Sequence record: DRR378314_1835
Reading direction: 5' to 3' (one strand)
Length of the DNA stretch: 64,000 bases
In this document: one piece after another, positions 1-64,000 of the stretch
How positions within the stretch are numbered: the stretch's first letter is position 1
Layout: every line of letters starts with the position of its first letter
The notes under the pieces: model-generated
Databases searched by the model: none
Told to the model about the DNA's origin: nothing
What the model saw: only the letters and a program-made list of their open reading frames with translations
Made by a program: the position numbers and the translations under genes

Positions 1-27
1 GCTGATAGCTGATAGCTGATAGCTGAT
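1..27. repeat. 7-bp tandem repeat (GCTGATA)n, truncated by window start
   Basis: gctgata-gctgata-gctgata-gctgat(t) read directly. Confidence 0.9.
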
Positions 28-62
28 TTATTAACTCCCCCACTTAAAGCTAAAAAACCTGC

Positions 63-91
63 TTGCTTAATTTTCCAACTAAGCGTAAAAT
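63..91 (+). promoter_or_regulatory. sigma-70 promoter of rpsF operon with GC-rich discriminator
   Basis: TTGCTT(63-68)-N17-TAAAAT(86-91) followed by GCGCGC. Confidence 0.7.
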
Positions 92-121
92 GCGCGCTCA
101 TTTCGGCCTATTTAATATTAA

Positions 122-178
122 TTCCTTGCCTTAAACCGACTGGCTGAAACGGTAGAAGGCTCTATTAACCGTAAGGAA
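122..178 (+). promoter_or_regulatory. S6:S18-type autoregulatory RNA leader of rpsF
   Basis: TTCCTTGC can pair with GTAAGGAA (the SD), which is preceded by the CCG motif; alternative/inner stems GCCTT/AAGGC and ACCG/CGGT. Confidence 0.7.
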
Positions 179-183
179 TATCC

Positions 184-525
184 ATGCGTCATTACGAAAT
201 CGTATTCATGGTTCACCCTGATCAGAGTGAGCAAGTTGCTGGTATGATCGAACGTTATACTGGTTCTATCACTGAAGCTGGTGGTACTATCCACCGTCTT
301 GAAGACTGGGGCCGTCGTCAACTGGCTTACCCAATCAACAAGCTTCACAAAGCTCATTATGTTCTTATGAACGTTGAAGCACCTACTGAAGTAATCAGCG
401 AGCTAGAAACTACTTTCCGCTACAACGATGCAGTGCTTCGTAACTTAGTTATGCGTACTAAAAACGCTGTAACTGAAGCGTCTCCTCTTGTAAGAGAAGA
501 GAAGAAAGAAGCACCAGCTGCTTAA
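184..525 (+). CDS. rpsF: 30S ribosomal protein S6
   Basis: [18 protein letters not shown]...[20 protein letters not shown]. Confidence 0.99.
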
Positions 526-570
526 TTGTTTTGAGTCCAAGCATGGCGCTTGTTCAGTTGAGTTATTAAG

Positions 571-897
571 ATGAGCCAAAAGCTTAACCCTTACATGAAT
601 CAACTAACACTATCTGGAGTTGTTTGTAAAACACCCAAATATAGCCAAAGCCCTGCTGGTATACCGCATTGTATTTTTGTTATTGAACATAAATCGATGC
701 AAATTGAAGCAGACCTTAACCGTAATAGTTATGTGAAACTTCAAGTGGTTGCTAGTGGTAAGCAAATGCAACAACAGACTCAACATTTGCACGTTGGGCA
801 GGCATTGCAAGTGAGTGGTTTTTTAAATCGCCACGAAGGTCGTAACGGCCTTAGCCAATTGGTTTTGCATGCTCAGCATATAGAAAGAATTAATTGA
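571..897 (+). CDS. priB: primosomal replication protein N (start may be 595)
   Basis: NQLTLSG...SPAGIPHC...LVLHAQHIE; between rpsF and rpsR. Confidence 0.95.
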   Translation: MSQKLNPYMNQLTLSGVVCKTPKYSQSPAGIPHCIFVIEHKSMQIEADLNRNSYVKLQVVASGKQMQQQTQHLHVGQALQVSGFLNRHEGRNGLSQLVLHAQHIERIN

Positions 898-909
898 GGA
901 ATTTATCTC

Positions 910-1137
910 ATGGCACGTTATTTCAGACGTCGTAAGTTCTGCCGCTTTAAAGCGGAAGGCGTACAACAAATCGATTACAAAGATCTAGCTACTCTTAGAA
1001 ACTATGTTACAGAAAGTGGCAAAATCGTACCTAGCCGTATTACAGGTACTAGCGCTAAATACCAGCGCCAGCTAGCAACTGCTATCAAGCGCGCTCGCTA
1101 CTTAGCCCTTCTTCCATACACTGACTTACATAAGTAA
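910..1137 (+). CDS. rpsR: 30S ribosomal protein S18
   Basis: [13 protein letters not shown]...[12 protein letters not shown]. Confidence 0.99.
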
Positions 1138-1172
1138 GCAGCGGATTAACAGTTTTTAAAAGGTGTAGAAAC

Positions 1173-1625
1173 ATGCAAGTTATTCTACTAGATAAGATCG
1201 CTAACCTAGGTAGCCTAGGTGAACAGGTTGTAGTTAAATCTGGTTTCGCACGTAACTTCCTTTTCCCGCAAGGTAAGGCAGTTCCTGCGACTAAAGCTAA
1301 CATTGAAACTTTTGACGCACGTCGCGCAGAACTTGAAGCGAAAATCGCTGAACAGTTAGTTGCTGCACAAGCACGCGCTGACAAACTAGAAGCATTAGCT
1401 GAAGTTACATTAGTATCTAAAGCTGGTGACGAAGGTAAGTTATTCGGTTCAATCGGTACTCGTGACATCGCTGACGCTATCTCAGCTGTTGGTGTTGAAG
1501 TTGCTAAATCAGAAGTTCGTTTACCTCTAGGTACTATCCGTGAGACTGGCGAATTTGACGTTGCAATCGCAGTACACTCAGACGTAACGGCTACTATTAA
1601 AGTAATCGTAATCGCTGAAGCTTAA
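1173..1625 (+). CDS. rplI: 50S ribosomal protein L9
   Basis: [16 protein letters not shown]...GKLFGSIG. Confidence 0.99.
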
Positions 1626-1640
1626 TTTTTAATTAAGCCA

Positions 1641-1671
1641 AAAAAGCCGTGCTCATTGAGCGCGGCTTTTT
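1641..1671 (+). terminator. intrinsic terminator after rplI
   Basis: AAAAAGCCGTGCTC-ATT-GAGCGCGGCTTTTT. Confidence 0.9.
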
Positions 1672-1851
1672 GTTACCTAATAGAATGAACTCACTACTTA
1701 TATTGTTCGTATATGTAAGTTGTTGTTAGTTATAATGTATTAGAGTAAGAAATGTTTTCGGTGTAGCTTTTCTTCACCGAGCCAAGTCGAAGAAAAATCA
1801 GAAAGTGGTAGATATACTTTTATTTGTTGTCTTCATTTAGATTACAGTTTG

Positions 1852-1881
1852 TTGACAGTGACAGCGTTGTCACTGTATATT
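1852..1881 (+). promoter_or_regulatory. sigma-70 promoter of pilin cluster with a 9+9 bp inverted repeat across the spacer
   Basis: TTGACA(1852)-N18-TATATT(1876); ACAGTGACA-GCGT-TGTCACTGT at 1855-1876. Confidence 0.6.
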
Positions 1882-1917
1882 GTTTGTGCACTGGGCATGG
1901 TGTGAAGGAAGTAATTG

Positions 1918-2352
1918 ATGAACAATAAAATGAAAAAAAGTGTATTACAACATGGGTTTACACTCACCGAGTTATTAATAGTTGTTGCAATAATAGGTAT
2001 TCTTTATAGTGTAGCTTTACCTTCATATACAGAGCATATGGAGCGCAGTCGCCGCGCTGATATTCAGCAGGTAATGTTACAATATGGTGCAAGCCTAGAA
2101 CGAATATATTCACGTAACGGTGGTTACCCAAATGCATTTAATGCTGCCGTAAATACTGAATTCTATACTTTTTCATATACGCCATCAGATAGAGTCCCCG
2201 GTGCAGCTGCTGCCGATGATTTTCGTAGTCGAAAGTACACTTTAAAAGCGACTCCTAAAGCAGGCTCAGCTCAAGCGAATGACCGTTGTGGTGCCTTAAC
2301 CTTAACTCATGATGGTTCACAGCTACCAAATTCTAATAGTTGTTGGGGTTAG
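1918..2352 (+). CDS. pilE: type IV minor pilin, PilE-like
   Basis: G|FTLTELLIVVAIIGIL prepilin site; PSY..RSRRAD; C-terminal DRCG.LTL...CW. Confidence 0.85.
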   Translation: MNNKMKKSVLQHGFTLTELLIVVAIIGILYSVALPSYTEHMERSRRADIQQVMLQYGASLERIYSRNGGYPNAFNAAVNTEFYTFSYTPSDRVPGAAAADDFRSRKYTLKATPKAGSAQANDRCGALTLTHDGSQLPNSNSCWG

Positions 2353-2356
2353 CCAA

Positions 2357-2806
2357 ATGAACAAAGCCTCAGGTTTTACTCTTGTTGAGTTAATGGTGGT
2401 GGTTGGTATCATCGCGATTATGGCTGTGCTTGCATTTCCCTCATTTAGCCAGCAAATAATGCAAGATCGTGTTGTAACAACCGCCAATCAGTTGAACAGT
2501 GTATACAAGTTTGCGCGCAGCGAAGCGGTAAAGCGCGATAGTAATGTTAAGCTTGTTGTGAGCGGAGATAAATGGCAAGTAAAGGCACCCGTTGATGGAG
2601 TCGAAACCTTGTTGCGTGAGTTTGCTATTCAACATCAAGGTATTAATGTTTCATTAGTAGATAAAACGATTATGTCTACAGGTGAGGTTTCGTTAGCAAG
2701 TACCATTTTGGTTAAAGATGATAACGAAAAAACGACGGACTATTATCTTTGTGTTTTAAAAAGTGGTCAAAATTGGTTAGCTGAAAAATCCACTGGGTGC
2801 GCGTAA
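2357..2806 (+). CDS. fimT: type IV minor pilin, FimT/GspH-like
   Basis: G|FTLVELMVVV; ARSEAVKR motif. Confidence 0.8.
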   Translation: MNKASGFTLVELMVVVGIIAIMAVLAFPSFSQQIMQDRVVTTANQLNSVYKFARSEAVKRDSNVKLVVSGDKWQVKAPVDGVETLLREFAIQHQGINVSLVDKTIMSTGEVSLASTILVKDDNEKTTDYYLCVLKSGQNWLAEKSTGCA

Positions 2807-3219
2807 TGAAATCGCAAAATGGTTTTTCATTACTTGAAGTAATGATATCGGTTGTGATTGCGGGTATTGCTTTATTAGGCCTTGCCTCTGCACAGCTAAA
2901 ATCTTTACAGTACGCGACCAATAGTTTTAATTACACTGTTTCTTTAATTCAAGCGCAAAATACCATAGAGCGACTATGGCCTCATATTTGTGAATTACAA
3001 ACAACGAACCCTGATCTATTTACGGATGTGGATTTTCGCGCTGCTCTTGAACCACAAATAGCCGACTACACGTTAACCTTACCAGCTGCTTTTAATGATG
3101 AAATGCAGGTTATTGTTAGCTGGAATGACGAACGTATTAAGCAAAACGATCCACTGGGTCTGGAAAATCAAATCACACTCAATGCCAGTTATCCTGATTT
3201 ATCTGCAGGGTGTAGTTAA
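2806..3219 (+). CDS. pilV: type IV minor pilin, PilV-like
   Basis: G|FSLLEVMIS...LLGLASAQLKSLQ; TAATG coupling. Confidence 0.8.
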   Translation: MKSQNGFSLLEVMISVVIAGIALLGLASAQLKSLQYATNSFNYTVSLIQAQNTIERLWPHICELQTTNPDLFTDVDFRAALEPQIADYTLTLPAAFNDEMQVIVSWNDERIKQNDPLGLENQITLNASYPDLSAGCS

Positions 3220-3746
3220 TGTTTTATTGCGGAGAAAAACAACGCGGTTATACATTGGTCGAGTTGATGGTAGCACTTGCAGCAGGGGCGTTTTTGCTCG
3301 GTGGTGTAAGTTTGGCATACTCTGCCATAAAAGGGACTGTGTTGGTTGGCAAGGAATTAGAAAACGCGCAAGAAGTTATACGCTATACCAGCAAGGTATT
3401 TACTCGCAGTATTAAGCAAACACCGGTTACACCTATAGTTAGTGCTGATGGTTCATCAATTACAATAACCCAGCCCGCAGGAGTTGTGACTTGCACAGGA
3501 AGTGTGGCAGCGGCGGATGTAAATGAAGTCTATAGCTTAGACGGTAATAACCTCATGTGTGCGCTCGGTGCATTGACCCCTGAGCGGTTATTAACCGGTT
3601 TAGCATCGCTAAATTTTAGTATCAACAATGAGCTAGTCACAATTAACGTCAAACCAGAGCAGTTACCAGCTCAATTTGGGGATTCCGTTGCTATAGAGCT
3701 AGCTGCATCTAACGTTATTCTTGAAAAAGTATACAGTGGTGAATAA
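3219..3746 (+). CDS. pilW: type IV minor pilin, PilW-like
   Basis: G|YTLVELMVAL; position in cluster. Confidence 0.75.
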   Translation: MFYCGEKQRGYTLVELMVALAAGAFLLGGVSLAYSAIKGTVLVGKELENAQEVIRYTSKVFTRSIKQTPVTPIVSADGSSITITQPAGVVTCTGSVAAADVNEVYSLDGNNLMCALGALTPERLLTGLASLNFSINNELVTINVKPEQLPAQFGDSVAIELAASNVILEKVYSGE

Positions 3747-5572
3747 TGAGTAAGAAACAGCATGGCTTTACATTAATAACGGTGCTTATTTTAACAAGTA
3801 TGGCCAGCATTGTTGTACTTAATTCATTACGTGAAAACCTTGTGCAAGAACGTTTGACGGGTAACTTTCAAAAGAAGATTAATAGCCGCCTGTTAGCTGA
3901 AAAAGGGGTATTCGAAGAAGCGAAGTTATTAAAACAGGCACTGAACGATAATCAGGCGCTTGATGTAGATGGTTTAATTGCTGCAGCAGGAAATGCCACA
4001 GGGAGTGGTTTAATTGGCGATGATGCTATTTATAATGCGACATTAAGTAAAAATGCAGCAGGAGAAATTGAAATAGCTAGTCAGGGCCGGCGCTATAGCG
4101 GCGACGCGGTCAGTAACCTCGTTGCACGTTATAAAATGATTCCTGGTGCGCCTAAGTCTCCCTTTGAGCAAGCCATTGTTGGCTGTGAAGGGGTTCTTGT
4201 TAATGGTAGCGGTCGTATTGACAGCTACGATTCAGCGGACGGGCCATATAAAGAAGAAGATGCGGGTACAGATGCACGGGTAGGGACTATTCATCATGAT
4301 TCAGATGTTTCGTTAAGTGGTGGCTCGCCTATTTGGGGCGATGTGATAGTAACGGGTAATGTAACTTTAAGTGGTAGTTCACCTGTAATGGGAAATATAC
4401 ATGCCAACGGAAGTGTTACTATTAATGGCGGTACTGGCACCGGTGTGCCTGAAGGCTATCCAGCTGACACCCGCGTAGCAGGAGATATTTTATCAATGCA
4501 CAGCATTGATTTCACTGGCGGACGTGTTTTGGGGGTGTTAAGGGCTATAAAAGATTTAACAATCCGTAATAATGATGACGGTATTGTTGAGAATAGAGAA
4601 GCAAATGGCCCTGATATTATGTATGGCGGTAAAGGTAGCTTCCCCAGTGATTTAGGTGCACACCAGTATCAAGATGGTAAACCATACTCACATGATGAAT
4701 TTAAAAAAGTGCCAGATATACAACCTGTCCCTTCGGTTGACCCAAATAACCCAGATCCAAATCATGACTACACAGATCCACGTACTAACTGTGATCCGAT
4801 TTTGGTTGTTCGTAACAATGAAAATTTAGCAGGCAGCAGTACACTTACGGATTTAAATGTTATCGAATTTTCAGCATTCAACTTGACCGCAAATCAAGGG
4901 ACATTTACCAAGTGGCCGAGTTGGAAAAAACCGATGGGGCAAAACATTACGCCTGTATCAAGAACCGTATTTGAGCAACCTAATCAACAAGTTTATGTCT
5001 TGGATAGCCTGACCGTTTCTGGCGGAAAACTGACTGTGCAAAGTGGTGATGTCACTTTATATATTAAAAACGACTTTAGGTATAATAATCATCCTAGTAA
5101 TGGGTTTGAGATTGCCTCGGGTGCCACATTAACAATATATATTGAAGGACGCGTTATTATTGATGATGAAATTACAGCGCATGAGCCTATTTCGTCAGTT
5201 GGGCGTGCTGTATTTAGCATTTTTTCAAGTTACGAAACCCCAGACATGGATCCGCTGGTGTGTCATGGTGTGCCTTCAACAGGCAATAAAGTTGGCGTAG
5301 AGCTTTTGTCAAATGCATCTATGTATGCAGCGATTTATGCACCTAGAGCCCATATTCAAGTTAATTCAGATTCTGGTAATGACTTTAATGGCTCCCTGAG
5401 AGGTAAAACGGTCTCAACATGCGGTAATGGTGGGATCCATTATGACAAACGTTTAAAAGATATTAGTGCTGGCGGCGGCGGTGCTACCGTACCTAAATTA
5501 CAGTTTCTAGGTTGGTCATACAAAGCCCCCGAAACGATTGTTGAAGAAACAGAAGAAGAAACAACTCCTTAA
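3746..5572 (+). CDS. large PilX-like pilin with extended C-terminal beta-rich domain
   Basis: G|FTLITV (no Glu5, as in PilX/GspK); ERLTGN..AEKG; YAAIYAP and IHYD motifs in the C-terminal part. Confidence 0.7.
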   Translation: MSKKQHGFTLITVLILTSMASIVVLNSLRENLVQERLTGNFQKKINSRLLAEKGVFEEAKLLKQALNDNQALDVDGLIAAAGNATGSGLIGDDAIYNATLSKNAAGEIEIASQGRRYSGDAVSNLVARYKMIPGAPKSPFEQAIVGCEGVLVNGSGRIDSYDSADGPYKEEDAGTDARVGTIHHDSDVSLSGGSPIWGDVIVTGNVTLSGSSPVMGNIHANGSVTINGGTGTGVPEGYPADTRVAGDILSMHSIDFTGGRVLGVLRAIKDLTIRNNDDGIVENREANGPDIMYGGKGSFPSDLGAHQYQDGKPYSHDEFKKVPDIQPVPSVDPNNPDPNHDYTDPRTNCDPILVVRNNENLAGSSTLTDLNVIEFSAFNLTANQGTFTKWPSWKKPMGQNITPVSRTVFEQPNQQVYVLDSLTVSGGKLTVQSGDVTLYIKNDFRYNNHPSNGFEIASGATLTIYIEGRVIIDDEITAHEPISSVGRAVFSIFSSYETPDMDPLVCHGVPSTGNKVGVELLSNASMYAAIYAPRAHIQVNSDSGNDFNGSLRGKTVSTCGNGGIHYDKRLKDISAGGGGATVPKLQFLGWSYKAPETIVEETEEETTP

Positions 5573-5576
5573 GAAT

Positions 5577-5600
5577 ATGGCTGCACCCCAGTGTAGCCAT
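5577..5600 (+). terminator. hairpin ending pilin operon
   Basis: ATGGCTGCAC-CCCA-GTGTAGCCAT (short U-tail). Confidence 0.55.
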
Positions 5601-5794
5601 TCAAAACTGGCTATAATGATCATTTGATCACTGACCTTTCATTTAGAAAATAAATAATTTTATTTCTTTTAAACCTTTTCTACCTTGCCTAACGTCTAAC
5701 TATTCAAGAAACTAAATATGAATAAAACATATTTTTTAATGGCTTGGGTATAAACTCAATTCATAACAACAATTATAAAGGGACAACATCAACG

Positions 5795-6346
5795 ATGTTG
5801 ATAGATGCTAAAGAGGCTTTTGCACCTCCTTCTGAGGATGCATTAATTACGCAAGCTAAAATGGGTGATCAACAGGCCTATGCCCAACTGTATACGTTAC
5901 ATGTTAAGCGTGTCTATGCCTTGTGCTTACGCTTACTTGCGGACAAAGAGCATGCGGAAGATGCAACACAAGAGGTCTTTGTTCAGCTGTGGCATAAAAT
6001 TGCGAGCTTTGAAGGGCAATCACAATTTTCCACATGGTTACATAGTGTAACCAGTAATATTGCGATTAGTTACTTAAGAAAGCATAAAAACTGGCTGCAA
6101 AAGGTGGTGAGTTTTGAGCAAAGTGGTATGGATGAACAAAGTGCGACTGATTGCCAAGGCTTAAACGGGCTCGATAAATTAGTGCTGCGATTGCCTGAGC
6201 GAGCAAGGATGGTGTTTGTTCTTCATGCTATTGAAGGTTACCGCCACGAAGAAATTGCGACCATGCTTGGAATGGCCGTCGGATCGAGTAAGTCGCAATA
6301 TCATCGTGCAAAACAGTTATTAAAAGAGTGGTATGAAAATGAGTAA
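5795..6346 (+). CDS. ECF RNA polymerase sigma factor
   Basis: AEDATQEVF...FSTWL region 2; LPERARMVFVL..EGY.HEEIA..LG..VGSSKSQYHRAK region 4. Confidence 0.92.
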   Translation: MLIDAKEAFAPPSEDALITQAKMGDQQAYAQLYTLHVKRVYALCLRLLADKEHAEDATQEVFVQLWHKIASFEGQSQFSTWLHSVTSNIAISYLRKHKNWLQKVVSFEQSGMDEQSATDCQGLNGLDKLVLRLPERARMVFVLHAIEGYRHEEIATMLGMAVGSSKSQYHRAKQLLKEWYENE

Positions 6347-6815
6347 ACCAGATTTTGAAACATTCTTAGCTGAGTCACTTAACAACTCAGAGACGCACAT
6401 TGCGCCGGAAAAAGATTTATGGCAGGGAATAGAAAAAGCGATTTCTAACCCTGCGATACAGCAACGTGAATCGTCTATGTGGCCAAAGCTTGCTGGGATT
6501 GCAGCGTGCAGTGTTGCTGCATTATTAAGTGTTCAGCTGGTCTTTAATAGCCCAACTCAGGACGCCAGCGTTGCAATGAGTGACTTTTTTGCAGAGCAAA
6601 AACAAACGTTATTAGTGCAGTACCAAGATCAGCCTGCATTAACGGATAACTGGCAACAACAATTAACAGAGTTAGAGGATGCAGAGCGGGCAATTAAACA
6701 AGCGTTAGAGAATGAGCCCGAAAATCCCGCATTATTAAAAATGCTGGCGCAAATTTATCAACAGCAATTAGATCTAATCAATAAGGTGCATGCACCTAAG
6801 TGGCAAACAATTTAG
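6333..6815 (+). CDS. putative single-TM anti-sigma factor
   Basis: overlaps sigma stop; PEKDLWQGIE motif, one hydrophobic segment. Confidence 0.7.
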   Translation: MKMSKPDFETFLAESLNNSETHIAPEKDLWQGIEKAISNPAIQQRESSMWPKLAGIAACSVAALLSVQLVFNSPTQDASVAMSDFFAEQKQTLLVQYQDQPALTDNWQQQLTELEDAERAIKQALENEPENPALLKMLAQIYQQQLDLINKVHAPKWQTI

Positions 6816-6826
6816 GAGTAATGAGT

Positions 6827-7768
6827 ATGAAAGCATTAATTTTAGCGATGAGTATGTTGCCGCTAATGGCAGTTGCAGGGCAAAAAATCGATGAGCAAAT
6901 TAGCGTACCGGCTAATAAACGTATTTTTATTGATAACCAACGCGGGGATGTGCGCGTTGAAGGGTGGGATAAAGCTGAACTTAAAATAAGCGGTGAACTT
7001 GATGACAAAGCACAAGGGTATCGTTTAGAAGTTGAGAATGATCGTATTGAATTTATTGTTAAAATGCCACGCAATCAAAACTACGGTTGGAATAGAGGCG
7101 ATGGGTCAGAGCTTGTAATCTTCATGCCAAAGAGTAGTGAATTAGAGCTGTCGGGTGTGAACGTTAACGTTGTGGCAAGCGAGCTTAGCAATGGCACTGA
7201 TATTGATGTAGTCAATGGCGACATTACATTATCTGCTATTGAAGGAGATATAAGCGTTGAAACGGTTAATGGTGATGTAGATGCAACAAACCTAATTGGT
7301 GATATTCGCTATGAAACCGTTAATGGTGAAATTAATGATAGAGACTCTCAAGGAAAATTACGTTTTACAGCTGTAAATGGTGATATTAAATCAACGTCGA
7401 AAGCGCAAGATGTAAGATTAGAGAATGTTAATGGGGATATCGACTTTGCCCTTGATACTATTAAAAAGTTACGCATTAACACTGTTAATGGTGAGGCTGA
7501 AGTACGCATTAACCGTTTACTTGATAAGGCTGATATACGCTTTGAGTCAGTCAGTGGTGATGCTGAATTCTTTTTCCCTGATGACATATCTGCTAAATTT
7601 GAAATTGAAGCACATGCAAATGGCAAGATAGTTAATGAGCTCAGCAATGATAAAGTAAAAAAAGCTAAGTATGGTCCTTCAAGTGAACTTGAGTTTAGCG
7701 TAAATGGCGGCGACGCTGATATCGAAATAGATACAATCAGCGGTCGTATTGAATTACGTAAAAAATAA
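6827..7768 (+). CDS. secreted DUF4097-type beta-strand repeat protein
   Basis: signal peptide; repeated (T)VNG(D/E)I motifs; AGGAG RBS. Confidence 0.85.
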   Translation: MKALILAMSMLPLMAVAGQKIDEQISVPANKRIFIDNQRGDVRVEGWDKAELKISGELDDKAQGYRLEVENDRIEFIVKMPRNQNYGWNRGDGSELVIFMPKSSELELSGVNVNVVASELSNGTDIDVVNGDITLSAIEGDISVETVNGDVDATNLIGDIRYETVNGEINDRDSQGKLRFTAVNGDIKSTSKAQDVRLENVNGDIDFALDTIKKLRINTVNGEAEVRINRLLDKADIRFESVSGDAEFFFPDDISAKFEIEAHANGKIVNELSNDKVKKAKYGPSSELEFSVNGGDADIEIDTISGRIELRKK

Positions 7769-7801
7769 CCTAACACTTTATGGTGAATTGGGTATATGAG
7801 C

Positions 7802-7828
7802 CAAAGCAGGAAAAGAATTCCTGCTTTG
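7802..7828 (+). terminator. intrinsic terminator-like hairpin
   Basis: CAAAGCAGGAA-AAGAA-TTCCTGCTTTG. Confidence 0.7.
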
Positions 7829-7890
7829 CTATTTTCACAACCTCAGCAAGTCGATAGAATAGAGCTATTCCCTGTTAGTATTGCGAAGTT

Positions 7891-9270
7891 ATGGCTAAAC
7901 CAGATAAACAAGTCGACACCCTTAAAGTTCCTCCTCATTCCATTGAAGCAGAGCAGTCTGTTCTAGGTGGCTTAATGCTTGATAACCAAGCCTTTGACCG
8001 TGTTGCTGAGCTGGTTGTTGCGCAAGATTTTTATACGCGTACTCATAAACTTATCTTTGAGGCTATGGTTGAGCTGGCTGAAGTGGGTGATCCGATCGAC
8101 TTAATCACGATTTCAGAGAGCTTAGAGAAAAAGAATTCATTGAGTAATATTGGTGGTTTTGCCTATTTAGCTGAAATCGCCAAAAATACACCCAGCGCGG
8201 CGAATATAGATGCATACGCGAATATTGTGCGTGAGCGTGCGGTGGTTCGTGAAATGATCGGCGTGGCTAACGAAATTGCTGAAGCTGGTTTTAATCCTGA
8301 AGGGCGAACCAGCCATGATTTGCTCGACTTTGCAGAAAGCAAAGTATTCAAAATTGCTGAACAGCGGACAAAAAGCAGTGAAGGCCCGCAAAGTATTCAC
8401 AATATCCTAGAGAAAACCGTTGATAAAATTGAAGAGCTTTACCAGTCACCGCAAGATGGTGTGACGGGTGTAGGCACTGGGTACGCTGATCTAGACAAAA
8501 TGACAACGGGTTTGCAGCCCTCTGATTTAATTATTGTGGCAGCGCGTCCATCAATGGGTAAAACCACGTTTGCGATGAACTTAGCTGAACATGCTGCAAT
8601 GACACAAGATAAGCCTGTACTTATTTATTCATTAGAGATGCCATCTGAGCAAATCATGATGAGGATGCTGGCGTCTCTTGGCCGTATAAACCAAACCAAA
8701 GTACGTACAGGTCAATTAGATGATGATGATTGGGCGCGCTTATCATCAACCATGGGCTTATTGATGGAAAAAGGTAAGATGTATGTAGATGATGCATCAG
8801 GTCTAACACCGACAGATGTTCGCTCAAGAGCACGTCGTATTGCTCGAGATCATGGCGGGATCAGCATGATCATGGTCGATTACTTGCAGTTGATGCGAGT
8901 ACCGAGCTTGTCAGATAATCGTACCCTAGAGATTGCAGAAATATCACGCTCACTTAAGTCATTGGCTAAAGAGCTAAAATGCCCGGTTGTAGCTCTTTCT
9001 CAGCTTAACCGTACTCTAGAGCAACGTGCTGATAAACGACCAATCAACTCGGATTTACGTGAATCAGGCTCTATCGAGCAGGATGCCGATTTAATCATGT
9101 TTATTTATCGTGATGAGGTCTACAACGAAGACAGTACAGAAAAAGGCATCGCTGAAATCATTATCGGTAAACAGCGTAACGGTCCTATCGGTAAAGTACG
9201 TTTGACCTTCCAAGGCCAGTTCTCGCGTTTTGATAATTACGCGGGTCCAGCAGTTGATGACGAGTATTAA
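7891..9270 (+). CDS. dnaB: replicative DNA helicase
   Basis: PPHSIEAEQSVLG; AARPSMGKT; DYLQL; SDLRESGSIEQDAD. Confidence 0.99.
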   Translation: MAKPDKQVDTLKVPPHSIEAEQSVLGGLMLDNQAFDRVAELVVAQDFYTRTHKLIFEAMVELAEVGDPIDLITISESLEKKNSLSNIGGFAYLAEIAKNTPSAANIDAYANIVRERAVVREMIGVANEIAEAGFNPEGRTSHDLLDFAESKVFKIAEQRTKSSEGPQSIHNILEKTVDKIEELYQSPQDGVTGVGTGYADLDKMTTGLQPSDLIIVAARPSMGKTTFAMNLAEHAAMTQDKPVLIYSLEMPSEQIMMRMLASLGRINQTKVRTGQLDDDDWARLSSTMGLLMEKGKMYVDDASGLTPTDVRSRARRIARDHGGISMIMVDYLQLMRVPSLSDNRTLEIAEISRSLKSLAKELKCPVVALSQLNRTLEQRADKRPINSDLRESGSIEQDADLIMFIYRDEVYNEDSTEKGIAEIIIGKQRNGPIGKVRLTFQGQFSRFDNYAGPAVDDEY

Positions 9271-10349
9271 TGCGTTTAGCGGTAGCACAAATTAATTTAT
9301 CGAACCTTGCGCACAATCTTGCGCAGGTAAAACGATTTGCCCCTAATAGCAAGGTGATGGCTGTTTTAAAAGCGAATGCTTATGGCCATGGCTTAGTTAA
9401 AATAGCGCAGCACTTAAATAATGCCGATGCATTTGCCGTAGCACGAATTGATGAGGCTCTTGCGCTTCGTGCAGGTGGGCTGACAAAACCTATTGTGCTT
9501 CTTGAAGGTGTTTTTCACCACGAAGATTTAGCCATCCTGCTGGCGAACAATTTTCAAACCATTATCCATGATGAGAATCAATTAATTGCGCTTGAAGAGG
9601 CGCAATTAGAGGCGCCTATAAACTGTTGGCTGAAAATTAATACTGGTATGCACCGTTTAGGTATTGCGCCATCGCAATTAAATAATTTTTACCAGCGCTT
9701 AAGTGCGACTAAAAATGCTAACAGTACTATTAATTTAATGACGCACTTTTCGTGTGCAGATGATGTGAGCGATGCAAAAACAGCTGAGCAAATCGCGTTG
9801 TTCGACTCCCTCGTCGCAGGTAAGCAACAAGCGCATTGCCTAGCCAATTCGGCGGGGATTATTGCATGGCCTGCGGGGCATGGGGATTGGGTGCGACCAG
9901 GTCTTATGATGTATGGTGTATCGCCTATGTTGGGAGCTTTAGGCCATCAACATAATTTAAAACCAGTTATGCGCTTAACGACCCGAGTCATTGCTATTCG
10001 TGAGGTCGATGCAATGCAATGTGTTGGCTACGGTGGAAGTTGGCACTCTCAAAGCGCAACTAAGTTAGCAGTGGTTGCTATGGGCTATGGCGATGGTTAT
10101 CCACGTCATGCGAAGCACGGTACGCCTGTTGTGATAGGTAATAAGCGCTATGGTATTGCCGGCAATGTTTCAATGGATATGATAAGCGTAGACATTGGTA
10201 ACAACAGCGAAAACATTAAAGTGGGTGACGAGGTCGTAATGTGGGGCCCAGAATTACCAGTTGAAGAGATCGCGCAATGTGCAACCACGATCCCTTATGA
10301 ATTACTATGTAATATTACCCCACGAGTGAGCTACGAGTATCTCGATTAA
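9270..10349 (+). CDS. alr: alanine racemase
   Basis: AVLKANAYGHG PLP lysine; GYGDGYPR. Confidence 0.98.
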   Translation: MRLAVAQINLSNLAHNLAQVKRFAPNSKVMAVLKANAYGHGLVKIAQHLNNADAFAVARIDEALALRAGGLTKPIVLLEGVFHHEDLAILLANNFQTIIHDENQLIALEEAQLEAPINCWLKINTGMHRLGIAPSQLNNFYQRLSATKNANSTINLMTHFSCADDVSDAKTAEQIALFDSLVAGKQQAHCLANSAGIIAWPAGHGDWVRPGLMMYGVSPMLGALGHQHNLKPVMRLTTRVIAIREVDAMQCVGYGGSWHSQSATKLAVVAMGYGDGYPRHAKHGTPVVIGNKRYGIAGNVSMDMISVDIGNNSENIKVGDEVVMWGPELPVEEIAQCATTIPYELLCNITPRVSYEYLD

Positions 10350-10351
10350 GG

Positions 10352-10591
10352 CTATTCTTTAATAAAGTAGATATCAGCGAAGCCCATTCGAGCAAACTCT
10401 TGATCGCGAAAATTACGTACCGCGGCAGATCCTTTCGATGTCATTTCAATTTGTCGTACCATATTTAAATAGTTGGTTAAATCGACACCTTCAGCCGCAG
10501 CTATCGCCTGATACATATCTTGGTATTTATCTTTAGCGAAGTTAATTTCACGGGGCTGATTTTTGAAGGTGTAGGTAATACGTCTGGCCAT
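10352..10591 (-). CDS. small conserved hypothetical protein (DUF2960-like)
   Basis: 79-aa ORF, AIAAAEGVDLT motif. Confidence 0.7.
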   Translation of the reverse strand: MARRITYTFKNQPREINFAKDKYQDMYQAIAAAEGVDLTNYLNMVRQIEMTSKGSAAVRNFRDQEFARMGFADIYFIKE

Positions 10592-10705
10592 GGGATACTC
10601 ATAATTAAAACTAATAATGCTAATTTTACACCTTCTTCGCCGTCGCCTCTACCATTGAATGACTTGTAAGCAGTAGCGGGTTACAATAAGGTAATTATTT
10701 TAATA

Positions 10706-10972
10706 ATGAGTGCGTTAGTAATGAAATTATCTGTTGAGATCAGTAAATACCCACTACACCAAGACTATATCCCATTTATTAAAGGATTTATTGATCGTTT
10801 AAATACCTACGATGATTTAAAAGTAATAACAAATACGCTGTCTACGCAAATATTTGGCGACTATGATTTGGTCATGTCTGTTCTTAATACTGAAATTAAG
10901 CGCTCGTATGAAGAGTTTGGTAAAGCCATTTTTGTGTGTAAGTTTCTATCTGGTGATCTTTCGCCTGAATAA
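10706..10972 (+). CDS. YkoF/thiamine-binding-type small protein
   Basis: SVEISKYPL..DYIPFIKGFIDRL...TNTLSTQIFG; next to pnuC. Confidence 0.7.
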   Translation: MSALVMKLSVEISKYPLHQDYIPFIKGFIDRLNTYDDLKVITNTLSTQIFGDYDLVMSVLNTEIKRSYEEFGKAIFVCKFLSGDLSPE

Positions 10973-10984
10973 TGTGAGCCAATA

Positions 10985-11608
10985 ATGGACTTTATTACGC
11001 AAACTCTTGCAGGGTTTACTGCAATGTCGCACTGGGAATATATTGCAGTCGCTTTGTCTATGGCCTATCTATTATTGGCTATAAAAGAAAACCTATGGTG
11101 CTGGCCGGCAGCATTCTTTAGCACGCTAATTTATACCATAATGTACTGGAATGGTGCTTTGTTAATGGAGTCATTACTGCATTTTTATTATATGTACATG
11201 GCTGTTTATGGTTGGATGGTATGGCGAAAGGGGGGGGCAAATAAACAAGAGCTGGCCATTACCTCATGGGGTATTAATCAGCATATAGCTATCATTATAG
11301 GTACTTCGTTAGTTGCAACCGTACTAGGTTATATAATGACTAATTATACCCATGCAGATTTCGCGTATCTAGATAGTTTTACAACCTGTTTTGCTGTGGT
11401 GACCACGTATTTAGTGGCTAAAAAGGTGCTTGAAAATTGGCTTTATTGGATAGTTATAGATGCCGCATCAATGTATTTATACTATGAAAAAGGCTATTAC
11501 CCAACGCTCGCGTTATTTGTATTTTATACGCTTATGGCTGCATGGGGGTTTAAAACTTGGTACGAAGAGTACGAACAAGATCAAGCTAAACCTTTAGCAC
11601 AACTGTAA
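10985..11608 (+). CDS. pnuC: PnuC-family (Pnu) vitamin transporter
   Basis: ENLWCWP, YLDSFTT, KVLENWLYWIVID. Confidence 0.9.
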   Translation: MDFITQTLAGFTAMSHWEYIAVALSMAYLLLAIKENLWCWPAAFFSTLIYTIMYWNGALLMESLLHFYYMYMAVYGWMVWRKGGANKQELAITSWGINQHIAIIIGTSLVATVLGYIMTNYTHADFAYLDSFTTCFAVVTTYLVAKKVLENWLYWIVIDAASMYLYYEKGYYPTLALFVFYTLMAAWGFKTWYEEYEQDQAKPLAQL

Positions 11609-12408
11609 TGATGAGTTTTGATAAAATTAGTGCAATATTTAGTGCTTTTAATCCTCAGTTAGCAATTACTCATACTGAACGCTTACATAGTGGCTTAAGC
11701 AACGATAATTTTCTTGTTCGCACATCAAACCATGGTTATTTACTTAAGTGCTATCGTGAACACTGGCCTGTAGTGGGTTTAGCAGCTCAAAAAAAATTTG
11801 CTGCGTTGAGCGTATGTTCAACGCCTTTATGGACTGATCAGGCACAACAAATAGCGATATTCGAATACATAGAGGGTACAACTGCTCAAAGTGAATTGAA
11901 TCATCAGCTAATTAGTAAGCTAGTGCAGCTTCATCAGCACTCAGTGTTGACTGAACCCATGGATATTAAATACGAACTTGATTATTACCAAAGTACAACA
12001 CTGTATGAATACTATCAGGGGGTAATCGAGCACGCATTAGCGAGAATATATACTTTTAAAAAGGATCTTGGTTTTTGCCATAATGACTTGGTCAAAGAAA
12101 ATATTATAGAAAATGACACGGGTGTGTATTTAATTGATTTTGAATACGCCAAAAGTAATGACGTGTACTTTGATCTGGCAGCACTGGCTGTGAGCTTTAA
12201 ATTAAATCAAAAACAAAAAATTGACTTACTCAATGTTTATCAAAAAAAACGTTCACATAGCGTTGATTTTCATCCCTCTGTGGACAAGCTAATATGCTAT
12301 GAAGTCGTTTTTTTAGTGTTGTGTATATGTTGGTACAGCGCACGCAATGTTGATGATAAAGTAACGACTTTACGTGCGCAATTGGATGACTTAATAAGTA
12401 AAATGTAA
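11608..12408 (+). CDS. choline/thiamine-kinase-like phosphotransferase
   Basis: GLSN, FCHNDL..ENI, LIDFEYA, FDLA. Confidence 0.85.
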   Translation: MMSFDKISAIFSAFNPQLAITHTERLHSGLSNDNFLVRTSNHGYLLKCYREHWPVVGLAAQKKFAALSVCSTPLWTDQAQQIAIFEYIEGTTAQSELNHQLISKLVQLHQHSVLTEPMDIKYELDYYQSTTLYEYYQGVIEHALARIYTFKKDLGFCHNDLVKENIIENDTGVYLIDFEYAKSNDVYFDLAALAVSFKLNQKQKIDLLNVYQKKRSHSVDFHPSVDKLICYEVVFLVLCICWYSARNVDDKVTTLRAQLDDLISKM

Positions 12409-12427
12409 GTGCCGTCTTTGCTGTGAA

Positions 12428-12610
12428 TTAAAGGCCACCAAAGCGAGCAGCTAACTCTTTGTATTTGGCAACTTCTTCAGCATCAAACTGTGGCTCTCCA
12501 TTGGCATCTTCAGACTTTGCGATTAATAGACTCTCTCTGGCTAAGCGTTTAACGCGCTCAACTTTAACCCCTAAAAACTCGGCGACTTGTTCTGTCGACA
12601 TTAAACTCAT
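12428..12610 (-). CDS. small helix-turn-helix protein (excisionase/MerR-like HTH)
   Basis: MSTEQVAEFLGV.VERVKRLARE; GAGGAA RBS. Confidence 0.75.
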   Translation of the reverse strand: MSLMSTEQVAEFLGVKVERVKRLARESLLIAKSEDANGEPQFDAEEVAKYKELAARFGGL

Positions 12611-12859
12611 AACTCTACTTCCTCGTGGTTAACTATTTCGAAAAGCGGTTTTGAACCGTACAGATGTTACAAAATAGTTATTAATTTTTATTAAGTATAA
12701 TTTAATAGCTGTTTTTTGTCTTCTTGTGAAGTAAATTATTATAATTAGTGTATTAAATGAGCATATAAGCAACAGGTGCTAGCATTTAGCCCAAGATGTC
12801 TTTATTATTGCCCGTGCTAAAGCATCGATATCGCGAGTCGGTGTGGCGGCAACAAATGT

Positions 12860-12934
12860 GCTCTCGTGGTGAAATGGATATCACGTGGCTCTCCGGAAGC
12901 TAAGTTGCAGGTTCGATTCCTGCCGAGAGCGCCA
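12860..12934 (+). tRNA. tRNA-Arg(CCG), 75 nt
   Basis: acceptor GCTCTCG/CGAGAGC-G-CCA; D stem GTGA/TCAC; anticodon stem TGGCT/AGCTA with loop CT-CCG-GA; T arm GCAGG-TTCGATT-CCTGC. Confidence 0.95.
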
Positions 12935-13004
12935 TTTGCTTTTCTTATATATCAAATCCCGCTTACTTTGTTACACTTCATTTTTTATCCTTTTGAGATC
13001 AGTT

Positions 13005-13229
13005 ATGCATTATCGGCCTATTAAGTGTGGTGATTACGATCAACTTGAGCTGTTCTGTATGCAGCAAGCGAAGGTTACAGTTATCACCACTGACGATGAA
13101 ACTTTAATTGGTAAAGCGATTAACCTTGAAAACCATAAAGGTCAGGGGGAGTTTTTGCTGATTTGCTGTGAAGAACAAGGCGAACATAAAGTCCGCCTTG
13201 ATAAAATTAAAGCCATTTCTTACTTTTAA
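13005..13229 (+). CDS. rof: Rho-binding antiterminator Rof/YaeO
   Basis: YRPIKCGDYDQLELFC...GEFL...VRLDKI; start moved past the tRNA. Confidence 0.85.
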   Translation: MHYRPIKCGDYDQLELFCMQQAKVTVITTDDETLIGKAINLENHKGQGEFLLICCEEQGEHKVRLDKIKAISYF

Positions 13230-14178
13230 AATAAACGCCTATACCGCCTGTTAGCACAATTAAAAATAGCACAAATGCGCTAAACGCGTACGGACTATCA
13301 GTGCCTGGGATCCCTCCAACGTTAACGCCGAGTAGGCCAGTTAAAAAGCCTAGCGGTAAGAATAATGCCGCAACAACAGACATTACATACATGCGTTGAT
13401 TAAGCTGCTCAGACACATGGTTAGTGATTGTTTGCTGTATAACCTGGGCACGCTCAATCGCACTGTCTAATTCCTCAAGGTATCTTATCAGCAAGTTAGT
13501 CGTTTCATTTAGCTTGGCTTTATCCGTTTCTTCTAACCATGTGAAACGGTTACTAGCAAGTGAGCTTAAAGCTTCCTTTTGTGGTCGTAAATACCTTTTT
13601 AAAGCAATAGTTTGCCTGCGTAGCTGTGATAGGCCTTGATTATCGAAGCGCTTTGTCGGTTCGTCAATCTCGCCTTCAAAAATATCTAAAGTATCGTCGA
13701 GTTCATCAATCACAGCTTGCATTCGAGAGGTTAAATTTTGTGTTAAATGACACACTAGTTCAGAAATATTGCATGGGCCATCACTTTGCATCAATGAATC
13801 TAATACATTCTGTACTGATAGCAGGCGACGCCTACGAGTTGTAATCACAATATCGTCATTAATAAATAGGCGTAATGACACCATATCTTCAGGGCTTTGT
13901 GCCGGATTAAGGTTTACACCGCGTAAAAAGAGCATTGAGCCTTTGGCTGCTTTGCTTAGTCGGGGCCTAGTTTCATCAGCAATAAAAGACTCTAATTCAT
14001 AGTCACTCAACAGCTCGCTGTTTTTTAGCCAGTTAACAGCTTGAGCTTGTGAGTAATCTAAATGCAGCCATAGTTTTCCTTGTTCAGGTTGCCAATTAGC
14101 AAGAGTGCTACTAGTGTCTAGTGTGCACGCACCGCCTTTGCCATCGAGTAGCACCGCATGAAGTAAGCCATCGAACAT
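13207..14178 (-). CDS. zntB: zinc transporter ZntB (CorA family)
   Basis: WLHLD, ETRPR, LRGVNLN..PEDMVSLR, GLLGVNVGGIPG. Confidence 0.93.
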   Translation of the reverse strand: MFDGLLHAVLLDGKGGACTLDTSSTLANWQPEQGKLWLHLDYSQAQAVNWLKNSELLSDYELESFIADETRPRLSKAAKGSMLFLRGVNLNPAQSPEDMVSLRLFINDDIVITTRRRRLLSVQNVLDSLMQSDGPCNISELVCHLTQNLTSRMQAVIDELDDTLDIFEGEIDEPTKRFDNQGLSQLRRQTIALKRYLRPQKEALSSLASNRFTWLEETDKAKLNETTNLLIRYLEELDSAIERAQVIQQTITNHVSEQLNQRMYVMSVVAALFLPLGFLTGLLGVNVGGIPGTDSPYAFSAFVLFLIVLTGGIGVYFKSKKWL

Positions 14179-14327
14179 AAGTTTGTCTCTACTTTTAATA
14201 AGGGCGCTATAGTTGTCTAATCTTTAATCTAGGTCAATTAAAGTTTCTTATCGATAAGAGTAATTTATTTCGTTGGTGTTTATTTGGTAATCGCGTATAA
14301 GTCATTTTTTTATTAAAGGGCGCATTT

Positions 14328-14756
14328 ATGACGGCAAAAATTACAGTTGGTTGGCGTGAGTGGTTAAGCTTACCTGAGCTTGGTATAAATAAAATTAAAG
14401 CAAAGGTGGATACTGGCGCCCGTACGTCATGCATACATGCTATTAATATTGAAGAATTTAAACGTGATGAGCAGCAGTGGGTTCGTTTTATTGCTCAGCC
14501 TATACAGGGTAATGAACACACTCAAATAGAGTGTGAAGCAAAAGTAAAAAAGATGAAATACGTGACCAGCTCCAGTGGAGAGCGCCAGTTACGTTATTTT
14601 ATTGAGACCATGCTCCACGCAGGAGGCGAGAGCTGGCCTATTGAAGTGACATTAACTCGTCGCTCAAGTATGAAGTTTAGAATGTTGTTAGGGCGTACCG
14701 CCATGGAAAATCGCATAGTCGTTGATCCGGCTTTATCTCATTTATTAGGTAGTTAA
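14328..14756 (+). CDS. RimK-associated retropepsin-like protease/polyglutamate hydrolase (RimB-like; often annotated ATP-dependent Zn protease)
   Basis: [28 protein letters not shown]. Confidence 0.88.
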
Positions 14757-14766
14757 GGTTTTAACT

Positions 14767-15672
14767 ATGAAAATTGGTATTTTATCTCGCAATAAAAATT
14801 TGTATTCAACACGTCGTTTAATTGAGGCCGCTACAGAGCGAGGCCATGAAGTTAAAGTGATTGATGCACTGCGCTGCTATATGAACATTAACTCAGAGCA
14901 ACCTGAAATTCATTATCGCGGTGAAAACTTAAAAGACTTTGATGCGATTGTGCCACGTATTGGTGCATCTGTTACGTTTTATGGTTGTGCTGTTTTACGT
15001 CAGTTTGAAATGATGAATGTATTCCCAGTTAATGAATCTGTGGCAATTTCTCGTTCACGTGACAAGTTACGTTCATTACAACTTTTATCTCGTAAAGGTG
15101 TAGGTATGCCTGTTACAGGCTTTGCGAGTAAGCCTGATGACGTAAAAGACTTATTAGAGATGGTTGGTGGCGCACCTGTTGTTATTAAGTTACTAGAAGG
15201 TACTCAGGGCATTGGTGTGGTTTTAGCTGAAACGCGTAAAGCGGCTGAAAGTGTTATTGAAGCATTTATGGGCTTAAAAGCGAATATTATGGTTCAAGAG
15301 TACATAAAAGAGGCGGGTGGTGCTGATATTCGTTGTTTTGTTTTAGGTGATAAAGTTATTGCTGCTATGAAGCGCCAAGCACAAGAGGGTGAGTTTAGAT
15401 CAAACCTTCACCGCGGTGGTAGCGCAACATTAGTACGTATCACCCCTGAAGAACGTAAAACAGCGGTGGCTGCTGCTAAAGCAATGGGCTTGAATGTAGC
15501 CGGTGTTGACTTACTGCGCTCATCTCGCGGACCATTAGTGATGGAAGTGAATTCATCACCTGGTCTTGAAGGCATTGAAGTGGCAACGGGTAAAGATATT
15601 GCAGGTATGGTGATCGATTTTATTGAGAAAGCCGCTGCGACTAAAGGAACAGCAACACGTGGCAAAGGTTAA
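14767..15672 (+). CDS. rimK: ATP-grasp alpha-L-glutamate ligase
   Basis: [37 protein letters not shown]. Confidence 0.97.
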
Positions 15673-16717
15673 AATTAATAGCGCCTTTTCTTTATTAGGC
15701 GAAACGGTCGGAGTAGGAGAGCGCAAGACGCTGGCATTAGAGGCTGCGAAGCTTTATACCCACTCGCCGTTGAATATCCCAATCGAAGTGGTTAATGGGG
15801 TCCAAGAAGGCCCTGTGTTGATGGTCTGTGCTGCGATTCATGGTGATGAACTCAATGGTGTGGAAGTAGTGCGACAGCTACTCGCTAAAATTGATGCCAG
15901 TCAGTTGCGCGGAACACTTATTGCGGTGCCAATCGTGAATGTATTTGGCTTTATTCATAAGTCACGATATTTACCTGATCGACGAGACATGAACCGCAGT
16001 TTTCCGGGTTCTATTCGCGGCTCGTTAGCAGGGCGCATGGCACATATGTTCTTCTCACAGGTTGCTGTTCATTGCACGCATATTATTGATTTGCATACAG
16101 GGGCAATACATCGTACCAATTTGCCACAGATCAGGGCTAACCTTAGTGATGAGGCGACAGCTGAAATGGCCAAAGCATTTGGTACACCCGCTGTGATTGA
16201 TGCATCGCTTCGTAATGGGTCATTACGCAGTGAAGCGGCTAATTTAGGTATTCCGGTTATTACTTATGAGGCTGGTGAAGCGCTTAGGTTTGATCCCATT
16301 GCCATTGCAGCTGGTATGCAAGGGGTCGATTATGTAATGCGTCACTTGAAAATGATTCGGGGAAAACGCGCTAAAAAGTTACCAGAGCCTATTATCGCAA
16401 GTTCTACCAGTTGGGTGCGTGCTGAGGTTGACGGTATTGTACGTGCGCAAGTTTCACTGGGTGAGCGAGTTGTTAAAGGCCAGATTTTGGCCTATATCAG
16501 CAGCCCGCTAGGTGATTCTGAATTAGAGTTACTAGCACCTCGCAGTGGAATTATTATTGGTCAGCAAACAATGCCATTGGTAAATGAAGGGGATGCGGTG
16601 TTTCATATAGCTTATTTTGCCCATGCAAATAGTTTAGTTGAACAGCAGCTAGAGACCTTTATTGATGGTATTAATGATTTAGATGACGAATTAAAAACAG
16701 CCGATTTAAATAATTAA
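15659..16717 (+). CDS. succinylglutamate desuccinylase/aspartoacylase family protein
   Basis: [31 protein letters not shown] start overlapping rimK end. Confidence 0.9.
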
Positions 16718-16732
16718 TTTTTTAATTTGCTA

Positions 16733-16771
16733 TAAAAAGGCGTTTGTTGGGTGACTGACAAGCGCCTTTTA
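16733..16771. terminator. bidirectional terminator
   Basis: AAAAGGCGTTTGTTGG-GTGA-CTGACAAGCGCCTTTT between convergent genes. Confidence 0.8.
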
Positions 16772-16774
16772 AGT

Positions 16775-17344
16775 TTAGGGCTTTTTAGGGCCTAAGATTC
16801 TTTTTATTGCGGCGGGCTTCGTCGGTTTGGGCTCTTTGTTTAAAACCATGACAGGGCGCGTTACAAATAGGTTATTAGGATAAATAACACGATGGCCATC
16901 GATGTGTTCTAGCACAACATTCATTAGGCCCATTTCAATAATGCGGCCTTCTACAAAATTAGCGCCGTCAATCACTCTTATCCAGTAACCAACACGGCAG
17001 TCGTTTTGTATAAACATCAATAAAAACGAGGTTAAATTACTTAGCAATGACCAAGCTGCAAATAAAGCGACGCCAAGCATTGCAAACAATGAAGAACCTA
17101 GTACTAACAAGCCCCTTAGTTCAATGCCCCAAAATACCAATACTAAACAAATCATCACAATCGCTAAGATTATTTTCAGTAGTAGCTCTGCACGGTATTT
17201 ACGGTGTACATCGACTTTACCTTTTATGGTTTTTTCGAGTAGTTTTTTGGTGAACTTTAATAGCAAAGGGAAGGCTAATAAGGCAACTAGGGTTACCACC
17301 CATTTATATTGCATGCTAAGAATATCAAGTAATTCCACGGCCAA
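16775..17344 (-). CDS. small-conductance mechanosensitive channel (MscS-like, short)
   Basis: three TM segments, SLLSNLTS..RVGYWI..GRIIEMGL..YPNN. Confidence 0.85.
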   Translation of the reverse strand: MAVELLDILSMQYKWVVTLVALLAFPLLLKFTKKLLEKTIKGKVDVHRKYRAELLLKIILAIVMICLVLVFWGIELRGLLVLGSSLFAMLGVALFAAWSLLSNLTSFLLMFIQNDCRVGYWIRVIDGANFVEGRIIEMGLMNVVLEHIDGHRVIYPNNLFVTRPVMVLNKEPKPTKPAAIKRILGPKKP

Positions 17345-17391
17345 TCCATGTCTGCTTTATTTAAAGTGTATTTTAGCCATTTTAGCCGCCT

Positions 17392-19095
17392 TTAAAAGGT
17401 ATTTTTAACAGTAACTAACCACTGAATTGAATCTACGTCATTACTTTTATCAAGAGGGGCGGCTATGTCTAAGTGGATCACTGTGCCTGCATTAGCTCGA
17501 CTCGGTGCTAGCCTAAGACCCACGCCAGCATTTTTTAAAACCTGACCGTTGGCGCCATTATTTTTATCGTCAAACCAAGCGCGGCCAATGTCAAAAAAGG
17601 CAGCACCCCCGACCTTAAATAATTGCAGTAAGTCGTATTCCCAGTAATAGCGCTTTTCAAGATTGATTAAAAAACTACGATCGCCTTGTTGATAGTTAAG
17701 TGGGTAACCACGAAGGCCATTATCTCCGCCTAAATTAAGCTGTTTATCGTGTGTCAGGTTTTTTGCGTAATCGAGACGTACTTTAGCGTACCAAGATTGT
17801 TCTAAACTAGTGTTCAAGTAATATTGTATTTGACTGGTGGCAAACAAGTTTTCGACTTTGCTTTGTTGTTCGTTCCAGTAACCGTCTAGGCTAGCATAAA
17901 ATCGCCATAAGGTATTGTCACCACTAAAGTGAGCCTTTTTAGCATTAAATGAATAAACGGCGCGGCTATCATCGTCACTTATTTCTTCGCTAGAGTAACC
18001 AATTAGGCCTTTCACATTCCAGCCCAGATTTAAATCTTCAGTACGATAAATACTGTCAAAATTGCGCACTTTAATGAAGTGATCTTCAAACCAGTGACCG
18101 CTGACATAGGGGTAGCTTAAGTCGCGACTTTGGGCAAGTGGTGTATGAGTAGCAGGTATATTGTTAAATGAGTGCTCTTCGAATATGTAGCCAACACTTA
18201 AACGTTGGGTCCAACTATTACCTAATTGCTTGGAATGACCAAAGTGCAATTGGTTGTAATCTGTTTTTTGTTCAAACTCACTAAATACCTCACCACGTTT
18301 ATAGAGAGACTCAATACGTTGGTCTGAATAGCTGACAAGACCATAGCTATAAGGTGTATCAATTGAATAAAAGGGGTAGGTCAACTCTAATAGATGACGC
18401 TTGCCATCGTCGTTATCCGAATACTCTACACGACCACGGTAGCGGCTAGAAAAAATATTAGGATCGTCATACACAAATAAATAGCCATCGCGATCAGCGT
18501 CACTGGTGCGAGAGACAGACAGGCGCTTACCCCAACCAAATAAATTAGACTCTCGAAAACCTATACTGGATTTATTCTCCCCGCCACTGCGACTGAAGCT
18601 TATTTCTGGAAGTAAGGTCCATAAGTCACGGGTAGCAACGTTGACATTTATGTTGCCATCACAGTCAATCTCAGCACTAATATCAGCATCGTATAGGTAA
18701 TTTTGCTTGCGTAAAAGGCGTTCGGATTCTGAGAGCTTTCTAGGAAGGTATTCATCACCAGGTTTAAATAACAATAAATTAGTAATGACATCAGGCTCAG
18801 TGGTTATATGAACGCGATTGGCAAATCTAAAAATAGCGTTATTTTCTTCTTCTAAGTCGGTATTAAATACATTGAGTTGATTTAGAGTAACTTTACCTAT
18901 TTTTGAACCTGTGGTTTTTTTTGGAAGTTGTTCCTCACCACTAAGTTGACGTCTTAGGTTTTGTTCTGAAGGGGTGATGGTGCGTTGATTGCTACAACTG
19001 CCATTATCTATAGTTTCAGCCTTAATCGTTGGGCTCAATAAGATAATACTACAGCAACTAAGCAGTAATGTTTTGCGATAACTATTTACGACCAT
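17392..19095 (-). CDS. Omp85 (BamA/TamA-like) outer-membrane protein
   Basis: POTRA-like LLFKPGD..ESERLLR; NLFGWG; LGGDNGLRGY; terminal Phe. Confidence 0.8.
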   Translation of the reverse strand: MVVNSYRKTLLLSCCSIILLSPTIKAETIDNGSCSNQRTITPSEQNLRRQLSGEEQLPKKTTGSKIGKVTLNQLNVFNTDLEEENNAIFRFANRVHITTEPDVITNLLLFKPGDEYLPRKLSESERLLRKQNYLYDADISAEIDCDGNINVNVATRDLWTLLPEISFSRSGGENKSSIGFRESNLFGWGKRLSVSRTSDADRDGYLFVYDDPNIFSSRYRGRVEYSDNDDGKRHLLELTYPFYSIDTPYSYGLVSYSDQRIESLYKRGEVFSEFEQKTDYNQLHFGHSKQLGNSWTQRLSVGYIFEEHSFNNIPATHTPLAQSRDLSYPYVSGHWFEDHFIKVRNFDSIYRTEDLNLGWNVKGLIGYSSEEISDDDSRAVYSFNAKKAHFSGDNTLWRFYASLDGYWNEQQSKVENLFATSQIQYYLNTSLEQSWYAKVRLDYAKNLTHDKQLNLGGDNGLRGYPLNYQQGDRSFLINLEKRYYWEYDLLQLFKVGGAAFFDIGRAWFDDKNNGANGQVLKNAGVGLRLAPSRANAGTVIHLDIAAPLDKSNDVDSIQWLVTVKNTF

Positions 19096-19154
19096 TCAAT
19101 CCCCTTATTTAGTATTACCTACTAAACACCATGTGGTCGTTAATGTCTAGCTGA

Positions 19155-19451
19155 TTATTGCAATTGCGTTATTAAATAGTGGGTAAGGGCAGCAAGTAAA
19201 TGCTCAGCTTCAGCGCCTTCACCATTGATCCAAACACTATTACTATAATGTTCAAAATTCAAATTAAAATTGTGTTGCTCATAATTGAAACGTAGTTGGT
19301 GGCGGTCAGCACCCGCTTCAAATTCTGTAATAGTAATAAGTGGAAAGTGTAGAAATAAGTTAGCCCAAAGCTCAAAGTCTTCGTCGTTTGGCATTTCTGT
19401 TGGTGAAATGACAATGGCGTTATGTTTATTATCAAGTTGAAAATCTATCAT
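19155..19451 (-). CDS. conserved hypothetical protein (DUF3630-like)
   Basis: GADRHQ...LNFEHYSNSVWI. Confidence 0.7.
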   Translation of the reverse strand: MIDFQLDNKHNAIVISPTEMPNDEDFELWANLFLHFPLITITEFEAGADRHQLRFNYEQHNFNLNFEHYSNSVWINGEGAEAEHLLAALTHYLITQLQ

Positions 19452-19465
19452 GGTGTTACCGTCAT

Positions 19466-21289
19466 TTAGGGGGTAGCTAGATAATTACGTATCGCAGTTA
19501 AAAATGGGCTGCCGTATTTATTAAGCTTAGTAAAACCAACTCCCGAGACTTTTAAAAATTCGCTGTCGTTGGTTGGCATAAGCTGAGCCATTTCTGCCAG
19601 CGTTTTATCATTAAAGACGACATAGGGAGGCACATCATCATCATCAGCAAGCTGTTTGCGTAAGGCACGCAACTTAGCAAATAACTTTTTGTCATAATTA
19701 AATTGCGCCAGTTTGTCTTGGTATACATGCTTTGCTTGTAGTCGCGGCTCGGCCATTTGTAGGGTGTATTCACTTTTTAATACAGCGCGCGCGCCTTCAG
19801 TTAAGCGTAACGTTGAACCTTGAGTTATGTCTTGGCTTAGTAAGCCTTGGTGAATCAGTTGGCGTAAAATACTAAGCCAGAATTCACTGCTGTGATCTTT
19901 ACCAATGCCATAGGTGCTTAATTGGTGGTGGTTATTGTCCCTAATGCGACTAGTGTTAGCGCCACGCAACAGTTCTACTATGTAACCTAAGCCAAAACGT
20001 TGCTCAGCACGATAAACGCATGAGAGTGCTTGCTGGGCTACTAACGTGCCGTCAAAGCTTTTTGGCGGATTTAAGCAAATATCACAGTTACCACAGGGTT
20101 CGCGCTGATATTCACTGAAATAGTTGAGTAGTATTTGTCTGCGACACGTTTGTGCTTCGGCAAAGCTTGCCATGGCATTAAAGCGTTGCTCTTCAACGCG
20201 ACGACGTTGCTCATCTTCAATATCTTCAAAAAAGCGCCTGACGCGGCCTATATCCGCCGGGTCAAAGTACATGATTGCTTCTGCTGCAAGCCCGTCACGT
20301 CCAGCTCTTCCAGTTTCTTGATAATATGCTTCGATACTTTTGGGTATGTCATAATGCAGTACAAAGCGCACATTGGGTTTGTTAATCCCCATGCCAAATG
20401 CCACAGTCGCAACTACAATTTGTATATCATCTCGGGCAAAACCTGTTTGCACGAATTGGCGTTGCTCGTTACTCATACCAGCATGATAGGCGGCAGCATT
20501 TAAACCAGCATCAGCAAGCTTTTCAGCAATATCATCAACGCGTTTACGGCTCGTGCAGTAGATAATGCCACTTTGATTTTGTTGTTCTTTTAAGTAGCGT
20601 AACAGTTGCGCCAGTGGTTTAAATTTTTCTTCAATGGTGTAGCGAATATTAGGCCTATCAAAACTGCCTGTGTGGATGTAAGGTGTTTGTAGCCCAAGCT
20701 GCTGTACAATATCGAATCGAGTTGCTTTGTCTGCTGTTGCAGTTAAGGCCATCATTGGTACATTTGCAAAGTGCTGTTTTAGTTCACTTAAGCGGCAATA
20801 GTGGGGTCTAAAGTCATGCCCCCAATGCGACACACAGTGTGCTTCATCAATAGCAAATAAACTTATATTTAAGTGGTTCAACCGCTCTAGGAACTCTCTT
20901 TGCAACACTTTCTCAGGGGCAACATACAGTAATTTTATTTGGCCACTATGTAATTGTTGATATATCTGTTGTTGCTCTTCACGATTAAGACTGTTGTTTA
21001 TATACGCAGCTTTTACTCCGAGTGCTTGTAATTGAGCTACTTGATCTTGCATAAGAGAGATTAAAGGTGAGATCACTACCGTGAGACCACTCAAAGCCAA
21101 CGCAGGTACTTGATAGCAGACTGACTTACCTCCGCCAGTTGGAAGCAGTACAAGCGAGTCCTTGCCATCAAGTGCAGCATTAATCACAGCTTCTTGGCCG
21201 TCTCGGAATTCGCTATAACCAAATACTTGCTTTAGTATGGCTGCGGGAGTGCGCACTACGGCGCTTGGAGTAGGGGCTAGTGTATTCAT
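19466..21289 (-). CDS. recQ: ATP-dependent DNA helicase RecQ
   Basis: PTGGGKS, DEAHC..WGHDFR, QETGRAGRDG, RQC and HRDC regions. Confidence 0.99.
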   Translation of the reverse strand: MNTLAPTPSAVVRTPAAILKQVFGYSEFRDGQEAVINAALDGKDSLVLLPTGGGKSVCYQVPALALSGLTVVISPLISLMQDQVAQLQALGVKAAYINNSLNREEQQQIYQQLHSGQIKLLYVAPEKVLQREFLERLNHLNISLFAIDEAHCVSHWGHDFRPHYCRLSELKQHFANVPMMALTATADKATRFDIVQQLGLQTPYIHTGSFDRPNIRYTIEEKFKPLAQLLRYLKEQQNQSGIIYCTSRKRVDDIAEKLADAGLNAAAYHAGMSNEQRQFVQTGFARDDIQIVVATVAFGMGINKPNVRFVLHYDIPKSIEAYYQETGRAGRDGLAAEAIMYFDPADIGRVRRFFEDIEDEQRRRVEEQRFNAMASFAEAQTCRRQILLNYFSEYQREPCGNCDICLNPPKSFDGTLVAQQALSCVYRAEQRFGLGYIVELLRGANTSRIRDNNHHQLSTYGIGKDHSSEFWLSILRQLIHQGLLSQDITQGSTLRLTEGARAVLKSEYTLQMAEPRLQAKHVYQDKLAQFNYDKKLFAKLRALRKQLADDDDVPPYVVFNDKTLAEMAQLMPTNDSEFLKVSGVGFTKLNKYGSPFLTAIRNYLATP

Positions 21290-21399
21290 CGCGGTTATTT
21301 TAGAGCTTTTAAGCGACCTTGCATAGGAGCTTTTTATCGCACTTTCCTTTTAGTTGTGCTTTACTCATCTTACCAGTTGAGGATAATGAAAAAATAATA

Positions 21400-21855
21400 A
21401 TGAATAAAACGATGCTGATTAACCAAGTTGCTAATATTTTTGTAGAGCAAATGCCCTTCAATCAATTCTTACAAATTAGCGTTAAGTCACTTGATGCCGA
21501 TCAAGCACAAATTACTTTTCCTTGGCAGGATGTATTTATTGGTAACCCTTCGCAAAAAATTCTGCACGGTGGTGTTATCTCAGCCGTGCTTGATAATGTT
21601 GGCGGCATGCTTGCCGCGGCCTCTATCATTGATAAGCTTGAAGAGATTGATATGCTCAGTATTCAAAAGAAGCTATCAACACTCGGGACTATTGATTTAA
21701 GAACCGATTACTTACGCCCAGGCAAAGGGGACGAATTTACTGCCAGTGCAAAGCTGATCCGTTCGGGAAATAAAGTGTGCGTTTGCCGAATGGAGTTACA
21801 CAATGAGTTAGGTGTGCAAATTGCCTTTGGCACAGGTACTTATTTAGTTGGATAA
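21400..21855 (+). CDS. PaaI-family thioesterase (YigI-like)
   Basis: GNP..KILHGGVI, GTIDLRTDYLRPG. Confidence 0.9.
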   Translation: MNKTMLINQVANIFVEQMPFNQFLQISVKSLDADQAQITFPWQDVFIGNPSQKILHGGVISAVLDNVGGMLAAASIIDKLEEIDMLSIQKKLSTLGTIDLRTDYLRPGKGDEFTASAKLIRSGNKVCVCRMELHNELGVQIAFGTGTYLVG

Positions 21856-21907
21856 AACACTGCTCGAAGAGTAAACTAGCCGCCTTTTCCATGTTTAGAA
21901 TAAATTT

Positions 21908-22840
21908 ATGCCAACTAATCCTGAACAACGTAAGGGCGTTATATTAGCCTGTATGGCCTTTTTTATGTGGGGTTTGGCTCCCATTTACTTCAAGTTATTA
22001 CAGCATATATCGGCATTTGAAATACTAATGCACCGCGTTGTATGGTCTGTATTGTTTATTGTCATCATTGTATCGGTGATGCAGCAATGGCGTAAAATAA
22101 AACATGTGATTGTACAACCTAAGCTGCTCCTCATGTTAGTGCTTACTGCGACCTTACTGGGTTTTAACTGGGGGTTATTTATATGGGCAGTGAATAATGA
22201 TCACATGCTTGATGCAAGCTTAGGCTACTATATTAACCCGTTGCTCAATGTATTGCTTGGCATGGTGTTTTTAGGTGAAAAATTACGAAAGTGGCAAGGT
22301 ATTGCTGTGGCGTTGGCGTTCAGTGGCGTAGTTATTCAGCTGGTAAGCTTTGGCTCCTTTCCTGTAGTGGCATTTTCACTTGCTGGCTCGTTTGCAATTT
22401 ACGGATTACTACGTAAAAAATTACCCATTGAGTCTTTACCAGGGTTGTTGTTGGAAGCGGTTATATTAGTGCCGATTGCATTGCTTTATTGGTGGTTGAT
22501 GGCGCCGTCTTCAAGTTCAAATCTCATGTTGAATGAATGGTATACTAACCTATTGTTGATCAGTGCAGGCGTTATTACTACTCTACCTTTATTGTGCTTC
22601 ACTGGTGCTGCAAAGCGCTTGCAGTACACGACGCTGGGCTTTTTTCAGTACATAGGGCCAAGTCTAATGTTTATTCTTGCTGTGATGTTCTATGGTGAAG
22701 TGTTTAGTAATGAACGCATGGTGACGTTTGCCTGTATTTGGAGTGCTTTAGCTATTTTTAGTTGGGATTCATATCGTCAATCACAAAAGCGCAAGCGTGC
22801 AGCGGTGCTTGCGCCTGTTAAGCCTGTTAAGCCTGTTTAG
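21908..22840 (+). CDS. rarD: EamA-family transporter RarD
   Basis: WGLAPIYFK, ASLGYYINPL, LGFFQYIGP. Confidence 0.95.
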   Translation: MPTNPEQRKGVILACMAFFMWGLAPIYFKLLQHISAFEILMHRVVWSVLFIVIIVSVMQQWRKIKHVIVQPKLLLMLVLTATLLGFNWGLFIWAVNNDHMLDASLGYYINPLLNVLLGMVFLGEKLRKWQGIAVALAFSGVVIQLVSFGSFPVVAFSLAGSFAIYGLLRKKLPIESLPGLLLEAVILVPIALLYWWLMAPSSSSNLMLNEWYTNLLLISAGVITTLPLLCFTGAAKRLQYTTLGFFQYIGPSLMFILAVMFYGEVFSNERMVTFACIWSALAIFSWDSYRQSQKRKRAAVLAPVKPVKPV

Positions 22841-24072
22841 GCGATAACTCTGTTACGCCCAGATTCTTTTGCCTTGTAGAGGTTAATATCGGCCTGTTTT
22901 AATAGTTCATCAATTTTGTAAACAGGCCCTTGGTTGTAACCTACCGAAATCGTAAACTTAATCTTTTCCGCGCTAAATTTAGGGCTGTTTAACTCAATGA
23001 ATTGTCTAAACTTCTCAAGTAGTTCGATTGCTTCTGACTTGGCAGTGTCGGCAAAGTAAACGGCAAATTCCTCCCCGCCTAAACGCGCGACGAGGTGTTT
23101 GCTAAAGTGTTTCGCAAAACAAACTGATAAACCTTTAAGTACCTCATCGCCAGCATCGTGACCATAGGTGTCGTTAATTGATTTAAAGTGGTCAATATCT
23201 ATCATGGCAAGTGAGGTTACTTCTTCTTGCTTTTTTAGGTGTTTTAACGACTTATTTGCTTCTTCAAAAAAGTAACGGCGATTAGGGAGCTTAGTTAAAT
23301 AGTCTGAGTTAGCTTGTAGACGAATGGTTGCTATGTTTTCCAGCATGTCGACGTTTTGGCTTAACCGACAATAAAACTCTTCATTGTTAAATGGTTTTCG
23401 TAAATAGTCATTCGCCCCGCTTTTTAAAAAACGCGCCGACAAGTGTTCAGCATCTGAACCAGAAATTCCAATGATAGCTTTTTCATCATTGCTATAAAGC
23501 CGACGAATTTCACTGCATAGTTCATCACCATTCATATTTGGCATTTCATTATCAGTAATAATCACATCAATATCGGGTGTTTGAGAAAGCACTTGTAATG
23601 CTTGCTCACCACTGTCTGCTTGCAGTACTTGGTATTTGTGCCGTTTAAGCAAACTCAATATATGGCGCCTTGTTGATGATGAATCATCAACGACCAATAC
23701 TTTTATATTTTCGTTTCTAGGTAAACGTAACAGTTGCTTTGAAAGGTACTGGTACGCTTGCTTATTTTCTTTAGTGATGTAATCAATGATTGGGTACTTT
23801 TCGACGGTATTTCGTGTGGCAGAATCTAAACTGCCAGTCATAACAATCGTGGGGATTTCTGCACCAACGGTACATGGCACAGCTTCACCATTTTGGGCAT
23901 CAGGTAAGATAAAATCTACTACAGCACAAAAGTAGTTGTTGTTTTCAATGTAGTCTTTTGCTTGTGCAAGTGAGCCAGCAATATCAACATCATAGCCTGC
24001 TTTAATTGCAATATGCTTTTGCACCATTGCAATCGTTGGCGTGTCTTCAATAATTAAAATTTTTCGTGTCAC
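22837..24072 (-). CDS. REC-REC-GGDEF diguanylate cyclase
   Basis: two receiver domains; DIDHFKSINDTYGHDAGD; RLGGEEF; GTG start. Confidence 0.93.
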   Translation of the reverse strand: MTRKILIIEDTPTIAMVQKHIAIKAGYDVDIAGSLAQAKDYIENNNYFCAVVDFILPDAQNGEAVPCTVGAEIPTIVMTGSLDSATRNTVEKYPIIDYITKENKQAYQYLSKQLLRLPRNENIKVLVVDDSSSTRRHILSLLKRHKYQVLQADSGEQALQVLSQTPDIDVIITDNEMPNMNGDELCSEIRRLYSNDEKAIIGISGSDAEHLSARFLKSGANDYLRKPFNNEEFYCRLSQNVDMLENIATIRLQANSDYLTKLPNRRYFFEEANKSLKHLKKQEEVTSLAMIDIDHFKSINDTYGHDAGDEVLKGLSVCFAKHFSKHLVARLGGEEFAVYFADTAKSEAIELLEKFRQFIELNSPKFSAEKIKFTISVGYNQGPVYKIDELLKQADINLYKAKESGRNRVIA

Positions 24073-24184
24073 GTATCACCTTGATACTAGTTTCTTGAGC
24101 AATTATTGCTGCTAGTACAAGTTTTAACTGTTAAAACACAAAAAAGCAAATGCCATTACATTATTATTTGTAATTAGACGGGGT

Positions 24185-24559
24185 TTATACCCCGTCAGAA
24201 TCGAAATGGTATGTTGAGCTTTGTGGCAATACAGCGGCTATTTTTGAACGACCAAACAAGGTATGAAACTTGGTTTTACAGGTTGTTAATTTTAAGTATT
24301 TTAGCCATGCTCTTTCAATGGAATTGCTAACAGCAGACTCGCCATTGATGACCTTTAAAAATTGTTCTTGAATTTCATTTTGCGGTGCAAGAGATTTGTT
24401 GTATAACCCATTAAGAATAATTCCATGTTGCTCTAGGATGCTTGCTTCAAGTAATGTGAAATTACCACTGCGACTAAATCCGCGAGGGAAGTTTTTGTCA
24501 TCAAAGAACTGACGTTGACTTACAAATGCTTGGCGAAGTACTGAAATATCATTGCTCAT
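24185..24559 (-). CDS. maoP: DUF413 macrodomain Ori protein
   Basis: FFDDKNFPRGFSRSGNFT; divergent from hdfR. Confidence 0.88.
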   Translation of the reverse strand: MSNDISVLRQAFVSQRQFFDDKNFPRGFSRSGNFTLLEASILEQHGIILNGLYNKSLAPQNEIQEQFLKVINGESAVSNSIERAWLKYLKLTTCKTKFHTLFGRSKIAAVLPQSSTYHFDSDGV

Positions 24560-24650
24560 GGCTGTTTCCTCATGCCCTAATTTCATGCTGGAGTATGGAA
24601 CAAGTTGAGTGATTTTTTAAGCGAGAAATTTTTATCGTGAGGATAAATAA

Positions 24651-25511
24651 TTGGATATCGATTTATTAAAAACGTTTGTAGAAGTTGTACGGACAAGGCA
24701 TTTTGGCAAAGCTGCCGAAAATTTATATATAACACAGTCAGCAGTCAGTTTTCGAATACGTCAGCTTGAGCAAGGGTTGGGTGTAAATTTATTTATTCGT
24801 CAGCGCAATAATATTCAGCTAACGGCCCCAGGTGAGCGATTATTACCCCATGCGCAAATGATTATTACTGGTATGCAGCGCGCGAAAGTGGACGTTGCAT
24901 TAGCTGATAATATGCATAAACAAGTAAGCTTAGCTGGAACTCCTAATATTTGGGATGCTTTTTTACAGTTTGGTATTACCAATATAGTTTCAGCTATGCC
25001 CGGTGTTTCACTTGTTGCTGAAGTAAAAGCGCAACAAGAAAGTACGCGGCTATTACTTGAACGGACACTGGATTTAGCTATTTTGTTTGATCCGCCAAAA
25101 GTAGATGAGCTGGTGGTGGAGCGTATTTGCGAGCTTCCTATTATTCCGGTTAGTGCTTATGAATCGGCTGTTAATGAAAACTTCTTTGACAACAAATATG
25201 TTTATGTTGACTGGGGAACTACATTTTCACTGTGGCATGCTCGCCAGTTTAATGGCCGTACACCACCTTTCTTTAGAACAAGCACAGGAAGAATAGCGTT
25301 AGATTTAATTTTGCAATGTGGCGGAAGTGCGTTTATACCTGATGTATTGGTAAAAAACTACATCGAAGCGGGTGAATTATTTGAAGTGCCTGATGTTGAA
25401 CATACTTCAAGGGATATTTTTGTTGCTTACCATAAAGATAATGAACAAAAACAATTACTTGAAAAGCTAGTAAATTTGCTAATTGAGTTAGGGCCAAAGC
25501 TAGGTCAGTAG
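24651..25511 (+). CDS. hdfR: LysR-family regulator HdfR
   Basis: LLKTFVEVVRTRHFGKAAE.LYITQSAVSFRIRQLE; TTG start; synteny with maoP. Confidence 0.88.
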   Translation: MDIDLLKTFVEVVRTRHFGKAAENLYITQSAVSFRIRQLEQGLGVNLFIRQRNNIQLTAPGERLLPHAQMIITGMQRAKVDVALADNMHKQVSLAGTPNIWDAFLQFGITNIVSAMPGVSLVAEVKAQQESTRLLLERTLDLAILFDPPKVDELVVERICELPIIPVSAYESAVNENFFDNKYVYVDWGTTFSLWHARQFNGRTPPFFRTSTGRIALDLILQCGGSAFIPDVLVKNYIEAGELFEVPDVEHTSRDIFVAYHKDNEQKQLLEKLVNLLIELGPKLGQ

Positions 25512-25667
25512 CTTAACGAGTAACTATGACAGTTACATGTCGCTAATTGTTCTTTTTTATTAAACAAATGAGGCAGAAATATTTCCGCTGTAATAATTCT
25601 GTCATTAAATGCGGGCAAACTGCAGCTGTTTTGAAAATTAGTTTGTTGCGATTATGAGGTTGTTAAT

Positions 25668-26597
25668 ATGAAATTTGTAAATTCTAGTCTGTTGCTAACA
25701 GTATTGGGTGCTTTATCTTTTTCTGCATCAGCAGATGTCGACGTTTATGGTAAAGCGAACGTTACTGTACAATCATCAGATGATGGTGAAGGTTCATTTA
25801 CTGAAATTAAAAGTAATAGCTCTCGTTTTGGCCTTAAAGGATCTGAAAGCTTAACAGACGGCCTTGAAGCTGTTTATAAATTTGAGTTTGGTGTAGATGT
25901 ATCTGATGCCGATTCAAAAGGTGATAAAGATAACATTACTTCTCGCAACCAGTATGTGGGTATCAAAGGTGGTTTTGGTCAAGTGGTTATTGGCCGAAAT
26001 GACACTGCCACGAAGCAGTCTCAGGGCAAAATCGATTTATTTAACGACCTAGAAGCTGACCTTAAAAATTTATTTAAAGGCGAAAACCGTGTTGGCGATA
26101 GCATCTCTTACGCGTCAAATGACCTCAATGGGTTTAAAGTGCTTGCCTCTTATATCGCAGAAGATTCTACTGATGGTGATAATGGTTACTCAGTAGCCTT
26201 AACCTACGGCGATGTAGGCCTTAAGAAAAGCGATGTTTATGCATCAGTTGCCGCAGACAGCGAAGTGAAAGGCTACGATGTTGTTCGTGCTACTGTTCAA
26301 GGTAAGTTGGGCGACTTTAAATTAGGTGCGATGTACCAAACACAAGAAAAGGTTGATGGCAGCAGTGAAGCTGATGGCTACTTGGTAAATGCAGCATACA
26401 AGCTAAACAGTAATACTTTCAAAGTACAGTATCAAGTTATCGACTTTGATCAAGGTGATACTAAAACAGCTATTTCAGCAGGTGTTGACCATAAACTAAC
26501 TAAAAATACCAAAGTATTCGGTTTCTACTCTAACTTCGATATGGATAGTTTAGTAGACCAAGATTACATGGGTGTTGGTATTGAATACAAATTCTAA
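25668..26597 (+). CDS. Gram-negative porin
   Basis: signal peptide, VYGKAN, SRFGLKGSE.L, terminal EYKF. Confidence 0.93.
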   Translation: MKFVNSSLLLTVLGALSFSASADVDVYGKANVTVQSSDDGEGSFTEIKSNSSRFGLKGSESLTDGLEAVYKFEFGVDVSDADSKGDKDNITSRNQYVGIKGGFGQVVIGRNDTATKQSQGKIDLFNDLEADLKNLFKGENRVGDSISYASNDLNGFKVLASYIAEDSTDGDNGYSVALTYGDVGLKKSDVYASVAADSEVKGYDVVRATVQGKLGDFKLGAMYQTQEKVDGSSEADGYLVNAAYKLNSNTFKVQYQVIDFDQGDTKTAISAGVDHKLTKNTKVFGFYSNFDMDSLVDQDYMGVGIEYKF

Positions 26598-26625
26598 ACT
26601 ATCGTGATCTTAACTAGTTGATAAT

Positions 26626-26653
26626 AAACCCAGCAGAGATGCTGGGTTTTTTT
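26626..26653 (+). terminator. intrinsic terminator
   Basis: AAACCCAGCA-GAGA-TGCTGGGTTTTTTT. Confidence 0.9.
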
Positions 26654-26669
26654 GTATTTGAAAGTGCCA

Positions 26670-28751
26670 TTAAGCTAGTGCGTAATCTGATTTTCCTGCC
26701 AACCAGCGGTAAATTAATTTATCCACTAGGTTAGGGTGTGCTCTAAGCAATTCTGAGGCGATCGGTCTTACTTGGTTTAAGATATGCTTATCACGGCTTA
26801 AATCTGCAATTTTAAACTCAGCTAACCCTGTTTGCTTGGTACCGAGCACTTCACCAGGGCCCCTTATCTCTAGATCGCGTTCAGCAATAACAAAACCGTC
26901 GTTACTATCACGTAGCACGGCTAACCGTTTTTGCGCGGTTGCCGAAAGTGGAGCATGGTATAGCAGTACACAGTGGGAAGCGATGGCTCCACGGCCAACA
27001 CGGCCACGTAATTGATGTAGCTGTGCAAGCCCCAAGCGCTCTGGGTTTTCAATGATTATTAGGCTGGCATTGGGTACATCTACACCAACCTCTATCACAG
27101 TTGTTGCAACTAACACATGGATATTACCAGCTTTAAAGTCGCTCATGATGGCTTGTTTTTCAGCTGGCTTCATTCTGCCATGAACCAGGCCCACAGTGAG
27201 CTCAGGCAGTGCTTGGGTAAGCTGTAAGGCTGAGTCCTCAGCCGCTTGACATTGAAGTACCTCAGATTCATCTATTAAGGTGCATACCCAGTAGACTTGT
27301 CGTCCCTGTTCTGTGCAGGCAGTTTTTACCCTTTCAATAACTTCTTCACGTCTTAAATCAGGCAAAGCAACAGTCGTAATAGGGGTTCTGCCGGGGGGAA
27401 GTTCATCAATAATTGACGTTTCTAAATCAGCGTAGGCCGTCATGGCTAAAGTTCTAGGTATTGGGGTGGCTGTCATGACCAACTGGTGTGGGTAGCAATC
27501 ACCAAAGCGACCTTTTTCCCTTAGTGATAATCGTTGGTGAACACCAAAGCGGTGCTGCTCATCAATGATAATAAGTACTAGGTTATTAAAAACGACTTGT
27601 TCTTGAAACAAAGCGTGAGTACCTACAATCATCTGAGCTTCACCTGAGGCTATTTGCTCAAGTGTAGTGGTACGTTCTTTACCTTTGGTTTTTCCACCGA
27701 GCCATGCGGTTTTTATTCCCAGAGCACAAAACCACTGTGAAAATGTGATGCCATGTTGCTCAGACAGTATTTCTGTTGGTGCCATTAAAGCGACTTGGTA
27801 GCCCTGTGCTATTGCTGTTAAAGCACTTAGTGCGGCAACTAAGGTTTTTCCTGAGCCAACATCACCCTGTACTAAACGCATCATTGGATAAGGGTGCTGT
27901 AAATCATGCTTAATTTCGTCTACCACTCGGCTTTGAGCATTAGTGGGTGTAAACGGTAGCTTTGATAAGAACTCTTGCTCCAGCGCGTTCGAGGGGGTTA
28001 ATTCGACTGCTTTAACTTGCTGACCTTGCTGGCGTAATTTTAATAAACTTAAGTTTTGTGCAACCAATTCTTCAAAAATAAGTCTTTGTTGCGCAGGGTG
28101 TGAGCCAAGCTCTAACGCGGCGACATCGACATCATTGCTAGGTCGGTGAAGTATATGCAAGGCTTGGGTTAGCCCCATACCACCATGTTGAAATTGTGTG
28201 GGCAATAACTCTTCAACCTGATATTTATCTAATAGCGCAATGGCTTGATCGCTTAAAGCACGAATAGAAAGCTGTTTTAAGCCTTCGGTGGTTGAATACA
28301 CGGGTGTTAATGTTGTTGCTGTCGGTTGTTCAGAGGGGGTGTCACTAATACTGTACTCTGGATGAGTCATTTCAAAGCCAACACGACCGCGGCGCACTTC
28401 ACCAAAACATCGAATGACTTTTCCTGCATCCATGGCATTTTTTTGTGCCGCGCTAAAGTTAAAAAACCTAAGTGTAAGCCTGCCTGTCCCATCGTTGACC
28501 TGGCACACGAGCATACGACGTTTGCCAAATGTGATTTGGCTAGTCTCTATTGTGGCCTCGATACTCACATGGCTGTGGGCTTGCAATTCATTTATCGCAT
28601 ATATTCGCGTGCGGTCTTCATAGCGAAGAGGCAAGTGAAAGAGCATATCTTGTACAGTGGAAATGCCTAACTTTTTTAGGCGTTCAGCCATTTTTGGCCC
28701 AACACCTTTTAGTTCGGTTATCGGAAATCGACTTAAATCGGGCTTTGACAA
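26670..28751 (-). CDS. recG: ATP-dependent DNA helicase RecG
   Basis: QGDVGSGKT, DEQHRFG, TATPIPRT, LHQLRGRVGRG. Confidence 0.99.
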   Translation of the reverse strand: MSKPDLSRFPITELKGVGPKMAERLKKLGISTVQDMLFHLPLRYEDRTRIYAINELQAHSHVSIEATIETSQITFGKRRMLVCQVNDGTGRLTLRFFNFSAAQKNAMDAGKVIRCFGEVRRGRVGFEMTHPEYSISDTPSEQPTATTLTPVYSTTEGLKQLSIRALSDQAIALLDKYQVEELLPTQFQHGGMGLTQALHILHRPSNDVDVAALELGSHPAQQRLIFEELVAQNLSLLKLRQQGQQVKAVELTPSNALEQEFLSKLPFTPTNAQSRVVDEIKHDLQHPYPMMRLVQGDVGSGKTLVAALSALTAIAQGYQVALMAPTEILSEQHGITFSQWFCALGIKTAWLGGKTKGKERTTTLEQIASGEAQMIVGTHALFQEQVVFNNLVLIIIDEQHRFGVHQRLSLREKGRFGDCYPHQLVMTATPIPRTLAMTAYADLETSIIDELPPGRTPITTVALPDLRREEVIERVKTACTEQGRQVYWVCTLIDESEVLQCQAAEDSALQLTQALPELTVGLVHGRMKPAEKQAIMSDFKAGNIHVLVATTVIEVGVDVPNASLIIIENPERLGLAQLHQLRGRVGRGAIASHCVLLYHAPLSATAQKRLAVLRDSNDGFVIAERDLEIRGPGEVLGTKQTGLAEFKIADLSRDKHILNQVRPIASELLRAHPNLVDKLIYRWLAGKSDYALA

Positions 28752-28812
28752 AATAGGCTCAACACTTTAATTTTTAGATTGTTTTTGAGTTTACGTGCGA
28801 ATAAGCAAGGCA

Positions 28813-29502
28813 TCAAGTGTGTTTTAATGTGTGCCAAAAAATCTCATCAGCCACAATTTCTCCATTTTCATCAAGTGCAGGGTATGGCAGTGCTTTTTCT
28901 TTACATTTTTGCGCAATGATGGGGTGGCAACCTTCAAATAGCATGGTGTGTTTTATGCGTTCATCTAGCATATTTCGATCATATAGCCCTGCTTTTAAAC
29001 GCTGATGCTGAGCTTCGAATAAAATTAACGCTGCTGCAACCGATACATTCAGTGATTGCGCCATTCCCTGCATTGGAATAATGATATTTTTATCTGCATG
29101 AGCCAGCGCTTTAGGTGAGATCCCTGTTTTTTCTTGCCCCACGATAATAGCTGTTGGTTTTGTATAATCAATATCGCGGTAATCTACGGCATTTGGAGAG
29201 AGGTTTGTGGCAAGGATTTGGACATCAGGATTATGCTTATGCATTGTTGCTACCGCACTATCAATATCTTTATGAAGATGCGTTTCAATCCAGTTTTTAC
29301 TGCCGCCAGAAGTGTTGTTGGTAAGCCATTTTTGATTTTCAGGCCATACGGCATGAACATGATGGCAGCCAACGGCGTCAGCGCTACGTACAATCGCTGA
29401 TAAATTATGATGCTTGTGCACATCCTCTAAACACACGGTTAAATCTGTTTGGCGACGGTCCAGTACATTTTTAACTCTGTGAAAGCGTGTGTTTTCCATC
29501 AT
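28813..29502 (-). CDS. trmH: tRNA (Gm18) 2'-O-methyltransferase
   Basis: RQTDLTVCLEDVHKHHN, GQEKTG, SLNVSVA. Confidence 0.95.
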   Translation of the reverse strand: MMENTRFHRVKNVLDRRQTDLTVCLEDVHKHHNLSAIVRSADAVGCHHVHAVWPENQKWLTNNTSGGSKNWIETHLHKDIDSAVATMHKHNPDVQILATNLSPNAVDYRDIDYTKPTAIIVGQEKTGISPKALAHADKNIIIPMQGMAQSLNVSVAAALILFEAQHQRLKAGLYDRNMLDERIKHTMLFEGCHPIIAQKCKEKALPYPALDENGEIVADEIFWHTLKHT

Positions 29503-29553
29503 TTACCTTTTCTATAATCTTTAAAGTAGCGTGATTATACGCCAATTAGGTCT

Positions 29554-30012
29554 TCAAGGCATTACGCTGCGGCTAATCGGGTTTTGTAGTGATATAAGGG
29601 TTTCCGTTGATTGAATTGCTTCAATTGCTTGAATCTTATTAATCAGTACATCTTGTAAGTGTTCAATTGAGCGGGTCATTACTTTAATAAAAATACTGTA
29701 GTTACCTGTGGTGTAATAGGCCTCGACTACCTCTTCAAGCTCTTTTAACAGCAGCAAGGTTTGCGGGTAATCGCGGGCATTATTTAGGTTAATACCAATA
29801 AAGCAGCAAACGTCATAACCCAGTTGTTTGGCATCAATGGTTACTTGTGTGCCGGTGATAATACCTGCTTGCTTCATTTTCTCTACACGCACGTGAATAG
29901 TGCCAGCACTGACTGCAAAGCGTTTGGCTAATTCGGCATAAGCTGTGCGTGCATTATCCATTAACGCGTGAAGTATCTTTTTATCGAGATTATCGATTTG
30001 ATAATTTTCCAT
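29554..30012 (-). CDS. asnC: Lrp-family regulator AsnC
   Basis: MENYQIDNLD...ARTAYAELAK..VSAGTIHVRVEKMKQAG. Confidence 0.97.
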   Translation of the reverse strand: MENYQIDNLDKKILHALMDNARTAYAELAKRFAVSAGTIHVRVEKMKQAGIITGTQVTIDAKQLGYDVCCFIGINLNNARDYPQTLLLLKELEEVVEAYYTTGNYSIFIKVMTRSIEHLQDVLINKIQAIEAIQSTETLISLQNPISRSVMP

Positions 30013-30185
30013 ATAAATAACCACTAATAATTATTGAATGTTCGGTTTTTATAGCATTATTTTATTGGTATTTATATATTAAAGCTATTTTCATTGTGGG
30101 TTATTGAATTTAATTGCTAAATGATTGACGATTGGTTTATTGAGTTTTGCCAAAGGGCAAAATAATTACATAACAATAACTGGGA

Positions 30186-31196
30186 ATGAGGCCAATTATT
30201 ATGAGTTCACACTATGTGCAGCAACAGCAGCAAATAAGTAAAGTTAAACAATTTTTTTCACAGCAACTGGAAAAACAGCTTGGATTAGTTGAAGTTCAGG
30301 CACCAATTTTGGCAAAAGTAGGTGATGGGATCCAAGATAACTTAAGCGGTACTGAAAATGCAGTTAGCGTGAGCGTTAAAGCGATTCCTGGCAGTCAGTT
30401 TGAAGTAGTGCACTCACTAGCAAAATGGAAACGAAAAACGTTGGCTCAATATGGTTTCGCTGTTGGAGAGGGGTTGTATACCCACATGAAGGCACTGCGC
30501 CCTGATGAGGAATCTTTGAGTCCAATTCATTCTGTATATGTTGATCAATGGGATTGGGAGAAAGTGATTTGTGCAAGTTCAGAGCGCTCCCTAGATAAGT
30601 TAAAACAGACAGTTAAATCACTGTATCAAGGCTTAAAAGCCACGGAGAAGTTTGTTGCTGATGAATTTGGCATTAGCGGGTTTTTACCAGCAGACATTAC
30701 CTTCATTCACTCTGAGCAACTACGCCAAATGTACCCTGATTTCACAGCAAAGCAGCGAGAAAAAGCCATAGCTAAAGAGTATGGGGCGGTCTTTTTAATT
30801 GGTATTGGTGGTCAGCTTGGTGATGCAAAAATACATGATGTGCGAGCACCAGATTACGATGATTGGTCTAGCGCGACATGTGAGAAATACAGCGGCTTAA
30901 ATGGTGATATTATCGTATGGAACCCTGTGCTTGAAGATGCGTTTGAGATTTCATCAATGGGTATTCGCGTTGATGCCGAGGCTCTTGTAAAACAACTTGA
31001 AATTACCGCAGATCAAGCTAGATTAGAATTTGATTGGCATAAGCAGCTTTTGGCAAATGAATTTCCGCAAACAATTGGGGGTGGAATCGGTCAGTCACGT
31101 TTAGCAATGCTGCTTTTACAAAAACCACATATAGGGCAAGTTCAAGTGGGTGTTTGGAATGAGCAACTAAAACAAGAAGTCGCTGACATTCTATAG
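30186..31196 (+). CDS. asnA: aspartate-ammonia ligase (start may be 30201)
   Basis: [29 protein letters not shown]. Confidence 0.98.
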
Positions 31197-31210
31197 CGCA
31201 TAAATAATTC

Positions 31211-31269
31211 AACCTGAACTCTGGTTGAGATATGTACAAATGTATTTATCTACCTCCAGAATTCAGGTT
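31211..31269. repeat. 59-bp imperfect palindrome (REP/MITE-like or bidirectional terminator)
   Basis: AACCTGAACTCTGG ... CCAGAATTCAGGTT arms with partly paired interior. Confidence 0.65.
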
Positions 31270-31306
31270 AATTTATGAGATTCAGCAACATCGCCACAGG
31301 GTTCCA

Positions 31307-32911
31307 TTAGCTGGTTTTGAATTCGACTTCAATTTTACCTTCTTGCAATTTTACATTGCATGGAGGGTAATTACGGTTAGTTTTTAACACTTTATCAAAA
31401 ATATGAATTTCCACACCGGGGTGAAGCACTTTATTAACTGCTAAGTTTGCATTATTAAGTATGTCATGTAAGTGCTTTTCTAATTTCGATAATCGCTTTT
31501 CAAGTTGTTCAGCTTCTTGGCAATAGTGCTGCTGCGTTGCACCAATTTTAGCGAGAAGTTGTTTTTTCTTTTCTAGATCTTTTACTAAATCTGCTTTCTC
31601 AATTGCTGATTGTAAGGTATCAAGTTGGCTATCTGTTTTGGCTAGCTCCTTAAAGCAATCATCTGTCTCTTCTGTTACTTCTCTTCCTGAAGCAGCTAAG
31701 TTTATCTGCATTTTAGCGCCAGATTCATTACCTATTTCGCCCGCGATTATCATTCCCGCATCAAGTATTTCACCACCAAAAATTTTTCCTTGCGGGTTAT
31801 CTTTTTGACCAACTTGTAATAAGTGAGTTGCTTTCATCACGCAATGACTTGATTGACGTTCGATAAAAATATTTTCACCACTTAGGTAACTATATTGTGC
31901 ATGTGATAGGTAAATACTACCTTGACTGATTATTTTGCAAGAGAGTGACTTATCGTCAAGTTGGTGGCCAATAACACCTTGCTTGATGGTAATACTGCCT
32001 TGTGCAGTTAGCTCTCCTGACTCAACCGTACCCATCACTGTAATGTCGCCTTTGGCAGTAACCTTCATTCCAGGCTCTATATTTTGTGTAACGATAACGC
32101 TGCCATCAAAATTAATATGGCCGCTTTTTACATTGACGTCTTTCACTGTGTAAATATCATCAACACGCATGCCATTAGCTATCTCTATAGGCACACCCGA
32201 AATAGTAGAGACTAGCTCCAACGGATTGGTTTTTGATATTTCTGTGCCATCACCAGCGACCAATGAGAAGCTTTCACCTGGTTTGGCTTGGAGTGAATCA
32301 CCTGTAACTGTAAAACCCTCTTTACCTGGCGTTGCCGGTAATTGCTGTAATAGCAATGTGCCAGGTTCAACACTGGCAAGCTTGCCGAAATCACGCATGT
32401 CTACTGTTCCGTCTTCACGTAGTTTTGGCGATTTTAAGCGTTCTTTGAGAGTTTCTACGTGAGGAATCAGTCGCGATGATTGTCCATCAACTGGAAGCCG
32501 ACCTTTAGCAAGGACGCCTTTGGCAGTTTGCCCTGCTGCCATTTCAAACTGTTGTTGTAATAAGTGTTCTAAAAATGCTTGTTTATAACCACGGGAAACG
32601 CCTGACTTTACTAGTAGTTGTTTAGCCGTGTCTAGGTCGAGTATATCCCCACCTTCGGCTAAGGTTAACTCACCTGTAGCAAGCATCTTTTCACTATCAA
32701 TGGTTACCACGAGCTTAGCGTCATGTTTACTAGCAACAACCAGGGTGCGTTCGTTATTTGGTGCATCGAAATAGGCTTTTATAGAGTCGTGCTCTACTCG
32801 GTACTCGCAAAACTGCGAGCGCTCAAGAGCCTCGGTTACGAAGGCCGCACTAGGAGGTGAATGCTCTACAACATCCAGTAATACATTTCCGTTATGGGCA
32901 AGCTTAAACAC
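31307..32911 (-). CDS. DUF342/FapA-family protein
   Basis: GTVDMRDFG, PGKEGFTVTG, SGHINFDGSV, coiled coil, HPGVEI; GTG start. Confidence 0.88.
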   Translation of the reverse strand: MFKLAHNGNVLLDVVEHSPPSAAFVTEALERSQFCEYRVEHDSIKAYFDAPNNERTLVVASKHDAKLVVTIDSEKMLATGELTLAEGGDILDLDTAKQLLVKSGVSRGYKQAFLEHLLQQQFEMAAGQTAKGVLAKGRLPVDGQSSRLIPHVETLKERLKSPKLREDGTVDMRDFGKLASVEPGTLLLQQLPATPGKEGFTVTGDSLQAKPGESFSLVAGDGTEISKTNPLELVSTISGVPIEIANGMRVDDIYTVKDVNVKSGHINFDGSVIVTQNIEPGMKVTAKGDITVMGTVESGELTAQGSITIKQGVIGHQLDDKSLSCKIISQGSIYLSHAQYSYLSGENIFIERQSSHCVMKATHLLQVGQKDNPQGKIFGGEILDAGMIIAGEIGNESGAKMQINLAASGREVTEETDDCFKELAKTDSQLDTLQSAIEKADLVKDLEKKKQLLAKIGATQQHYCQEAEQLEKRLSKLEKHLHDILNNANLAVNKVLHPGVEIHIFDKVLKTNRNYPPCNVKLQEGKIEVEFKTS

Positions 32912-33031
32912 ACATTATCCTTTTACACTACTAAAGTTAAAGGTTATCAAAATTTATAACCATAGAGTGCTAGAGAATTTAGGAACTGTCAAGGTATTAG
33001 GAGAGCAGAGCAAGTAGGTTGAAATCGTTGG

Positions 33032-33072
33032 CAAACACTTGTTTAGTCATAACATACTTAAACAAGTGCTTG
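33032..33072 (-). terminator. hairpin after ridA
   Basis: CACTTGTTTA...TAAACAAGTG inverted repeat. Confidence 0.5.
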
Positions 33073-33082
33073 GCTTATAAGG

Positions 33083-33475
33083 TTAGTTTGTTGATGGCAG
33101 TTCCATGATGCCATCAATCTCAATTTGTACATTCTTTGGTAATGCGCGAACACCGATTGCTGCGCGTGCAGGGTAGGGCGCTTTAAAGTACTGGCTCATT
33201 ACCTCATTAACTGTGGCAAAGTTTGATAAGTCAGTAAGATAAATGTTCACTTTTACTAAGTCTTGAATTGTACCACCTGCTTCAGCACAGACTGCGCTGA
33301 TATTCTTAAATACTTGGTGTGTTTGCTCTGCGAAGTCTTCTGATATTACTTGCATGCTTGCAGGAACAAGTGGGATTTGACCAGATAAGTACACTGCGGT
33401 GCCCACTTTTACTGCTTGGCTATAAGTACCGATTGCAGCAGGTGCATCATCGGTAGAAATAAATGCTTTATTCAT
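33083..33475 (-). CDS. ridA: RidA/YjgF enamine deaminase
   Basis: APAAIGTYSQA, SGQIP, YPARAA, EID. Confidence 0.93.
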   Translation of the reverse strand: MNKAFISTDDAPAAIGTYSQAVKVGTAVYLSGQIPLVPASMQVISEDFAEQTHQVFKNISAVCAEAGGTIQDLVKVNIYLTDLSNFATVNEVMSQYFKAPYPARAAIGVRALPKNVQIEIDGIMELPSTN

Positions 33476-33486
33476 GATTGTCCTAT

Positions 33487-35592
33487 TTATTTTTTTCGAT
33501 AGACTTTTTGCACATCAGGCATAACCCTGATTCGGCGCATAATATTGGCAACGTGAACACGGTTTTTCACTGTTATGCCAAGGTCTATCACATAGAGGTT
33601 ACTTTCTTTTTCGTCGGTGGCTATTTCTACAATGTTTGCTTGTGTAGTCGCAACAACATTGGTCAATTTAGCCAGTGCACCTTGATGGTTAATTATTTCA
33701 ACACGCAGTGCAGCTATATATTCTTTTTCAGGGTTGTCATCCCATTTCACTACGAGGTATTTAGAGCGCTCAGACTCCCAACCACGAATGTTTTTACATT
33801 CTTGGCGATGTACAGTAACGCCTTTACCTTGACTGATATGTGCGGTAATGGCATCTCCGGGTACTGGGCGACAACATTTAGAGTAGTTTACCAACATTCC
33901 TTCAGTGCCAATTATGGTTGCTTTGGCATTTTTGGCTATGTCACTTAAATCTTCATCATCATTTTGTAATAAGCGTCGGGCAATAAGCATACTCATTAAA
34001 TTACCAGCGCCAATTTCGACTAACAGTTCTAGTACGGTATTTAAGTTATGTTCGTTCAGTACACGAGTTATATTTTCATCAGGTAAATCGTTTAAATTTG
34101 ATTCGCCCAATGCTGAGTCGAGTAAACGACGACCCAGTTGTAACGCTTCTTCCTGGTGTTGATTTTTTAAATAGTTACGAATACCTAATCGGGCTTTACC
34201 AGTCACAATAAAGTTAAGCCATGTTGCATTTGGGTGCGCGCCAGAGCTGGTGATAATCTCTACAGTTTGGCCAGTATCTAATGCTTTACTTAACGGATGA
34301 GGCTTACGATTAACCCGAGCTCCAACACAGGTGTTGCCTACGTCAGTATGAACCGCATATGCAAAATCAACAGCTGTTGCGCCCATTGGTAATTCAACTA
34401 TGCGGCCATCGGGTGTAAATACATATATCTCTTCAGGGAAAAGTTCTGTTTTAACGTTTTCAACAAACTCAAATGAAGATCCAGCACTTTGCTGAAGTTC
34501 CAGTAGGCTTTGCATCCACTGGCGTGCTCGTTGTTGTGCTGTATGGCCGGCACCATCACCTGATTTTTTATACATCCAGTGCGCAGCAACCCCTTTATCA
34601 GCCATGTGATCCATGTCGTGAGTTCGAATTTGTATTTCGACAGGGATACCGTGAGGTCCAACTAAGGAAGTATGCAGCGATTGATAACCATTCGTTTTAG
34701 GCACCGCTATGTAATCTTTAAAACGTGTTTCAATGGGTTTGTAAAGATTGTGCGCAACACCGAGTACTCGATAACAAGTGTCCATGGAGTCAACAGCGAT
34801 TCTAAAGGCGTATATATCCATAACTTCATTGAAAAGCAGTTCTTTGTTTAGCATTTTTTTATAAATACTATATAAATGCTTCTCACGACCTGAAACACCT
34901 GCTTTTATGCCGGCTTCTTCAAGACGTGCTGTAATTTCAGTTTGAATATTGGAAATAACTTCTTTGCGATTACCACGTGCTTTTGCCACTTCGGATTTAA
35001 GTGCGCGATGACGCATAGGGTAGAGTGCTTGAAAGCCAAGATCTTCTAACTCGTTTTTAATGTCATGAATACCTAAACGGTTAGCTATTGGCGCGTAAAT
35101 CTCAAGCGTTTCACGTGCTATGCGACGACGTTTATCAGGGCGAAGAGCCCCTAAAGTGCGCATGTTATGTGTACGGTCGGCAAGTTTGATTAAAATAACG
35201 CGAATATCCTGCGTCATGGCCATAATCATTTTACGATAGTTTTCAGCTTGAAATTCTTTTTTATCCTTGAAGCTGAGTTTATCGAGTTTACTAACCCCTT
35301 CAACCAACTCCGCGACGGTGTCACCAAATATATCGGCTAAGTCTTGTTGACTAAAGTCGGTGTCTTCAATGACGTCATGCATTAATGCAGCCATGAGAGT
35401 TTCATGGTCTAAATGCATACCAGCAAGGATGTGAGTTACTTCAACTGGGTGAGTAATATAGGGTTCGCCGCTTGAGCGAGTTTGCCCCTCGTGCGCTTCG
35501 CGAGCGACAACATAGGCTTTTTGCACCAGTTCTACATCTGCCGATGGCAAATATTCTGATATTTTCTTTTTTAGACCTTCAAAAAGATACAT
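33487..35592 (-). CDS. spoT: bifunctional (p)ppGpp synthetase/hydrolase
   Basis: HEGQTRSSGEPYITHP, HDVIED, NGYQSLHT, TGS and ACT regions. Confidence 0.99.
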   Translation of the reverse strand: MYLFEGLKKKISEYLPSADVELVQKAYVVAREAHEGQTRSSGEPYITHPVEVTHILAGMHLDHETLMAALMHDVIEDTDFSQQDLADIFGDTVAELVEGVSKLDKLSFKDKKEFQAENYRKMIMAMTQDIRVILIKLADRTHNMRTLGALRPDKRRRIARETLEIYAPIANRLGIHDIKNELEDLGFQALYPMRHRALKSEVAKARGNRKEVISNIQTEITARLEEAGIKAGVSGREKHLYSIYKKMLNKELLFNEVMDIYAFRIAVDSMDTCYRVLGVAHNLYKPIETRFKDYIAVPKTNGYQSLHTSLVGPHGIPVEIQIRTHDMDHMADKGVAAHWMYKKSGDGAGHTAQQRARQWMQSLLELQQSAGSSFEFVENVKTELFPEEIYVFTPDGRIVELPMGATAVDFAYAVHTDVGNTCVGARVNRKPHPLSKALDTGQTVEIITSSGAHPNATWLNFIVTGKARLGIRNYLKNQHQEEALQLGRRLLDSALGESNLNDLPDENITRVLNEHNLNTVLELLVEIGAGNLMSMLIARRLLQNDDEDLSDIAKNAKATIIGTEGMLVNYSKCCRPVPGDAITAHISQGKGVTVHRQECKNIRGWESERSKYLVVKWDDNPEKEYIAALRVEIINHQGALAKLTNVVATTQANIVEIATDEKESNLYVIDLGITVKNRVHVANIMRRIRVMPDVQKVYRKK

Positions 35593-35720
35593 TCACACTC
35601 CAATGTTCTCGTGAAGCAAATAGGTAACGGTATGTTAAGAATATACGATGAAAAGAAGGGATTGCCAACGGCTAGAGTAGAAATACTAAGCCGTTGACGA
35701 AATCAGACCGGGAAGTCGGA

Positions 35721-35996
35721 TTATTGGTTGCCACCTACAATAGCAGCAACGGCAGCCATTTCAGCCGCTTCTTGGTGTTGTTGCTCTTCACGATCAATAA
35801 CATCCATTGATGAGCTATCAACTAAACCAAGTTCAATTTCACGTAAAGCAACCACTGTTGGTTTATCGTTTTCAGGGTCAACTAGTGGGTTTTTACCGCC
35901 CACAGCAATTTGGCGGGCACGACGAGCCGCAACTAAAATTAAGTCAAAACGATTACCAATTGCATCTACTGCATCTTCAACAGTTACGCGAGCCAT
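35721..35996 (-). CDS. rpoZ: RNA polymerase omega subunit
   Basis: [26 protein letters not shown]. Confidence 0.99.
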
Positions 35997-36100
35997 CTTC
36001 AGCACTCCAAATAAATTTTTAAGCAAAGACGTAGTTTACTGCACCCAGTAAGATTCGCCAATAGCTAGTGGTTAATTTTTATCTATAAATATATAAACAG

Positions 36101-36721
36101 CTATTTTATTAAGTCAGTAATAAGGCTTTGATGGCGAACAGACTGGCACTTTAAAGATAAACGCTTAGCAAGCACTATTGTTTCTATCTGTGTTAATGCC
36201 GTGTCGAAATCGTCATTAATTACAACGTAATCATACTCGTCGTAATGAGAGCTTTCTGACTGTGCTTGTGCCATGCGCCCAGCAATAACCTCTGCTGAGT
36301 CTTGACCACGATTGTTTAAACGAGTTTCTAGTTCTTCTTTTGACGGGGGTAGAATAAAGATCGTTTCAATATCATCAACTAGCTTGCGCATTTGTTGTGC
36401 GCCTTGCCAATCAATATCTAAAAATACATCAATACCCGCAGCGAGTTGCTCTTCGATAGCTTGTTTAGATGTGCCGTAATAATTATCAAATACTTGAGCC
36501 CATTCAAAGAAGTCATTTTTATCAATGAGCGACTTAAATTCATCAACGGATACAAAATGGTAATGCACACCATTATCTTCACCAGGTCGAGGTGAGCGAG
36601 TTGTGTGAGATACAGATACTTTCATATCTGCATGTTTTGCTAATAACGCATTTATTAAGCTTGATTTACCTGCTCCCGAAGGGGCTGATAGAATAAATAG
36701 ATTTCCGCGATTTTGTGCCAT
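36101..36721 (-). CDS. gmk: guanylate kinase
   Basis: [30 protein letters not shown]. Confidence 0.99.
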
Positions 36722-36864
36722 GCTTGTTACCTAAAATAAACAGGCTTAGCGTTAATGGAGCTAAGCCTTAATTACATTATTGTACTGTATTTATCTCACC
36801 TGACTCAACTATCAACCAAATTGAGCGTAGTGAATCCTGTTGCTCGCCTATTTTCAAAAAAGAC

Positions 36865-36899
36865 TCGCATAATGCAAAAAACCAAGTTGCAAGATGCAT
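36865..36899. promoter_or_regulatory. two LuxO-type enhancer boxes
   Basis: TCGCA-TAA-TGCAA (36865) and TTGCA-AGA-TGCAT (36887). Confidence 0.7.
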
Positions 36900-36940
36900 T
36901 GTTAAATATGTTTAGTGTTAATTTTCAATAGGTTAAATTT

Positions 36941-36956
36941 TGGAATGAAGCCTGCA
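36941..36956 (+). promoter_or_regulatory. sigma-54 promoter
   Basis: TGGAATGAAGCCTGCA (GG-N10-GC); IHF-like TTTCAATAGGTTA at 36923-36935. Confidence 0.65.
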
Positions 36957-36990
36957 TTGGTATACCCACTTAACTTATGAGGGGTATCTA

Positions 36991-39183
36991 ATGAAATTAA
37001 CCTATTTAGCAAAAGCATGTATATTGCTACTCCCATGCACCGCGTATAGTCAGTCATTTGATACGTGTCCAAGCCAAGCATTCTTAATGCAAGACGCAAA
37101 TGCTCAGCTCTACGGAATAGACTTGGTCTCTGCAAAGCCCACCGTTTTAGCTTCTCAATTAACCTTTTCTACAGAAGCAAACAACGAAAGCGTCAATGCA
37201 ATTGGTTTTAATTATAAAGATCAGTATTTATATGGCTTCAGCCGCCAAGCACCTAAAAGTGTGGTGCAGATCGGCAGTGGTTACGAGATGACCCGCCTTG
37301 ATATCTCAGGCCTTCCAGACACTAATTTTTATGTTGGTGATGTTCGTGTCACTGGTGAAGAAGCGGCACAAAGTGCTGCATATTATGTTTATTCGCCTAA
37401 CTTTGGGCTGTATGAAATTGATTTGGATGGTGACTTAAACGCACCTATCACCGCTAACCTTATGCCTGGTACCGTTAATTGGAAACTAGGGATTTATGAC
37501 TTTGCATTTCACCCCCAAAGTAACTTGCTTTATGCGGTTGAATCAAATGGCGATTTACATGAAATAGATGTCGATGCGAACACCAGTAAGTTTATAACGC
37601 AGCTAGACATTGGCACAGATACAGGGGCTTTCGGGGCAGCCTACTTTGATATTAATGGCCAATTTTATTTTAGTAATAATAGAAGCGGTAAAATTCATAA
37701 AGTGGATTTAAGTACCAGCCCTGTTGTGGATTACACGCCGGTGGCCAATGTATTTACGTCTGGGCCTAAATCAAGTCAAAATGATGGTGCTCGTTGTGCT
37801 ATCGCTGAAGTTAAGGTTACTGACAGTTCAATTGATTTTGGTGATGCACCTCTGCCATACCGCACAAGTCTAGCGCAAAGTGGTGCAAGACACTTATTCG
37901 ACCCAAATAGCGATAATACTAATCTAATTTATTTAGGCGCAACGGTTGATGGTGAAAACATCAACACTGACAGTGAGCTTGCTTCTAACCCAGTTGACGC
38001 ATCAGATGATGGAGTTAGTTTTGTTACTGCGTTTTCTGCAGGGCAATCAAGTCAAATTATCGTGAATGCTTCAGCGGGCAGCTATTTATACGCCTGGTTT
38101 GATTGGGATCAAAATGGTGTTTTTAGTGAAACTGAGCGAATGGTGACTAAGACTGTTCTTAGTAAAGGTGACAACAGCATTTTAGTTGATGTACCTAACA
38201 ACACAAAGTCAGGCCAAACTTGGGCACGTTTTAGGGTTACAGATGGTACAGAGGCATCGTTAATCACTGCTACTGGTGGAGTATTGGGTGGTGAAGTCGA
38301 AGATTATGAAATTACCACATTTGCCAGCGCTGTTTACCCTGGTGAAAGTGATTGGGTTACCCTTGCCTATGAGGATAAATGGCCATTTGCAGGAGACTAT
38401 GACTTCAATGATGTTGTTTTAAATTATCGCACCACGCAATTAATTGAAGGTAGTAATGTTGTTGGTTACAGAATTGAAGGTCAACTAATAGGAATAGGCG
38501 CAACTTACCATAATGGGTTTGCAGTTAGCTTAAAGGAAACGGTTGGCAGCAACACATTGACTGTTTTACGCAGCGAAGTGGATGAGGAAAACATTACTTA
38601 TCTTATTGATGGCCAATTGCAGAACAAGCAAGTGCTAGAGACAGGACGTGAGAATGCTATTTTAATCTTCATGCAGGACACCTGGGAACATGTAACCACT
38701 CAAACAGGGTGTAGCTACTTTAGAACACAAAAAGATTGTGATGTGAATACTAAAGTGTCGTTTTCAATGACGATTCCTCTAAAGGCGCCTAAAGCCAAAT
38801 CTGTTTCTCCAGGCACATTGTTAGACCCGTTTATTTTTGCAAGCGAGGGGTTTTACCATGGTGATTTTTTAGTTGGCAAAGAGGCGCGTAGTTGGGAGGT
38901 TCATATGAAAAACCAGCAGCCAACAGCGGCCTTTGACACTGCTTTATTTAAATACGCACAGAGCGACGATGTAAGTGAGCCTAGCAGCAACCTATATTTT
39001 CAAACTGAAAATGGTCTGCCGTGGGCAATTGAAGTTGGAACACAATGGTTACATCCTCTTGAAGGGGTTGATATTACAACTGCCTATGATCGTTTCGCTG
39101 GTTTTGCAGAATCTTCAGGGCAACAAAATTCACAATGGTTTAAAAATTACAATGTAGGCAATGTTGTAAAAGGGGAGCAATAA
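36991..39183 (+). CDS. secreted LruC/DUF4842 + GEVED-domain protein (Bmp-like biofilm matrix protein)
   Basis: signal peptide; NDGARC; DFGDAP; GEVEDY; LAYEDKWP..GDYDFNDVV; GLPWAI. Confidence 0.85.
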   Translation: MKLTYLAKACILLLPCTAYSQSFDTCPSQAFLMQDANAQLYGIDLVSAKPTVLASQLTFSTEANNESVNAIGFNYKDQYLYGFSRQAPKSVVQIGSGYEMTRLDISGLPDTNFYVGDVRVTGEEAAQSAAYYVYSPNFGLYEIDLDGDLNAPITANLMPGTVNWKLGIYDFAFHPQSNLLYAVESNGDLHEIDVDANTSKFITQLDIGTDTGAFGAAYFDINGQFYFSNNRSGKIHKVDLSTSPVVDYTPVANVFTSGPKSSQNDGARCAIAEVKVTDSSIDFGDAPLPYRTSLAQSGARHLFDPNSDNTNLIYLGATVDGENINTDSELASNPVDASDDGVSFVTAFSAGQSSQIIVNASAGSYLYAWFDWDQNGVFSETERMVTKTVLSKGDNSILVDVPNNTKSGQTWARFRVTDGTEASLITATGGVLGGEVEDYEITTFASAVYPGESDWVTLAYEDKWPFAGDYDFNDVVLNYRTTQLIEGSNVVGYRIEGQLIGIGATYHNGFAVSLKETVGSNTLTVLRSEVDEENITYLIDGQLQNKQVLETGRENAILIFMQDTWEHVTTQTGCSYFRTQKDCDVNTKVSFSMTIPLKAPKAKSVSPGTLLDPFIFASEGFYHGDFLVGKEARSWEVHMKNQQPTAAFDTALFKYAQSDDVSEPSSNLYFQTENGLPWAIEVGTQWLHPLEGVDITTAYDRFAGFAESSGQQNSQWFKNYNVGNVVKGEQ

Positions 39184-39677
39184 TGAACAAATTAACGATT
39201 ACCTTATGTTTTTCAGTATGCTTAGTTGGGTGTGGTGGAGGCGGTGGTGATGACAAAGCAACATCATCAGTACAATCGGTAGCAGCAACGACAACGACTA
39301 GCGCGGCATCAACAACGGATACCACAACAACTACTACAGACTCTGATTTAACAGGAATGCAAGGGTTAACCATCGCGAATGATTTCAATTTATCGACTAA
39401 GTTTGAGCTGGATATAGACGTAAACCTTAATGCGGGTGATCAACGGGCTTATCTAAATGTGTGCTACAAAAAAGATCAATCAGATCGCGCAGATTACAAT
39501 AACTGCGTTGTTAGGTCTCCTTTAACTCAAGGCATGATAGACACAACGGTGGTGATGAGTCGTCAAGACATTGAGTTAGTAGCTGAAATTTGGTTTTATG
39601 ACTCTAGCACTCAGCCATTATCATATTCATGGCAGTACGACACACAGCAACAGCAGCAGTTATTCGAGATTCGCTAG
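39183..39677 (+). CDS. lipoprotein (Bal-like) with Gly/Thr-rich linker
   Basis: lipobox LVGC then GGGGG and Thr run; coupled to LruC gene. Confidence 0.8.
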   Translation: MNKLTITLCFSVCLVGCGGGGGDDKATSSVQSVAATTTTSAASTTDTTTTTTDSDLTGMQGLTIANDFNLSTKFELDIDVNLNAGDQRAYLNVCYKKDQSDRADYNNCVVRSPLTQGMIDTTVVMSRQDIELVAEIWFYDSSTQPLSYSWQYDTQQQQQLFEIR

Positions 39678-39701
39678 TACTGAGTAGTGGTTAAAAATAT
39701 G

Positions 39702-39730
39702 AAAGAATATACTGAGGTATATTCTTTTTT
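39702..39730 (+). terminator. intrinsic terminator-like hairpin
   Basis: AAAGAATATAC-TGAG-GTATATTCTTTTTT. Confidence 0.7.
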
Positions 39731-39753
39731 CTATGCGTAAAGGTGTATAGAAA

Positions 39754-40716
39754 ATGGTTGATTATATTGAGCAAAAAAAGTCCATAAAGGGCTGGCAAAA
39801 AAGCCTATTAAAGTGGCTGGGAATCGTTGTTTGCATTGTGTGTATTGCCTGCGCATACATTCCCTTCGAGAGTTACTATGGCGATCTTCTTATTTCGTTG
39901 AGAATGCCTTTATTAAGCTTCACAGTAGTGTGTAGTTTATTATTGCTGCTAACAAAATCAAAAGGGGTTGCCTTGCTCATGCTGTTGGCAAGTGCTGTGG
40001 GGCTGGGTACTTTGATCCCTTTGCCGTCATCATCACAATTAAGTAGCCAAGATACTATTAACATTAAGCAAATTAATCTTAGCTATACCAATCCTTTTAT
40101 TGCTGAGCATTTAACTGCCCTTAAAGAGCAAACATGGGATATATTAATTCTACAAGAATTCAGTGATTTGAATCGCCATTTACTTCGCCCATTTTTAACG
40201 CAGGCTGATTTATTTGGCTATCGAGAAGTTGAAGGGATACCTTATGGGATCGTGGTTATTTCACGTTTACCTATCGTTTATAGGCAGCAAATAAAGCTCG
40301 ACGGTGATCGGCTAGGTTATATAAAGCTGCGTGTGCTATTTAAAAACAGGATGATTACAACTTATGTAGCTCACCCACCGTCACCCAGAACGCGACAACA
40401 TTGGCACAGTAGAAACCGTTTATTGGCCTCAATTAACGCATCTGTACTCAGTGAAAAAACACCTTGGTTAGTTGCTGGCGATTTGAATACCGTGCCTTGG
40501 TCATCCTATTTTAATTTTGCACAAGCAAACAGCTGTTATAGCCAAGCGAACGCTTATACTAGCTTTACCCCTTTTGACTTTATTGATTCGGTGTTTACTG
40601 GATTACCCATTGATCATTGTTTATTTAGTCGTGAACTGTCGCTTGAAAACTTGTCTGTGACTCCTTTTAAAGGCAGCGATCACAAAATGCTCAGTTACGC
40701 CCTCGGTGTAAATTAA
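39754..40716 (+). CDS. membrane-anchored endonuclease/exonuclease/phosphatase family protein
   Basis: N-terminal TMs; ILQE, HPPSP, AGDLN, IDH, SDH. Confidence 0.88.
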   Translation: MVDYIEQKKSIKGWQKSLLKWLGIVVCIVCIACAYIPFESYYGDLLISLRMPLLSFTVVCSLLLLLTKSKGVALLMLLASAVGLGTLIPLPSSSQLSSQDTINIKQINLSYTNPFIAEHLTALKEQTWDILILQEFSDLNRHLLRPFLTQADLFGYREVEGIPYGIVVISRLPIVYRQQIKLDGDRLGYIKLRVLFKNRMITTYVAHPPSPRTRQHWHSRNRLLASINASVLSEKTPWLVAGDLNTVPWSSYFNFAQANSCYSQANAYTSFTPFDFIDSVFTGLPIDHCLFSRELSLENLSVTPFKGSDHKMLSYALGVN

Positions 40717-40731
40717 TATCTGAATAGCAAT

Positions 40732-40763
40732 AAAAAACGTGCCCATAATTAGCACGTTTTTTT
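40732..40763. terminator. bidirectional terminator
   Basis: AAAAAACGTGC-CCATAATTA-GCACGTTTTTTT. Confidence 0.8.
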
Positions 40764-40781
40764 AACTAGATTGGCTGGATT

Positions 40782-41702
40782 TTAACTTGTTGATATCGAG
40801 CTCTTTAAGTCATGTAATAAATGGCGAAGATTTCGTTTATGTGGAAATAGAGTAAAAGCAGCCGCGGCCGTTGATAACGCTTTAAATTTATTCCCTATTT
40901 CACGATAATATTCACCGTAACACTCTAAAATACGCGCTTGCGCTTTTACTTGTGCAAGTAAGCCTGCATCATCTTTACAACGTGATACAATTTCTTTCAT
41001 TGCATTAAGCCTATTAGTTCTATTTGCTGTGATTGAGCCTGCTCGCATTAAGTAGTCCATCGATACATTAGGCGAAAAAGCAACATCACCAATTCGAGCT
41101 AGTTTTAACCAACAATCCCAGTCACTTGCGCTTTTTAATGCATTGTCAAACCGGCCAATATAGTTAATGGTAGAGCGTTTTACCATAACAGAGGATGTGC
41201 CTATAACATTGGCGTAAATGAGCAAATCCATCGGTGATTTTAAGTTTTGATAGCCTAGATCATTATGGTCTATGTGTTTTGCAAATTCAGGCCAAAATGA
41301 AAAGCAATCTACAATGGGTTCATACGCTTCATTTACGTGCATATAATTGGTAAAACTGAGTACGCAATCCTTATGCTGTTGCATATAGCTTAGCTGTTCA
41401 AACAGCTTGTCATCTGTCCAGTAATCATCGGCATCTAAAAATGCAATATACTCCGCTTTTGCTGCACCAATGGCTCTGTTTCTGACGTTGACGACGCCTG
41501 TATTCTCTTGTTCTAAAATCACCAGTTGTGGAAAAGTTTGTTGTGCTTCTTTTAGCCACTCAAGGCTGCCATCAGTTGAGCCGTCATCAACAATAATAAT
41601 CTCTACATCTACTTTAGATTGTCTAACAACACTGCTAATCGCTTTGGCTAAATACTGTTTACAGTTGTAGTTTGGAATAATAACACTGATATCTACGCTC
41701 AT
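40782..41702 (-). CDS. family 2 glycosyltransferase
   Basis: ISVIIPNYN, VDDGSTD, FLDADD. Confidence 0.95.
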   Translation of the reverse strand: MSVDISVIIPNYNCKQYLAKAISSVVRQSKVDVEIIIVDDGSTDGSLEWLKEAQQTFPQLVILEQENTGVVNVRNRAIGAAKAEYIAFLDADDYWTDDKLFEQLSYMQQHKDCVLSFTNYMHVNEAYEPIVDCFSFWPEFAKHIDHNDLGYQNLKSPMDLLIYANVIGTSSVMVKRSTINYIGRFDNALKSASDWDCWLKLARIGDVAFSPNVSMDYLMRAGSITANRTNRLNAMKEIVSRCKDDAGLLAQVKAQARILECYGEYYREIGNKFKALSTAAAAFTLFPHKRNLRHLLHDLKSSISTS

Positions 41703-41744
41703 AATGTTTACCTTGTGAGGTTCAAATTAACTTACAAGGGTATA

Positions 41745-41761
41745 CGCAATTTAGGCGCCAA
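41745..41761 (-). promoter_or_regulatory. sigma-54 promoter
   Basis: minus strand TTGGCGCCTAAATTGCG. Confidence 0.8.
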
Positions 41762-41801
41762 CTATTTTAATGGCTTAGCGCGGCGTTTTTTGTCTAATGC
41801 T

Positions 41802-41814
41802 TTGCATATTGCAA
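41802..41814. promoter_or_regulatory. LuxO-type enhancer box shared by divergent sigma-54 promoters
   Basis: TTGCA-TAT-TGCAA. Confidence 0.75.
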
Positions 41815-41864
41815 TATATGTTCGCAAATTGGGTTTTTAGTCGCTATTTTATGGGAAATAACGT

Positions 41865-41880
41865 GGGCATGGTTCTTGCG
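41865..41880 (+). promoter_or_regulatory. sigma-54 promoter
   Basis: GGGCATGGTTCTTGCG (GG-N10-GC). Confidence 0.75.
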
Positions 41881-41915
41881 AAATAACAAGTTAGTTATTA
41901 TTAGGAGCATTCACC

Positions 41916-43073
41916 ATGAAACATATCGGCATTGTAGTCCCTGCATTTCACGTACCTTCAGAAACATTTGTGGTAACCGAAATTAACGCGCTTGTTAGAG
42001 CAGGGCATAAAGTAAGCGTTATTACATTTGAAAACTCTGATGAGTCTAGCAATATCGATAAAAGCGTTAACGTTATTGTTGTAAAAAGGTCGCTATCTGA
42101 AGCCGTGAAGTTTGCATCAGCGCACCCAGGCAAATTTATAAATACAGCATTAATCGCAACTAAATTTAAATCAATCTCAACACAGTCATTATTGGGTTTT
42201 GGTGCAAATATAGCTGCTATTATAAAACAGCATAAAATTTCGCACATACACTGTCACTTTATGCATGCACCACTGGCCTACGCAATTGCGGGTAGCAAAA
42301 TGGCGGGTATCAGCGTTTCTTCTATCGGCCATGGCCATGATGTGTATGTTAATTATTCAGATTTAAAGCTTAAACTTTCTCTTTGTGATTTTTCAGTGGC
42401 AGTTTGCCAAGACATGGTTGAGAAACTGAATGAATACAAAGCAGGTAAAGTTGAGTTACTTCATTGCGGTATCGATTTTAGTTTATTCAATTCTTCGCCA
42501 AACCGCTTAAGCGAGTCAGTAAAGTTACTTTTTGTAGGTCGACTAGTTGAAAAGAAAGGATTGCAGTTTCTATTTCCTGCAATCAAAAAATTAAGTACTA
42601 AGTACCCCATTTCTTTAGATATCGTAGGAGATGGTCCATTATTAAATGATCTTAAATTTTTATGTGAAAAGCTCGGTATAGAGAATAACGTGCGGTTTCT
42701 AGGTCGCAAAACACCGTTTTGGTTGTCAAAGAATGCCTGTAATTATTCTGCTCTTGTTGCACCTTTTTGCGTGTCGCGTAACGGTGATAGAGACACAGGC
42801 CCTGTAGTTTTAAAAGAAGCGATGGCCAGTGGTATACCTGTGTTAACCACTGAATTGATGGGAACGAAAGAGATAGTTAATGATGCGGTAGGTTATAAGT
42901 GTGAGCCGTCTAGTATCTCTGGCCTAGAAAAAATACTCAGGGAGTTTTGTGAATTAAGCCCATACCAGAGATATGCAAAAGGGGTAAATGCAAAACGTTT
43001 AGCCGCGAGTAAGTTCAATGCGAATGCGCAAGCTAAAAAATTATCGCAATGGGTGCAAAAAGCACAGGGGTAG
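41916..43073 (+). CDS. family 4 glycosyltransferase (WcaL/SypJ-like)
   Basis: SETFV, HCHF, VGRLVEKKG, DTGPVVLKEAMASG. Confidence 0.93.
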   Translation: MKHIGIVVPAFHVPSETFVVTEINALVRAGHKVSVITFENSDESSNIDKSVNVIVVKRSLSEAVKFASAHPGKFINTALIATKFKSISTQSLLGFGANIAAIIKQHKISHIHCHFMHAPLAYAIAGSKMAGISVSSIGHGHDVYVNYSDLKLKLSLCDFSVAVCQDMVEKLNEYKAGKVELLHCGIDFSLFNSSPNRLSESVKLLFVGRLVEKKGLQFLFPAIKKLSTKYPISLDIVGDGPLLNDLKFLCEKLGIENNVRFLGRKTPFWLSKNACNYSALVAPFCVSRNGDRDTGPVVLKEAMASGIPVLTTELMGTKEIVNDAVGYKCEPSSISGLEKILREFCELSPYQRYAKGVNAKRLAASKFNANAQAKKLSQWVQKAQG

Positions 43074-43076
43074 AGT

Positions 43077-44489
43077 ATGAAAGGAATAAAGCAAATTGCC
43101 TACTTTGGACTATCAACCTTACTTCTCAAAGGGTTAGGCTTTGTTTTATTGCCTATTTCAACACGGTTATTAAACCAAACACAATTTGGTGAGTTGAATT
43201 TTTTAGTCTCTATTTCAGCTGTGATGTCGTTGCTTTTATGTTTAGGTTTACCAGAACTTTTATTTAAACAACAAATGCATAGTGAAGTCCATAAGCGTGC
43301 ATTGTTTAGAGATGCATTACTACTGTGTAGTGTACTAAGTTTATTGTTTGTTTTAATTCTCTGGTTTTTTATTCAGCCTATAAGTGAACTATTACCTATT
43401 TCTTTGTCATTAATTGACTTGCAGTTACTCGCCTTAAACTTAGCTTTTTCGTCACTTTTATCACTCGTTTTTTGCTTTTTCAGGTATTACGAAATGGCGA
43501 AGCAATTTTGTTTTCTGGCGGTTTTGCAAGGGGTGGGTCAAACACTCTTAACCATAGTTTTACTCTACCTTGGTTTTGGGGTAACAGGGGTAATGGCATC
43601 AGGTGCGATTGCAAGCTGCGTTGTTTTAATCATTTCACTTGGTATTATTTTTTCAAGGATTAACATTGATTTTAAACAAGTACCATGGAGCATTTCACGC
43701 AAAAATGGTTTGTTTTTATTGAGTATTCTAGTGTCATCGTTATTTGTTTATGCCAATAACGGGGCCGAAAACTGGTTTATTGCAGCCAATATAGGGAAGG
43801 AGGCGTTAGCACAATATTATGTTGCTTTGCAATTTGCAGTGATGACCTCCTTCGCTTTTGAGCCCGTAAGAATGTGGTGGTTCTCCCGCCGATTTGATGA
43901 ACTATCCTCGAGCCCTTCACGTTATGTGTACTTATGTGAACTTAGCCTTGAGATAGGGATTGCACTGTGTGCATTAATGCTAATTGTTACGCCACACCTG
44001 TTTATTTTTGTGCTACCTCAAAGCTACTTACTCAATGCCTGGTTGTTACCTTGCCTTATTTTTATTGTAGTACTTCGTCATCATAGTGACTTATTAAATA
44101 TTGGCTGTTATATCCATTCTAATGGCCTATTTGTTTCGGTGATTAATGGCATCAGTGCTGTATGTGTTCTTATTCTACTTACTTATTTAGTACCTGCATG
44201 GGGTGTGGTTGGTGCCGTTGTCTCGTTGGTGTTGGCGCAAACACTCAAAACTATTTTATTTTTTGTGGTGAGCCAAAAACTAGAAACTTTGTCATTTAAT
44301 TTTCATCGAATAGTACCAAGCTGGGTGTGCTTTTTAAGTATTTTTGCGTGTGCTGTGATTGACGTAAGCTATGCTGTGAGTATCCAGTGCCTTATTTTTA
44401 CTTGTTTACTTATTATTTTGGCTAACAAGTATAAATCTCTAGTAACCAATACCTTTGAGCAATTAACTAAAAGGAATGCACATGGTTAA
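43077..44489 (+). CDS. Wzx-type polysaccharide flippase (SypK-like)
   Basis: multi-TM; LLP..TRLL...FGEL. Confidence 0.85.
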   Translation: MKGIKQIAYFGLSTLLLKGLGFVLLPISTRLLNQTQFGELNFLVSISAVMSLLLCLGLPELLFKQQMHSEVHKRALFRDALLLCSVLSLLFVLILWFFIQPISELLPISLSLIDLQLLALNLAFSSLLSLVFCFFRYYEMAKQFCFLAVLQGVGQTLLTIVLLYLGFGVTGVMASGAIASCVVLIISLGIIFSRINIDFKQVPWSISRKNGLFLLSILVSSLFVYANNGAENWFIAANIGKEALAQYYVALQFAVMTSFAFEPVRMWWFSRRFDELSSSPSRYVYLCELSLEIGIALCALMLIVTPHLFIFVLPQSYLLNAWLLPCLIFIVVLRHHSDLLNIGCYIHSNGLFVSVINGISAVCVLILLTYLVPAWGVVGAVVSLVLAQTLKTILFFVVSQKLETLSFNFHRIVPSWVCFLSIFACAVIDVSYAVSIQCLIFTCLLIILANKYKSLVTNTFEQLTKRNAHG

Positions 44490-45834
44490 TTGGTATAAGC
44501 AACATAATTTATTAATCAATGGGCTTTTGGTCACTATTTTAGTTTCGGTGCTGTATTTCTTATTTGGCCCAATCGCTGCTTTTGCACTTTTACTGTTGCC
44601 CTTTGCAGGCTTTTTAGCTGTTCGTTTAAGTACGGTATTTGTCATTCTGTTTATCCTCTTTAGTTACTTTAGAATCCACGAAGCATTTGTGGTGCTTATG
44701 CCGCTAAAAATACCCAAATTGCTGGCAATTGCTTCATTATTGGCAATTGCATGGCATTTGTTTATTTCTAAAACATTAAAGCCTCACTGGAGTTCTACTC
44801 ACCTGATTTTTGTGATCTGGTTTGCATGGCTAACGGTGTGTGTGTTTTCAGCGTCGAACAGAGGTGTGGCCATTGAATATTGGTCAGGGGTTTTAGTAAA
44901 AGTGTTTATTATGGTGTTTGCTATAAGCTGGTGGTTAACCCGTTTCTCTCACTTTAGCTTTGTGAGGCTGGGAATTATGATCTCAGGAGTCACGATTTCT
45001 TTAGTCGCACTTAATAACAAGATGAATGGAGTAGGGCTTGTTGAAGGTACTCGAGTAACTATTTCACGAGAATACCGTTCGCAACTAGGAGACCCAAACG
45101 ATCTATCTTTGGTGCTTATGTTCCCTGTGTCTTTTTTAGCGGCGGAGTTGTTTGATACACATGCGAATAAGTATCGACGCATTTTTGCCGGAGTTGGATT
45201 AATTTTAGCTATTTCAGGTGTTATCGCAACGCAAAGTCGAGGCGGGCTTTTAGGTATTGCTGCCATTTTAAGTTTCTTCTTATATCAAAAAGTAAAAAAC
45301 CCTGTGGTTGTGGCTGCATTTGGTGCCGTTGGCATGTTAGCCATGATGGTGTTCGCAGGCATTTCAGATCGACAAAGTGGAGGCGCTGCTGAATCTGGTG
45401 TTGATGAATCAGCTATGGGGAGAATATATGCTTGGCAAGCGGCCATAAATATGGCGATAGCGAATCCATTTACAGGTGTCGGTGTAAATAACTTTTTTGT
45501 TAATTACTATTTTTATAGTCCGCATTGGGATGGCAAGAATCATGCAGTACATAGCACATGGTTTCAAGTTCTAGGTGAAACAGGGTTTGTAGGAATGTGT
45601 ATATTTGTGTTGGTGATTGCTGCTATTTACCGCAGTTTATCTAGAGTGCTGTGCATGAATAAGCTGAAGTTTAGTCCTGATGTAGCTGTTAATGCCAATG
45701 CATTAAAAGCAGGTTTACTAGGTTTTATGGTAGCTGGCACGTTTTTAACACAAGCTTTTACATGGCCACTTTACATTATCTTGTCTCTCACGATTGCACT
45801 TGAAAAGCTAACAGTTCAAAACAATAAGGAATAA
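44476..45834 (+). CDS. O-antigen ligase/Wzy-type polymerase (SypL-like)
   Basis: [33 protein letters not shown]. Confidence 0.9.
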
Positions 45835-45838
45835 CCGC

Positions 45839-46549
45839 ATGTTGACACAATTAAAGCATTGGCTAAAAAATAGTGAACATCCGCTGGCATCCCCATTTTT
45901 TCGTTTTGCAAAAGCGCTTCGCAATCCGCAAATGATAGTGATACCAGTGTTTCACTCTGGATTATTCCACTTCCATCATTTGATTAAGCAGCTAAGCCAT
46001 GAGCTACTGCGTGTTTTATATTTTACACCACTTTTTAAAAGCCAAATTGCAGGCTCAAAGAAGCGCTTGTATGTGTATTCGGGTATGCCGCAAATTCTCG
46101 GTAAGCTTGAAATTGAGTGTGGCGATGACGTTAGAGTCTCTGGAATAAGTACCTTATGCGGCCGCTCTTGCGGTAATACAAAGGCTAAATTAATCGTTGG
46201 CAGTAATGTTGATATTGGTTGGCAAAATGCGTTTTCTGTTGGTCGTACTATTATACTTGAGGATGATGTGCGATTAGCTGGCAGAGTTTTTCTTGCAGGC
46301 TTTCCTGGGCACCCTGTGGACTGTGAACGTCGCGCTGCGGGGGAAAGTGATGATGAGTCTCAGGTTGGCGATATCATAATAAAACAAGGTGCGTGGCTTG
46401 GAACCGGAGTAACTGTACTTGGTGGTGTGACAATTGGTAAAGGAGCCATTATAGGTGCTGGCAGTGTCGTTACTAAAGATGTACCAGCATTTTGTATTGC
46501 AGCTGGCAACCCTGCAAAAGTAGTAAAGGAAATAGAGGGTGACGCATGA
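45839..46549 (+). CDS. hexapeptide-repeat acyltransferase (SypM-like)
   Basis: [35 protein letters not shown]. Confidence 0.92.
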
Positions 46550-47676
46550 AATTTATCGTTTTCGCAGAAGATTGGGGCAGTCACCCAAGCAGCACTCAGC
46601 ATTTATTTCATGAGCTTGCGCAACAGCACGAGATCCACTGGGTGAACTCTATTGGAATGCGTAAACCACGTTTGAGGCTTCATGATATAAAGCGTGTTTT
46701 TGATAAAGTGTTACAAGTATTCAAACCTACCAAAACACAGTCACTTACAACGCCTAAAAATATGGTTGTATATAAACTGCCTATTTTACCTTGGCATGAT
46801 AACCGCTTTGTTCGCTCTATAAATAAACGTATTTACGCTCACTTTTTCAAAGAACATGGAGACCCTACTCCTGTGGTTTACTGGTTAAGTGTGCCAACTG
46901 CGCATTACCTTGTAAAAAAACAGCCACAAGATAAGGTGATTTATTATTGCGGGGATGACTTCTCAGCATTAGCAGGGGTAGATGCACAGCTTGTTACTCC
47001 TTTTGAGAAGAAATTAATAGCAACCGCAGATTTAATTTATGTCATAAGTGATTTTTTAATGGCAAAAATGCCCGCCAATAAAGCTAAAATGTTAAGCCAC
47101 GGCGTGAGCGTTGAGTTATTTAGTGAAAGTACAATCAAGGCCGACGAAATCAAAGCATTCAATGCGCCAGTGATTGGCTTTTACGGCAGTATAAATGCAT
47201 GGCTTGATATTGACCTGCTTGAGGCGCTTGCAGCAGCAAGACCCGATTACCAATTAGTATTAATCGGTCATATTGTTACTAACATAGAACGGTTATTAAG
47301 TTTTAAAAATGTGACGCATATTCCAGCCGTCAGTCATGAGCGATTAGCATCTTTTTCTGCACATTGGAGTGTATCGATTTTACCTTTTGTTATTAACGAT
47401 CAAATACGTGCATGCGATCCCCTAAAGCTAAAAGAATACCTAGCAGCAGGCAAACCTATTGTTACAACAAACTTCCCCGCTGTAGAGCGTTATGCTTCCC
47501 ACCTTTTTATAGCGGATACTACACAGCAATTTATTAGCCACCTTGATAACGCACTGAACCTTAGTAAAGCGCAATTAATGTGCTTAGAAAAGACACAGCA
47601 AAACATTGCACTCCAACACAGTTGGCAATCTAAGGCGAATACAGTAATCAATGATACCGTGCGGCTAAATCGCTAA
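46546..47676 (+). CDS. glycosyltransferase (SypN/GT4-like)
   Basis: [33 protein letters not shown]. Confidence 0.9.
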
Positions 47677-47698
47677 TTTTTTAGCGCAAACGTTATAT

Positions 47699-47714
47699 TG
47701 GCGCGCCCTGTGCA
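47699..47714 (+). promoter_or_regulatory. sigma-54 promoter
   Basis: TGGCGCGCCCTGTGCA; box TAGCA-AAA-TGCAA lies downstream at 47783-47795. Confidence 0.65.
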
Positions 47715-47812
47715 ACTACCTAGTAAAGCCGGTTATTAGCAGCAAATCATTTTTATTTTGCAAATAATCGCTCATTTATGCATAGCAAAATGCAAATATA
47801 TAGGTAGGGATT

Positions 47813-49306
47813 ATGTTAGTTAGAGAGCAAATAAAACGGTTACTTTATTTAGCTTTGTATGCACTGTATACACGGGCTAAGCTTTTTGTGCTGCCATTAG
47901 CGATTGTCCCTGTTGTGGTTATATTATTGGCAGTAACGGCACAAAAAAAATACACTAACCACGCGACAATTCTTATTGAAGAGTCAGCGTTACTTAATCC
48001 TTATTTAGATGATCTATCTTTTTCTTTTGACTTAACTAACCGTATGGCAGCTCTAAGAACCTTGGTTATTAGCCGTAAGGTACTTATCGCTGTTGCACGC
48101 GAAACCAATTTAGTGCCTAAAAATGCAAGCCCAGCTGCCATTGAAAAGGTACACCAAGAGTTGTCTCAGTCACTTTCACTTTCATTAGTCGGTGATGAAC
48201 TTGTGCGTGTTAATTTTATTTGGCATGAGCCATCACAAATGAAGCCTGTGTTGGAAAAAATTGTTGAAAAGTTCATTGAGAGTTTATTGGCCCCAACAAA
48301 AGCCTCGTTGGATACCTCAGAGCAGTTTTTTTACCAACAGCTTGTTAGCCTTCGCCAAGAGCTTGAGATATCAGAAGAGGAATTAGCTGCATTCAAAGCT
48401 AAAAATACTAATACGCTGCCCACTGTACTTCATAGTAACAGACAGACATTTGATAAGTTATTGAGTGACTTGCAGCAAAAGTCAATTGTGCTGTCTGGCG
48501 CCAAAGCCAAGTTGGAAGCGTTAACCTCAAAAATGGGTCAAGCAAACCCTATTTTAGGACGCATTGAGGAACGAATCATTACTGCTGAGTCCGAATTAAG
48601 CTTTTTAAAAACGCGTTACACAGACAAGCACAGTAAAGTGATCTCAAAACAACGGGAGCTGATAAACATCAGAGCTCGTCAGCAAACGTTAATCGAAAAC
48701 GGCAAGAATCTAGATGCTAAAAATATTGAACAACTATGGCAAATGGCTAATACATTACCCGCTAACACGGATAATGAAAGTAATGTGCTTGTGTCACAAA
48801 TATTGGCGTTGGAAGAAGCTAAAAACCAAGTTTATCAGCATCAACAGGAATTTGAGCTGCTTGAACAACAAGTCAATGAGCTAAGCCAACGTTTACTTAT
48901 CACCAGTGATGTTGAAAAACAATTACGAAAATTAGAGCGTGATTACGATGTTAAACAGTCTTTGTACAAAGACATGTTAGGGCGATACGAAATGGCTAAA
49001 GTCACAGGTAAGTTAGTCAAATATGAAGGTCCAGATAAAGTTAAAACAATCGAGCGCGCTTACAGCCCAACTCAACCAATTAACACTTCAATGATGGTCG
49101 CTGTGATTGTAGGTATTTTGTTAGGTGTCTTTACAAGTGGAACATGTGTTTTCGTTGCTACGTTATTCGATAGCCACTTAAAAGATATTCAAACTATTGA
49201 GAAGTTAGCAGCCGTTGAGGTGATAACTGTTTTACCCATCGTAAGTAAAGAGGAGATCTATACGAACTCACACTCAACGATGAACTTATTAAAAAAGGGG
49301 TATTAA
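47813..49306 (+). CDS. polysaccharide co-polymerase/chain-length determinant (GumC/SypO-like)
   Basis: two TMs flanking long coiled coil; YTDKHS; no fused kinase. Confidence 0.88.
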   Translation: MLVREQIKRLLYLALYALYTRAKLFVLPLAIVPVVVILLAVTAQKKYTNHATILIEESALLNPYLDDLSFSFDLTNRMAALRTLVISRKVLIAVARETNLVPKNASPAAIEKVHQELSQSLSLSLVGDELVRVNFIWHEPSQMKPVLEKIVEKFIESLLAPTKASLDTSEQFFYQQLVSLRQELEISEEELAAFKAKNTNTLPTVLHSNRQTFDKLLSDLQQKSIVLSGAKAKLEALTSKMGQANPILGRIEERIITAESELSFLKTRYTDKHSKVISKQRELINIRARQQTLIENGKNLDAKNIEQLWQMANTLPANTDNESNVLVSQILALEEAKNQVYQHQQEFELLEQQVNELSQRLLITSDVEKQLRKLERDYDVKQSLYKDMLGRYEMAKVTGKLVKYEGPDKVKTIERAYSPTQPINTSMMVAVIVGILLGVFTSGTCVFVATLFDSHLKDIQTIEKLAAVEVITVLPIVSKEEIYTNSHSTMNLLKKGY

Positions 49307-49307
49307 T

Positions 49308-50384
49308 ATGAATGTTTTACACTTGGTTCAGCATTTTAAAATTGGCGGCTTAGAAAAAATGGCTGTAACACTAATGCAAAAAAGCCAATTTGCTCATAAC
49401 AGCTTGATTGTTTCCCTTGAAGGTAAAGAACAAGATGCATTAAAAGAGTGGCCTGCGCTTGCACAGTTTGGGCATCAAATGGTGAGCTTAAATAAAGCGC
49501 CCAAATTTGATTTTTCCTTACTAAAAAAACTAAACCGATTAATCAAAGAGCACAATATAGATGTGATACATAGCCACCACATAGGGCCTATGCTTTATGC
49601 CAGTCTTGTATGTTTGACAAACAAAAATGTGCGCCATGTTTCAACAATCCACGATGCGTGGTATTTAAATAATTTTAAGCAACGCTTAATAACGAAAATA
49701 TTAAATAGCCTTACCAAAATTAATTGGGTTGCCGATGCTCAAGTAGTGGCAAATGATTTTTACCAACATACATCTATCAAGGCTGATAAAACTATTCTTA
49801 ATGGAATTGATTTTCATCAGTTTACCGATATCGATGAGGCCAATGCACGTAATCTGCTCGGGTTACCCTTAGATAAAAAACTCATAGGGTGTTCTGCTCG
49901 TTTGGAGCCAGGAAAAGGTCATTTGGACTTAATAAAGCTGCTCCCTGAATTAGATAGCGATATTGAGTTAGTGTTTGCAGGAAATGGCAGCTTAATGTTG
50001 TCGCTTCAAAATGCAGCTTCAGTGCTTGGTGTGTTTGAGCGAGTGCATTTTTTAGGAAATGTACAGCATATGCAGCAGTTTTACTCGGCAATTAATGTGA
50101 TGTGCCTTTATTCGCAAAGAGAGGGATTACCGCTGTCTATATTGGAGTCCATGGCGTGTGGAAAAGTCATTGTGGCCAGTGATGTTGGCGGCATTAGTGA
50201 GGTTGTTACGCAAGAGCAAGGAGTACTTGTTGGGTTAAATGATCTAGTTGGTTTAAAAGTTGCTCTATTAAAAGCGTTAAACATGAAGCAAGGGCAATGT
50301 ATTAGAGAACATATCTTCTCAATTGCCGATGCAGATCAAATGAGCAAAGCATACGATCATTTTTATAATGGTTTGGCTTTATAG
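49308..50384 (+). CDS. family 4 glycosyltransferase (SypP-like)
   Basis: GGLEK, HSH, REGLPLSILESMACG..SDVGG. Confidence 0.93.
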   Translation: MNVLHLVQHFKIGGLEKMAVTLMQKSQFAHNSLIVSLEGKEQDALKEWPALAQFGHQMVSLNKAPKFDFSLLKKLNRLIKEHNIDVIHSHHIGPMLYASLVCLTNKNVRHVSTIHDAWYLNNFKQRLITKILNSLTKINWVADAQVVANDFYQHTSIKADKTILNGIDFHQFTDIDEANARNLLGLPLDKKLIGCSARLEPGKGHLDLIKLLPELDSDIELVFAGNGSLMLSLQNAASVLGVFERVHFLGNVQHMQQFYSAINVMCLYSQREGLPLSILESMACGKVIVASDVGGISEVVTQEQGVLVGLNDLVGLKVALLKALNMKQGQCIREHIFSIADADQMSKAYDHFYNGLAL

Positions 50385-50394
50385 GGGAAACATT

Positions 50395-52194
50395 ATGTCG
50401 GTCTTATTTACTATATGGGTAATTTTAATTGTATTGGTTTTGTACCATCACGTGGGGTATTTAGTTGTTTTAAAACTCTTTAGTAATGAACAGCGTAAGG
50501 AAGATAAGCCCACTGTAACTCCCACCACACGCTTTGGAATTTTAATGTGTGCTTACAATGAGCAAGCTCATATTAAAGAGAAGTTATATAACTTAGGGTC
50601 GATGCTTTACGATACTCAGTATTATGCAATTCATGTTTACCTTGACGGTTGCACAGATAAAACATATCAAGAAGCCATGATTGCTCAATCGCATCTTGCA
50701 AAGCAAAATGTTAATTGTCATTTGCATTTTAGCAAAGAGAATAAAGGTAAGGCATTTGGCATCAATGAATTGATCAAACTCACCAAGCCAACTTACGATG
50801 CATTATTATTTACCGATGTGAGCGCCTTATTAAGCATAGATGTATTAAATAAAATCGATACAGATTTTAAAAACCCAGAGGTGAATGTAATCACCGGGGT
50901 GTATGTGCTTGATGAACTCGCCTCTGCACAGCAAAAGCAGTATTGGCATTATCAGAACAAAGTAAAAAGTATGGAATCATCGCTTGGGGCTGTTATTGGG
51001 ATGCCAGGCGCTATGTTTGCTATACGCTCTGAGGCTGCTGAGCTTTTAGAGGGTGGCACCATCAATGATGATTTTATTCTTTCGATGAAGGCTCTTCAAA
51101 AAGGTGGTAAATCGCAGGTTAATAGTGACATCAATATTTTAGAAAGAGAGTGTGACGAACAAAGCCATGATAATGCAAGAAGAGTGCGAATTGGTGCTGG
51201 AAACTGGCAACAAATAAAAGCATTGTTTGCTTTATTAAACCCCAAGTTGGGTTGGGTAAGTTTTAACTTTTTTTCACATAAGGTGTTACGTGGACTAATG
51301 CCAATTATATTATTGAGTGTTTATGTATCGACGTTTACCCTAGCATTTTTGTCCAGCTCAGTATTACCTTCATTATTAAGTATGTTGATACTTGCGGTTC
51401 ATGGGGTTGGCGTAATTAAACGCCTATTTAATATTAAAGCTAAATTGCCAATTGTAGACAGTGTTAATTACCTAATTAGTGCTTATGCGCTGGCGCTTTG
51501 GGGAATTGTTAAATTTGAGCGCGGAGACTACAAAACTCATTGGCAGCGTGTTCATCATTTAAATAAACAAAACAATGCGCCGATCAAAACTATCAAGCGT
51601 GGAATTGATATTATCGGCTCCGCAACCGGATTAATTTTGTTATTGCCTGTTATGCTTGGGGTGGCGCTAAGCATAAAAATGACCTCTAAAGGACCTGTAT
51701 TGTTTAAGCAACAAAGAGTGGGTGAGAGTAATGATGACTTTGTTGCCTTGTTTGATGTGCTTAAGTTCCGTTCTATGGTGGTTGACGCTGAAAGTAAAAG
51801 TGGTGCCGTTTGGGCGAGTAAAAATGACCCTAGAATCACGCCTATAGGTCGTTTTATTCGCAAAACTAGGTTAGATGAGTTACCGCAACTTTGGAATGTA
51901 CTGATCGGTGATATGTCATTAATAGGCCCTCGTCCAGAGCGACCGGTATTTTATTCAAAGCTGGAAAAAGACATTCCTTATTTTTGCCAAAGAACATACG
52001 GTATAAAACCAGGTATATCAGGCTTAGCGCAAGTAATGAATGGATATGATGAAAGTATTGATGATGCGCGAAATAAAATCGGTTGGGATTATGCTTATAT
52101 GCTAAGTACGTCATCAGCGCGTAGTTGGTGTTATATGGAGTGCAGTATTTTGTATAAAACCTTTGTTGTTATCTTTACAGGAAAAGGTCAGTAA
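50395..52194 (+). CDS. fused GT2 glycosyltransferase + priming sugar (phosphoglycosyl) transferase (SypQ-SypR-like)
   Basis: N half: CAYNE, LDGCTD, GKA, FTD, NDDF, RRVRIG; C half: KRGIDI, KFRSM, DPRIT..GRFIRKTRLDELPQL.NVL.GDMSLIGPRPE. Confidence 0.92.
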   Translation: MSVLFTIWVILIVLVLYHHVGYLVVLKLFSNEQRKEDKPTVTPTTRFGILMCAYNEQAHIKEKLYNLGSMLYDTQYYAIHVYLDGCTDKTYQEAMIAQSHLAKQNVNCHLHFSKENKGKAFGINELIKLTKPTYDALLFTDVSALLSIDVLNKIDTDFKNPEVNVITGVYVLDELASAQQKQYWHYQNKVKSMESSLGAVIGMPGAMFAIRSEAAELLEGGTINDDFILSMKALQKGGKSQVNSDINILERECDEQSHDNARRVRIGAGNWQQIKALFALLNPKLGWVSFNFFSHKVLRGLMPIILLSVYVSTFTLAFLSSSVLPSLLSMLILAVHGVGVIKRLFNIKAKLPIVDSVNYLISAYALALWGIVKFERGDYKTHWQRVHHLNKQNNAPIKTIKRGIDIIGSATGLILLLPVMLGVALSIKMTSKGPVLFKQQRVGESNDDFVALFDVLKFRSMVVDAESKSGAVWASKNDPRITPIGRFIRKTRLDELPQLWNVLIGDMSLIGPRPERPVFYSKLEKDIPYFCQRTYGIKPGISGLAQVMNGYDESIDDARNKIGWDYAYMLSTSSARSWCYMECSILYKTFVVIFTGKGQ

Positions 52195-52200
52195 TTTTTT

Positions 52201-52245
52201 TCGCATAATGCAAAAGCACACTTAAAAAGCGATTGCATTATGCGT
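52201..52245. promoter_or_regulatory. two LuxO-type enhancer boxes
   Basis: TCGCA-TAA-TGCAA (52201) and TTGCA-TTA-TGCGT (52233). Confidence 0.7.
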
Positions 52246-52305
52246 ATCAAGCCTGCTTACACCAAGCACTAAAATAAAAACTAATAAAATTCAACTGCTT
52301 ATATT

Positions 52306-52320
52306 TGGCATTCTTCTTGA
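52306..52320 (+). promoter_or_regulatory. sigma-54 promoter (variant -12)
   Basis: TGGCATTCTTCTTGA; IHF-like ATTCAACTGCTTA at 52289-52301. Confidence 0.65.
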
Positions 52321-52358
52321 ATTACTTTAAGAGTCTTTAAACTTAAAAGGTAACAAGC

Positions 52359-52667
52359 ATGATTAATTTAGCCAGCGATACAGAGCAAAAAGTTTTAACA
52401 CTTCCTACAGACTTCTCAGGTTTTGCAGTTGATGAACTAAAAGATAAGTTTGAATATTTTGTAGAACAGGATGCGAGTTCGGTTATTCTTGATTTCTCAA
52501 ACACGGAATTTATCGACTCTTCTGGAATTGGTGCTATTGTTTTTCTATACAAAAGAATTGAAAAACAAGGTAATTCATTATCTTTACTAAATGTGACGGG
52601 TCAGCCGTTTAAGCTAATGAATCTGTTGAGAGTCGATAAAACAATTCCGTTTATAGACTCAATCTAA
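52359..52667 (+). CDS. STAS anti-sigma-factor antagonist (SypA-like)
   Basis: LDFS..EFIDSSGIGAIV with phosphoacceptor Ser. Confidence 0.92.
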   Translation: MINLASDTEQKVLTLPTDFSGFAVDELKDKFEYFVEQDASSVILDFSNTEFIDSSGIGAIVFLYKRIEKQGNSLSLLNVTGQPFKLMNLLRVDKTIPFIDSI

Positions 52668-52686
52668 ATGGACTAAGGAGAGTATA

Positions 52687-53544
52687 ATGAGATCTTATGT
52701 CATCATTGCCATTATTTTGTTTGTAGGTGGGTGTTCTTCTTGGCCGGAGCACGGTAAAGGGGGGCTAGCTGAAAAATATCAAAACTATCCACAGGAAGAT
52801 GAACTATATGATTCTAATTATACGCAACCTGAAGATGTGGTAACCAGTGAGTTTGAGCATTTAGTACTTAAACTTGAATTACTTAAATCACAAGACATCA
52901 AGGCGTGCATGCCTGCGCAGCTACTCAAGGCGCAAATATACGAAAACCGTATTCGTCGATTAATTGCAGCTCAAATGTGGCAAGATGCTGAGCACGACTT
53001 ACTACTTCATTATCATGCGCTAAATCAGCTAACTAATCATTTTGATACTGTTCGTAAACTCACCGATTGCGCACCAGAAACGGCGACCAAGCCTGCGCTT
53101 GTGAATGTTAAAAAACAATTATCAGAATTACTTAATAGTGACAACCAATTTGCATTTAATGCGTTTGAAATAACGCCTAAATATGCCGTGAGAGTGGCCC
53201 AAGCAGCGGATTTAATTAAACAGTTAGAAAGTATCAACATTTTATTGGTAGGTCATACTGATAAATTAGGTACAACGAATAGTAACTATGAGCTTGCTCT
53301 CAAACGTGCAGAAACAGTAAAGCAATGGTTGGTAATATATGGGGTGCCTAAAGCGAGTATTACCACACTGACTCAAGGGAGCTTAAAACCGTATAGTGAC
53401 AATGCAATTCAAAATGAAAGTGCTCGTCACTCAGACCGCAGAGTTGAAGCAATAATACTCGATGCAAATAACACGAATCCACAAGATCAAAAAGAAAAAG
53501 CATTGGTTAAATGGACAAAAATTATTGCAAGTAAAAAGGAGTAG
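52687..53544 (+). CDS. OmpA-domain lipoprotein (SypB-like)
   Basis: lipobox VGGC; GHTD..G...N..LA..RA; DRRVE. Confidence 0.9.
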   Translation: MRSYVIIAIILFVGGCSSWPEHGKGGLAEKYQNYPQEDELYDSNYTQPEDVVTSEFEHLVLKLELLKSQDIKACMPAQLLKAQIYENRIRRLIAAQMWQDAEHDLLLHYHALNQLTNHFDTVRKLTDCAPETATKPALVNVKKQLSELLNSDNQFAFNAFEITPKYAVRVAQAADLIKQLESINILLVGHTDKLGTTNSNYELALKRAETVKQWLVIYGVPKASITTLTQGSLKPYSDNAIQNESARHSDRRVEAIILDANNTNPQDQKEKALVKWTKIIASKKE

Positions 53545-53548
53545 TGCC

Positions 53549-55630
53549 ATGAAAACTATTTTTACTATGCTGATATTACTATTTTTGGTGACCCCTGGTG
53601 CTGCAAGCACAGCTGCTGACGAACTTGAAGTGCAAGTAGGTAACAAACTGTTTTTGTATATACCGGGTGAGGTTGAATTTGATGGCTTATTTGAGGTAGA
53701 TAAAAATGGCCAAATCAATATCCCTGAAATTGGAAAATTTAACGTAGCTAATAAAACGAATGCACAAATAGAATCTGAATTAAAGCCGCTGTTAACAGAG
53801 CTATATGTTGCAATTGATGATTTTTATGTGGAGGTGCGTAGCCGCGATATTTTTATTAACGTGTTAGGTTATGTCATTAACCCATCTCAAGTTAGTATTC
53901 CAGATGACGGCAACATTCAAATGGTTATTGCAAAAGCCGATGGCTTAAAGCCGGGTGCTCAGCTTGATAGGCTACAGATAAGACGTGGCGATGAGGTCAT
54001 TGAATTTAACTACAAGGCCTACCTAGACACAGGCAATATTAGCCTATTACCCCCACTTAAAAGTGAAGATACCGTGTTTGTGCCTGTCTCTCCTTTGTTA
54101 GGTAATGTGCAAATAGATTTTGATGCACAAACGCTCAGTGCCACTGGGGATGCCAGCGACAAAAGCGCCATCACTATTTTAGGTGAAGTACACAACCCAG
54201 GTAGTTTTTCATTCAAAGAAAAAATGACAATTTTAGATGCGCTAATGCGTGCAGAAGGGGTGACGCGTTACGCTGACGTGACCAAAATAAGAGTCATTTT
54301 AAATGAAACCCCTGTCATATTTGATTTAAAAGCTTATCTTGATAAACCAGTTAATAGTATGCCTGAGCTAGAAGCAGGGTCGACTATTTACGTCCCCATT
54401 ATGGTGGATGATGTCAATACTACCTCGCGTACAGTTTATATTATGGGAGAGGTGCAAAAACCTGGTGCCTATGAAGCGGCAGACAGTACTAATTTTTTAG
54501 ATATTTTAGCTAATGCTGGCGGGCCTACACGGTTTGCTGAAACACGTTTAATTAAAATATTGACCCCTCAAGGCGAGAGTATTTTATTTGATTTACAAAG
54601 TTACAGTGAAGGCACACAAACAGTTAAGGTGCCTGATCTTAATCCAGGTGATGTCATATTTGTGCCTGAGAAAACAGACGTTAATGAAAAAAGCTGGTTA
54701 AAAATCCCCACTAAACGAGCAATAAAAATCATTGGTGCTATTCAATCGCCAGGACGTTATGAGTGGAGCAATGAGATGGACTTTACCGATTTACTTGCGC
54801 ATGCTGGTGGGCCAACCAAAGGGGCGAACATCAATGATATTAAAATAATTCGAGATGGTGAAGAAACCCAGCGTTTTGATTTAGAAAAATACACCATTAC
54901 TGACGGGCAAACTTCTTTACCTGATTTGCATGCAGGCGACACCATTATTGTGGAAGAATTACCCGTTGATCCAGCTGATAATAAATCGCAATGGATACGC
55001 CAAGAGTCGAGTAAGTCAATCTACATTATGGGACAAGTGGGCTCTCCTGGGCGCTATGCGTTTAATGATAATATGCACTTCATTGATATTCTGTCAGCTG
55101 CTGATGGGCCAAATGCAAATGCAGACATTAGAAATATCCGCGTAACACATCGTAATAGTAATCGTGCACGGGTAAGCAAGTTAGATTTAGCGCTTTATTT
55201 TGAAACAGGTGATGAAACATTATTTCCGCACGTGCAGCCTGGCGATACTATTTTTATCCCAGAAAAAAACAAAGACTGGTTGCGCACACCTAAAGAACGG
55301 GTTGTACGCATTATGGGCGCGGTACAAAAGCCAGGGCGGTATAACTTTGACGATACCATGTCTATTCTTGATGTATTGGCGGAAGCTGGTGGGCCACTGA
55401 ATTCAGCGTTAATTGATAAAATTGTTGTCGTTAATCATTCATGTTGTAAAGAGCAGTCGAGGGTTTTTGATTTAGAGGCGTTTATTAAGTCACCTAATTC
55501 AGCAAATATTCCTGTATTGCGTGCCGGCGACACGCTTTATGTGCCAGATAAAGGGCAGGATTTACTCAGTCAATTTAAAGACAATTTCCTCGACTTTATT
55601 ACTATTATTGCGCTAGTGGTGGGCTTATGA
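53549..55630 (+). CDS. multi-SLBB polysaccharide export protein (SypC-like)
   Basis: GQINIPEIG export motif; repeated GEV.KPG.Y/LA.AGGP units; hydrophobic C-terminus. Confidence 0.9.
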   Translation: MKTIFTMLILLFLVTPGAASTAADELEVQVGNKLFLYIPGEVEFDGLFEVDKNGQINIPEIGKFNVANKTNAQIESELKPLLTELYVAIDDFYVEVRSRDIFINVLGYVINPSQVSIPDDGNIQMVIAKADGLKPGAQLDRLQIRRGDEVIEFNYKAYLDTGNISLLPPLKSEDTVFVPVSPLLGNVQIDFDAQTLSATGDASDKSAITILGEVHNPGSFSFKEKMTILDALMRAEGVTRYADVTKIRVILNETPVIFDLKAYLDKPVNSMPELEAGSTIYVPIMVDDVNTTSRTVYIMGEVQKPGAYEAADSTNFLDILANAGGPTRFAETRLIKILTPQGESILFDLQSYSEGTQTVKVPDLNPGDVIFVPEKTDVNEKSWLKIPTKRAIKIIGAIQSPGRYEWSNEMDFTDLLAHAGGPTKGANINDIKIIRDGEETQRFDLEKYTITDGQTSLPDLHAGDTIIVEELPVDPADNKSQWIRQESSKSIYIMGQVGSPGRYAFNDNMHFIDILSAADGPNANADIRNIRVTHRNSNRARVSKLDLALYFETGDETLFPHVQPGDTIFIPEKNKDWLRTPKERVVRIMGAVQKPGRYNFDDTMSILDVLAEAGGPLNSALIDKIVVVNHSCCKEQSRVFDLEAFIKSPNSANIPVLRAGDTLYVPDKGQDLLSQFKDNFLDFITIIALVVGL

Positions 55631-56331
55631 AAATTATACCAGAGCAGTACCATGAGTTAGAAACAATCTGTAATACTATTAAAGATAGTGATGCGCGGTG
55701 TGTCACGTTTATTTCATTACATGGTGCAGAAGGGTCATCTAGTGCCTGTATAAGCGTTGCAAGGCGTTTACAAAGCCAAAATCAATCAGTGTTAATTATT
55801 GACCTTAATCCAATAAGCTCATTTAACATTGATGAGCATTTACCAAGCTTAACGAATGAGTGGCGATTTGATGATATTTCATGCCAGCTCAGTGTATTAC
55901 CTTACAAAGAAGTTAATATACTAACGATAAAAAACTTATCGGCTATTGAATCAGCAAAAAATAAGCATGTTTTGAATGAGGCAATTATCCGTTTAAAGCA
56001 AGAATATGATTATATCTTGTTAGATATGTCACCGGCTTTAAAGCTTAATCGTAACAATGTTCCCTTGCACTCACTAAGTTTGTGTAGCGATTTAACGTTG
56101 GTTACTGTTGGGTTGGGTATCAACGATGAAGAGTCATTGTGTGAAGGTGTTCGGGAATTAAAACAGGCAGGACATAGCAATATAAAAATGTTAGTTAGCC
56201 AACATGATTTTGCCCCCTTAGGTGAAAGAGTCTTGCTCTTTTTAGAGAGTAAAGCTCAGAAGTGGCCGAAAGTGTGTCGGCTATTAAGTAACAAAATACA
56301 TAAACAGAAATGGCTGTTTAAGCATTACTGA
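55627..56331 (+). CDS. CpsD/CapB-like P-loop protein (SypD-like), degenerate Walker A
   Basis: SLHGAEGSSS, VLIIDLN, YDYILLD. Confidence 0.75.
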   Translation: MKIIPEQYHELETICNTIKDSDARCVTFISLHGAEGSSSACISVARRLQSQNQSVLIIDLNPISSFNIDEHLPSLTNEWRFDDISCQLSVLPYKEVNILTIKNLSAIESAKNKHVLNEAIIRLKQEYDYILLDMSPALKLNRNNVPLHSLSLCSDLTLVTVGLGINDEESLCEGVRELKQAGHSNIKMLVSQHDFAPLGERVLLFLESKAQKWPKVCRLLSNKIHKQKWLFKHY

Positions 56332-56339
56332 GGGGCTGC

Positions 56340-57800
56340 ATGGATATTTTATTTGAACGACGTTTTGAATTACTTTGGCCAACATTAACTGAAATTCGCC
56401 AAGTACTTAAACATGTATTAGGGGCATTGTCTGTTAAGCGTGATGAAGCTGATGCAGCCGGATTGGTTGCAACGGAATATTTAACTAATCTTATTCGCCA
56501 TAATGAGGGAAGTGAGCAGTGGATCACTGTGCGCATAAGTCAAATAAGCAGTGATTCGTATCACTTAACTTTTATCGATGAACTAAAACCCTATAACCTA
56601 TTTGAAAAAAATAACTCCACTTGGAAAATAGACTCTGAAGAGCTGGTGGAGGGAGGAATGGGGGTTGAATTGATTCGCCACTATTTCGCTGACGCCTCAT
56701 ATGAAACAATTGAGTTAAAAAACTTTTTTACATTTCCTTTAACTCAGATTGATAAGCGACCTTGCGTTATCTATGTTGATGACGATGTAACTCAGCTTGC
56801 ACTGATGAAAGCCTATTTAAAAGACAAGTTTCAAGTTATTACATGTGAAAATATCGAGGCCGGTTGGCAAGCTATTCTAACGTCGGATGCAAGTATTCTG
56901 TTATTGGATCATAAGCTCAAAAATGGCACTTGTGAGCCGCTATTGGCGAAGCTAAATCGTTCGAACCTTAAGTCCCAATTATCTGTTGTTATGCTTACGG
57001 GTGATGACAGTGAAGAGGTGATCAGTAAAATTAACCGTTTAGGTGTTGATGATTACTTAATTAAACCCGTAAAGAAAAACAAACTATTACAAAGTATTGA
57101 GCGTGTTACACATCGATTTGCCTACTTGTCATACCAAAGCACGTTTGGTCAGGCTCCAGCAAAGGTCCACCTTGCAAATAAAAAAACTGCGCATATTTTT
57201 GGCTCAATTAGCGTTGGCAATGGCGGCGATTTTTTTATGCCAATCAATGATGAAGGCAGTGCGTTTATACTCGGTGACATGATGGGGCACGGGTTACAAG
57301 CTTTGAAAGAAAGCTTTGCAATTAAAGGTTTTATAAGTGGATTTTTAGCAACAGGACTCGCTTACCAAGATATGCTGAGTGCATTAAATGATGCACTTTA
57401 CAAGCAACAACTATGTAAATCGAGCCTAGTGACCTTGGTTATTTGCTTCTTAAAAGACAACAAACTGTATTGGTTAAATGCAGGTCATCCAGCTCCAGTG
57501 GTAATTTATAAAGATGGCACTGTTTTACAGCTTACAGGTACCGGTCCGTTACTCGGTCTTTCAAAAGAGCATACTTATACACTTTATGAAGCTGAGTTAG
57601 AAAATGTAGAGCACCTTTTGGTGTATACCGATGGTTGGACCGAGAATCGATGTGCTGATATGAATGAAATTGCTGAACTAAAAAAAATAATACCCCCTCA
57701 CCAGGACTCTGCTGAGGAGTTTGCTCATTTATTATGGAAAAATTCACAAGTAATCCTTTCTAAAGAAGTAGATGATGCATCGTTGGTGATCATTAATTGA
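56340..57800 (+). CDS. RsbW-like kinase + receiver + PP2C/SpoIIE phosphatase (SypE-like)
   Basis: TEYLTNLIRH, EGGMG; VDDD..LLLD..KP; GGDF, GDMMGHG, NAGHP, YTDG, DDAS. Confidence 0.9.
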   Translation: MDILFERRFELLWPTLTEIRQVLKHVLGALSVKRDEADAAGLVATEYLTNLIRHNEGSEQWITVRISQISSDSYHLTFIDELKPYNLFEKNNSTWKIDSEELVEGGMGVELIRHYFADASYETIELKNFFTFPLTQIDKRPCVIYVDDDVTQLALMKAYLKDKFQVITCENIEAGWQAILTSDASILLLDHKLKNGTCEPLLAKLNRSNLKSQLSVVMLTGDDSEEVISKINRLGVDDYLIKPVKKNKLLQSIERVTHRFAYLSYQSTFGQAPAKVHLANKKTAHIFGSISVGNGGDFFMPINDEGSAFILGDMMGHGLQALKESFAIKGFISGFLATGLAYQDMLSALNDALYKQQLCKSSLVTLVICFLKDNKLYWLNAGHPAPVVIYKDGTVLQLTGTGPLLGLSKEHTYTLYEAELENVEHLLVYTDGWTENRCADMNEIAELKKIIPPHQDSAEEFAHLLWKNSQVILSKEVDDASLVIIN

Positions 57801-57893
57801 ATTTGATTTAATGTGTTTTATATAGTTAACTTAAATTGCGCTAGGCGAATAATAATTAAAGTAATTTTAGTGGATAGCTAAGGGGAAAGGATA

Positions 57894-59300
57894 ATGCCAC
57901 CAACAATTTTAATTGTAGAAGATACCCAGTCGTTAGCTATGATGTACCAAGCCTATTTACTCCCTACAGGTGTCAACACCTTGCTTGCTAATGACGGGGC
58001 AACTGCTTTAGAAATCATAGATCGCGTCAAGCCTGACTTAATCGTGCTAGATGTTATGCTTCCTGATATGAATGGTTTGGATATACTCGCTCAATTAGAA
58101 CCCGAAAACTCTCCACAAGTGGTTGTTTTAACTGGCCACGCCACTAAAGAAATGGCAATCCAAGCAATAAAATTGGGGGCGAGTGACTTTTTAGAAAAGC
58201 CTGTTGAAGCAGATCGCTTTAGAATAACAATAAATAATGCTCTCAAAATTAAAGACCTAAAACAAAAAGTTACCACATACAAAAACACATATGAAAATGG
58301 TCGTTATTTTGATTTGATTGGTAGCTCAAAACAAATGCAGTCTGTTTATCAAATCATCAGCTCTGCATCTGTGAGTAAAGCGACGGTGTTTATTACTGGC
58401 GAAAGCGGCACAGGGAAAGAGTTGTGCGCACGTGCTGTCCATCAAGCATCTAGCAGAGCTAGTAAGCCATTTGTGGCATTAAATTGTGCCGCAATACCTA
58501 AAGATTTGATAGAAAGCGAAATATTTGGTCATCTAAAGGGGGCATTTACAGGAGCTATTGCAAATCGTGCTGGTGCTGCAGGTCAAGCTGATGGTGGAAC
58601 ACTCTTTTTAGATGAGTTGTGTGAAATGGATATCAATCTGCAAAGCAAGTTGCTGCGTTTTATCCAAACGGGAACCTATCAGTTAGTGGGTAGCGAAAAA
58701 GAGGTTAAAGTTGACGTGCGTTTTGTGTGTGCGACAAATCGAGATCCTTTAGCTGAAGTTGAGGCGGGACGATTTAGGGAAGATTTGTATTATCGATTAC
58801 ATGTGATCCCTATCGAACTTCCTCCTTTACGCGAGCGTGAAGGCGATATTATTGAAATAGCTGAGGCCTTGTTTGTAAAAATAGCGAAAGAAGAGAGCCA
58901 CCCATTTAAGTCTATGACAATGGATGTAAAGCACGCTTTTAGCCAATATGATTGGCCGGGTAATGTTAGGCAGTTAGAGAACGTAATTCGAAATATATTA
59001 GTACTCAATCCACAAGAAATAATTGATGTAAATATGCTTCCAGTTCTTCCAAATAGCAACATTAAAACACCGTTGCCAATTGAGAAAAAAGAACCTGAAA
59101 ACCGTGTTTCTGTAGAAGATTTAACGGCATTACCTTCAGATGAAGCTGGGGTGAAGGCGCTTTGGCTGGCTGAGAAAGAATACATAGAAAGAGTAATCGA
59201 TATTTGTGCCAGTAATATTCCTAAAGCCGCGGCACTATTAGATGTGAGCCCCTCTACTCTTTACAGAAAAATTAAAGGGTGGGAGGAAAGTGCTACTTAG
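57894..59300 (+). CDS. luxO: sigma-54-dependent response regulator, LuxO-like
   Basis: VEDT.S.A..Y..YL.P; KPVEADRFRITINNA; GESGTGKE; GAFTGA; DELCEMD; NIPKAAALLDVSPSTLYRK. Confidence 0.75.
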   Translation: MPPTILIVEDTQSLAMMYQAYLLPTGVNTLLANDGATALEIIDRVKPDLIVLDVMLPDMNGLDILAQLEPENSPQVVVLTGHATKEMAIQAIKLGASDFLEKPVEADRFRITINNALKIKDLKQKVTTYKNTYENGRYFDLIGSSKQMQSVYQIISSASVSKATVFITGESGTGKELCARAVHQASSRASKPFVALNCAAIPKDLIESEIFGHLKGAFTGAIANRAGAAGQADGGTLFLDELCEMDINLQSKLLRFIQTGTYQLVGSEKEVKVDVRFVCATNRDPLAEVEAGRFREDLYYRLHVIPIELPPLREREGDIIEIAEALFVKIAKEESHPFKSMTMDVKHAFSQYDWPGNVRQLENVIRNILVLNPQEIIDVNMLPVLPNSNIKTPLPIEKKEPENRVSVEDLTALPSDEAGVKALWLAEKEYIERVIDICASNIPKAAALLDVSPSTLYRKIKGWEESAT

Positions 59301-60307
59301 TTAGGCGCATTGTAAGCATCAAGCAATATTGAAAATTGTTGTTTGCCGGAAAACCTTTGCGTAAGGACTGAGTAAGCATTTTGTATCATTATTTTTTTAC
59401 TTTCAGGATGCAGCGTTAGCAGTGTTTCAATGCATTGTTGGCATTCTTTTTCATGTCCTTTATTCATTAATAGTCCGTTAGTTTTATTGATAATACTTGG
59501 TATTTCGCCAACGGGGCTGCTAATTACTAGTTTATTCTTGGACATTGCTTCAAGTAGTGTCATTGGCAAGCCTTCCTCTCGAGAGCAGATGAGTAACACA
59601 TCTATGTTATGCCAAATTTCATCTCGTTTAGCTAATCCGTAATACTGTAAGTTACTTATTTTTGGAATATCTTTTTTCATTGGGCCATCACCAAAAAGAT
59701 GAAAGCTCACATTAGGGTTGTTCTTCATATTGTTTGCTAGTGAAAAGAAAATATCAGGTGCTTTTTCGTAAGATAGTCGCCCCACAAACCCGACTCTAAT
59801 ATGACTATGAGTTTCGATAGGGGGAACTTCTTTAGGCATATCTATAAAATTTTCAAGTAATGTTGCATTATGAATTGTTTTTTTAATTTTACGTGAAACT
59901 GCGAAATTAGTAGAAAGTATTGATAGCCACACGTCTAGCTTGTTATAAAACCACATTTTTCCTTTGCCAGCCTCGCCAGCATGATAGGTGCTAATACAAC
60001 GTCGCCCCATTATTTTGCAAGCTATACGGCCTAAAATACCCGCTTTATAGCCATGCGTATGGATGACCGTATGTTTATCATACTGAGTGAATTGATTTAT
60101 CAAGCTACTGAGTGTACCTTGAATGAAGGAATACTCTACGCTCTCTTTATCAAGCAGTGTATAAAATTCATGATTGTGATGATTTTTATAAAATAATACA
60201 GAGCAGCTAACATGATTATTTTTTAGTAGCTTAAATAGTTCTACTATATGGGTTTCAATGCCGCCGATCATGGATGAGTCGACAAATAAAACAACCTGAC
60301 ATTTCAT
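59297..60307 (-). CDS. family 4 glycosyltransferase (SypH-like)
   Basis: GGIETH, HTHGYKAG, VGRLSYEK, EEGLPMTLLEAM. Confidence 0.92.
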   Translation of the reverse strand: MKCQVVLFVDSSMIGGIETHIVELFKLLKNNHVSCSVLFYKNHHNHEFYTLLDKESVEYSFIQGTLSSLINQFTQYDKHTVIHTHGYKAGILGRIACKIMGRRCISTYHAGEAGKGKMWFYNKLDVWLSILSTNFAVSRKIKKTIHNATLLENFIDMPKEVPPIETHSHIRVGFVGRLSYEKAPDIFFSLANNMKNNPNVSFHLFGDGPMKKDIPKISNLQYYGLAKRDEIWHNIDVLLICSREEGLPMTLLEAMSKNKLVISSPVGEIPSIINKTNGLLMNKGHEKECQQCIETLLTLHPESKKIMIQNAYSVLTQRFSGKQQFSILLDAYNAPN

Positions 60308-60328
60308 ACTTAACTCCTAAAGAACAAT

Positions 60329-60661
60329 ATGATTGATAATTCCATAATAGAACAACTTAAATCTGATGTGGGTGAAATTTTAGCCATCGAACTAATCCAC
60401 GTTTTTGTTGATGAATCGCAAAAGTTAGTCGCAGAGATGGTTCACTCATCTGATGCTAAAACAATAGAAATAAACGCGCACAGTTTAAAGAGTAGTTGCA
60501 ACAGCTTTGGTGCTACCCAATTAGCGCAAACGTGTTTGCAAATTGAAAAAACTGTTAACCAAGAGGGTGTAAGCTCCCAGTTACAACAACTTTTAAAAGT
60601 AGCGGAGTCCCAAAGCGAGCTCACCTTTAAGCAACTTGCGTTGGTAATCAAAAATCCTTAA
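60329..60661 (+). CDS. stand-alone Hpt phosphotransfer protein, LuxU-like
   Basis: AHSLKSSCNSFGA Hpt motif. Confidence 0.9.
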   Translation: MIDNSIIEQLKSDVGEILAIELIHVFVDESQKLVAEMVHSSDAKTIEINAHSLKSSCNSFGATQLAQTCLQIEKTVNQEGVSSQLQQLLKVAESQSELTFKQLALVIKNP

Positions 60662-61530
60662 ACAAGAGGGCTTTCATCTATTGAGCTTTTTAAAAAAGTA
60701 CAAAATATATGATTTAGCTCGCTAATATCGTGCAAGTGGTTTGAGTGATTTTTAAAATGTGAATTACTAGCTAAAATTTCAGAAATAGCCGAAGGTGAGA
60801 TACTTAAATCGTATATTTTGCTACCGAGCTGCTCTTGCAGCCAATCAATTCCAGCACTTTGAATATGCTTCATAACACTGTTTTCTTCAGCTGTGTTTTC
60901 AATAAAGACCCGGCACGCAGATGTTTTTTCAACGGCTCGAAGTATATCGTCGATTAACAACGCGGGCATCACGCTAGATATAATACTGCCGGGCCCAATA
61001 ATAACTAAATCAGCATTTAAAATAGCATCGACACACCCAGGCGATGCAGCCACTTTATTAGATAAATAGATTTTATCGGGAAGAGAATTTAACGCATCAA
61101 TGGCGCATTCACCAAAAACCTCTTCACCATTGCTTAAAATAGCGACGAGGTCTGTTGGTGATTCAGTCATCGGTAATACTGTCTCAGAGTTACCTAAAAG
61201 CTTATTGAATTTTGCAATTGCTGCTGTTGCAGAATGTGATGCTTGTAGCATGTTTAACAGGACTAAATTGCCTAAGCAGTGGCCTTTTAAATCACCAGTG
61301 GTAAATCTATGCTCATAAATTTTCCTCGTAACGGCTGAGTCATCAGCAAGTTGAACACTGCAGCGCCTTATATCTCCAAGTGCAATACAGTTATGTAATT
61401 GCCTAATTTTTCCCGTGCTTCCACCATTGTCGGTAGTCGCAACAATAGCTGTTAATTGATTACACACTGGCTTTATTGCACTTAAAACTTGTGCGAGTCC
61501 GTGACCACCACCAATACATACTATATTCAT
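60658..61530 (-). CDS. yvcK: YvcK/CofD-related UDP-GlcNAc-binding protein
   Basis: IGGGHGL, TTDNGGSTG, GDIR, GHCLGNL, IIGPGS. Confidence 0.88.
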   Translation of the reverse strand: MNIVCIGGGHGLAQVLSAIKPVCNQLTAIVATTDNGGSTGKIRQLHNCIALGDIRRCSVQLADDSAVTRKIYEHRFTTGDLKGHCLGNLVLLNMLQASHSATAAIAKFNKLLGNSETVLPMTESPTDLVAILSNGEEVFGECAIDALNSLPDKIYLSNKVAASPGCVDAILNADLVIIGPGSIISSVMPALLIDDILRAVEKTSACRVFIENTAEENSVMKHIQSAGIDWLQEQLGSKIYDLSISPSAISEILASNSHFKNHSNHLHDISELNHIFCTFLKSSIDESPLV

Positions 61531-61564
61531 GCACTTGCCCCTTCGCTTGCTTATACTGTTAGTA

Positions 61565-61580
61565 AGCAGTAATCGTTCCA
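61565..61580 (-). promoter_or_regulatory. sigma-54 promoter of yvcK
   Basis: minus strand TGGAACGATTACTGCT; IHF-like ACTCAATGATTTA at 61598-61610; box TTGCA-TAA-CGCGA at 61663-61675. Confidence 0.6.
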
Positions 61581-61698
61581 CCTTAAAACATTTATTAACT
61601 CAATGATTTATATTGAATTTTGTTCTATATTTAATTGGGATGGAATCGACGGTTGCAAATATTTGCATAACGCGATGCATTTTAAACGGAGAGCATTC

Positions 61699-63696
61699 AT
61701 GCAACACAATGATGTCATTACGGTTAATGAGCTACAACTACATCTTTCTAAGCTATCTCAATGTGAAGATGAGATAGGTATATTCACAGCAATGAATAAA
61801 ATGCTTCAACCTTTAATGAAGTACCAAGACTGCATTCTTTTGAAAAAAGAGAATACTCAATGCACATTATTTGCAGCAAGCAACCATAATTTTCATATTG
61901 ATAAATGGCCACATTGTGCACTGTTCTCACAGGCGCTAGAAAGGGGCTTTAGCCTTTGCCAAAATTCAACTGAGGAGTTGGAGTTTACTTATTTAGATGA
62001 GCTAACAAAGCGCAATATGCAGACTTGTTTAATCATAAGTACTGAGCTTGAAATGGGCCGTTTTTTATATATTTTCACGAACATTAATTTAATAGAACAC
62101 TCTGGGGTAGTGCAATCTGAAATAATAAAGCTTTATTTACAACAAGTGGTTTTAGCCTTTATAAACTTAAACCGGGTTGTTGAGCAATCAAGTAAATCGG
62201 TTAGATTACTCGATGACCTTACTCAGTTGTCGACCTTGTTTAAAGAGCTTGCAAGCGAATGGTTTTGGCGAACAGATTCGGACATGAAATTCGTTAGTGT
62301 GAATAATATCGAGAGTGAAAATAAAATATATACCCAGTTATTTTTAAAAAAGAAAATTATGTCCTTACTCACGCATAATGAAAAACAAAATACACAGAAG
62401 TGGCAAGGTTTTTCAAAGCTGATAGAAGAGCGTGAAGATTTTAGTAATTTTGAGTTTGAAGTGAATGCGTCGCAACGCTTATGGGTGTCATTAAATGGTA
62501 AGTCACAGTTTGATGAGTTGGGCCAATTTATAGGGTATTTAGGAATCGCTAAGGATATTACATTTTCTAAACAGCGAGAGGTCGCTTTAGAAAGTGCTAA
62601 ATTAAAAGCGGAAGAGGCAAGTAATACTAAATCTAAATTTTTAACTGTTATGTCACACGAAATCCGCACTCCTATGAATGCAATTATGGGGGTTATTGAG
62701 TTACTTCTTGATACTGAATTAACTCAAGAGCAACGCCAGTGGCTTGATTATGCTAATTCAAGTGCCGATATACTTTATGGTTTAATCACTGATGTATTGG
62801 ATTTTTCAAAAATAGAATCGGGCACAATTTTACTGGTGAATAAACCACTCAATGTAAAGCTATTGATCGAAAATATAGTGGGTCAATTACACATAATAGA
62901 AGACAGTGACGATATCATTTTTTCAATCAATATTGATGAAAAAGTGCCTACTTTTATAATGGGGGATGAATTTCGATTAGGGCAAATTCTATTTAATATT
63001 ATTGGTAACGCGTTTAAATATACGCGTTCTGGCAGTATTTCTTTGCGAGTGAATGTCGAAAATGCCCTGCTTAATTTTGAAGTCAAAGATTCTGGAGTAG
63101 GGATCGCCAAAAAAGATTTAGCACTAATCTTTCAGCCTTTTAGACAAGTGAATGATGGCATTAATAGAGAAAGTGAAGGTGTGGGTTTAGGGTTAAGTAT
63201 TTCTAAGAACTTAATTGAATTAATGGATGGCTCAATAGATGTCCATACTCAACTTGGTTTAGGGAGTACGTTTAGTATATCAATTCCATTGAATACGGCG
63301 CTAGAAAGTGAGGTAGAGAAAGTTTCATTACAAGATCGTTCAACACTCAACATACTTGTTGCTGAAGATAATAAAACCAATCAATTATTGATTAAAGCAT
63401 TCCTAGAAAAGTTAAATCATAAAGTAACGGTTGCTAACGATGGTGCAGAAGCGATTGAATTTATGCAGCTCAAAAGTTTTGATCTAATACTCATGGATAT
63501 CATGATGCCAACTATGGATGGGTTAACTGCTACACAACATATTCGCAATGAGCTTCTAAGCGATATTCCTATTTACGCCCTTACCGCCAACGCTGCCACA
63601 GACGACAAAGCCTCTTGTTTCAAAGTGGGTATGAATAAAGTGCTTACAAAACCGATTAAGTTTGAGACATTGAAGGCATCATTAAATGCATTGTAA
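61699..63696 (+). CDS. cytoplasmic PAS-containing hybrid histidine kinase (HisKA-HATPase-REC)
   Basis: WFWRTD..GIAKDIT PAS; MSHEIRTPMN; NAFKYT, DSGVG, GVGLGL; AEDN..LMDIMMP; GGAG RBS. Confidence 0.92.
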   Translation: MQHNDVITVNELQLHLSKLSQCEDEIGIFTAMNKMLQPLMKYQDCILLKKENTQCTLFAASNHNFHIDKWPHCALFSQALERGFSLCQNSTEELEFTYLDELTKRNMQTCLIISTELEMGRFLYIFTNINLIEHSGVVQSEIIKLYLQQVVLAFINLNRVVEQSSKSVRLLDDLTQLSTLFKELASEWFWRTDSDMKFVSVNNIESENKIYTQLFLKKKIMSLLTHNEKQNTQKWQGFSKLIEEREDFSNFEFEVNASQRLWVSLNGKSQFDELGQFIGYLGIAKDITFSKQREVALESAKLKAEEASNTKSKFLTVMSHEIRTPMNAIMGVIELLLDTELTQEQRQWLDYANSSADILYGLITDVLDFSKIESGTILLVNKPLNVKLLIENIVGQLHIIEDSDDIIFSINIDEKVPTFIMGDEFRLGQILFNIIGNAFKYTRSGSISLRVNVENALLNFEVKDSGVGIAKKDLALIFQPFRQVNDGINRESEGVGLGLSISKNLIELMDGSIDVHTQLGLGSTFSISIPLNTALESEVEKVSLQDRSTLNILVAEDNKTNQLLIKAFLEKLNHKVTVANDGAEAIEFMQLKSFDLILMDIMMPTMDGLTATQHIRNELLSDIPIYALTANAATDDKASCFKVGMNKVLTKPIKFETLKASLNAL

Positions 63697-63713
63697 GAAT
63701 TGCTAACAGAGGG

Positions 63714-63753
63714 TTACGATACTAGGCCTTTAATAAAAGGCTTAGTATCGTAA
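63714..63753. terminator. long hairpin between convergent kinase and yicC
   Basis: TTACGATACTAGGCCTTT-AATA-AAAGGCTTAGTATCGTAA. Confidence 0.8.
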
Positions 63754-63770
63754 TTAAAAGCTTTTGTAGC

Positions 63771-64000
63771 TTATTCTATGTTCTGGATCTGTTCTCTCAT
63801 TTGCTCAATCAACACTTTTAGCTCTACCGCTGCATTAGTGATGTCACTATTAATTGATTTAGAGGCGAGGGTGTTTGCTTCGCGGTTAAACTCTTGCATC
63901 ATAAAATCTAAACGGCGGCCACATGCACCGCCTTTTTTCAGAATTTTTTTAGTTTCTTTCACATGTGACTTTAAACGGTCGAGTTCTTCGGCTACATCTT
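63771..64000 (-). CDS. yicC: YicC/YloC endoribonuclease, 3' part (runs off window)
   Basis: DVAEELDRL..H...GRRLDFMMQEFNREANTLASK...EQMREQIQNIE. Confidence 0.95.
   Translation of the reverse strand, partial: DVAEELDRLKSHVKETKKILKKGGACGRRLDFMMQEFNREANTLASKSINSDITNAAVELKVLIEQMREQIQNIE

Follow-up and report, generated by a model that had tools for sequence, protein, structure and literature searches.

A LuxO-related regulator with a split phosphorelay and yvcK appears to control a syp/scv-type exopolysaccharide locus directly in Pseudoalteromonas

In a stretch of DNA of 64,000 nucleotides from a Pseudoalteromonas genome (the window), a close relative of the quorum-sensing regulator LuxO of Vibrio appears to switch on biofilm sugar genes directly and not via small RNAs. 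A rearranged EPS locus of the syp/scv type spans 36.9-57.8 kb, and the region 57894-63696 forms its regulatory end (Table 1). Open reading frames and domain models confirmed the five-gene set given for this region in a preliminary description, with a sigma-54 regulator, a stand-alone Hpt protein, yvcK and a hybrid kinase without an Hpt domain. The local regulator, together with a split relay and yvcK, probably drives the EPS locus directly, without Qrr and in response to an intracellular input.

Judged by tblastn, the EPS locus is a true homologue of syp/scv. The STAS, OmpA, Poly_export/SLBB, ParA-like, SypE-like, Wzy, acetyltransferase, glycosyltransferase, chain-length and GT2-Bac_transf proteins matched their counterparts in eight Vibrio syp loci and also those in syp loci of other families. 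The Wzy, acetyltransferase and glycosyltransferase of the SypL/M/N-like block shared 38-47% identity with the Vibrio proteins. The scvN-scvO fusion is already noted for Pseudoalteromonas in a passage of PMC8941931. The glycosyltransferase gene inserted between regulator and Hpt is a homologue of SypH with 34-36% identity to the gene following SypG in 8/8 Vibrio syp loci, and it holds the SypH position of these loci. The regulator itself, located between SypE-like and SypH-like genes, occupies the position of SypG in Vibrio. In the order survey of the Pseudoalteromonas loci, no gene of a SypF-like kinase separated the regulator from the SypE-like gene.

Table 1 Features of the EPS locus and its regulatory end in the window
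Feature	Position	Strand	Basis
LuxO-type box pair TCGCATAATGCAA, TTGCAAGATGCAT, upstream of DUF4842 gene	36865..36899	.	motif scan
Candidate sigma-54 promoter TGGAATGAAGCCTGCA (GG-N10-GC), ~35 nt upstream of start codon	36941..36956	+	by eye, 3 consensus mismatches
DUF6923/GEVED/DUF4842 protein	36991..39183	+	Pfam
GT2 glycosyltransferase, divergent from main biosynthesis operon	40782..41702	-	homologues in other loci
Sigma-54 promoter TGGCGCCTAAATTGCG of bidirectional control region	41745-41760	-	motif scan
Exact LuxO box TTGCATATTGCAA of bidirectional control region (41745..41880)	41802-41814	.	motif scan
Sigma-54 promoter GGGCATGGTTCTTGCG of bidirectional control region	41865-41880	+	motif scan
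GT4, Wzx flippase, Wzy polymerase, hexapeptide acetyltransferase, GT (SypL/M/N-like block)	41916..47676	+	Pfam
Canonical sigma-54 promoter TGGCGCGCCCTGTGCA, upstream of chain-length gene	47699..47714	+	motif scan
Weak box, downstream of chain-length promoter	47751-47763	.	motif scan
LuxO-type box TAGCAAAATGCAA, downstream of chain-length promoter, just 5' of start codon	47783-47795	.	motif scan
Chain-length determinant (SypO-like), GT4 (SypP-like), GT2 + Bac_transf fusion (SypQ/R-like, scvN-scvO fusion)	47813..52194	+	domains, tblastn
Inverted pair of LuxO-type boxes, spacing 32 bp: TCGCATAATGCAA 52201-52213, TTGCATTATGCGT 52233-52245	52201..52245	.	motif scan
Sigma-54-like promoter TGGCATTCTTCTTGA, non-canonical -12 element TTGD, not TTGC	52306..52320	+	motif scan
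sypA-E-like operon: STAS, OmpA, Poly_export/SLBB, ParA-like ATPase, SypE-like HATPase_c_2-REC-SpoIIE protein	52359..57800	+	domains, tblastn
Sigma-54 response regulator, REC + Sigma54_activat + AAA_lid_14 + HTH_8	57894..59300	+	domain models
GT4 glycosyltransferase, SypH homologue, inverted here	59297..60307	-	tblastn to Vibrio syp loci
Stand-alone Hpt phosphotransfer protein, 110 aa, LuxU-like architecture	60329..60661	+	domain models
YvcK/CofD-related UDP-GlcNAc-binding family protein	60658..61581	-	245 bits vs cut-off 196
Hybrid kinase: GAF/PAS-like, PAS, HisKA, HATPase_c, REC; no Hpt	61603..63696	+	domain models, AF2

A set of motif scans was conducted for boxes of the TTGCAWWWTGCAA type, the published UAS of LuxO (PMC10162802), and for sigma-54 promoters. 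The box pair upstream of the sypA-like gene was present in 17/17 loci (the window and 16 others) with a spacing of ~32 bp, or 19 bp in locus L089, and was accompanied in all of them by a promoter of the form TGGY-N7-TTGD, for which shuffled sequences expect 0.15 occurrences. Upstream of the chain-length gene, a TGGY-N8-TGCR promoter (0.07 expected in shuffles) and a box with at most one mismatch occurred at the same place in 13/13 orthologous regions. The divergent GT2/GT4 region carried two GG-N10-GC promoters around one box in each of the nine Pseudoalteromonas regions compared. The direct drive of EPS genes proposed earlier is well supported by these conserved sites. Two features argue against direct control: a canonical -12 GC is missing from the sypA-like promoter, and the chain-length boxes lie downstream of their promoter, an uncommon arrangement for activation. 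Across the whole window neither box matches (13 vs 8.1 expected; 8 of 100 shuffles reached 13) nor sigma-54 consensus matches (49 vs 44.7 expected) were over-represented; the argument is one of site position and conservation. In the Pseudoalteromonas genome G001 there were two exact boxes, one of them in the EPS locus and the other within coding sequence; a paired-core pattern matched genome-wide only at the sypA-like site, with one match also for the reversed-pattern control.

DNA binding by the regulator, the way in which phosphate travels, the task of yvcK and the kind of signal are our inferences. The LuxO-type boxes are most likely the binding sites from which the regulator activates the sigma-54 promoters of no fewer than four transcription units in the locus, namely the sypA-E-like operon, the chain-length/GT/sugar-transferase operon and the divergent GT2 and GT4-Wzx-Wzy operons; the gene of the DUF4842 surface protein is a probable further target. 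In the split relay encoded beside the regulator, the hybrid kinase would transfer phosphate to the Hpt protein, from where it would reach the regulator's REC domain and probably also to that of the SypE-like protein, the presumed control of the STAS protein. YvcK, which belongs to a family of UDP-GlcNAc-binding regulators, probably links the formation of the polysaccharide to the supply of sugar nucleotides. The relay would include no Qrr sRNA step and would respond to an intracellular cue, not to an autoinducer.

By domain composition and similarity the regulator is classed as a member of the LuxO/SypG superfamily. Its best NCBIfam match was LuxO (NF041946) with 631 bits, against 397 bits for NtrC; the score is below the cut-off of 800 bits, and an assignment as LuxO by the curated model was rejected. 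Many non-Vibrio relatives scored higher on this model (640-684 bits). The preliminary statement that the protein tracks LuxO more closely than SypG holds for sequence identity (53-54% to Vibrio LuxO, 45-47% to Vibrio SypG) and for the HTH NIPKAAALLDVSPSTLYRK. This HTH, however, agrees with non-Vibrio syp-linked regulators as well, and the likeness to LuxO seems to be largely a shared ancestral state, because the LuxO-like HTH is common among these regulators and Vibrio SypG is divergent.

In phylogenetic analyses the regulator formed a clade of its own with Pseudoalteromonas and Aestuariibacter sequences. One careful ML tree placed this clade beside Vibrionaceae LuxO (UFboot 94 / SH-aLRT 90), but the sister relation was lost in trees of 60 and 57 rows, where wider sampling left the backbone unresolved, and an AU test did not reject a grouping with syp-linked regulators (p-AU 0.352). 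No tree placed the regulator inside the Vibrionaceae LuxO clade or with the syp-linked clade.

Regulator, Hpt and yvcK might be true orthologues of the Vibrionaceae luxO-luxU-yvcK genes, either as an ancestral triad or after block transfer, that joined the syp locus or kept a pre-Qrr task of LuxO. We consider this possible, but rather doubtful. Besides the one ML tree, the higher identity to LuxO and the LuxO type of the enhancer boxes, the gene order speaks for it. The Vibrio order given in the preliminary description was found in locus L041 (uvrB, LuxO, 114-aa Hpt, CofD/YvcK on the minus strand, moaA), and a regulator followed by yvcK on the minus strand was present in 5/5 Vibrio luxO loci and in 12/12 named Vibrionaceae loci, including A. 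fischeri, P. angustum and V. cholerae; the window matches this order apart from the one inserted glycosyltransferase gene. Among the loci surveyed for gene order, those with yvcK adjoining a LuxO-like regulator were confined to Pseudoalteromonas and the Vibrio-like family, and tblastn detected yvcK within 9 kb in 5/5 Vibrio luxO loci vs 0/35 other loci. Against orthology stand the model scores and the instability of the sister relation, the absence of the linker glycine of LuxO, and the genomic surroundings, which are gmk ... yicC-rph-pyrE and not uvrB-moaA. Moreover, the Pseudoalteromonas YvcK proteins formed a divergent group apart from the other 34 rows and not near Vibrio YvcK in a quick, unrooted LG+G4 tree with one long-branch row (L134). 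The Hpt protein, with its motif AHSLKSSCNSFGA beginning at residue 50, had the LuxU model as top NCBIfam match, but weakly (35.9 bits vs a cut-off of 140). A specific affinity to LuxU was dismissed, as the scores of the Hpt profile were similar for LuxU (51-56 bits) and for the Hpt domains of SypF (36.5-72 bits).

Alternatively, the regulator could be the orthologue of SypG, with SypF replaced by, or split into, kinase and Hpt, and with a LuxO likeness that is an ancestral state lost only by Vibrio SypG. This explanation, which we likewise consider possible but rather doubtful, accords with the SypG position of the regulator, the HTH of the non-Vibrio syp-linked regulators, the AU test and the top Hpt profile score of 72 bits, obtained with the Hpt domain of a SypF-like protein. 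LuxO-type boxes were also present upstream of the STAS genes in the non-Vibrio syp loci L051, L052 and L061, but in 0/8 Vibrio syp loci. It is opposed by the trees, none of which joined the regulator to the syp-linked clade, by the lack of a yvcK linkage in the other syp loci examined and by the kinase. SypF-like kinases have the architecture PAS-HisKA-HATPase-REC-Hpt, several with an additional HAMP domain, whereas the kinase of the window combines a GAF/PAS-like sensor with the absence of Hpt. Its alignment coverage was better with kinases from RR-Hpt-FIST-HK modules, likewise without Hpt (72-102%), than with SypF-like kinases (52-59%). The start codon of the kinase is probably M33 (61699). 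No membrane helix was predicted (top 19-residue hydropathy 1.38), its AF2 model (pLDDT 83) resembles tandem GAF/PAS sensors, and the protein is predicted to be cytoplasmic. The predicted lack of membrane helices and the GAF/PAS-like sensor give no reason to regard it as an autoinducer receptor, and there is no sign of quorum sensing.

A regulator that is constitutively active or fed by a distant kinase, with the adjacent Hpt, kinase and yvcK not being its own input and the relay serving just the SypE-like protein or other targets, is unlikely. In favour of this reading, the four relay-side genes lie on alternating strands, which precludes a common operon with the regulator, and in loci L090 and L094 the regulator frame is intact without relay genes nearby. 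Residue D140 of the regulator occupies the position of the autoinhibitory linker glycine of LuxO, which is replaced by D/E/Q in 8/8 Pseudoalteromonas regulators compared. Given the increased activity of V. cholerae LuxO G145E, as stated in part of PMC10162802, the regulator may, by analogy, be partly independent of phosphorylation. On the other hand, the usual context of the aspartate (DLIVLDVMLPD) is preserved in its REC domain, and a kinase without Hpt needs one; a stand-alone Hpt occurs in 14/16 Pseudoalteromonas loci. The order RR(+) GT4(-) Hpt(+) YvcK(-) HK(+) was kept in 13/16 of these loci across deep divergence, down to 63% regulator identity. The single-copy yvcK, convergent with the Hpt gene with a 4-nt overlap, is co-inherited with the EPS locus: it scored above cut-off in 39/41 regulator-positive vs 1/80 regulator-negative genomes, counts that overstate the case because kin are not independent. 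Adjacency of regulator and yvcK is not obligatory, since the yvcK half lies ~30-36 kb away in some Pseudoalteromonas genomes.

Searches with the Qrr model RF00378 agreed with the absence of Qrr noted previously, as there was no match at gathering score in the window, none at E<=1 over 36000-64000 and none in 4/4 Pseudoalteromonas genomes, vs four matches in each of two Vibrio controls. An indirect EPS link through Qrr-like sRNAs elsewhere as the real targets is very improbable, for although Qrr promoters use LuxO-type boxes and a divergent sRNA could evade the Rfam model, these searches, the two sites of the exact box in G001 and the conservation of boxes 5' of the EPS operons all oppose it.

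The DUF4842 protein probably belongs to the regulon as a component of the matrix or the cell surface. Its gene was present in two of eight other Pseudoalteromonas loci (L142 and L145), both with an upstream box pair, and a protein of the same family also adjoins the regulator in the non-Vibrio syp locus L051.

The DNA of the window belongs to Pseudoalteromonas; at 96% identity, the regulator matches a protein named by NCBI from Pseudoalteromonas atlantica, and the nearest comparison genome (G001) shares 81% of the sampled words with the window. According to tblastn, the polysaccharide cluster upstream of the regulator is homologous to the Vibrio syp/scv locus but rearranged. It encodes a SypA-like STAS protein, a SypB-like OmpA protein, a SypC-like Poly_export/SLBB exporter, a ParA-like ATPase, a SypE-like HATPase_c_2-REC-SpoIIE protein, Wzy, an acetyltransferase, glycosyltransferases (GTs), a chain-length determinant and a GT2 + Bac_transf fusion; the text of an scv-locus survey had already remarked on this fusion in Pseudoalteromonas (PMC8941931). 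The cluster is flanked by gmk/spoT/recG on one side and, in G001, by yicC-rph-pyrE on the other, not by uvrB/moaA. The regulator is encoded within this syp/scv-homologous locus and adjoins a SypH-like GT: the GT4 gene that follows it is a homologue (34-36% identity) of the gene located 3' of SypG in 8/8 Vibrio syp loci and is inverted in the window. Open reading frames, domains and tblastn matches to syp bear out the preliminary description of a response regulator (RR), an Hpt protein, a convergent yvcK and an Hpt-less hybrid kinase (HK) inside an EPS locus. It had also stated that luxO-luxU is followed by a convergent yvcK in Vibrio. The succession RR-YvcK(-) was indeed present in 5/5 Vibrio luxO loci and 12/12 named Vibrionaceae loci, one Vibrio locus reading rnfCBA, uvrB, LuxO, 114-aa Hpt, CofD/YvcK(-), moaA, moaB. 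The window keeps this order apart from one GT, as RR-[GT]-Hpt-yvcK(-), and interleaves two known gene orders, SypE-SypG-SypH and LuxO-LuxU-yvcK.

Features of the EPS locus and its surroundings, with predicted control elements (boxes, LuxO-type enhancer motifs)
Feature	Coordinates	Strand	Remarks
tRNA gene	12860-12931		Rfam, 61.5 bits
DUF4842/GEVED gene box pair	36865, 36887		upstream of gene
Polysaccharide cluster upstream of regulator	36991-57800		
Divergent GT2/GT4 control region, two sigma-54 promoters	41745-41760, 41865-41880	-, +	
Chain-length gene promoter and boxes	47699-47714, 47751-47795		
sypA-like gene boxes, two	52201-52213, 52233-52245		inverted
sypA-like gene sigma-54-like promoter	52306-52320	+	TGGCATTCTTCTTGA
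Regulator, 468 aa	57894-59300	+	REC / Sigma54_activat / AAA_lid / HTH_8
GT4 glycosyltransferase	59297-60307	-	
Hpt protein, 110 aa	60329-60661	+	Pfam Hpt 43 bits; AHSLKSSCNSFGA at residue 50; motif AHSLKSS
YvcK/CofD-related protein	60658-61581	-	convergent with Hpt gene; 4 nt overlap
HisKA-HATPase_c-REC kinase, 697 aa	61603-63696	+	without Hpt

The order RR(+) GT4(-) Hpt(+) YvcK(-) HK(+) recurs in 13 of the 16 orthologous Pseudoalteromonas loci (L081-L096), down to 63% regulator identity, and a stand-alone Hpt is encoded in 14/16. No SypF-like kinase was found in the locus, and related loci that have a SypE-like gene carry it directly next to the regulator. In one Pseudoalteromonas sub-lineage (L090 = G298, L094 = G310; also genomes G210, G227, G308 and G317) the regulator is intact and the GT4-Hpt-yvcK-kinase half lies elsewhere, with yvcK located ~30-36 kb from the regulator. 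The locus of Pseudoalteromonas sp. H71 (L150) looks decayed, with just fragments of the Wzy and SypE-like genes before the regulator and with GT4 and yvcK in pieces; its regulator, Hpt and kinase have kept matches over almost their whole length.

Predicted sigma-54 promoters combined with boxes precede several syp-type operons, at the sypA-like gene in 17/17 loci (window plus 16 Pseudoalteromonas loci), at the chain-length gene in 13/13 regions and between the divergent GT2 and GT4 genes in 9/9. Across the window neither motif is over-represented (13 boxes against 8.1 expected; 49 sigma-54 consensus matches against 44.7), and the case for these sites rests on position and conservation. The two boxes at the sypA-like gene are spaced ~32 bp apart (19 bp in L089) and are followed after 55-75 bp by TGGY-N7-TTGD in every locus, where 0.15 were expected from shuffles. 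The -12 element of this promoter is without the usual C (TTGA/TTGT/TTGG for TTGC, 17/17); it is conserved and non-canonical. A weak Rfam match to PK-repBA over the palindromic box pair (52127-52247(-); 26.7 bits, gathering score 45, E 0.043) is probably due to chance. The chain-length regions carry a canonical TGGY-N8-TGCR (0.07 expected; a strict sigma-54 regular expression gave none, and a looser one was counted against shuffles) and a box (<=1 mismatch) between promoter and start codon. A position downstream of the promoter is unusual for a bEBP site and could reflect downstream activation or repression. In the GT2/GT4 regions, GG-N10-GC promoters, one on each strand, surround one shared central box, located at 41802-41814 in the window. 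The box pair before the DUF4842/GEVED gene also occurs in both loci carrying that gene among eight others; in the syp locus of another family, a DUF4842/GEVED-family protein adjoins the regulator. The exact box has two occurrences in G001, one in the EPS locus and one in a coding region (C1:184417); the latter, within a 450-aa ORF, was taken as a chance match. A genome-wide paired core-box pattern was not used as a statistic, the reversed-pattern control also yielding one match.

Among the sigma-54 regulators that govern group behaviour in Vibrio, LuxO and SypG have been studied most. Their published sites are TTGCAWWWTGCAA for LuxO versus TTCTCANNNTGMDWN for SypG, as given in the text of PMC10162802. 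The LuxO-type box (<=1 mismatch) was present in 5/5 Vibrio luxO loci and in 0/8 Vibrio syp loci; it also precedes the STAS gene in three non-Vibrio syp loci (L051, L052, L061). The HTH of the regulator reads NIPKAAALLDVSPSTLYRK, that of LuxO NIP[RKQ]AA..L[DE]VSPSTIYRK, and the non-Vibrio syp-linked regulators carry the same form as LuxO. Vibrio SypG, with NV[LI][NS]AAVLLELSPSTVYRK, is the sole departure among the groups compared. Since HTH and enhancer sites agree, the LuxO-like look of the regulator is mostly a state shared by the family, from which Vibrio SypG has moved away. The proposal that the regulator is closer to LuxO than to SypG holds for HTH and identity (53-54% to Vibrio LuxO vs 45-47% to Vibrio SypG), but as a likeness that is largely family-wide. 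Recognition of LuxO-type enhancers by the regulator is predicted from the conserved boxes at three promoter regions together with the LuxO-like HTH.

Qrr sRNAs were searched for with the Rfam model RF00378. No match was obtained in the window or in four Pseudoalteromonas genomes with a stated completeness of 100% (G001, G306, G256, G202), and the Vibrio controls G089 and G023 gave four copies each, one of them beside luxO; the absence of Qrr noted upstream of the regulator extends to these genomes. It is likely that a LuxO-family regulator controls the syp-like locus directly and without Qrr; this direct wiring into EPS genes is the best-supported part of an initial proposal that is supported in part.

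The NCBIfam LuxO model NF041946 assigned the regulator 631.3 bits, under the curated cut-off of 800 bits. In a survey of 201 genomes of the same GTDB order, the cut-off was passed in ten genomes of one Vibrio-like genus (843-867 bits). Nine of these ten carry a second copy at 543-611 bits, and the second copies whose surroundings were fetched (L044-L048, L076-L078) can be assigned to SypG because all of them lie within a syp locus. Many other families of the order have a single copy at 640-684 bits. The closest solved structure in a PDB search was LuxO (5EP0, 480 bits). Some regulators had been flagged with internal stops; the stops fell outside the frames, which are intact.

Phylogenetic analyses placed the regulator in a clade of Pseudoalteromonas and Aestuariibacter sequences (support 100), separate from the Vibrionaceae LuxO clade. 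In a quick tree of 60 rows this clade, that of Vibrionaceae LuxO and a large mixed one branched from an unresolved backbone. A careful 40-row tree (LG+C20 PMSF) recovered the Pseudoalteromonas clade as sister to LuxO (UFboot 94 / SH-aLRT 90), with Vibrio SypG and the non-Vibrio syp-linked regulators in a distinct clade (94/84). The backbone collapsed again in a quick 57-row tree with named LuxOs and alphaproteobacterial relatives added (22 new rows in, 5 rows of the 40-row set out; the mis-extracted row L191, with 368 aa and a branch length of 10, is to be disregarded). The tree backbone carries little signal. In none of the three trees did the regulator fall within the SypG/syp-linked clade; constraining the Pseudoalteromonas clade to group with it cost 6.37 units of lnL (AU test, p 0.352), and a grouping with the syp-linked regulators is therefore not rejected. 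The regulator represents its own lineage of the LuxO/SypG superfamily. In the trees, where its placement had been proposed as a check, it lay outside the Vibrio SypG clade; a sister position to LuxO, found in one of three trees, is only possible, and orthology with LuxO is doubtful. In the Zobellella-like L057 an RR-Hpt pair lies beside moaA, as Vibrio luxOU does, yet it joins Vibrio LuxO in none of the trees. The L057 pair, alongside which L198 (Zobellella) and L210 (Oceanisphaera) are noted in the tree, is not accompanied by yvcK, and YvcK was detected in 0/5 genomes of the genus of L057.

The conserved glycine in the autoinhibitory REC-AAA linker of LuxO (G145 in V. cholerae) is absent from the regulator, which has D140, and D, E or Q occupies this position in 8/8 Pseudoalteromonas sequences; the mapping was checked against SypG D141 as given in the text of PMC10162802. 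The same text states that G145E raises the activity of V. cholerae LuxO and that some SypGs have N or D at this position (PMC10162802).

The Hpt protein scored 35.9 bits against the LuxU model NF041948, below its cut-off of 140 bits. A profile built from Pseudoalteromonas Hpts gave similar scores for SypF-like Hpt domains (36.5-72 bits), other stand-alone Hpts (49-68) and Vibrio LuxU (51-56). The kinship with LuxU rather than the SypF Hpt, put forward for comparison, is seen in the stand-alone, single-domain form, the conserved histidine, the size of about 110 aa and the place of the gene beside the regulator, but not in any specific LuxU affinity; judged by these scores, the protein resembles LuxU in architecture alone. 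This Hpt family is fast-evolving. In the Vibrio syp locus L044, a small ORF just upstream of SypG (~8402(+)) weakly matches the window Hpt (E 5e-6; 33 bits to the Pseudoalteromonas Hpt profile) and could represent either a remnant or a stand-alone Hpt; L044 has no tblastn match to the window kinase, so that no SypF-like gene was detected there.

The first 32 codons of the kinase ORF (61603-61698) have no counterpart in most orthologues, except for L082 and in part L084 and L069, and translation probably starts at M33 (nt 61699), which would leave a divergent region of 117 bp towards yvcK. No membrane helix was predicted for the kinase (top 19-residue hydropathy 1.38), and no Pfam domain was assigned to its first 330 residues. 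An alpha/beta domain, a long helix and a PAS domain make up the AlphaFold model of residues 33-345 (pLDDT 83). In Foldseek the model resembled sensors with tandem PAS/GAF domains, among them LOV-PAS kinases, bacteriophytochromes, the N-terminal region of DhaR and the GAF domain of Lcd1 (TM 0.60 over 163 columns). Because it has a GAF/PAS-like sensor and no membrane helix, the modelled kinase most likely receives an intracellular input; hydropathy, Pfam and the structure model gave no sign of an autoinducer receptor.

The YvcK protein of the window scored 245 bits against TIGR01826 (YvcK/GlmR; curated cut-off 196 bits), the lowest value among the 106 matching genomes of the 201-genome survey. 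As a group, too, the Pseudoalteromonas YvcKs score lowest there. Within the surveyed order, it was only in Pseudoalteromonas and the Vibrio-like family that YvcK neighboured a LuxO-like regulator. Among 121 Pseudoalteromonas genomes, the regulator is present in 41 and YvcK above the cut-off in 40: in 39 of the 41 regulator-positive genomes, with a broken copy in one more, and in one of the 80 regulator-negative genomes. Where the locus is present, yvcK is single-copy. Even with non-independent kin among the genomes counted, this distribution marks yvcK as a component of the accessory cluster. In an unrooted quick tree (LG+G4; 15 of 59 rows left out, one long-branch row, L134), the Pseudoalteromonas YvcKs formed a divergent group (SH-aLRT 99) separated from the remaining 34 rows, joining neither Vibrio YvcK nor the YvcKs from elsewhere in their own family. 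A block transfer of yvcK together with the regulator is neither supported nor excluded by this tree, in which no connection with Vibrio YvcK emerged. In NCBIfam the family goes by the name of a UDP-GlcNAc-binding protein, and the text of PMC8941931 links scvN to poly-N-acetylglucosamine synthesis; a role of YvcK in polysaccharide precursor supply is inferred.

Compared with known systems, the regulator shares its domain order with SypG, ScvE and RbdG, the sigma-54 activators of the Vibrionaceae syp, scv and rbd loci, and, like theirs, its gene follows sypA-E-like genes and precedes a SypH-like GT within a homologous EPS locus. Several predicted sigma-54 promoters with upstream boxes and a SypE-like/STAS partner-switch pair are also features of those loci as the texts describe them (PMC8941931, PMC10162802). 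Unlike Vibrio SypG, the regulator lies outside the SypG clade and differs in its HTH, and the boxes are of the LuxO type; in SypF's stead there are a kinase without Hpt or predicted membrane helices, a separate Hpt and yvcK, and the gene order is rearranged. The box type, the stand-alone Hpt of ~110 aa, the convergent yvcK behind it and the Hpt-less hybrid kinase as input are shared with the LuxO-LuxU system of Vibrionaceae, to whose LuxO the regulator is 53-56% identical. Differences from the latter are the regulator's place outside the LuxO clade, D140 for the linker glycine, the lack of a detected Qrr, the chromosomal site, the GAF/PAS-like sensor of a kinase without predicted membrane helix, and EPS operons as predicted targets. 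RR-Hpt-FIST-hybrid kinase modules from further families within this GTDB order (L062, L069, L068) likewise combine a LuxO-like regulator and an Hpt-less hybrid kinase with a stand-alone Hpt of comparable size (112-114 aa), and the L069 kinase aligns full length with that of the window at 29%. Unlike the window, these modules have a FIST-domain protein and no yvcK and lie outside syp loci.

Parts of this picture are known. Syp/scv loci with a SypG-type regulator have been reported from 28 genera including Pseudoalteromonas (text of PMC8941931). The kinship of LuxO and SypG and their shared linker have been described; according to the text of this 2023 study, both share a structure and can fire qrr1, and syp promoters respond to SypG alone (PMC10162802). 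No published account was found of a split LuxU-like Hpt, an Hpt-less kinase and yvcK replacing SypF, although Tables S4/S5 of PMC8941931, which give locus compositions, may list the genes. Likewise, the literature search, covering publications without their supplements, returned no account of LuxO-type enhancers on syp-type promoters or of the missing linker glycine, and no title or abstract on LuxO/LuxU, syp/sypG or biofilms in Pseudoalteromonas described the relay. A 'luxO' of Pseudoalteromonas has been named by BLAST/COG2204, its expression tracking AHL-reporter colour in three isolates (text of PMC6275029). The annotation 'LuxO' in Pseudoalteromonas should not be taken as evidence of Vibrio-style quorum sensing.

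The locus joins LuxO-type enhancers, a LuxO-like HTH, a LuxU-like Hpt and yvcK on a syp-type cluster, in a genome without detectable Qrr. This mix of features makes three matters testable in a tractable marine bacterium: the ancestral targets of the LuxO/SypG family, the way in which enhancer specificity parted quorum sensing from biofilm control, and whether YvcK takes part in polysaccharide precursor supply. The preliminary description had gone further and proposed an ancestral or re-purposed quorum-sensing core. Orthology with LuxO is doubtful. The broader reading, in which the locus keeps a near-ancestral job of the family, with a yvcK-linked bEBP of LuxO specificity fed by a LuxU-like Hpt and directly activating a GlcNAc-type EPS locus, is unlikely. 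If it were true, the Vibrionaceae LuxO-to-Qrr core would be an EPS regulator re-aimed at sRNA promoters, Vibrio SypG a copy whose drifted HTH and enhancer insulate both circuits, and the adjacency of luxO, luxU and yvcK in Vibrio a functional relic rather than an accident of insertion.

Relatives of the regulator at 47-53% identity also occur in Alphaproteobacteria (L189-L229: Azospirillum, Nitrospirillum, Aquibium and Roseomonas MAGs), and in Pseudovibrio exalbescens (L215) such a relative has syp-like neighbours.
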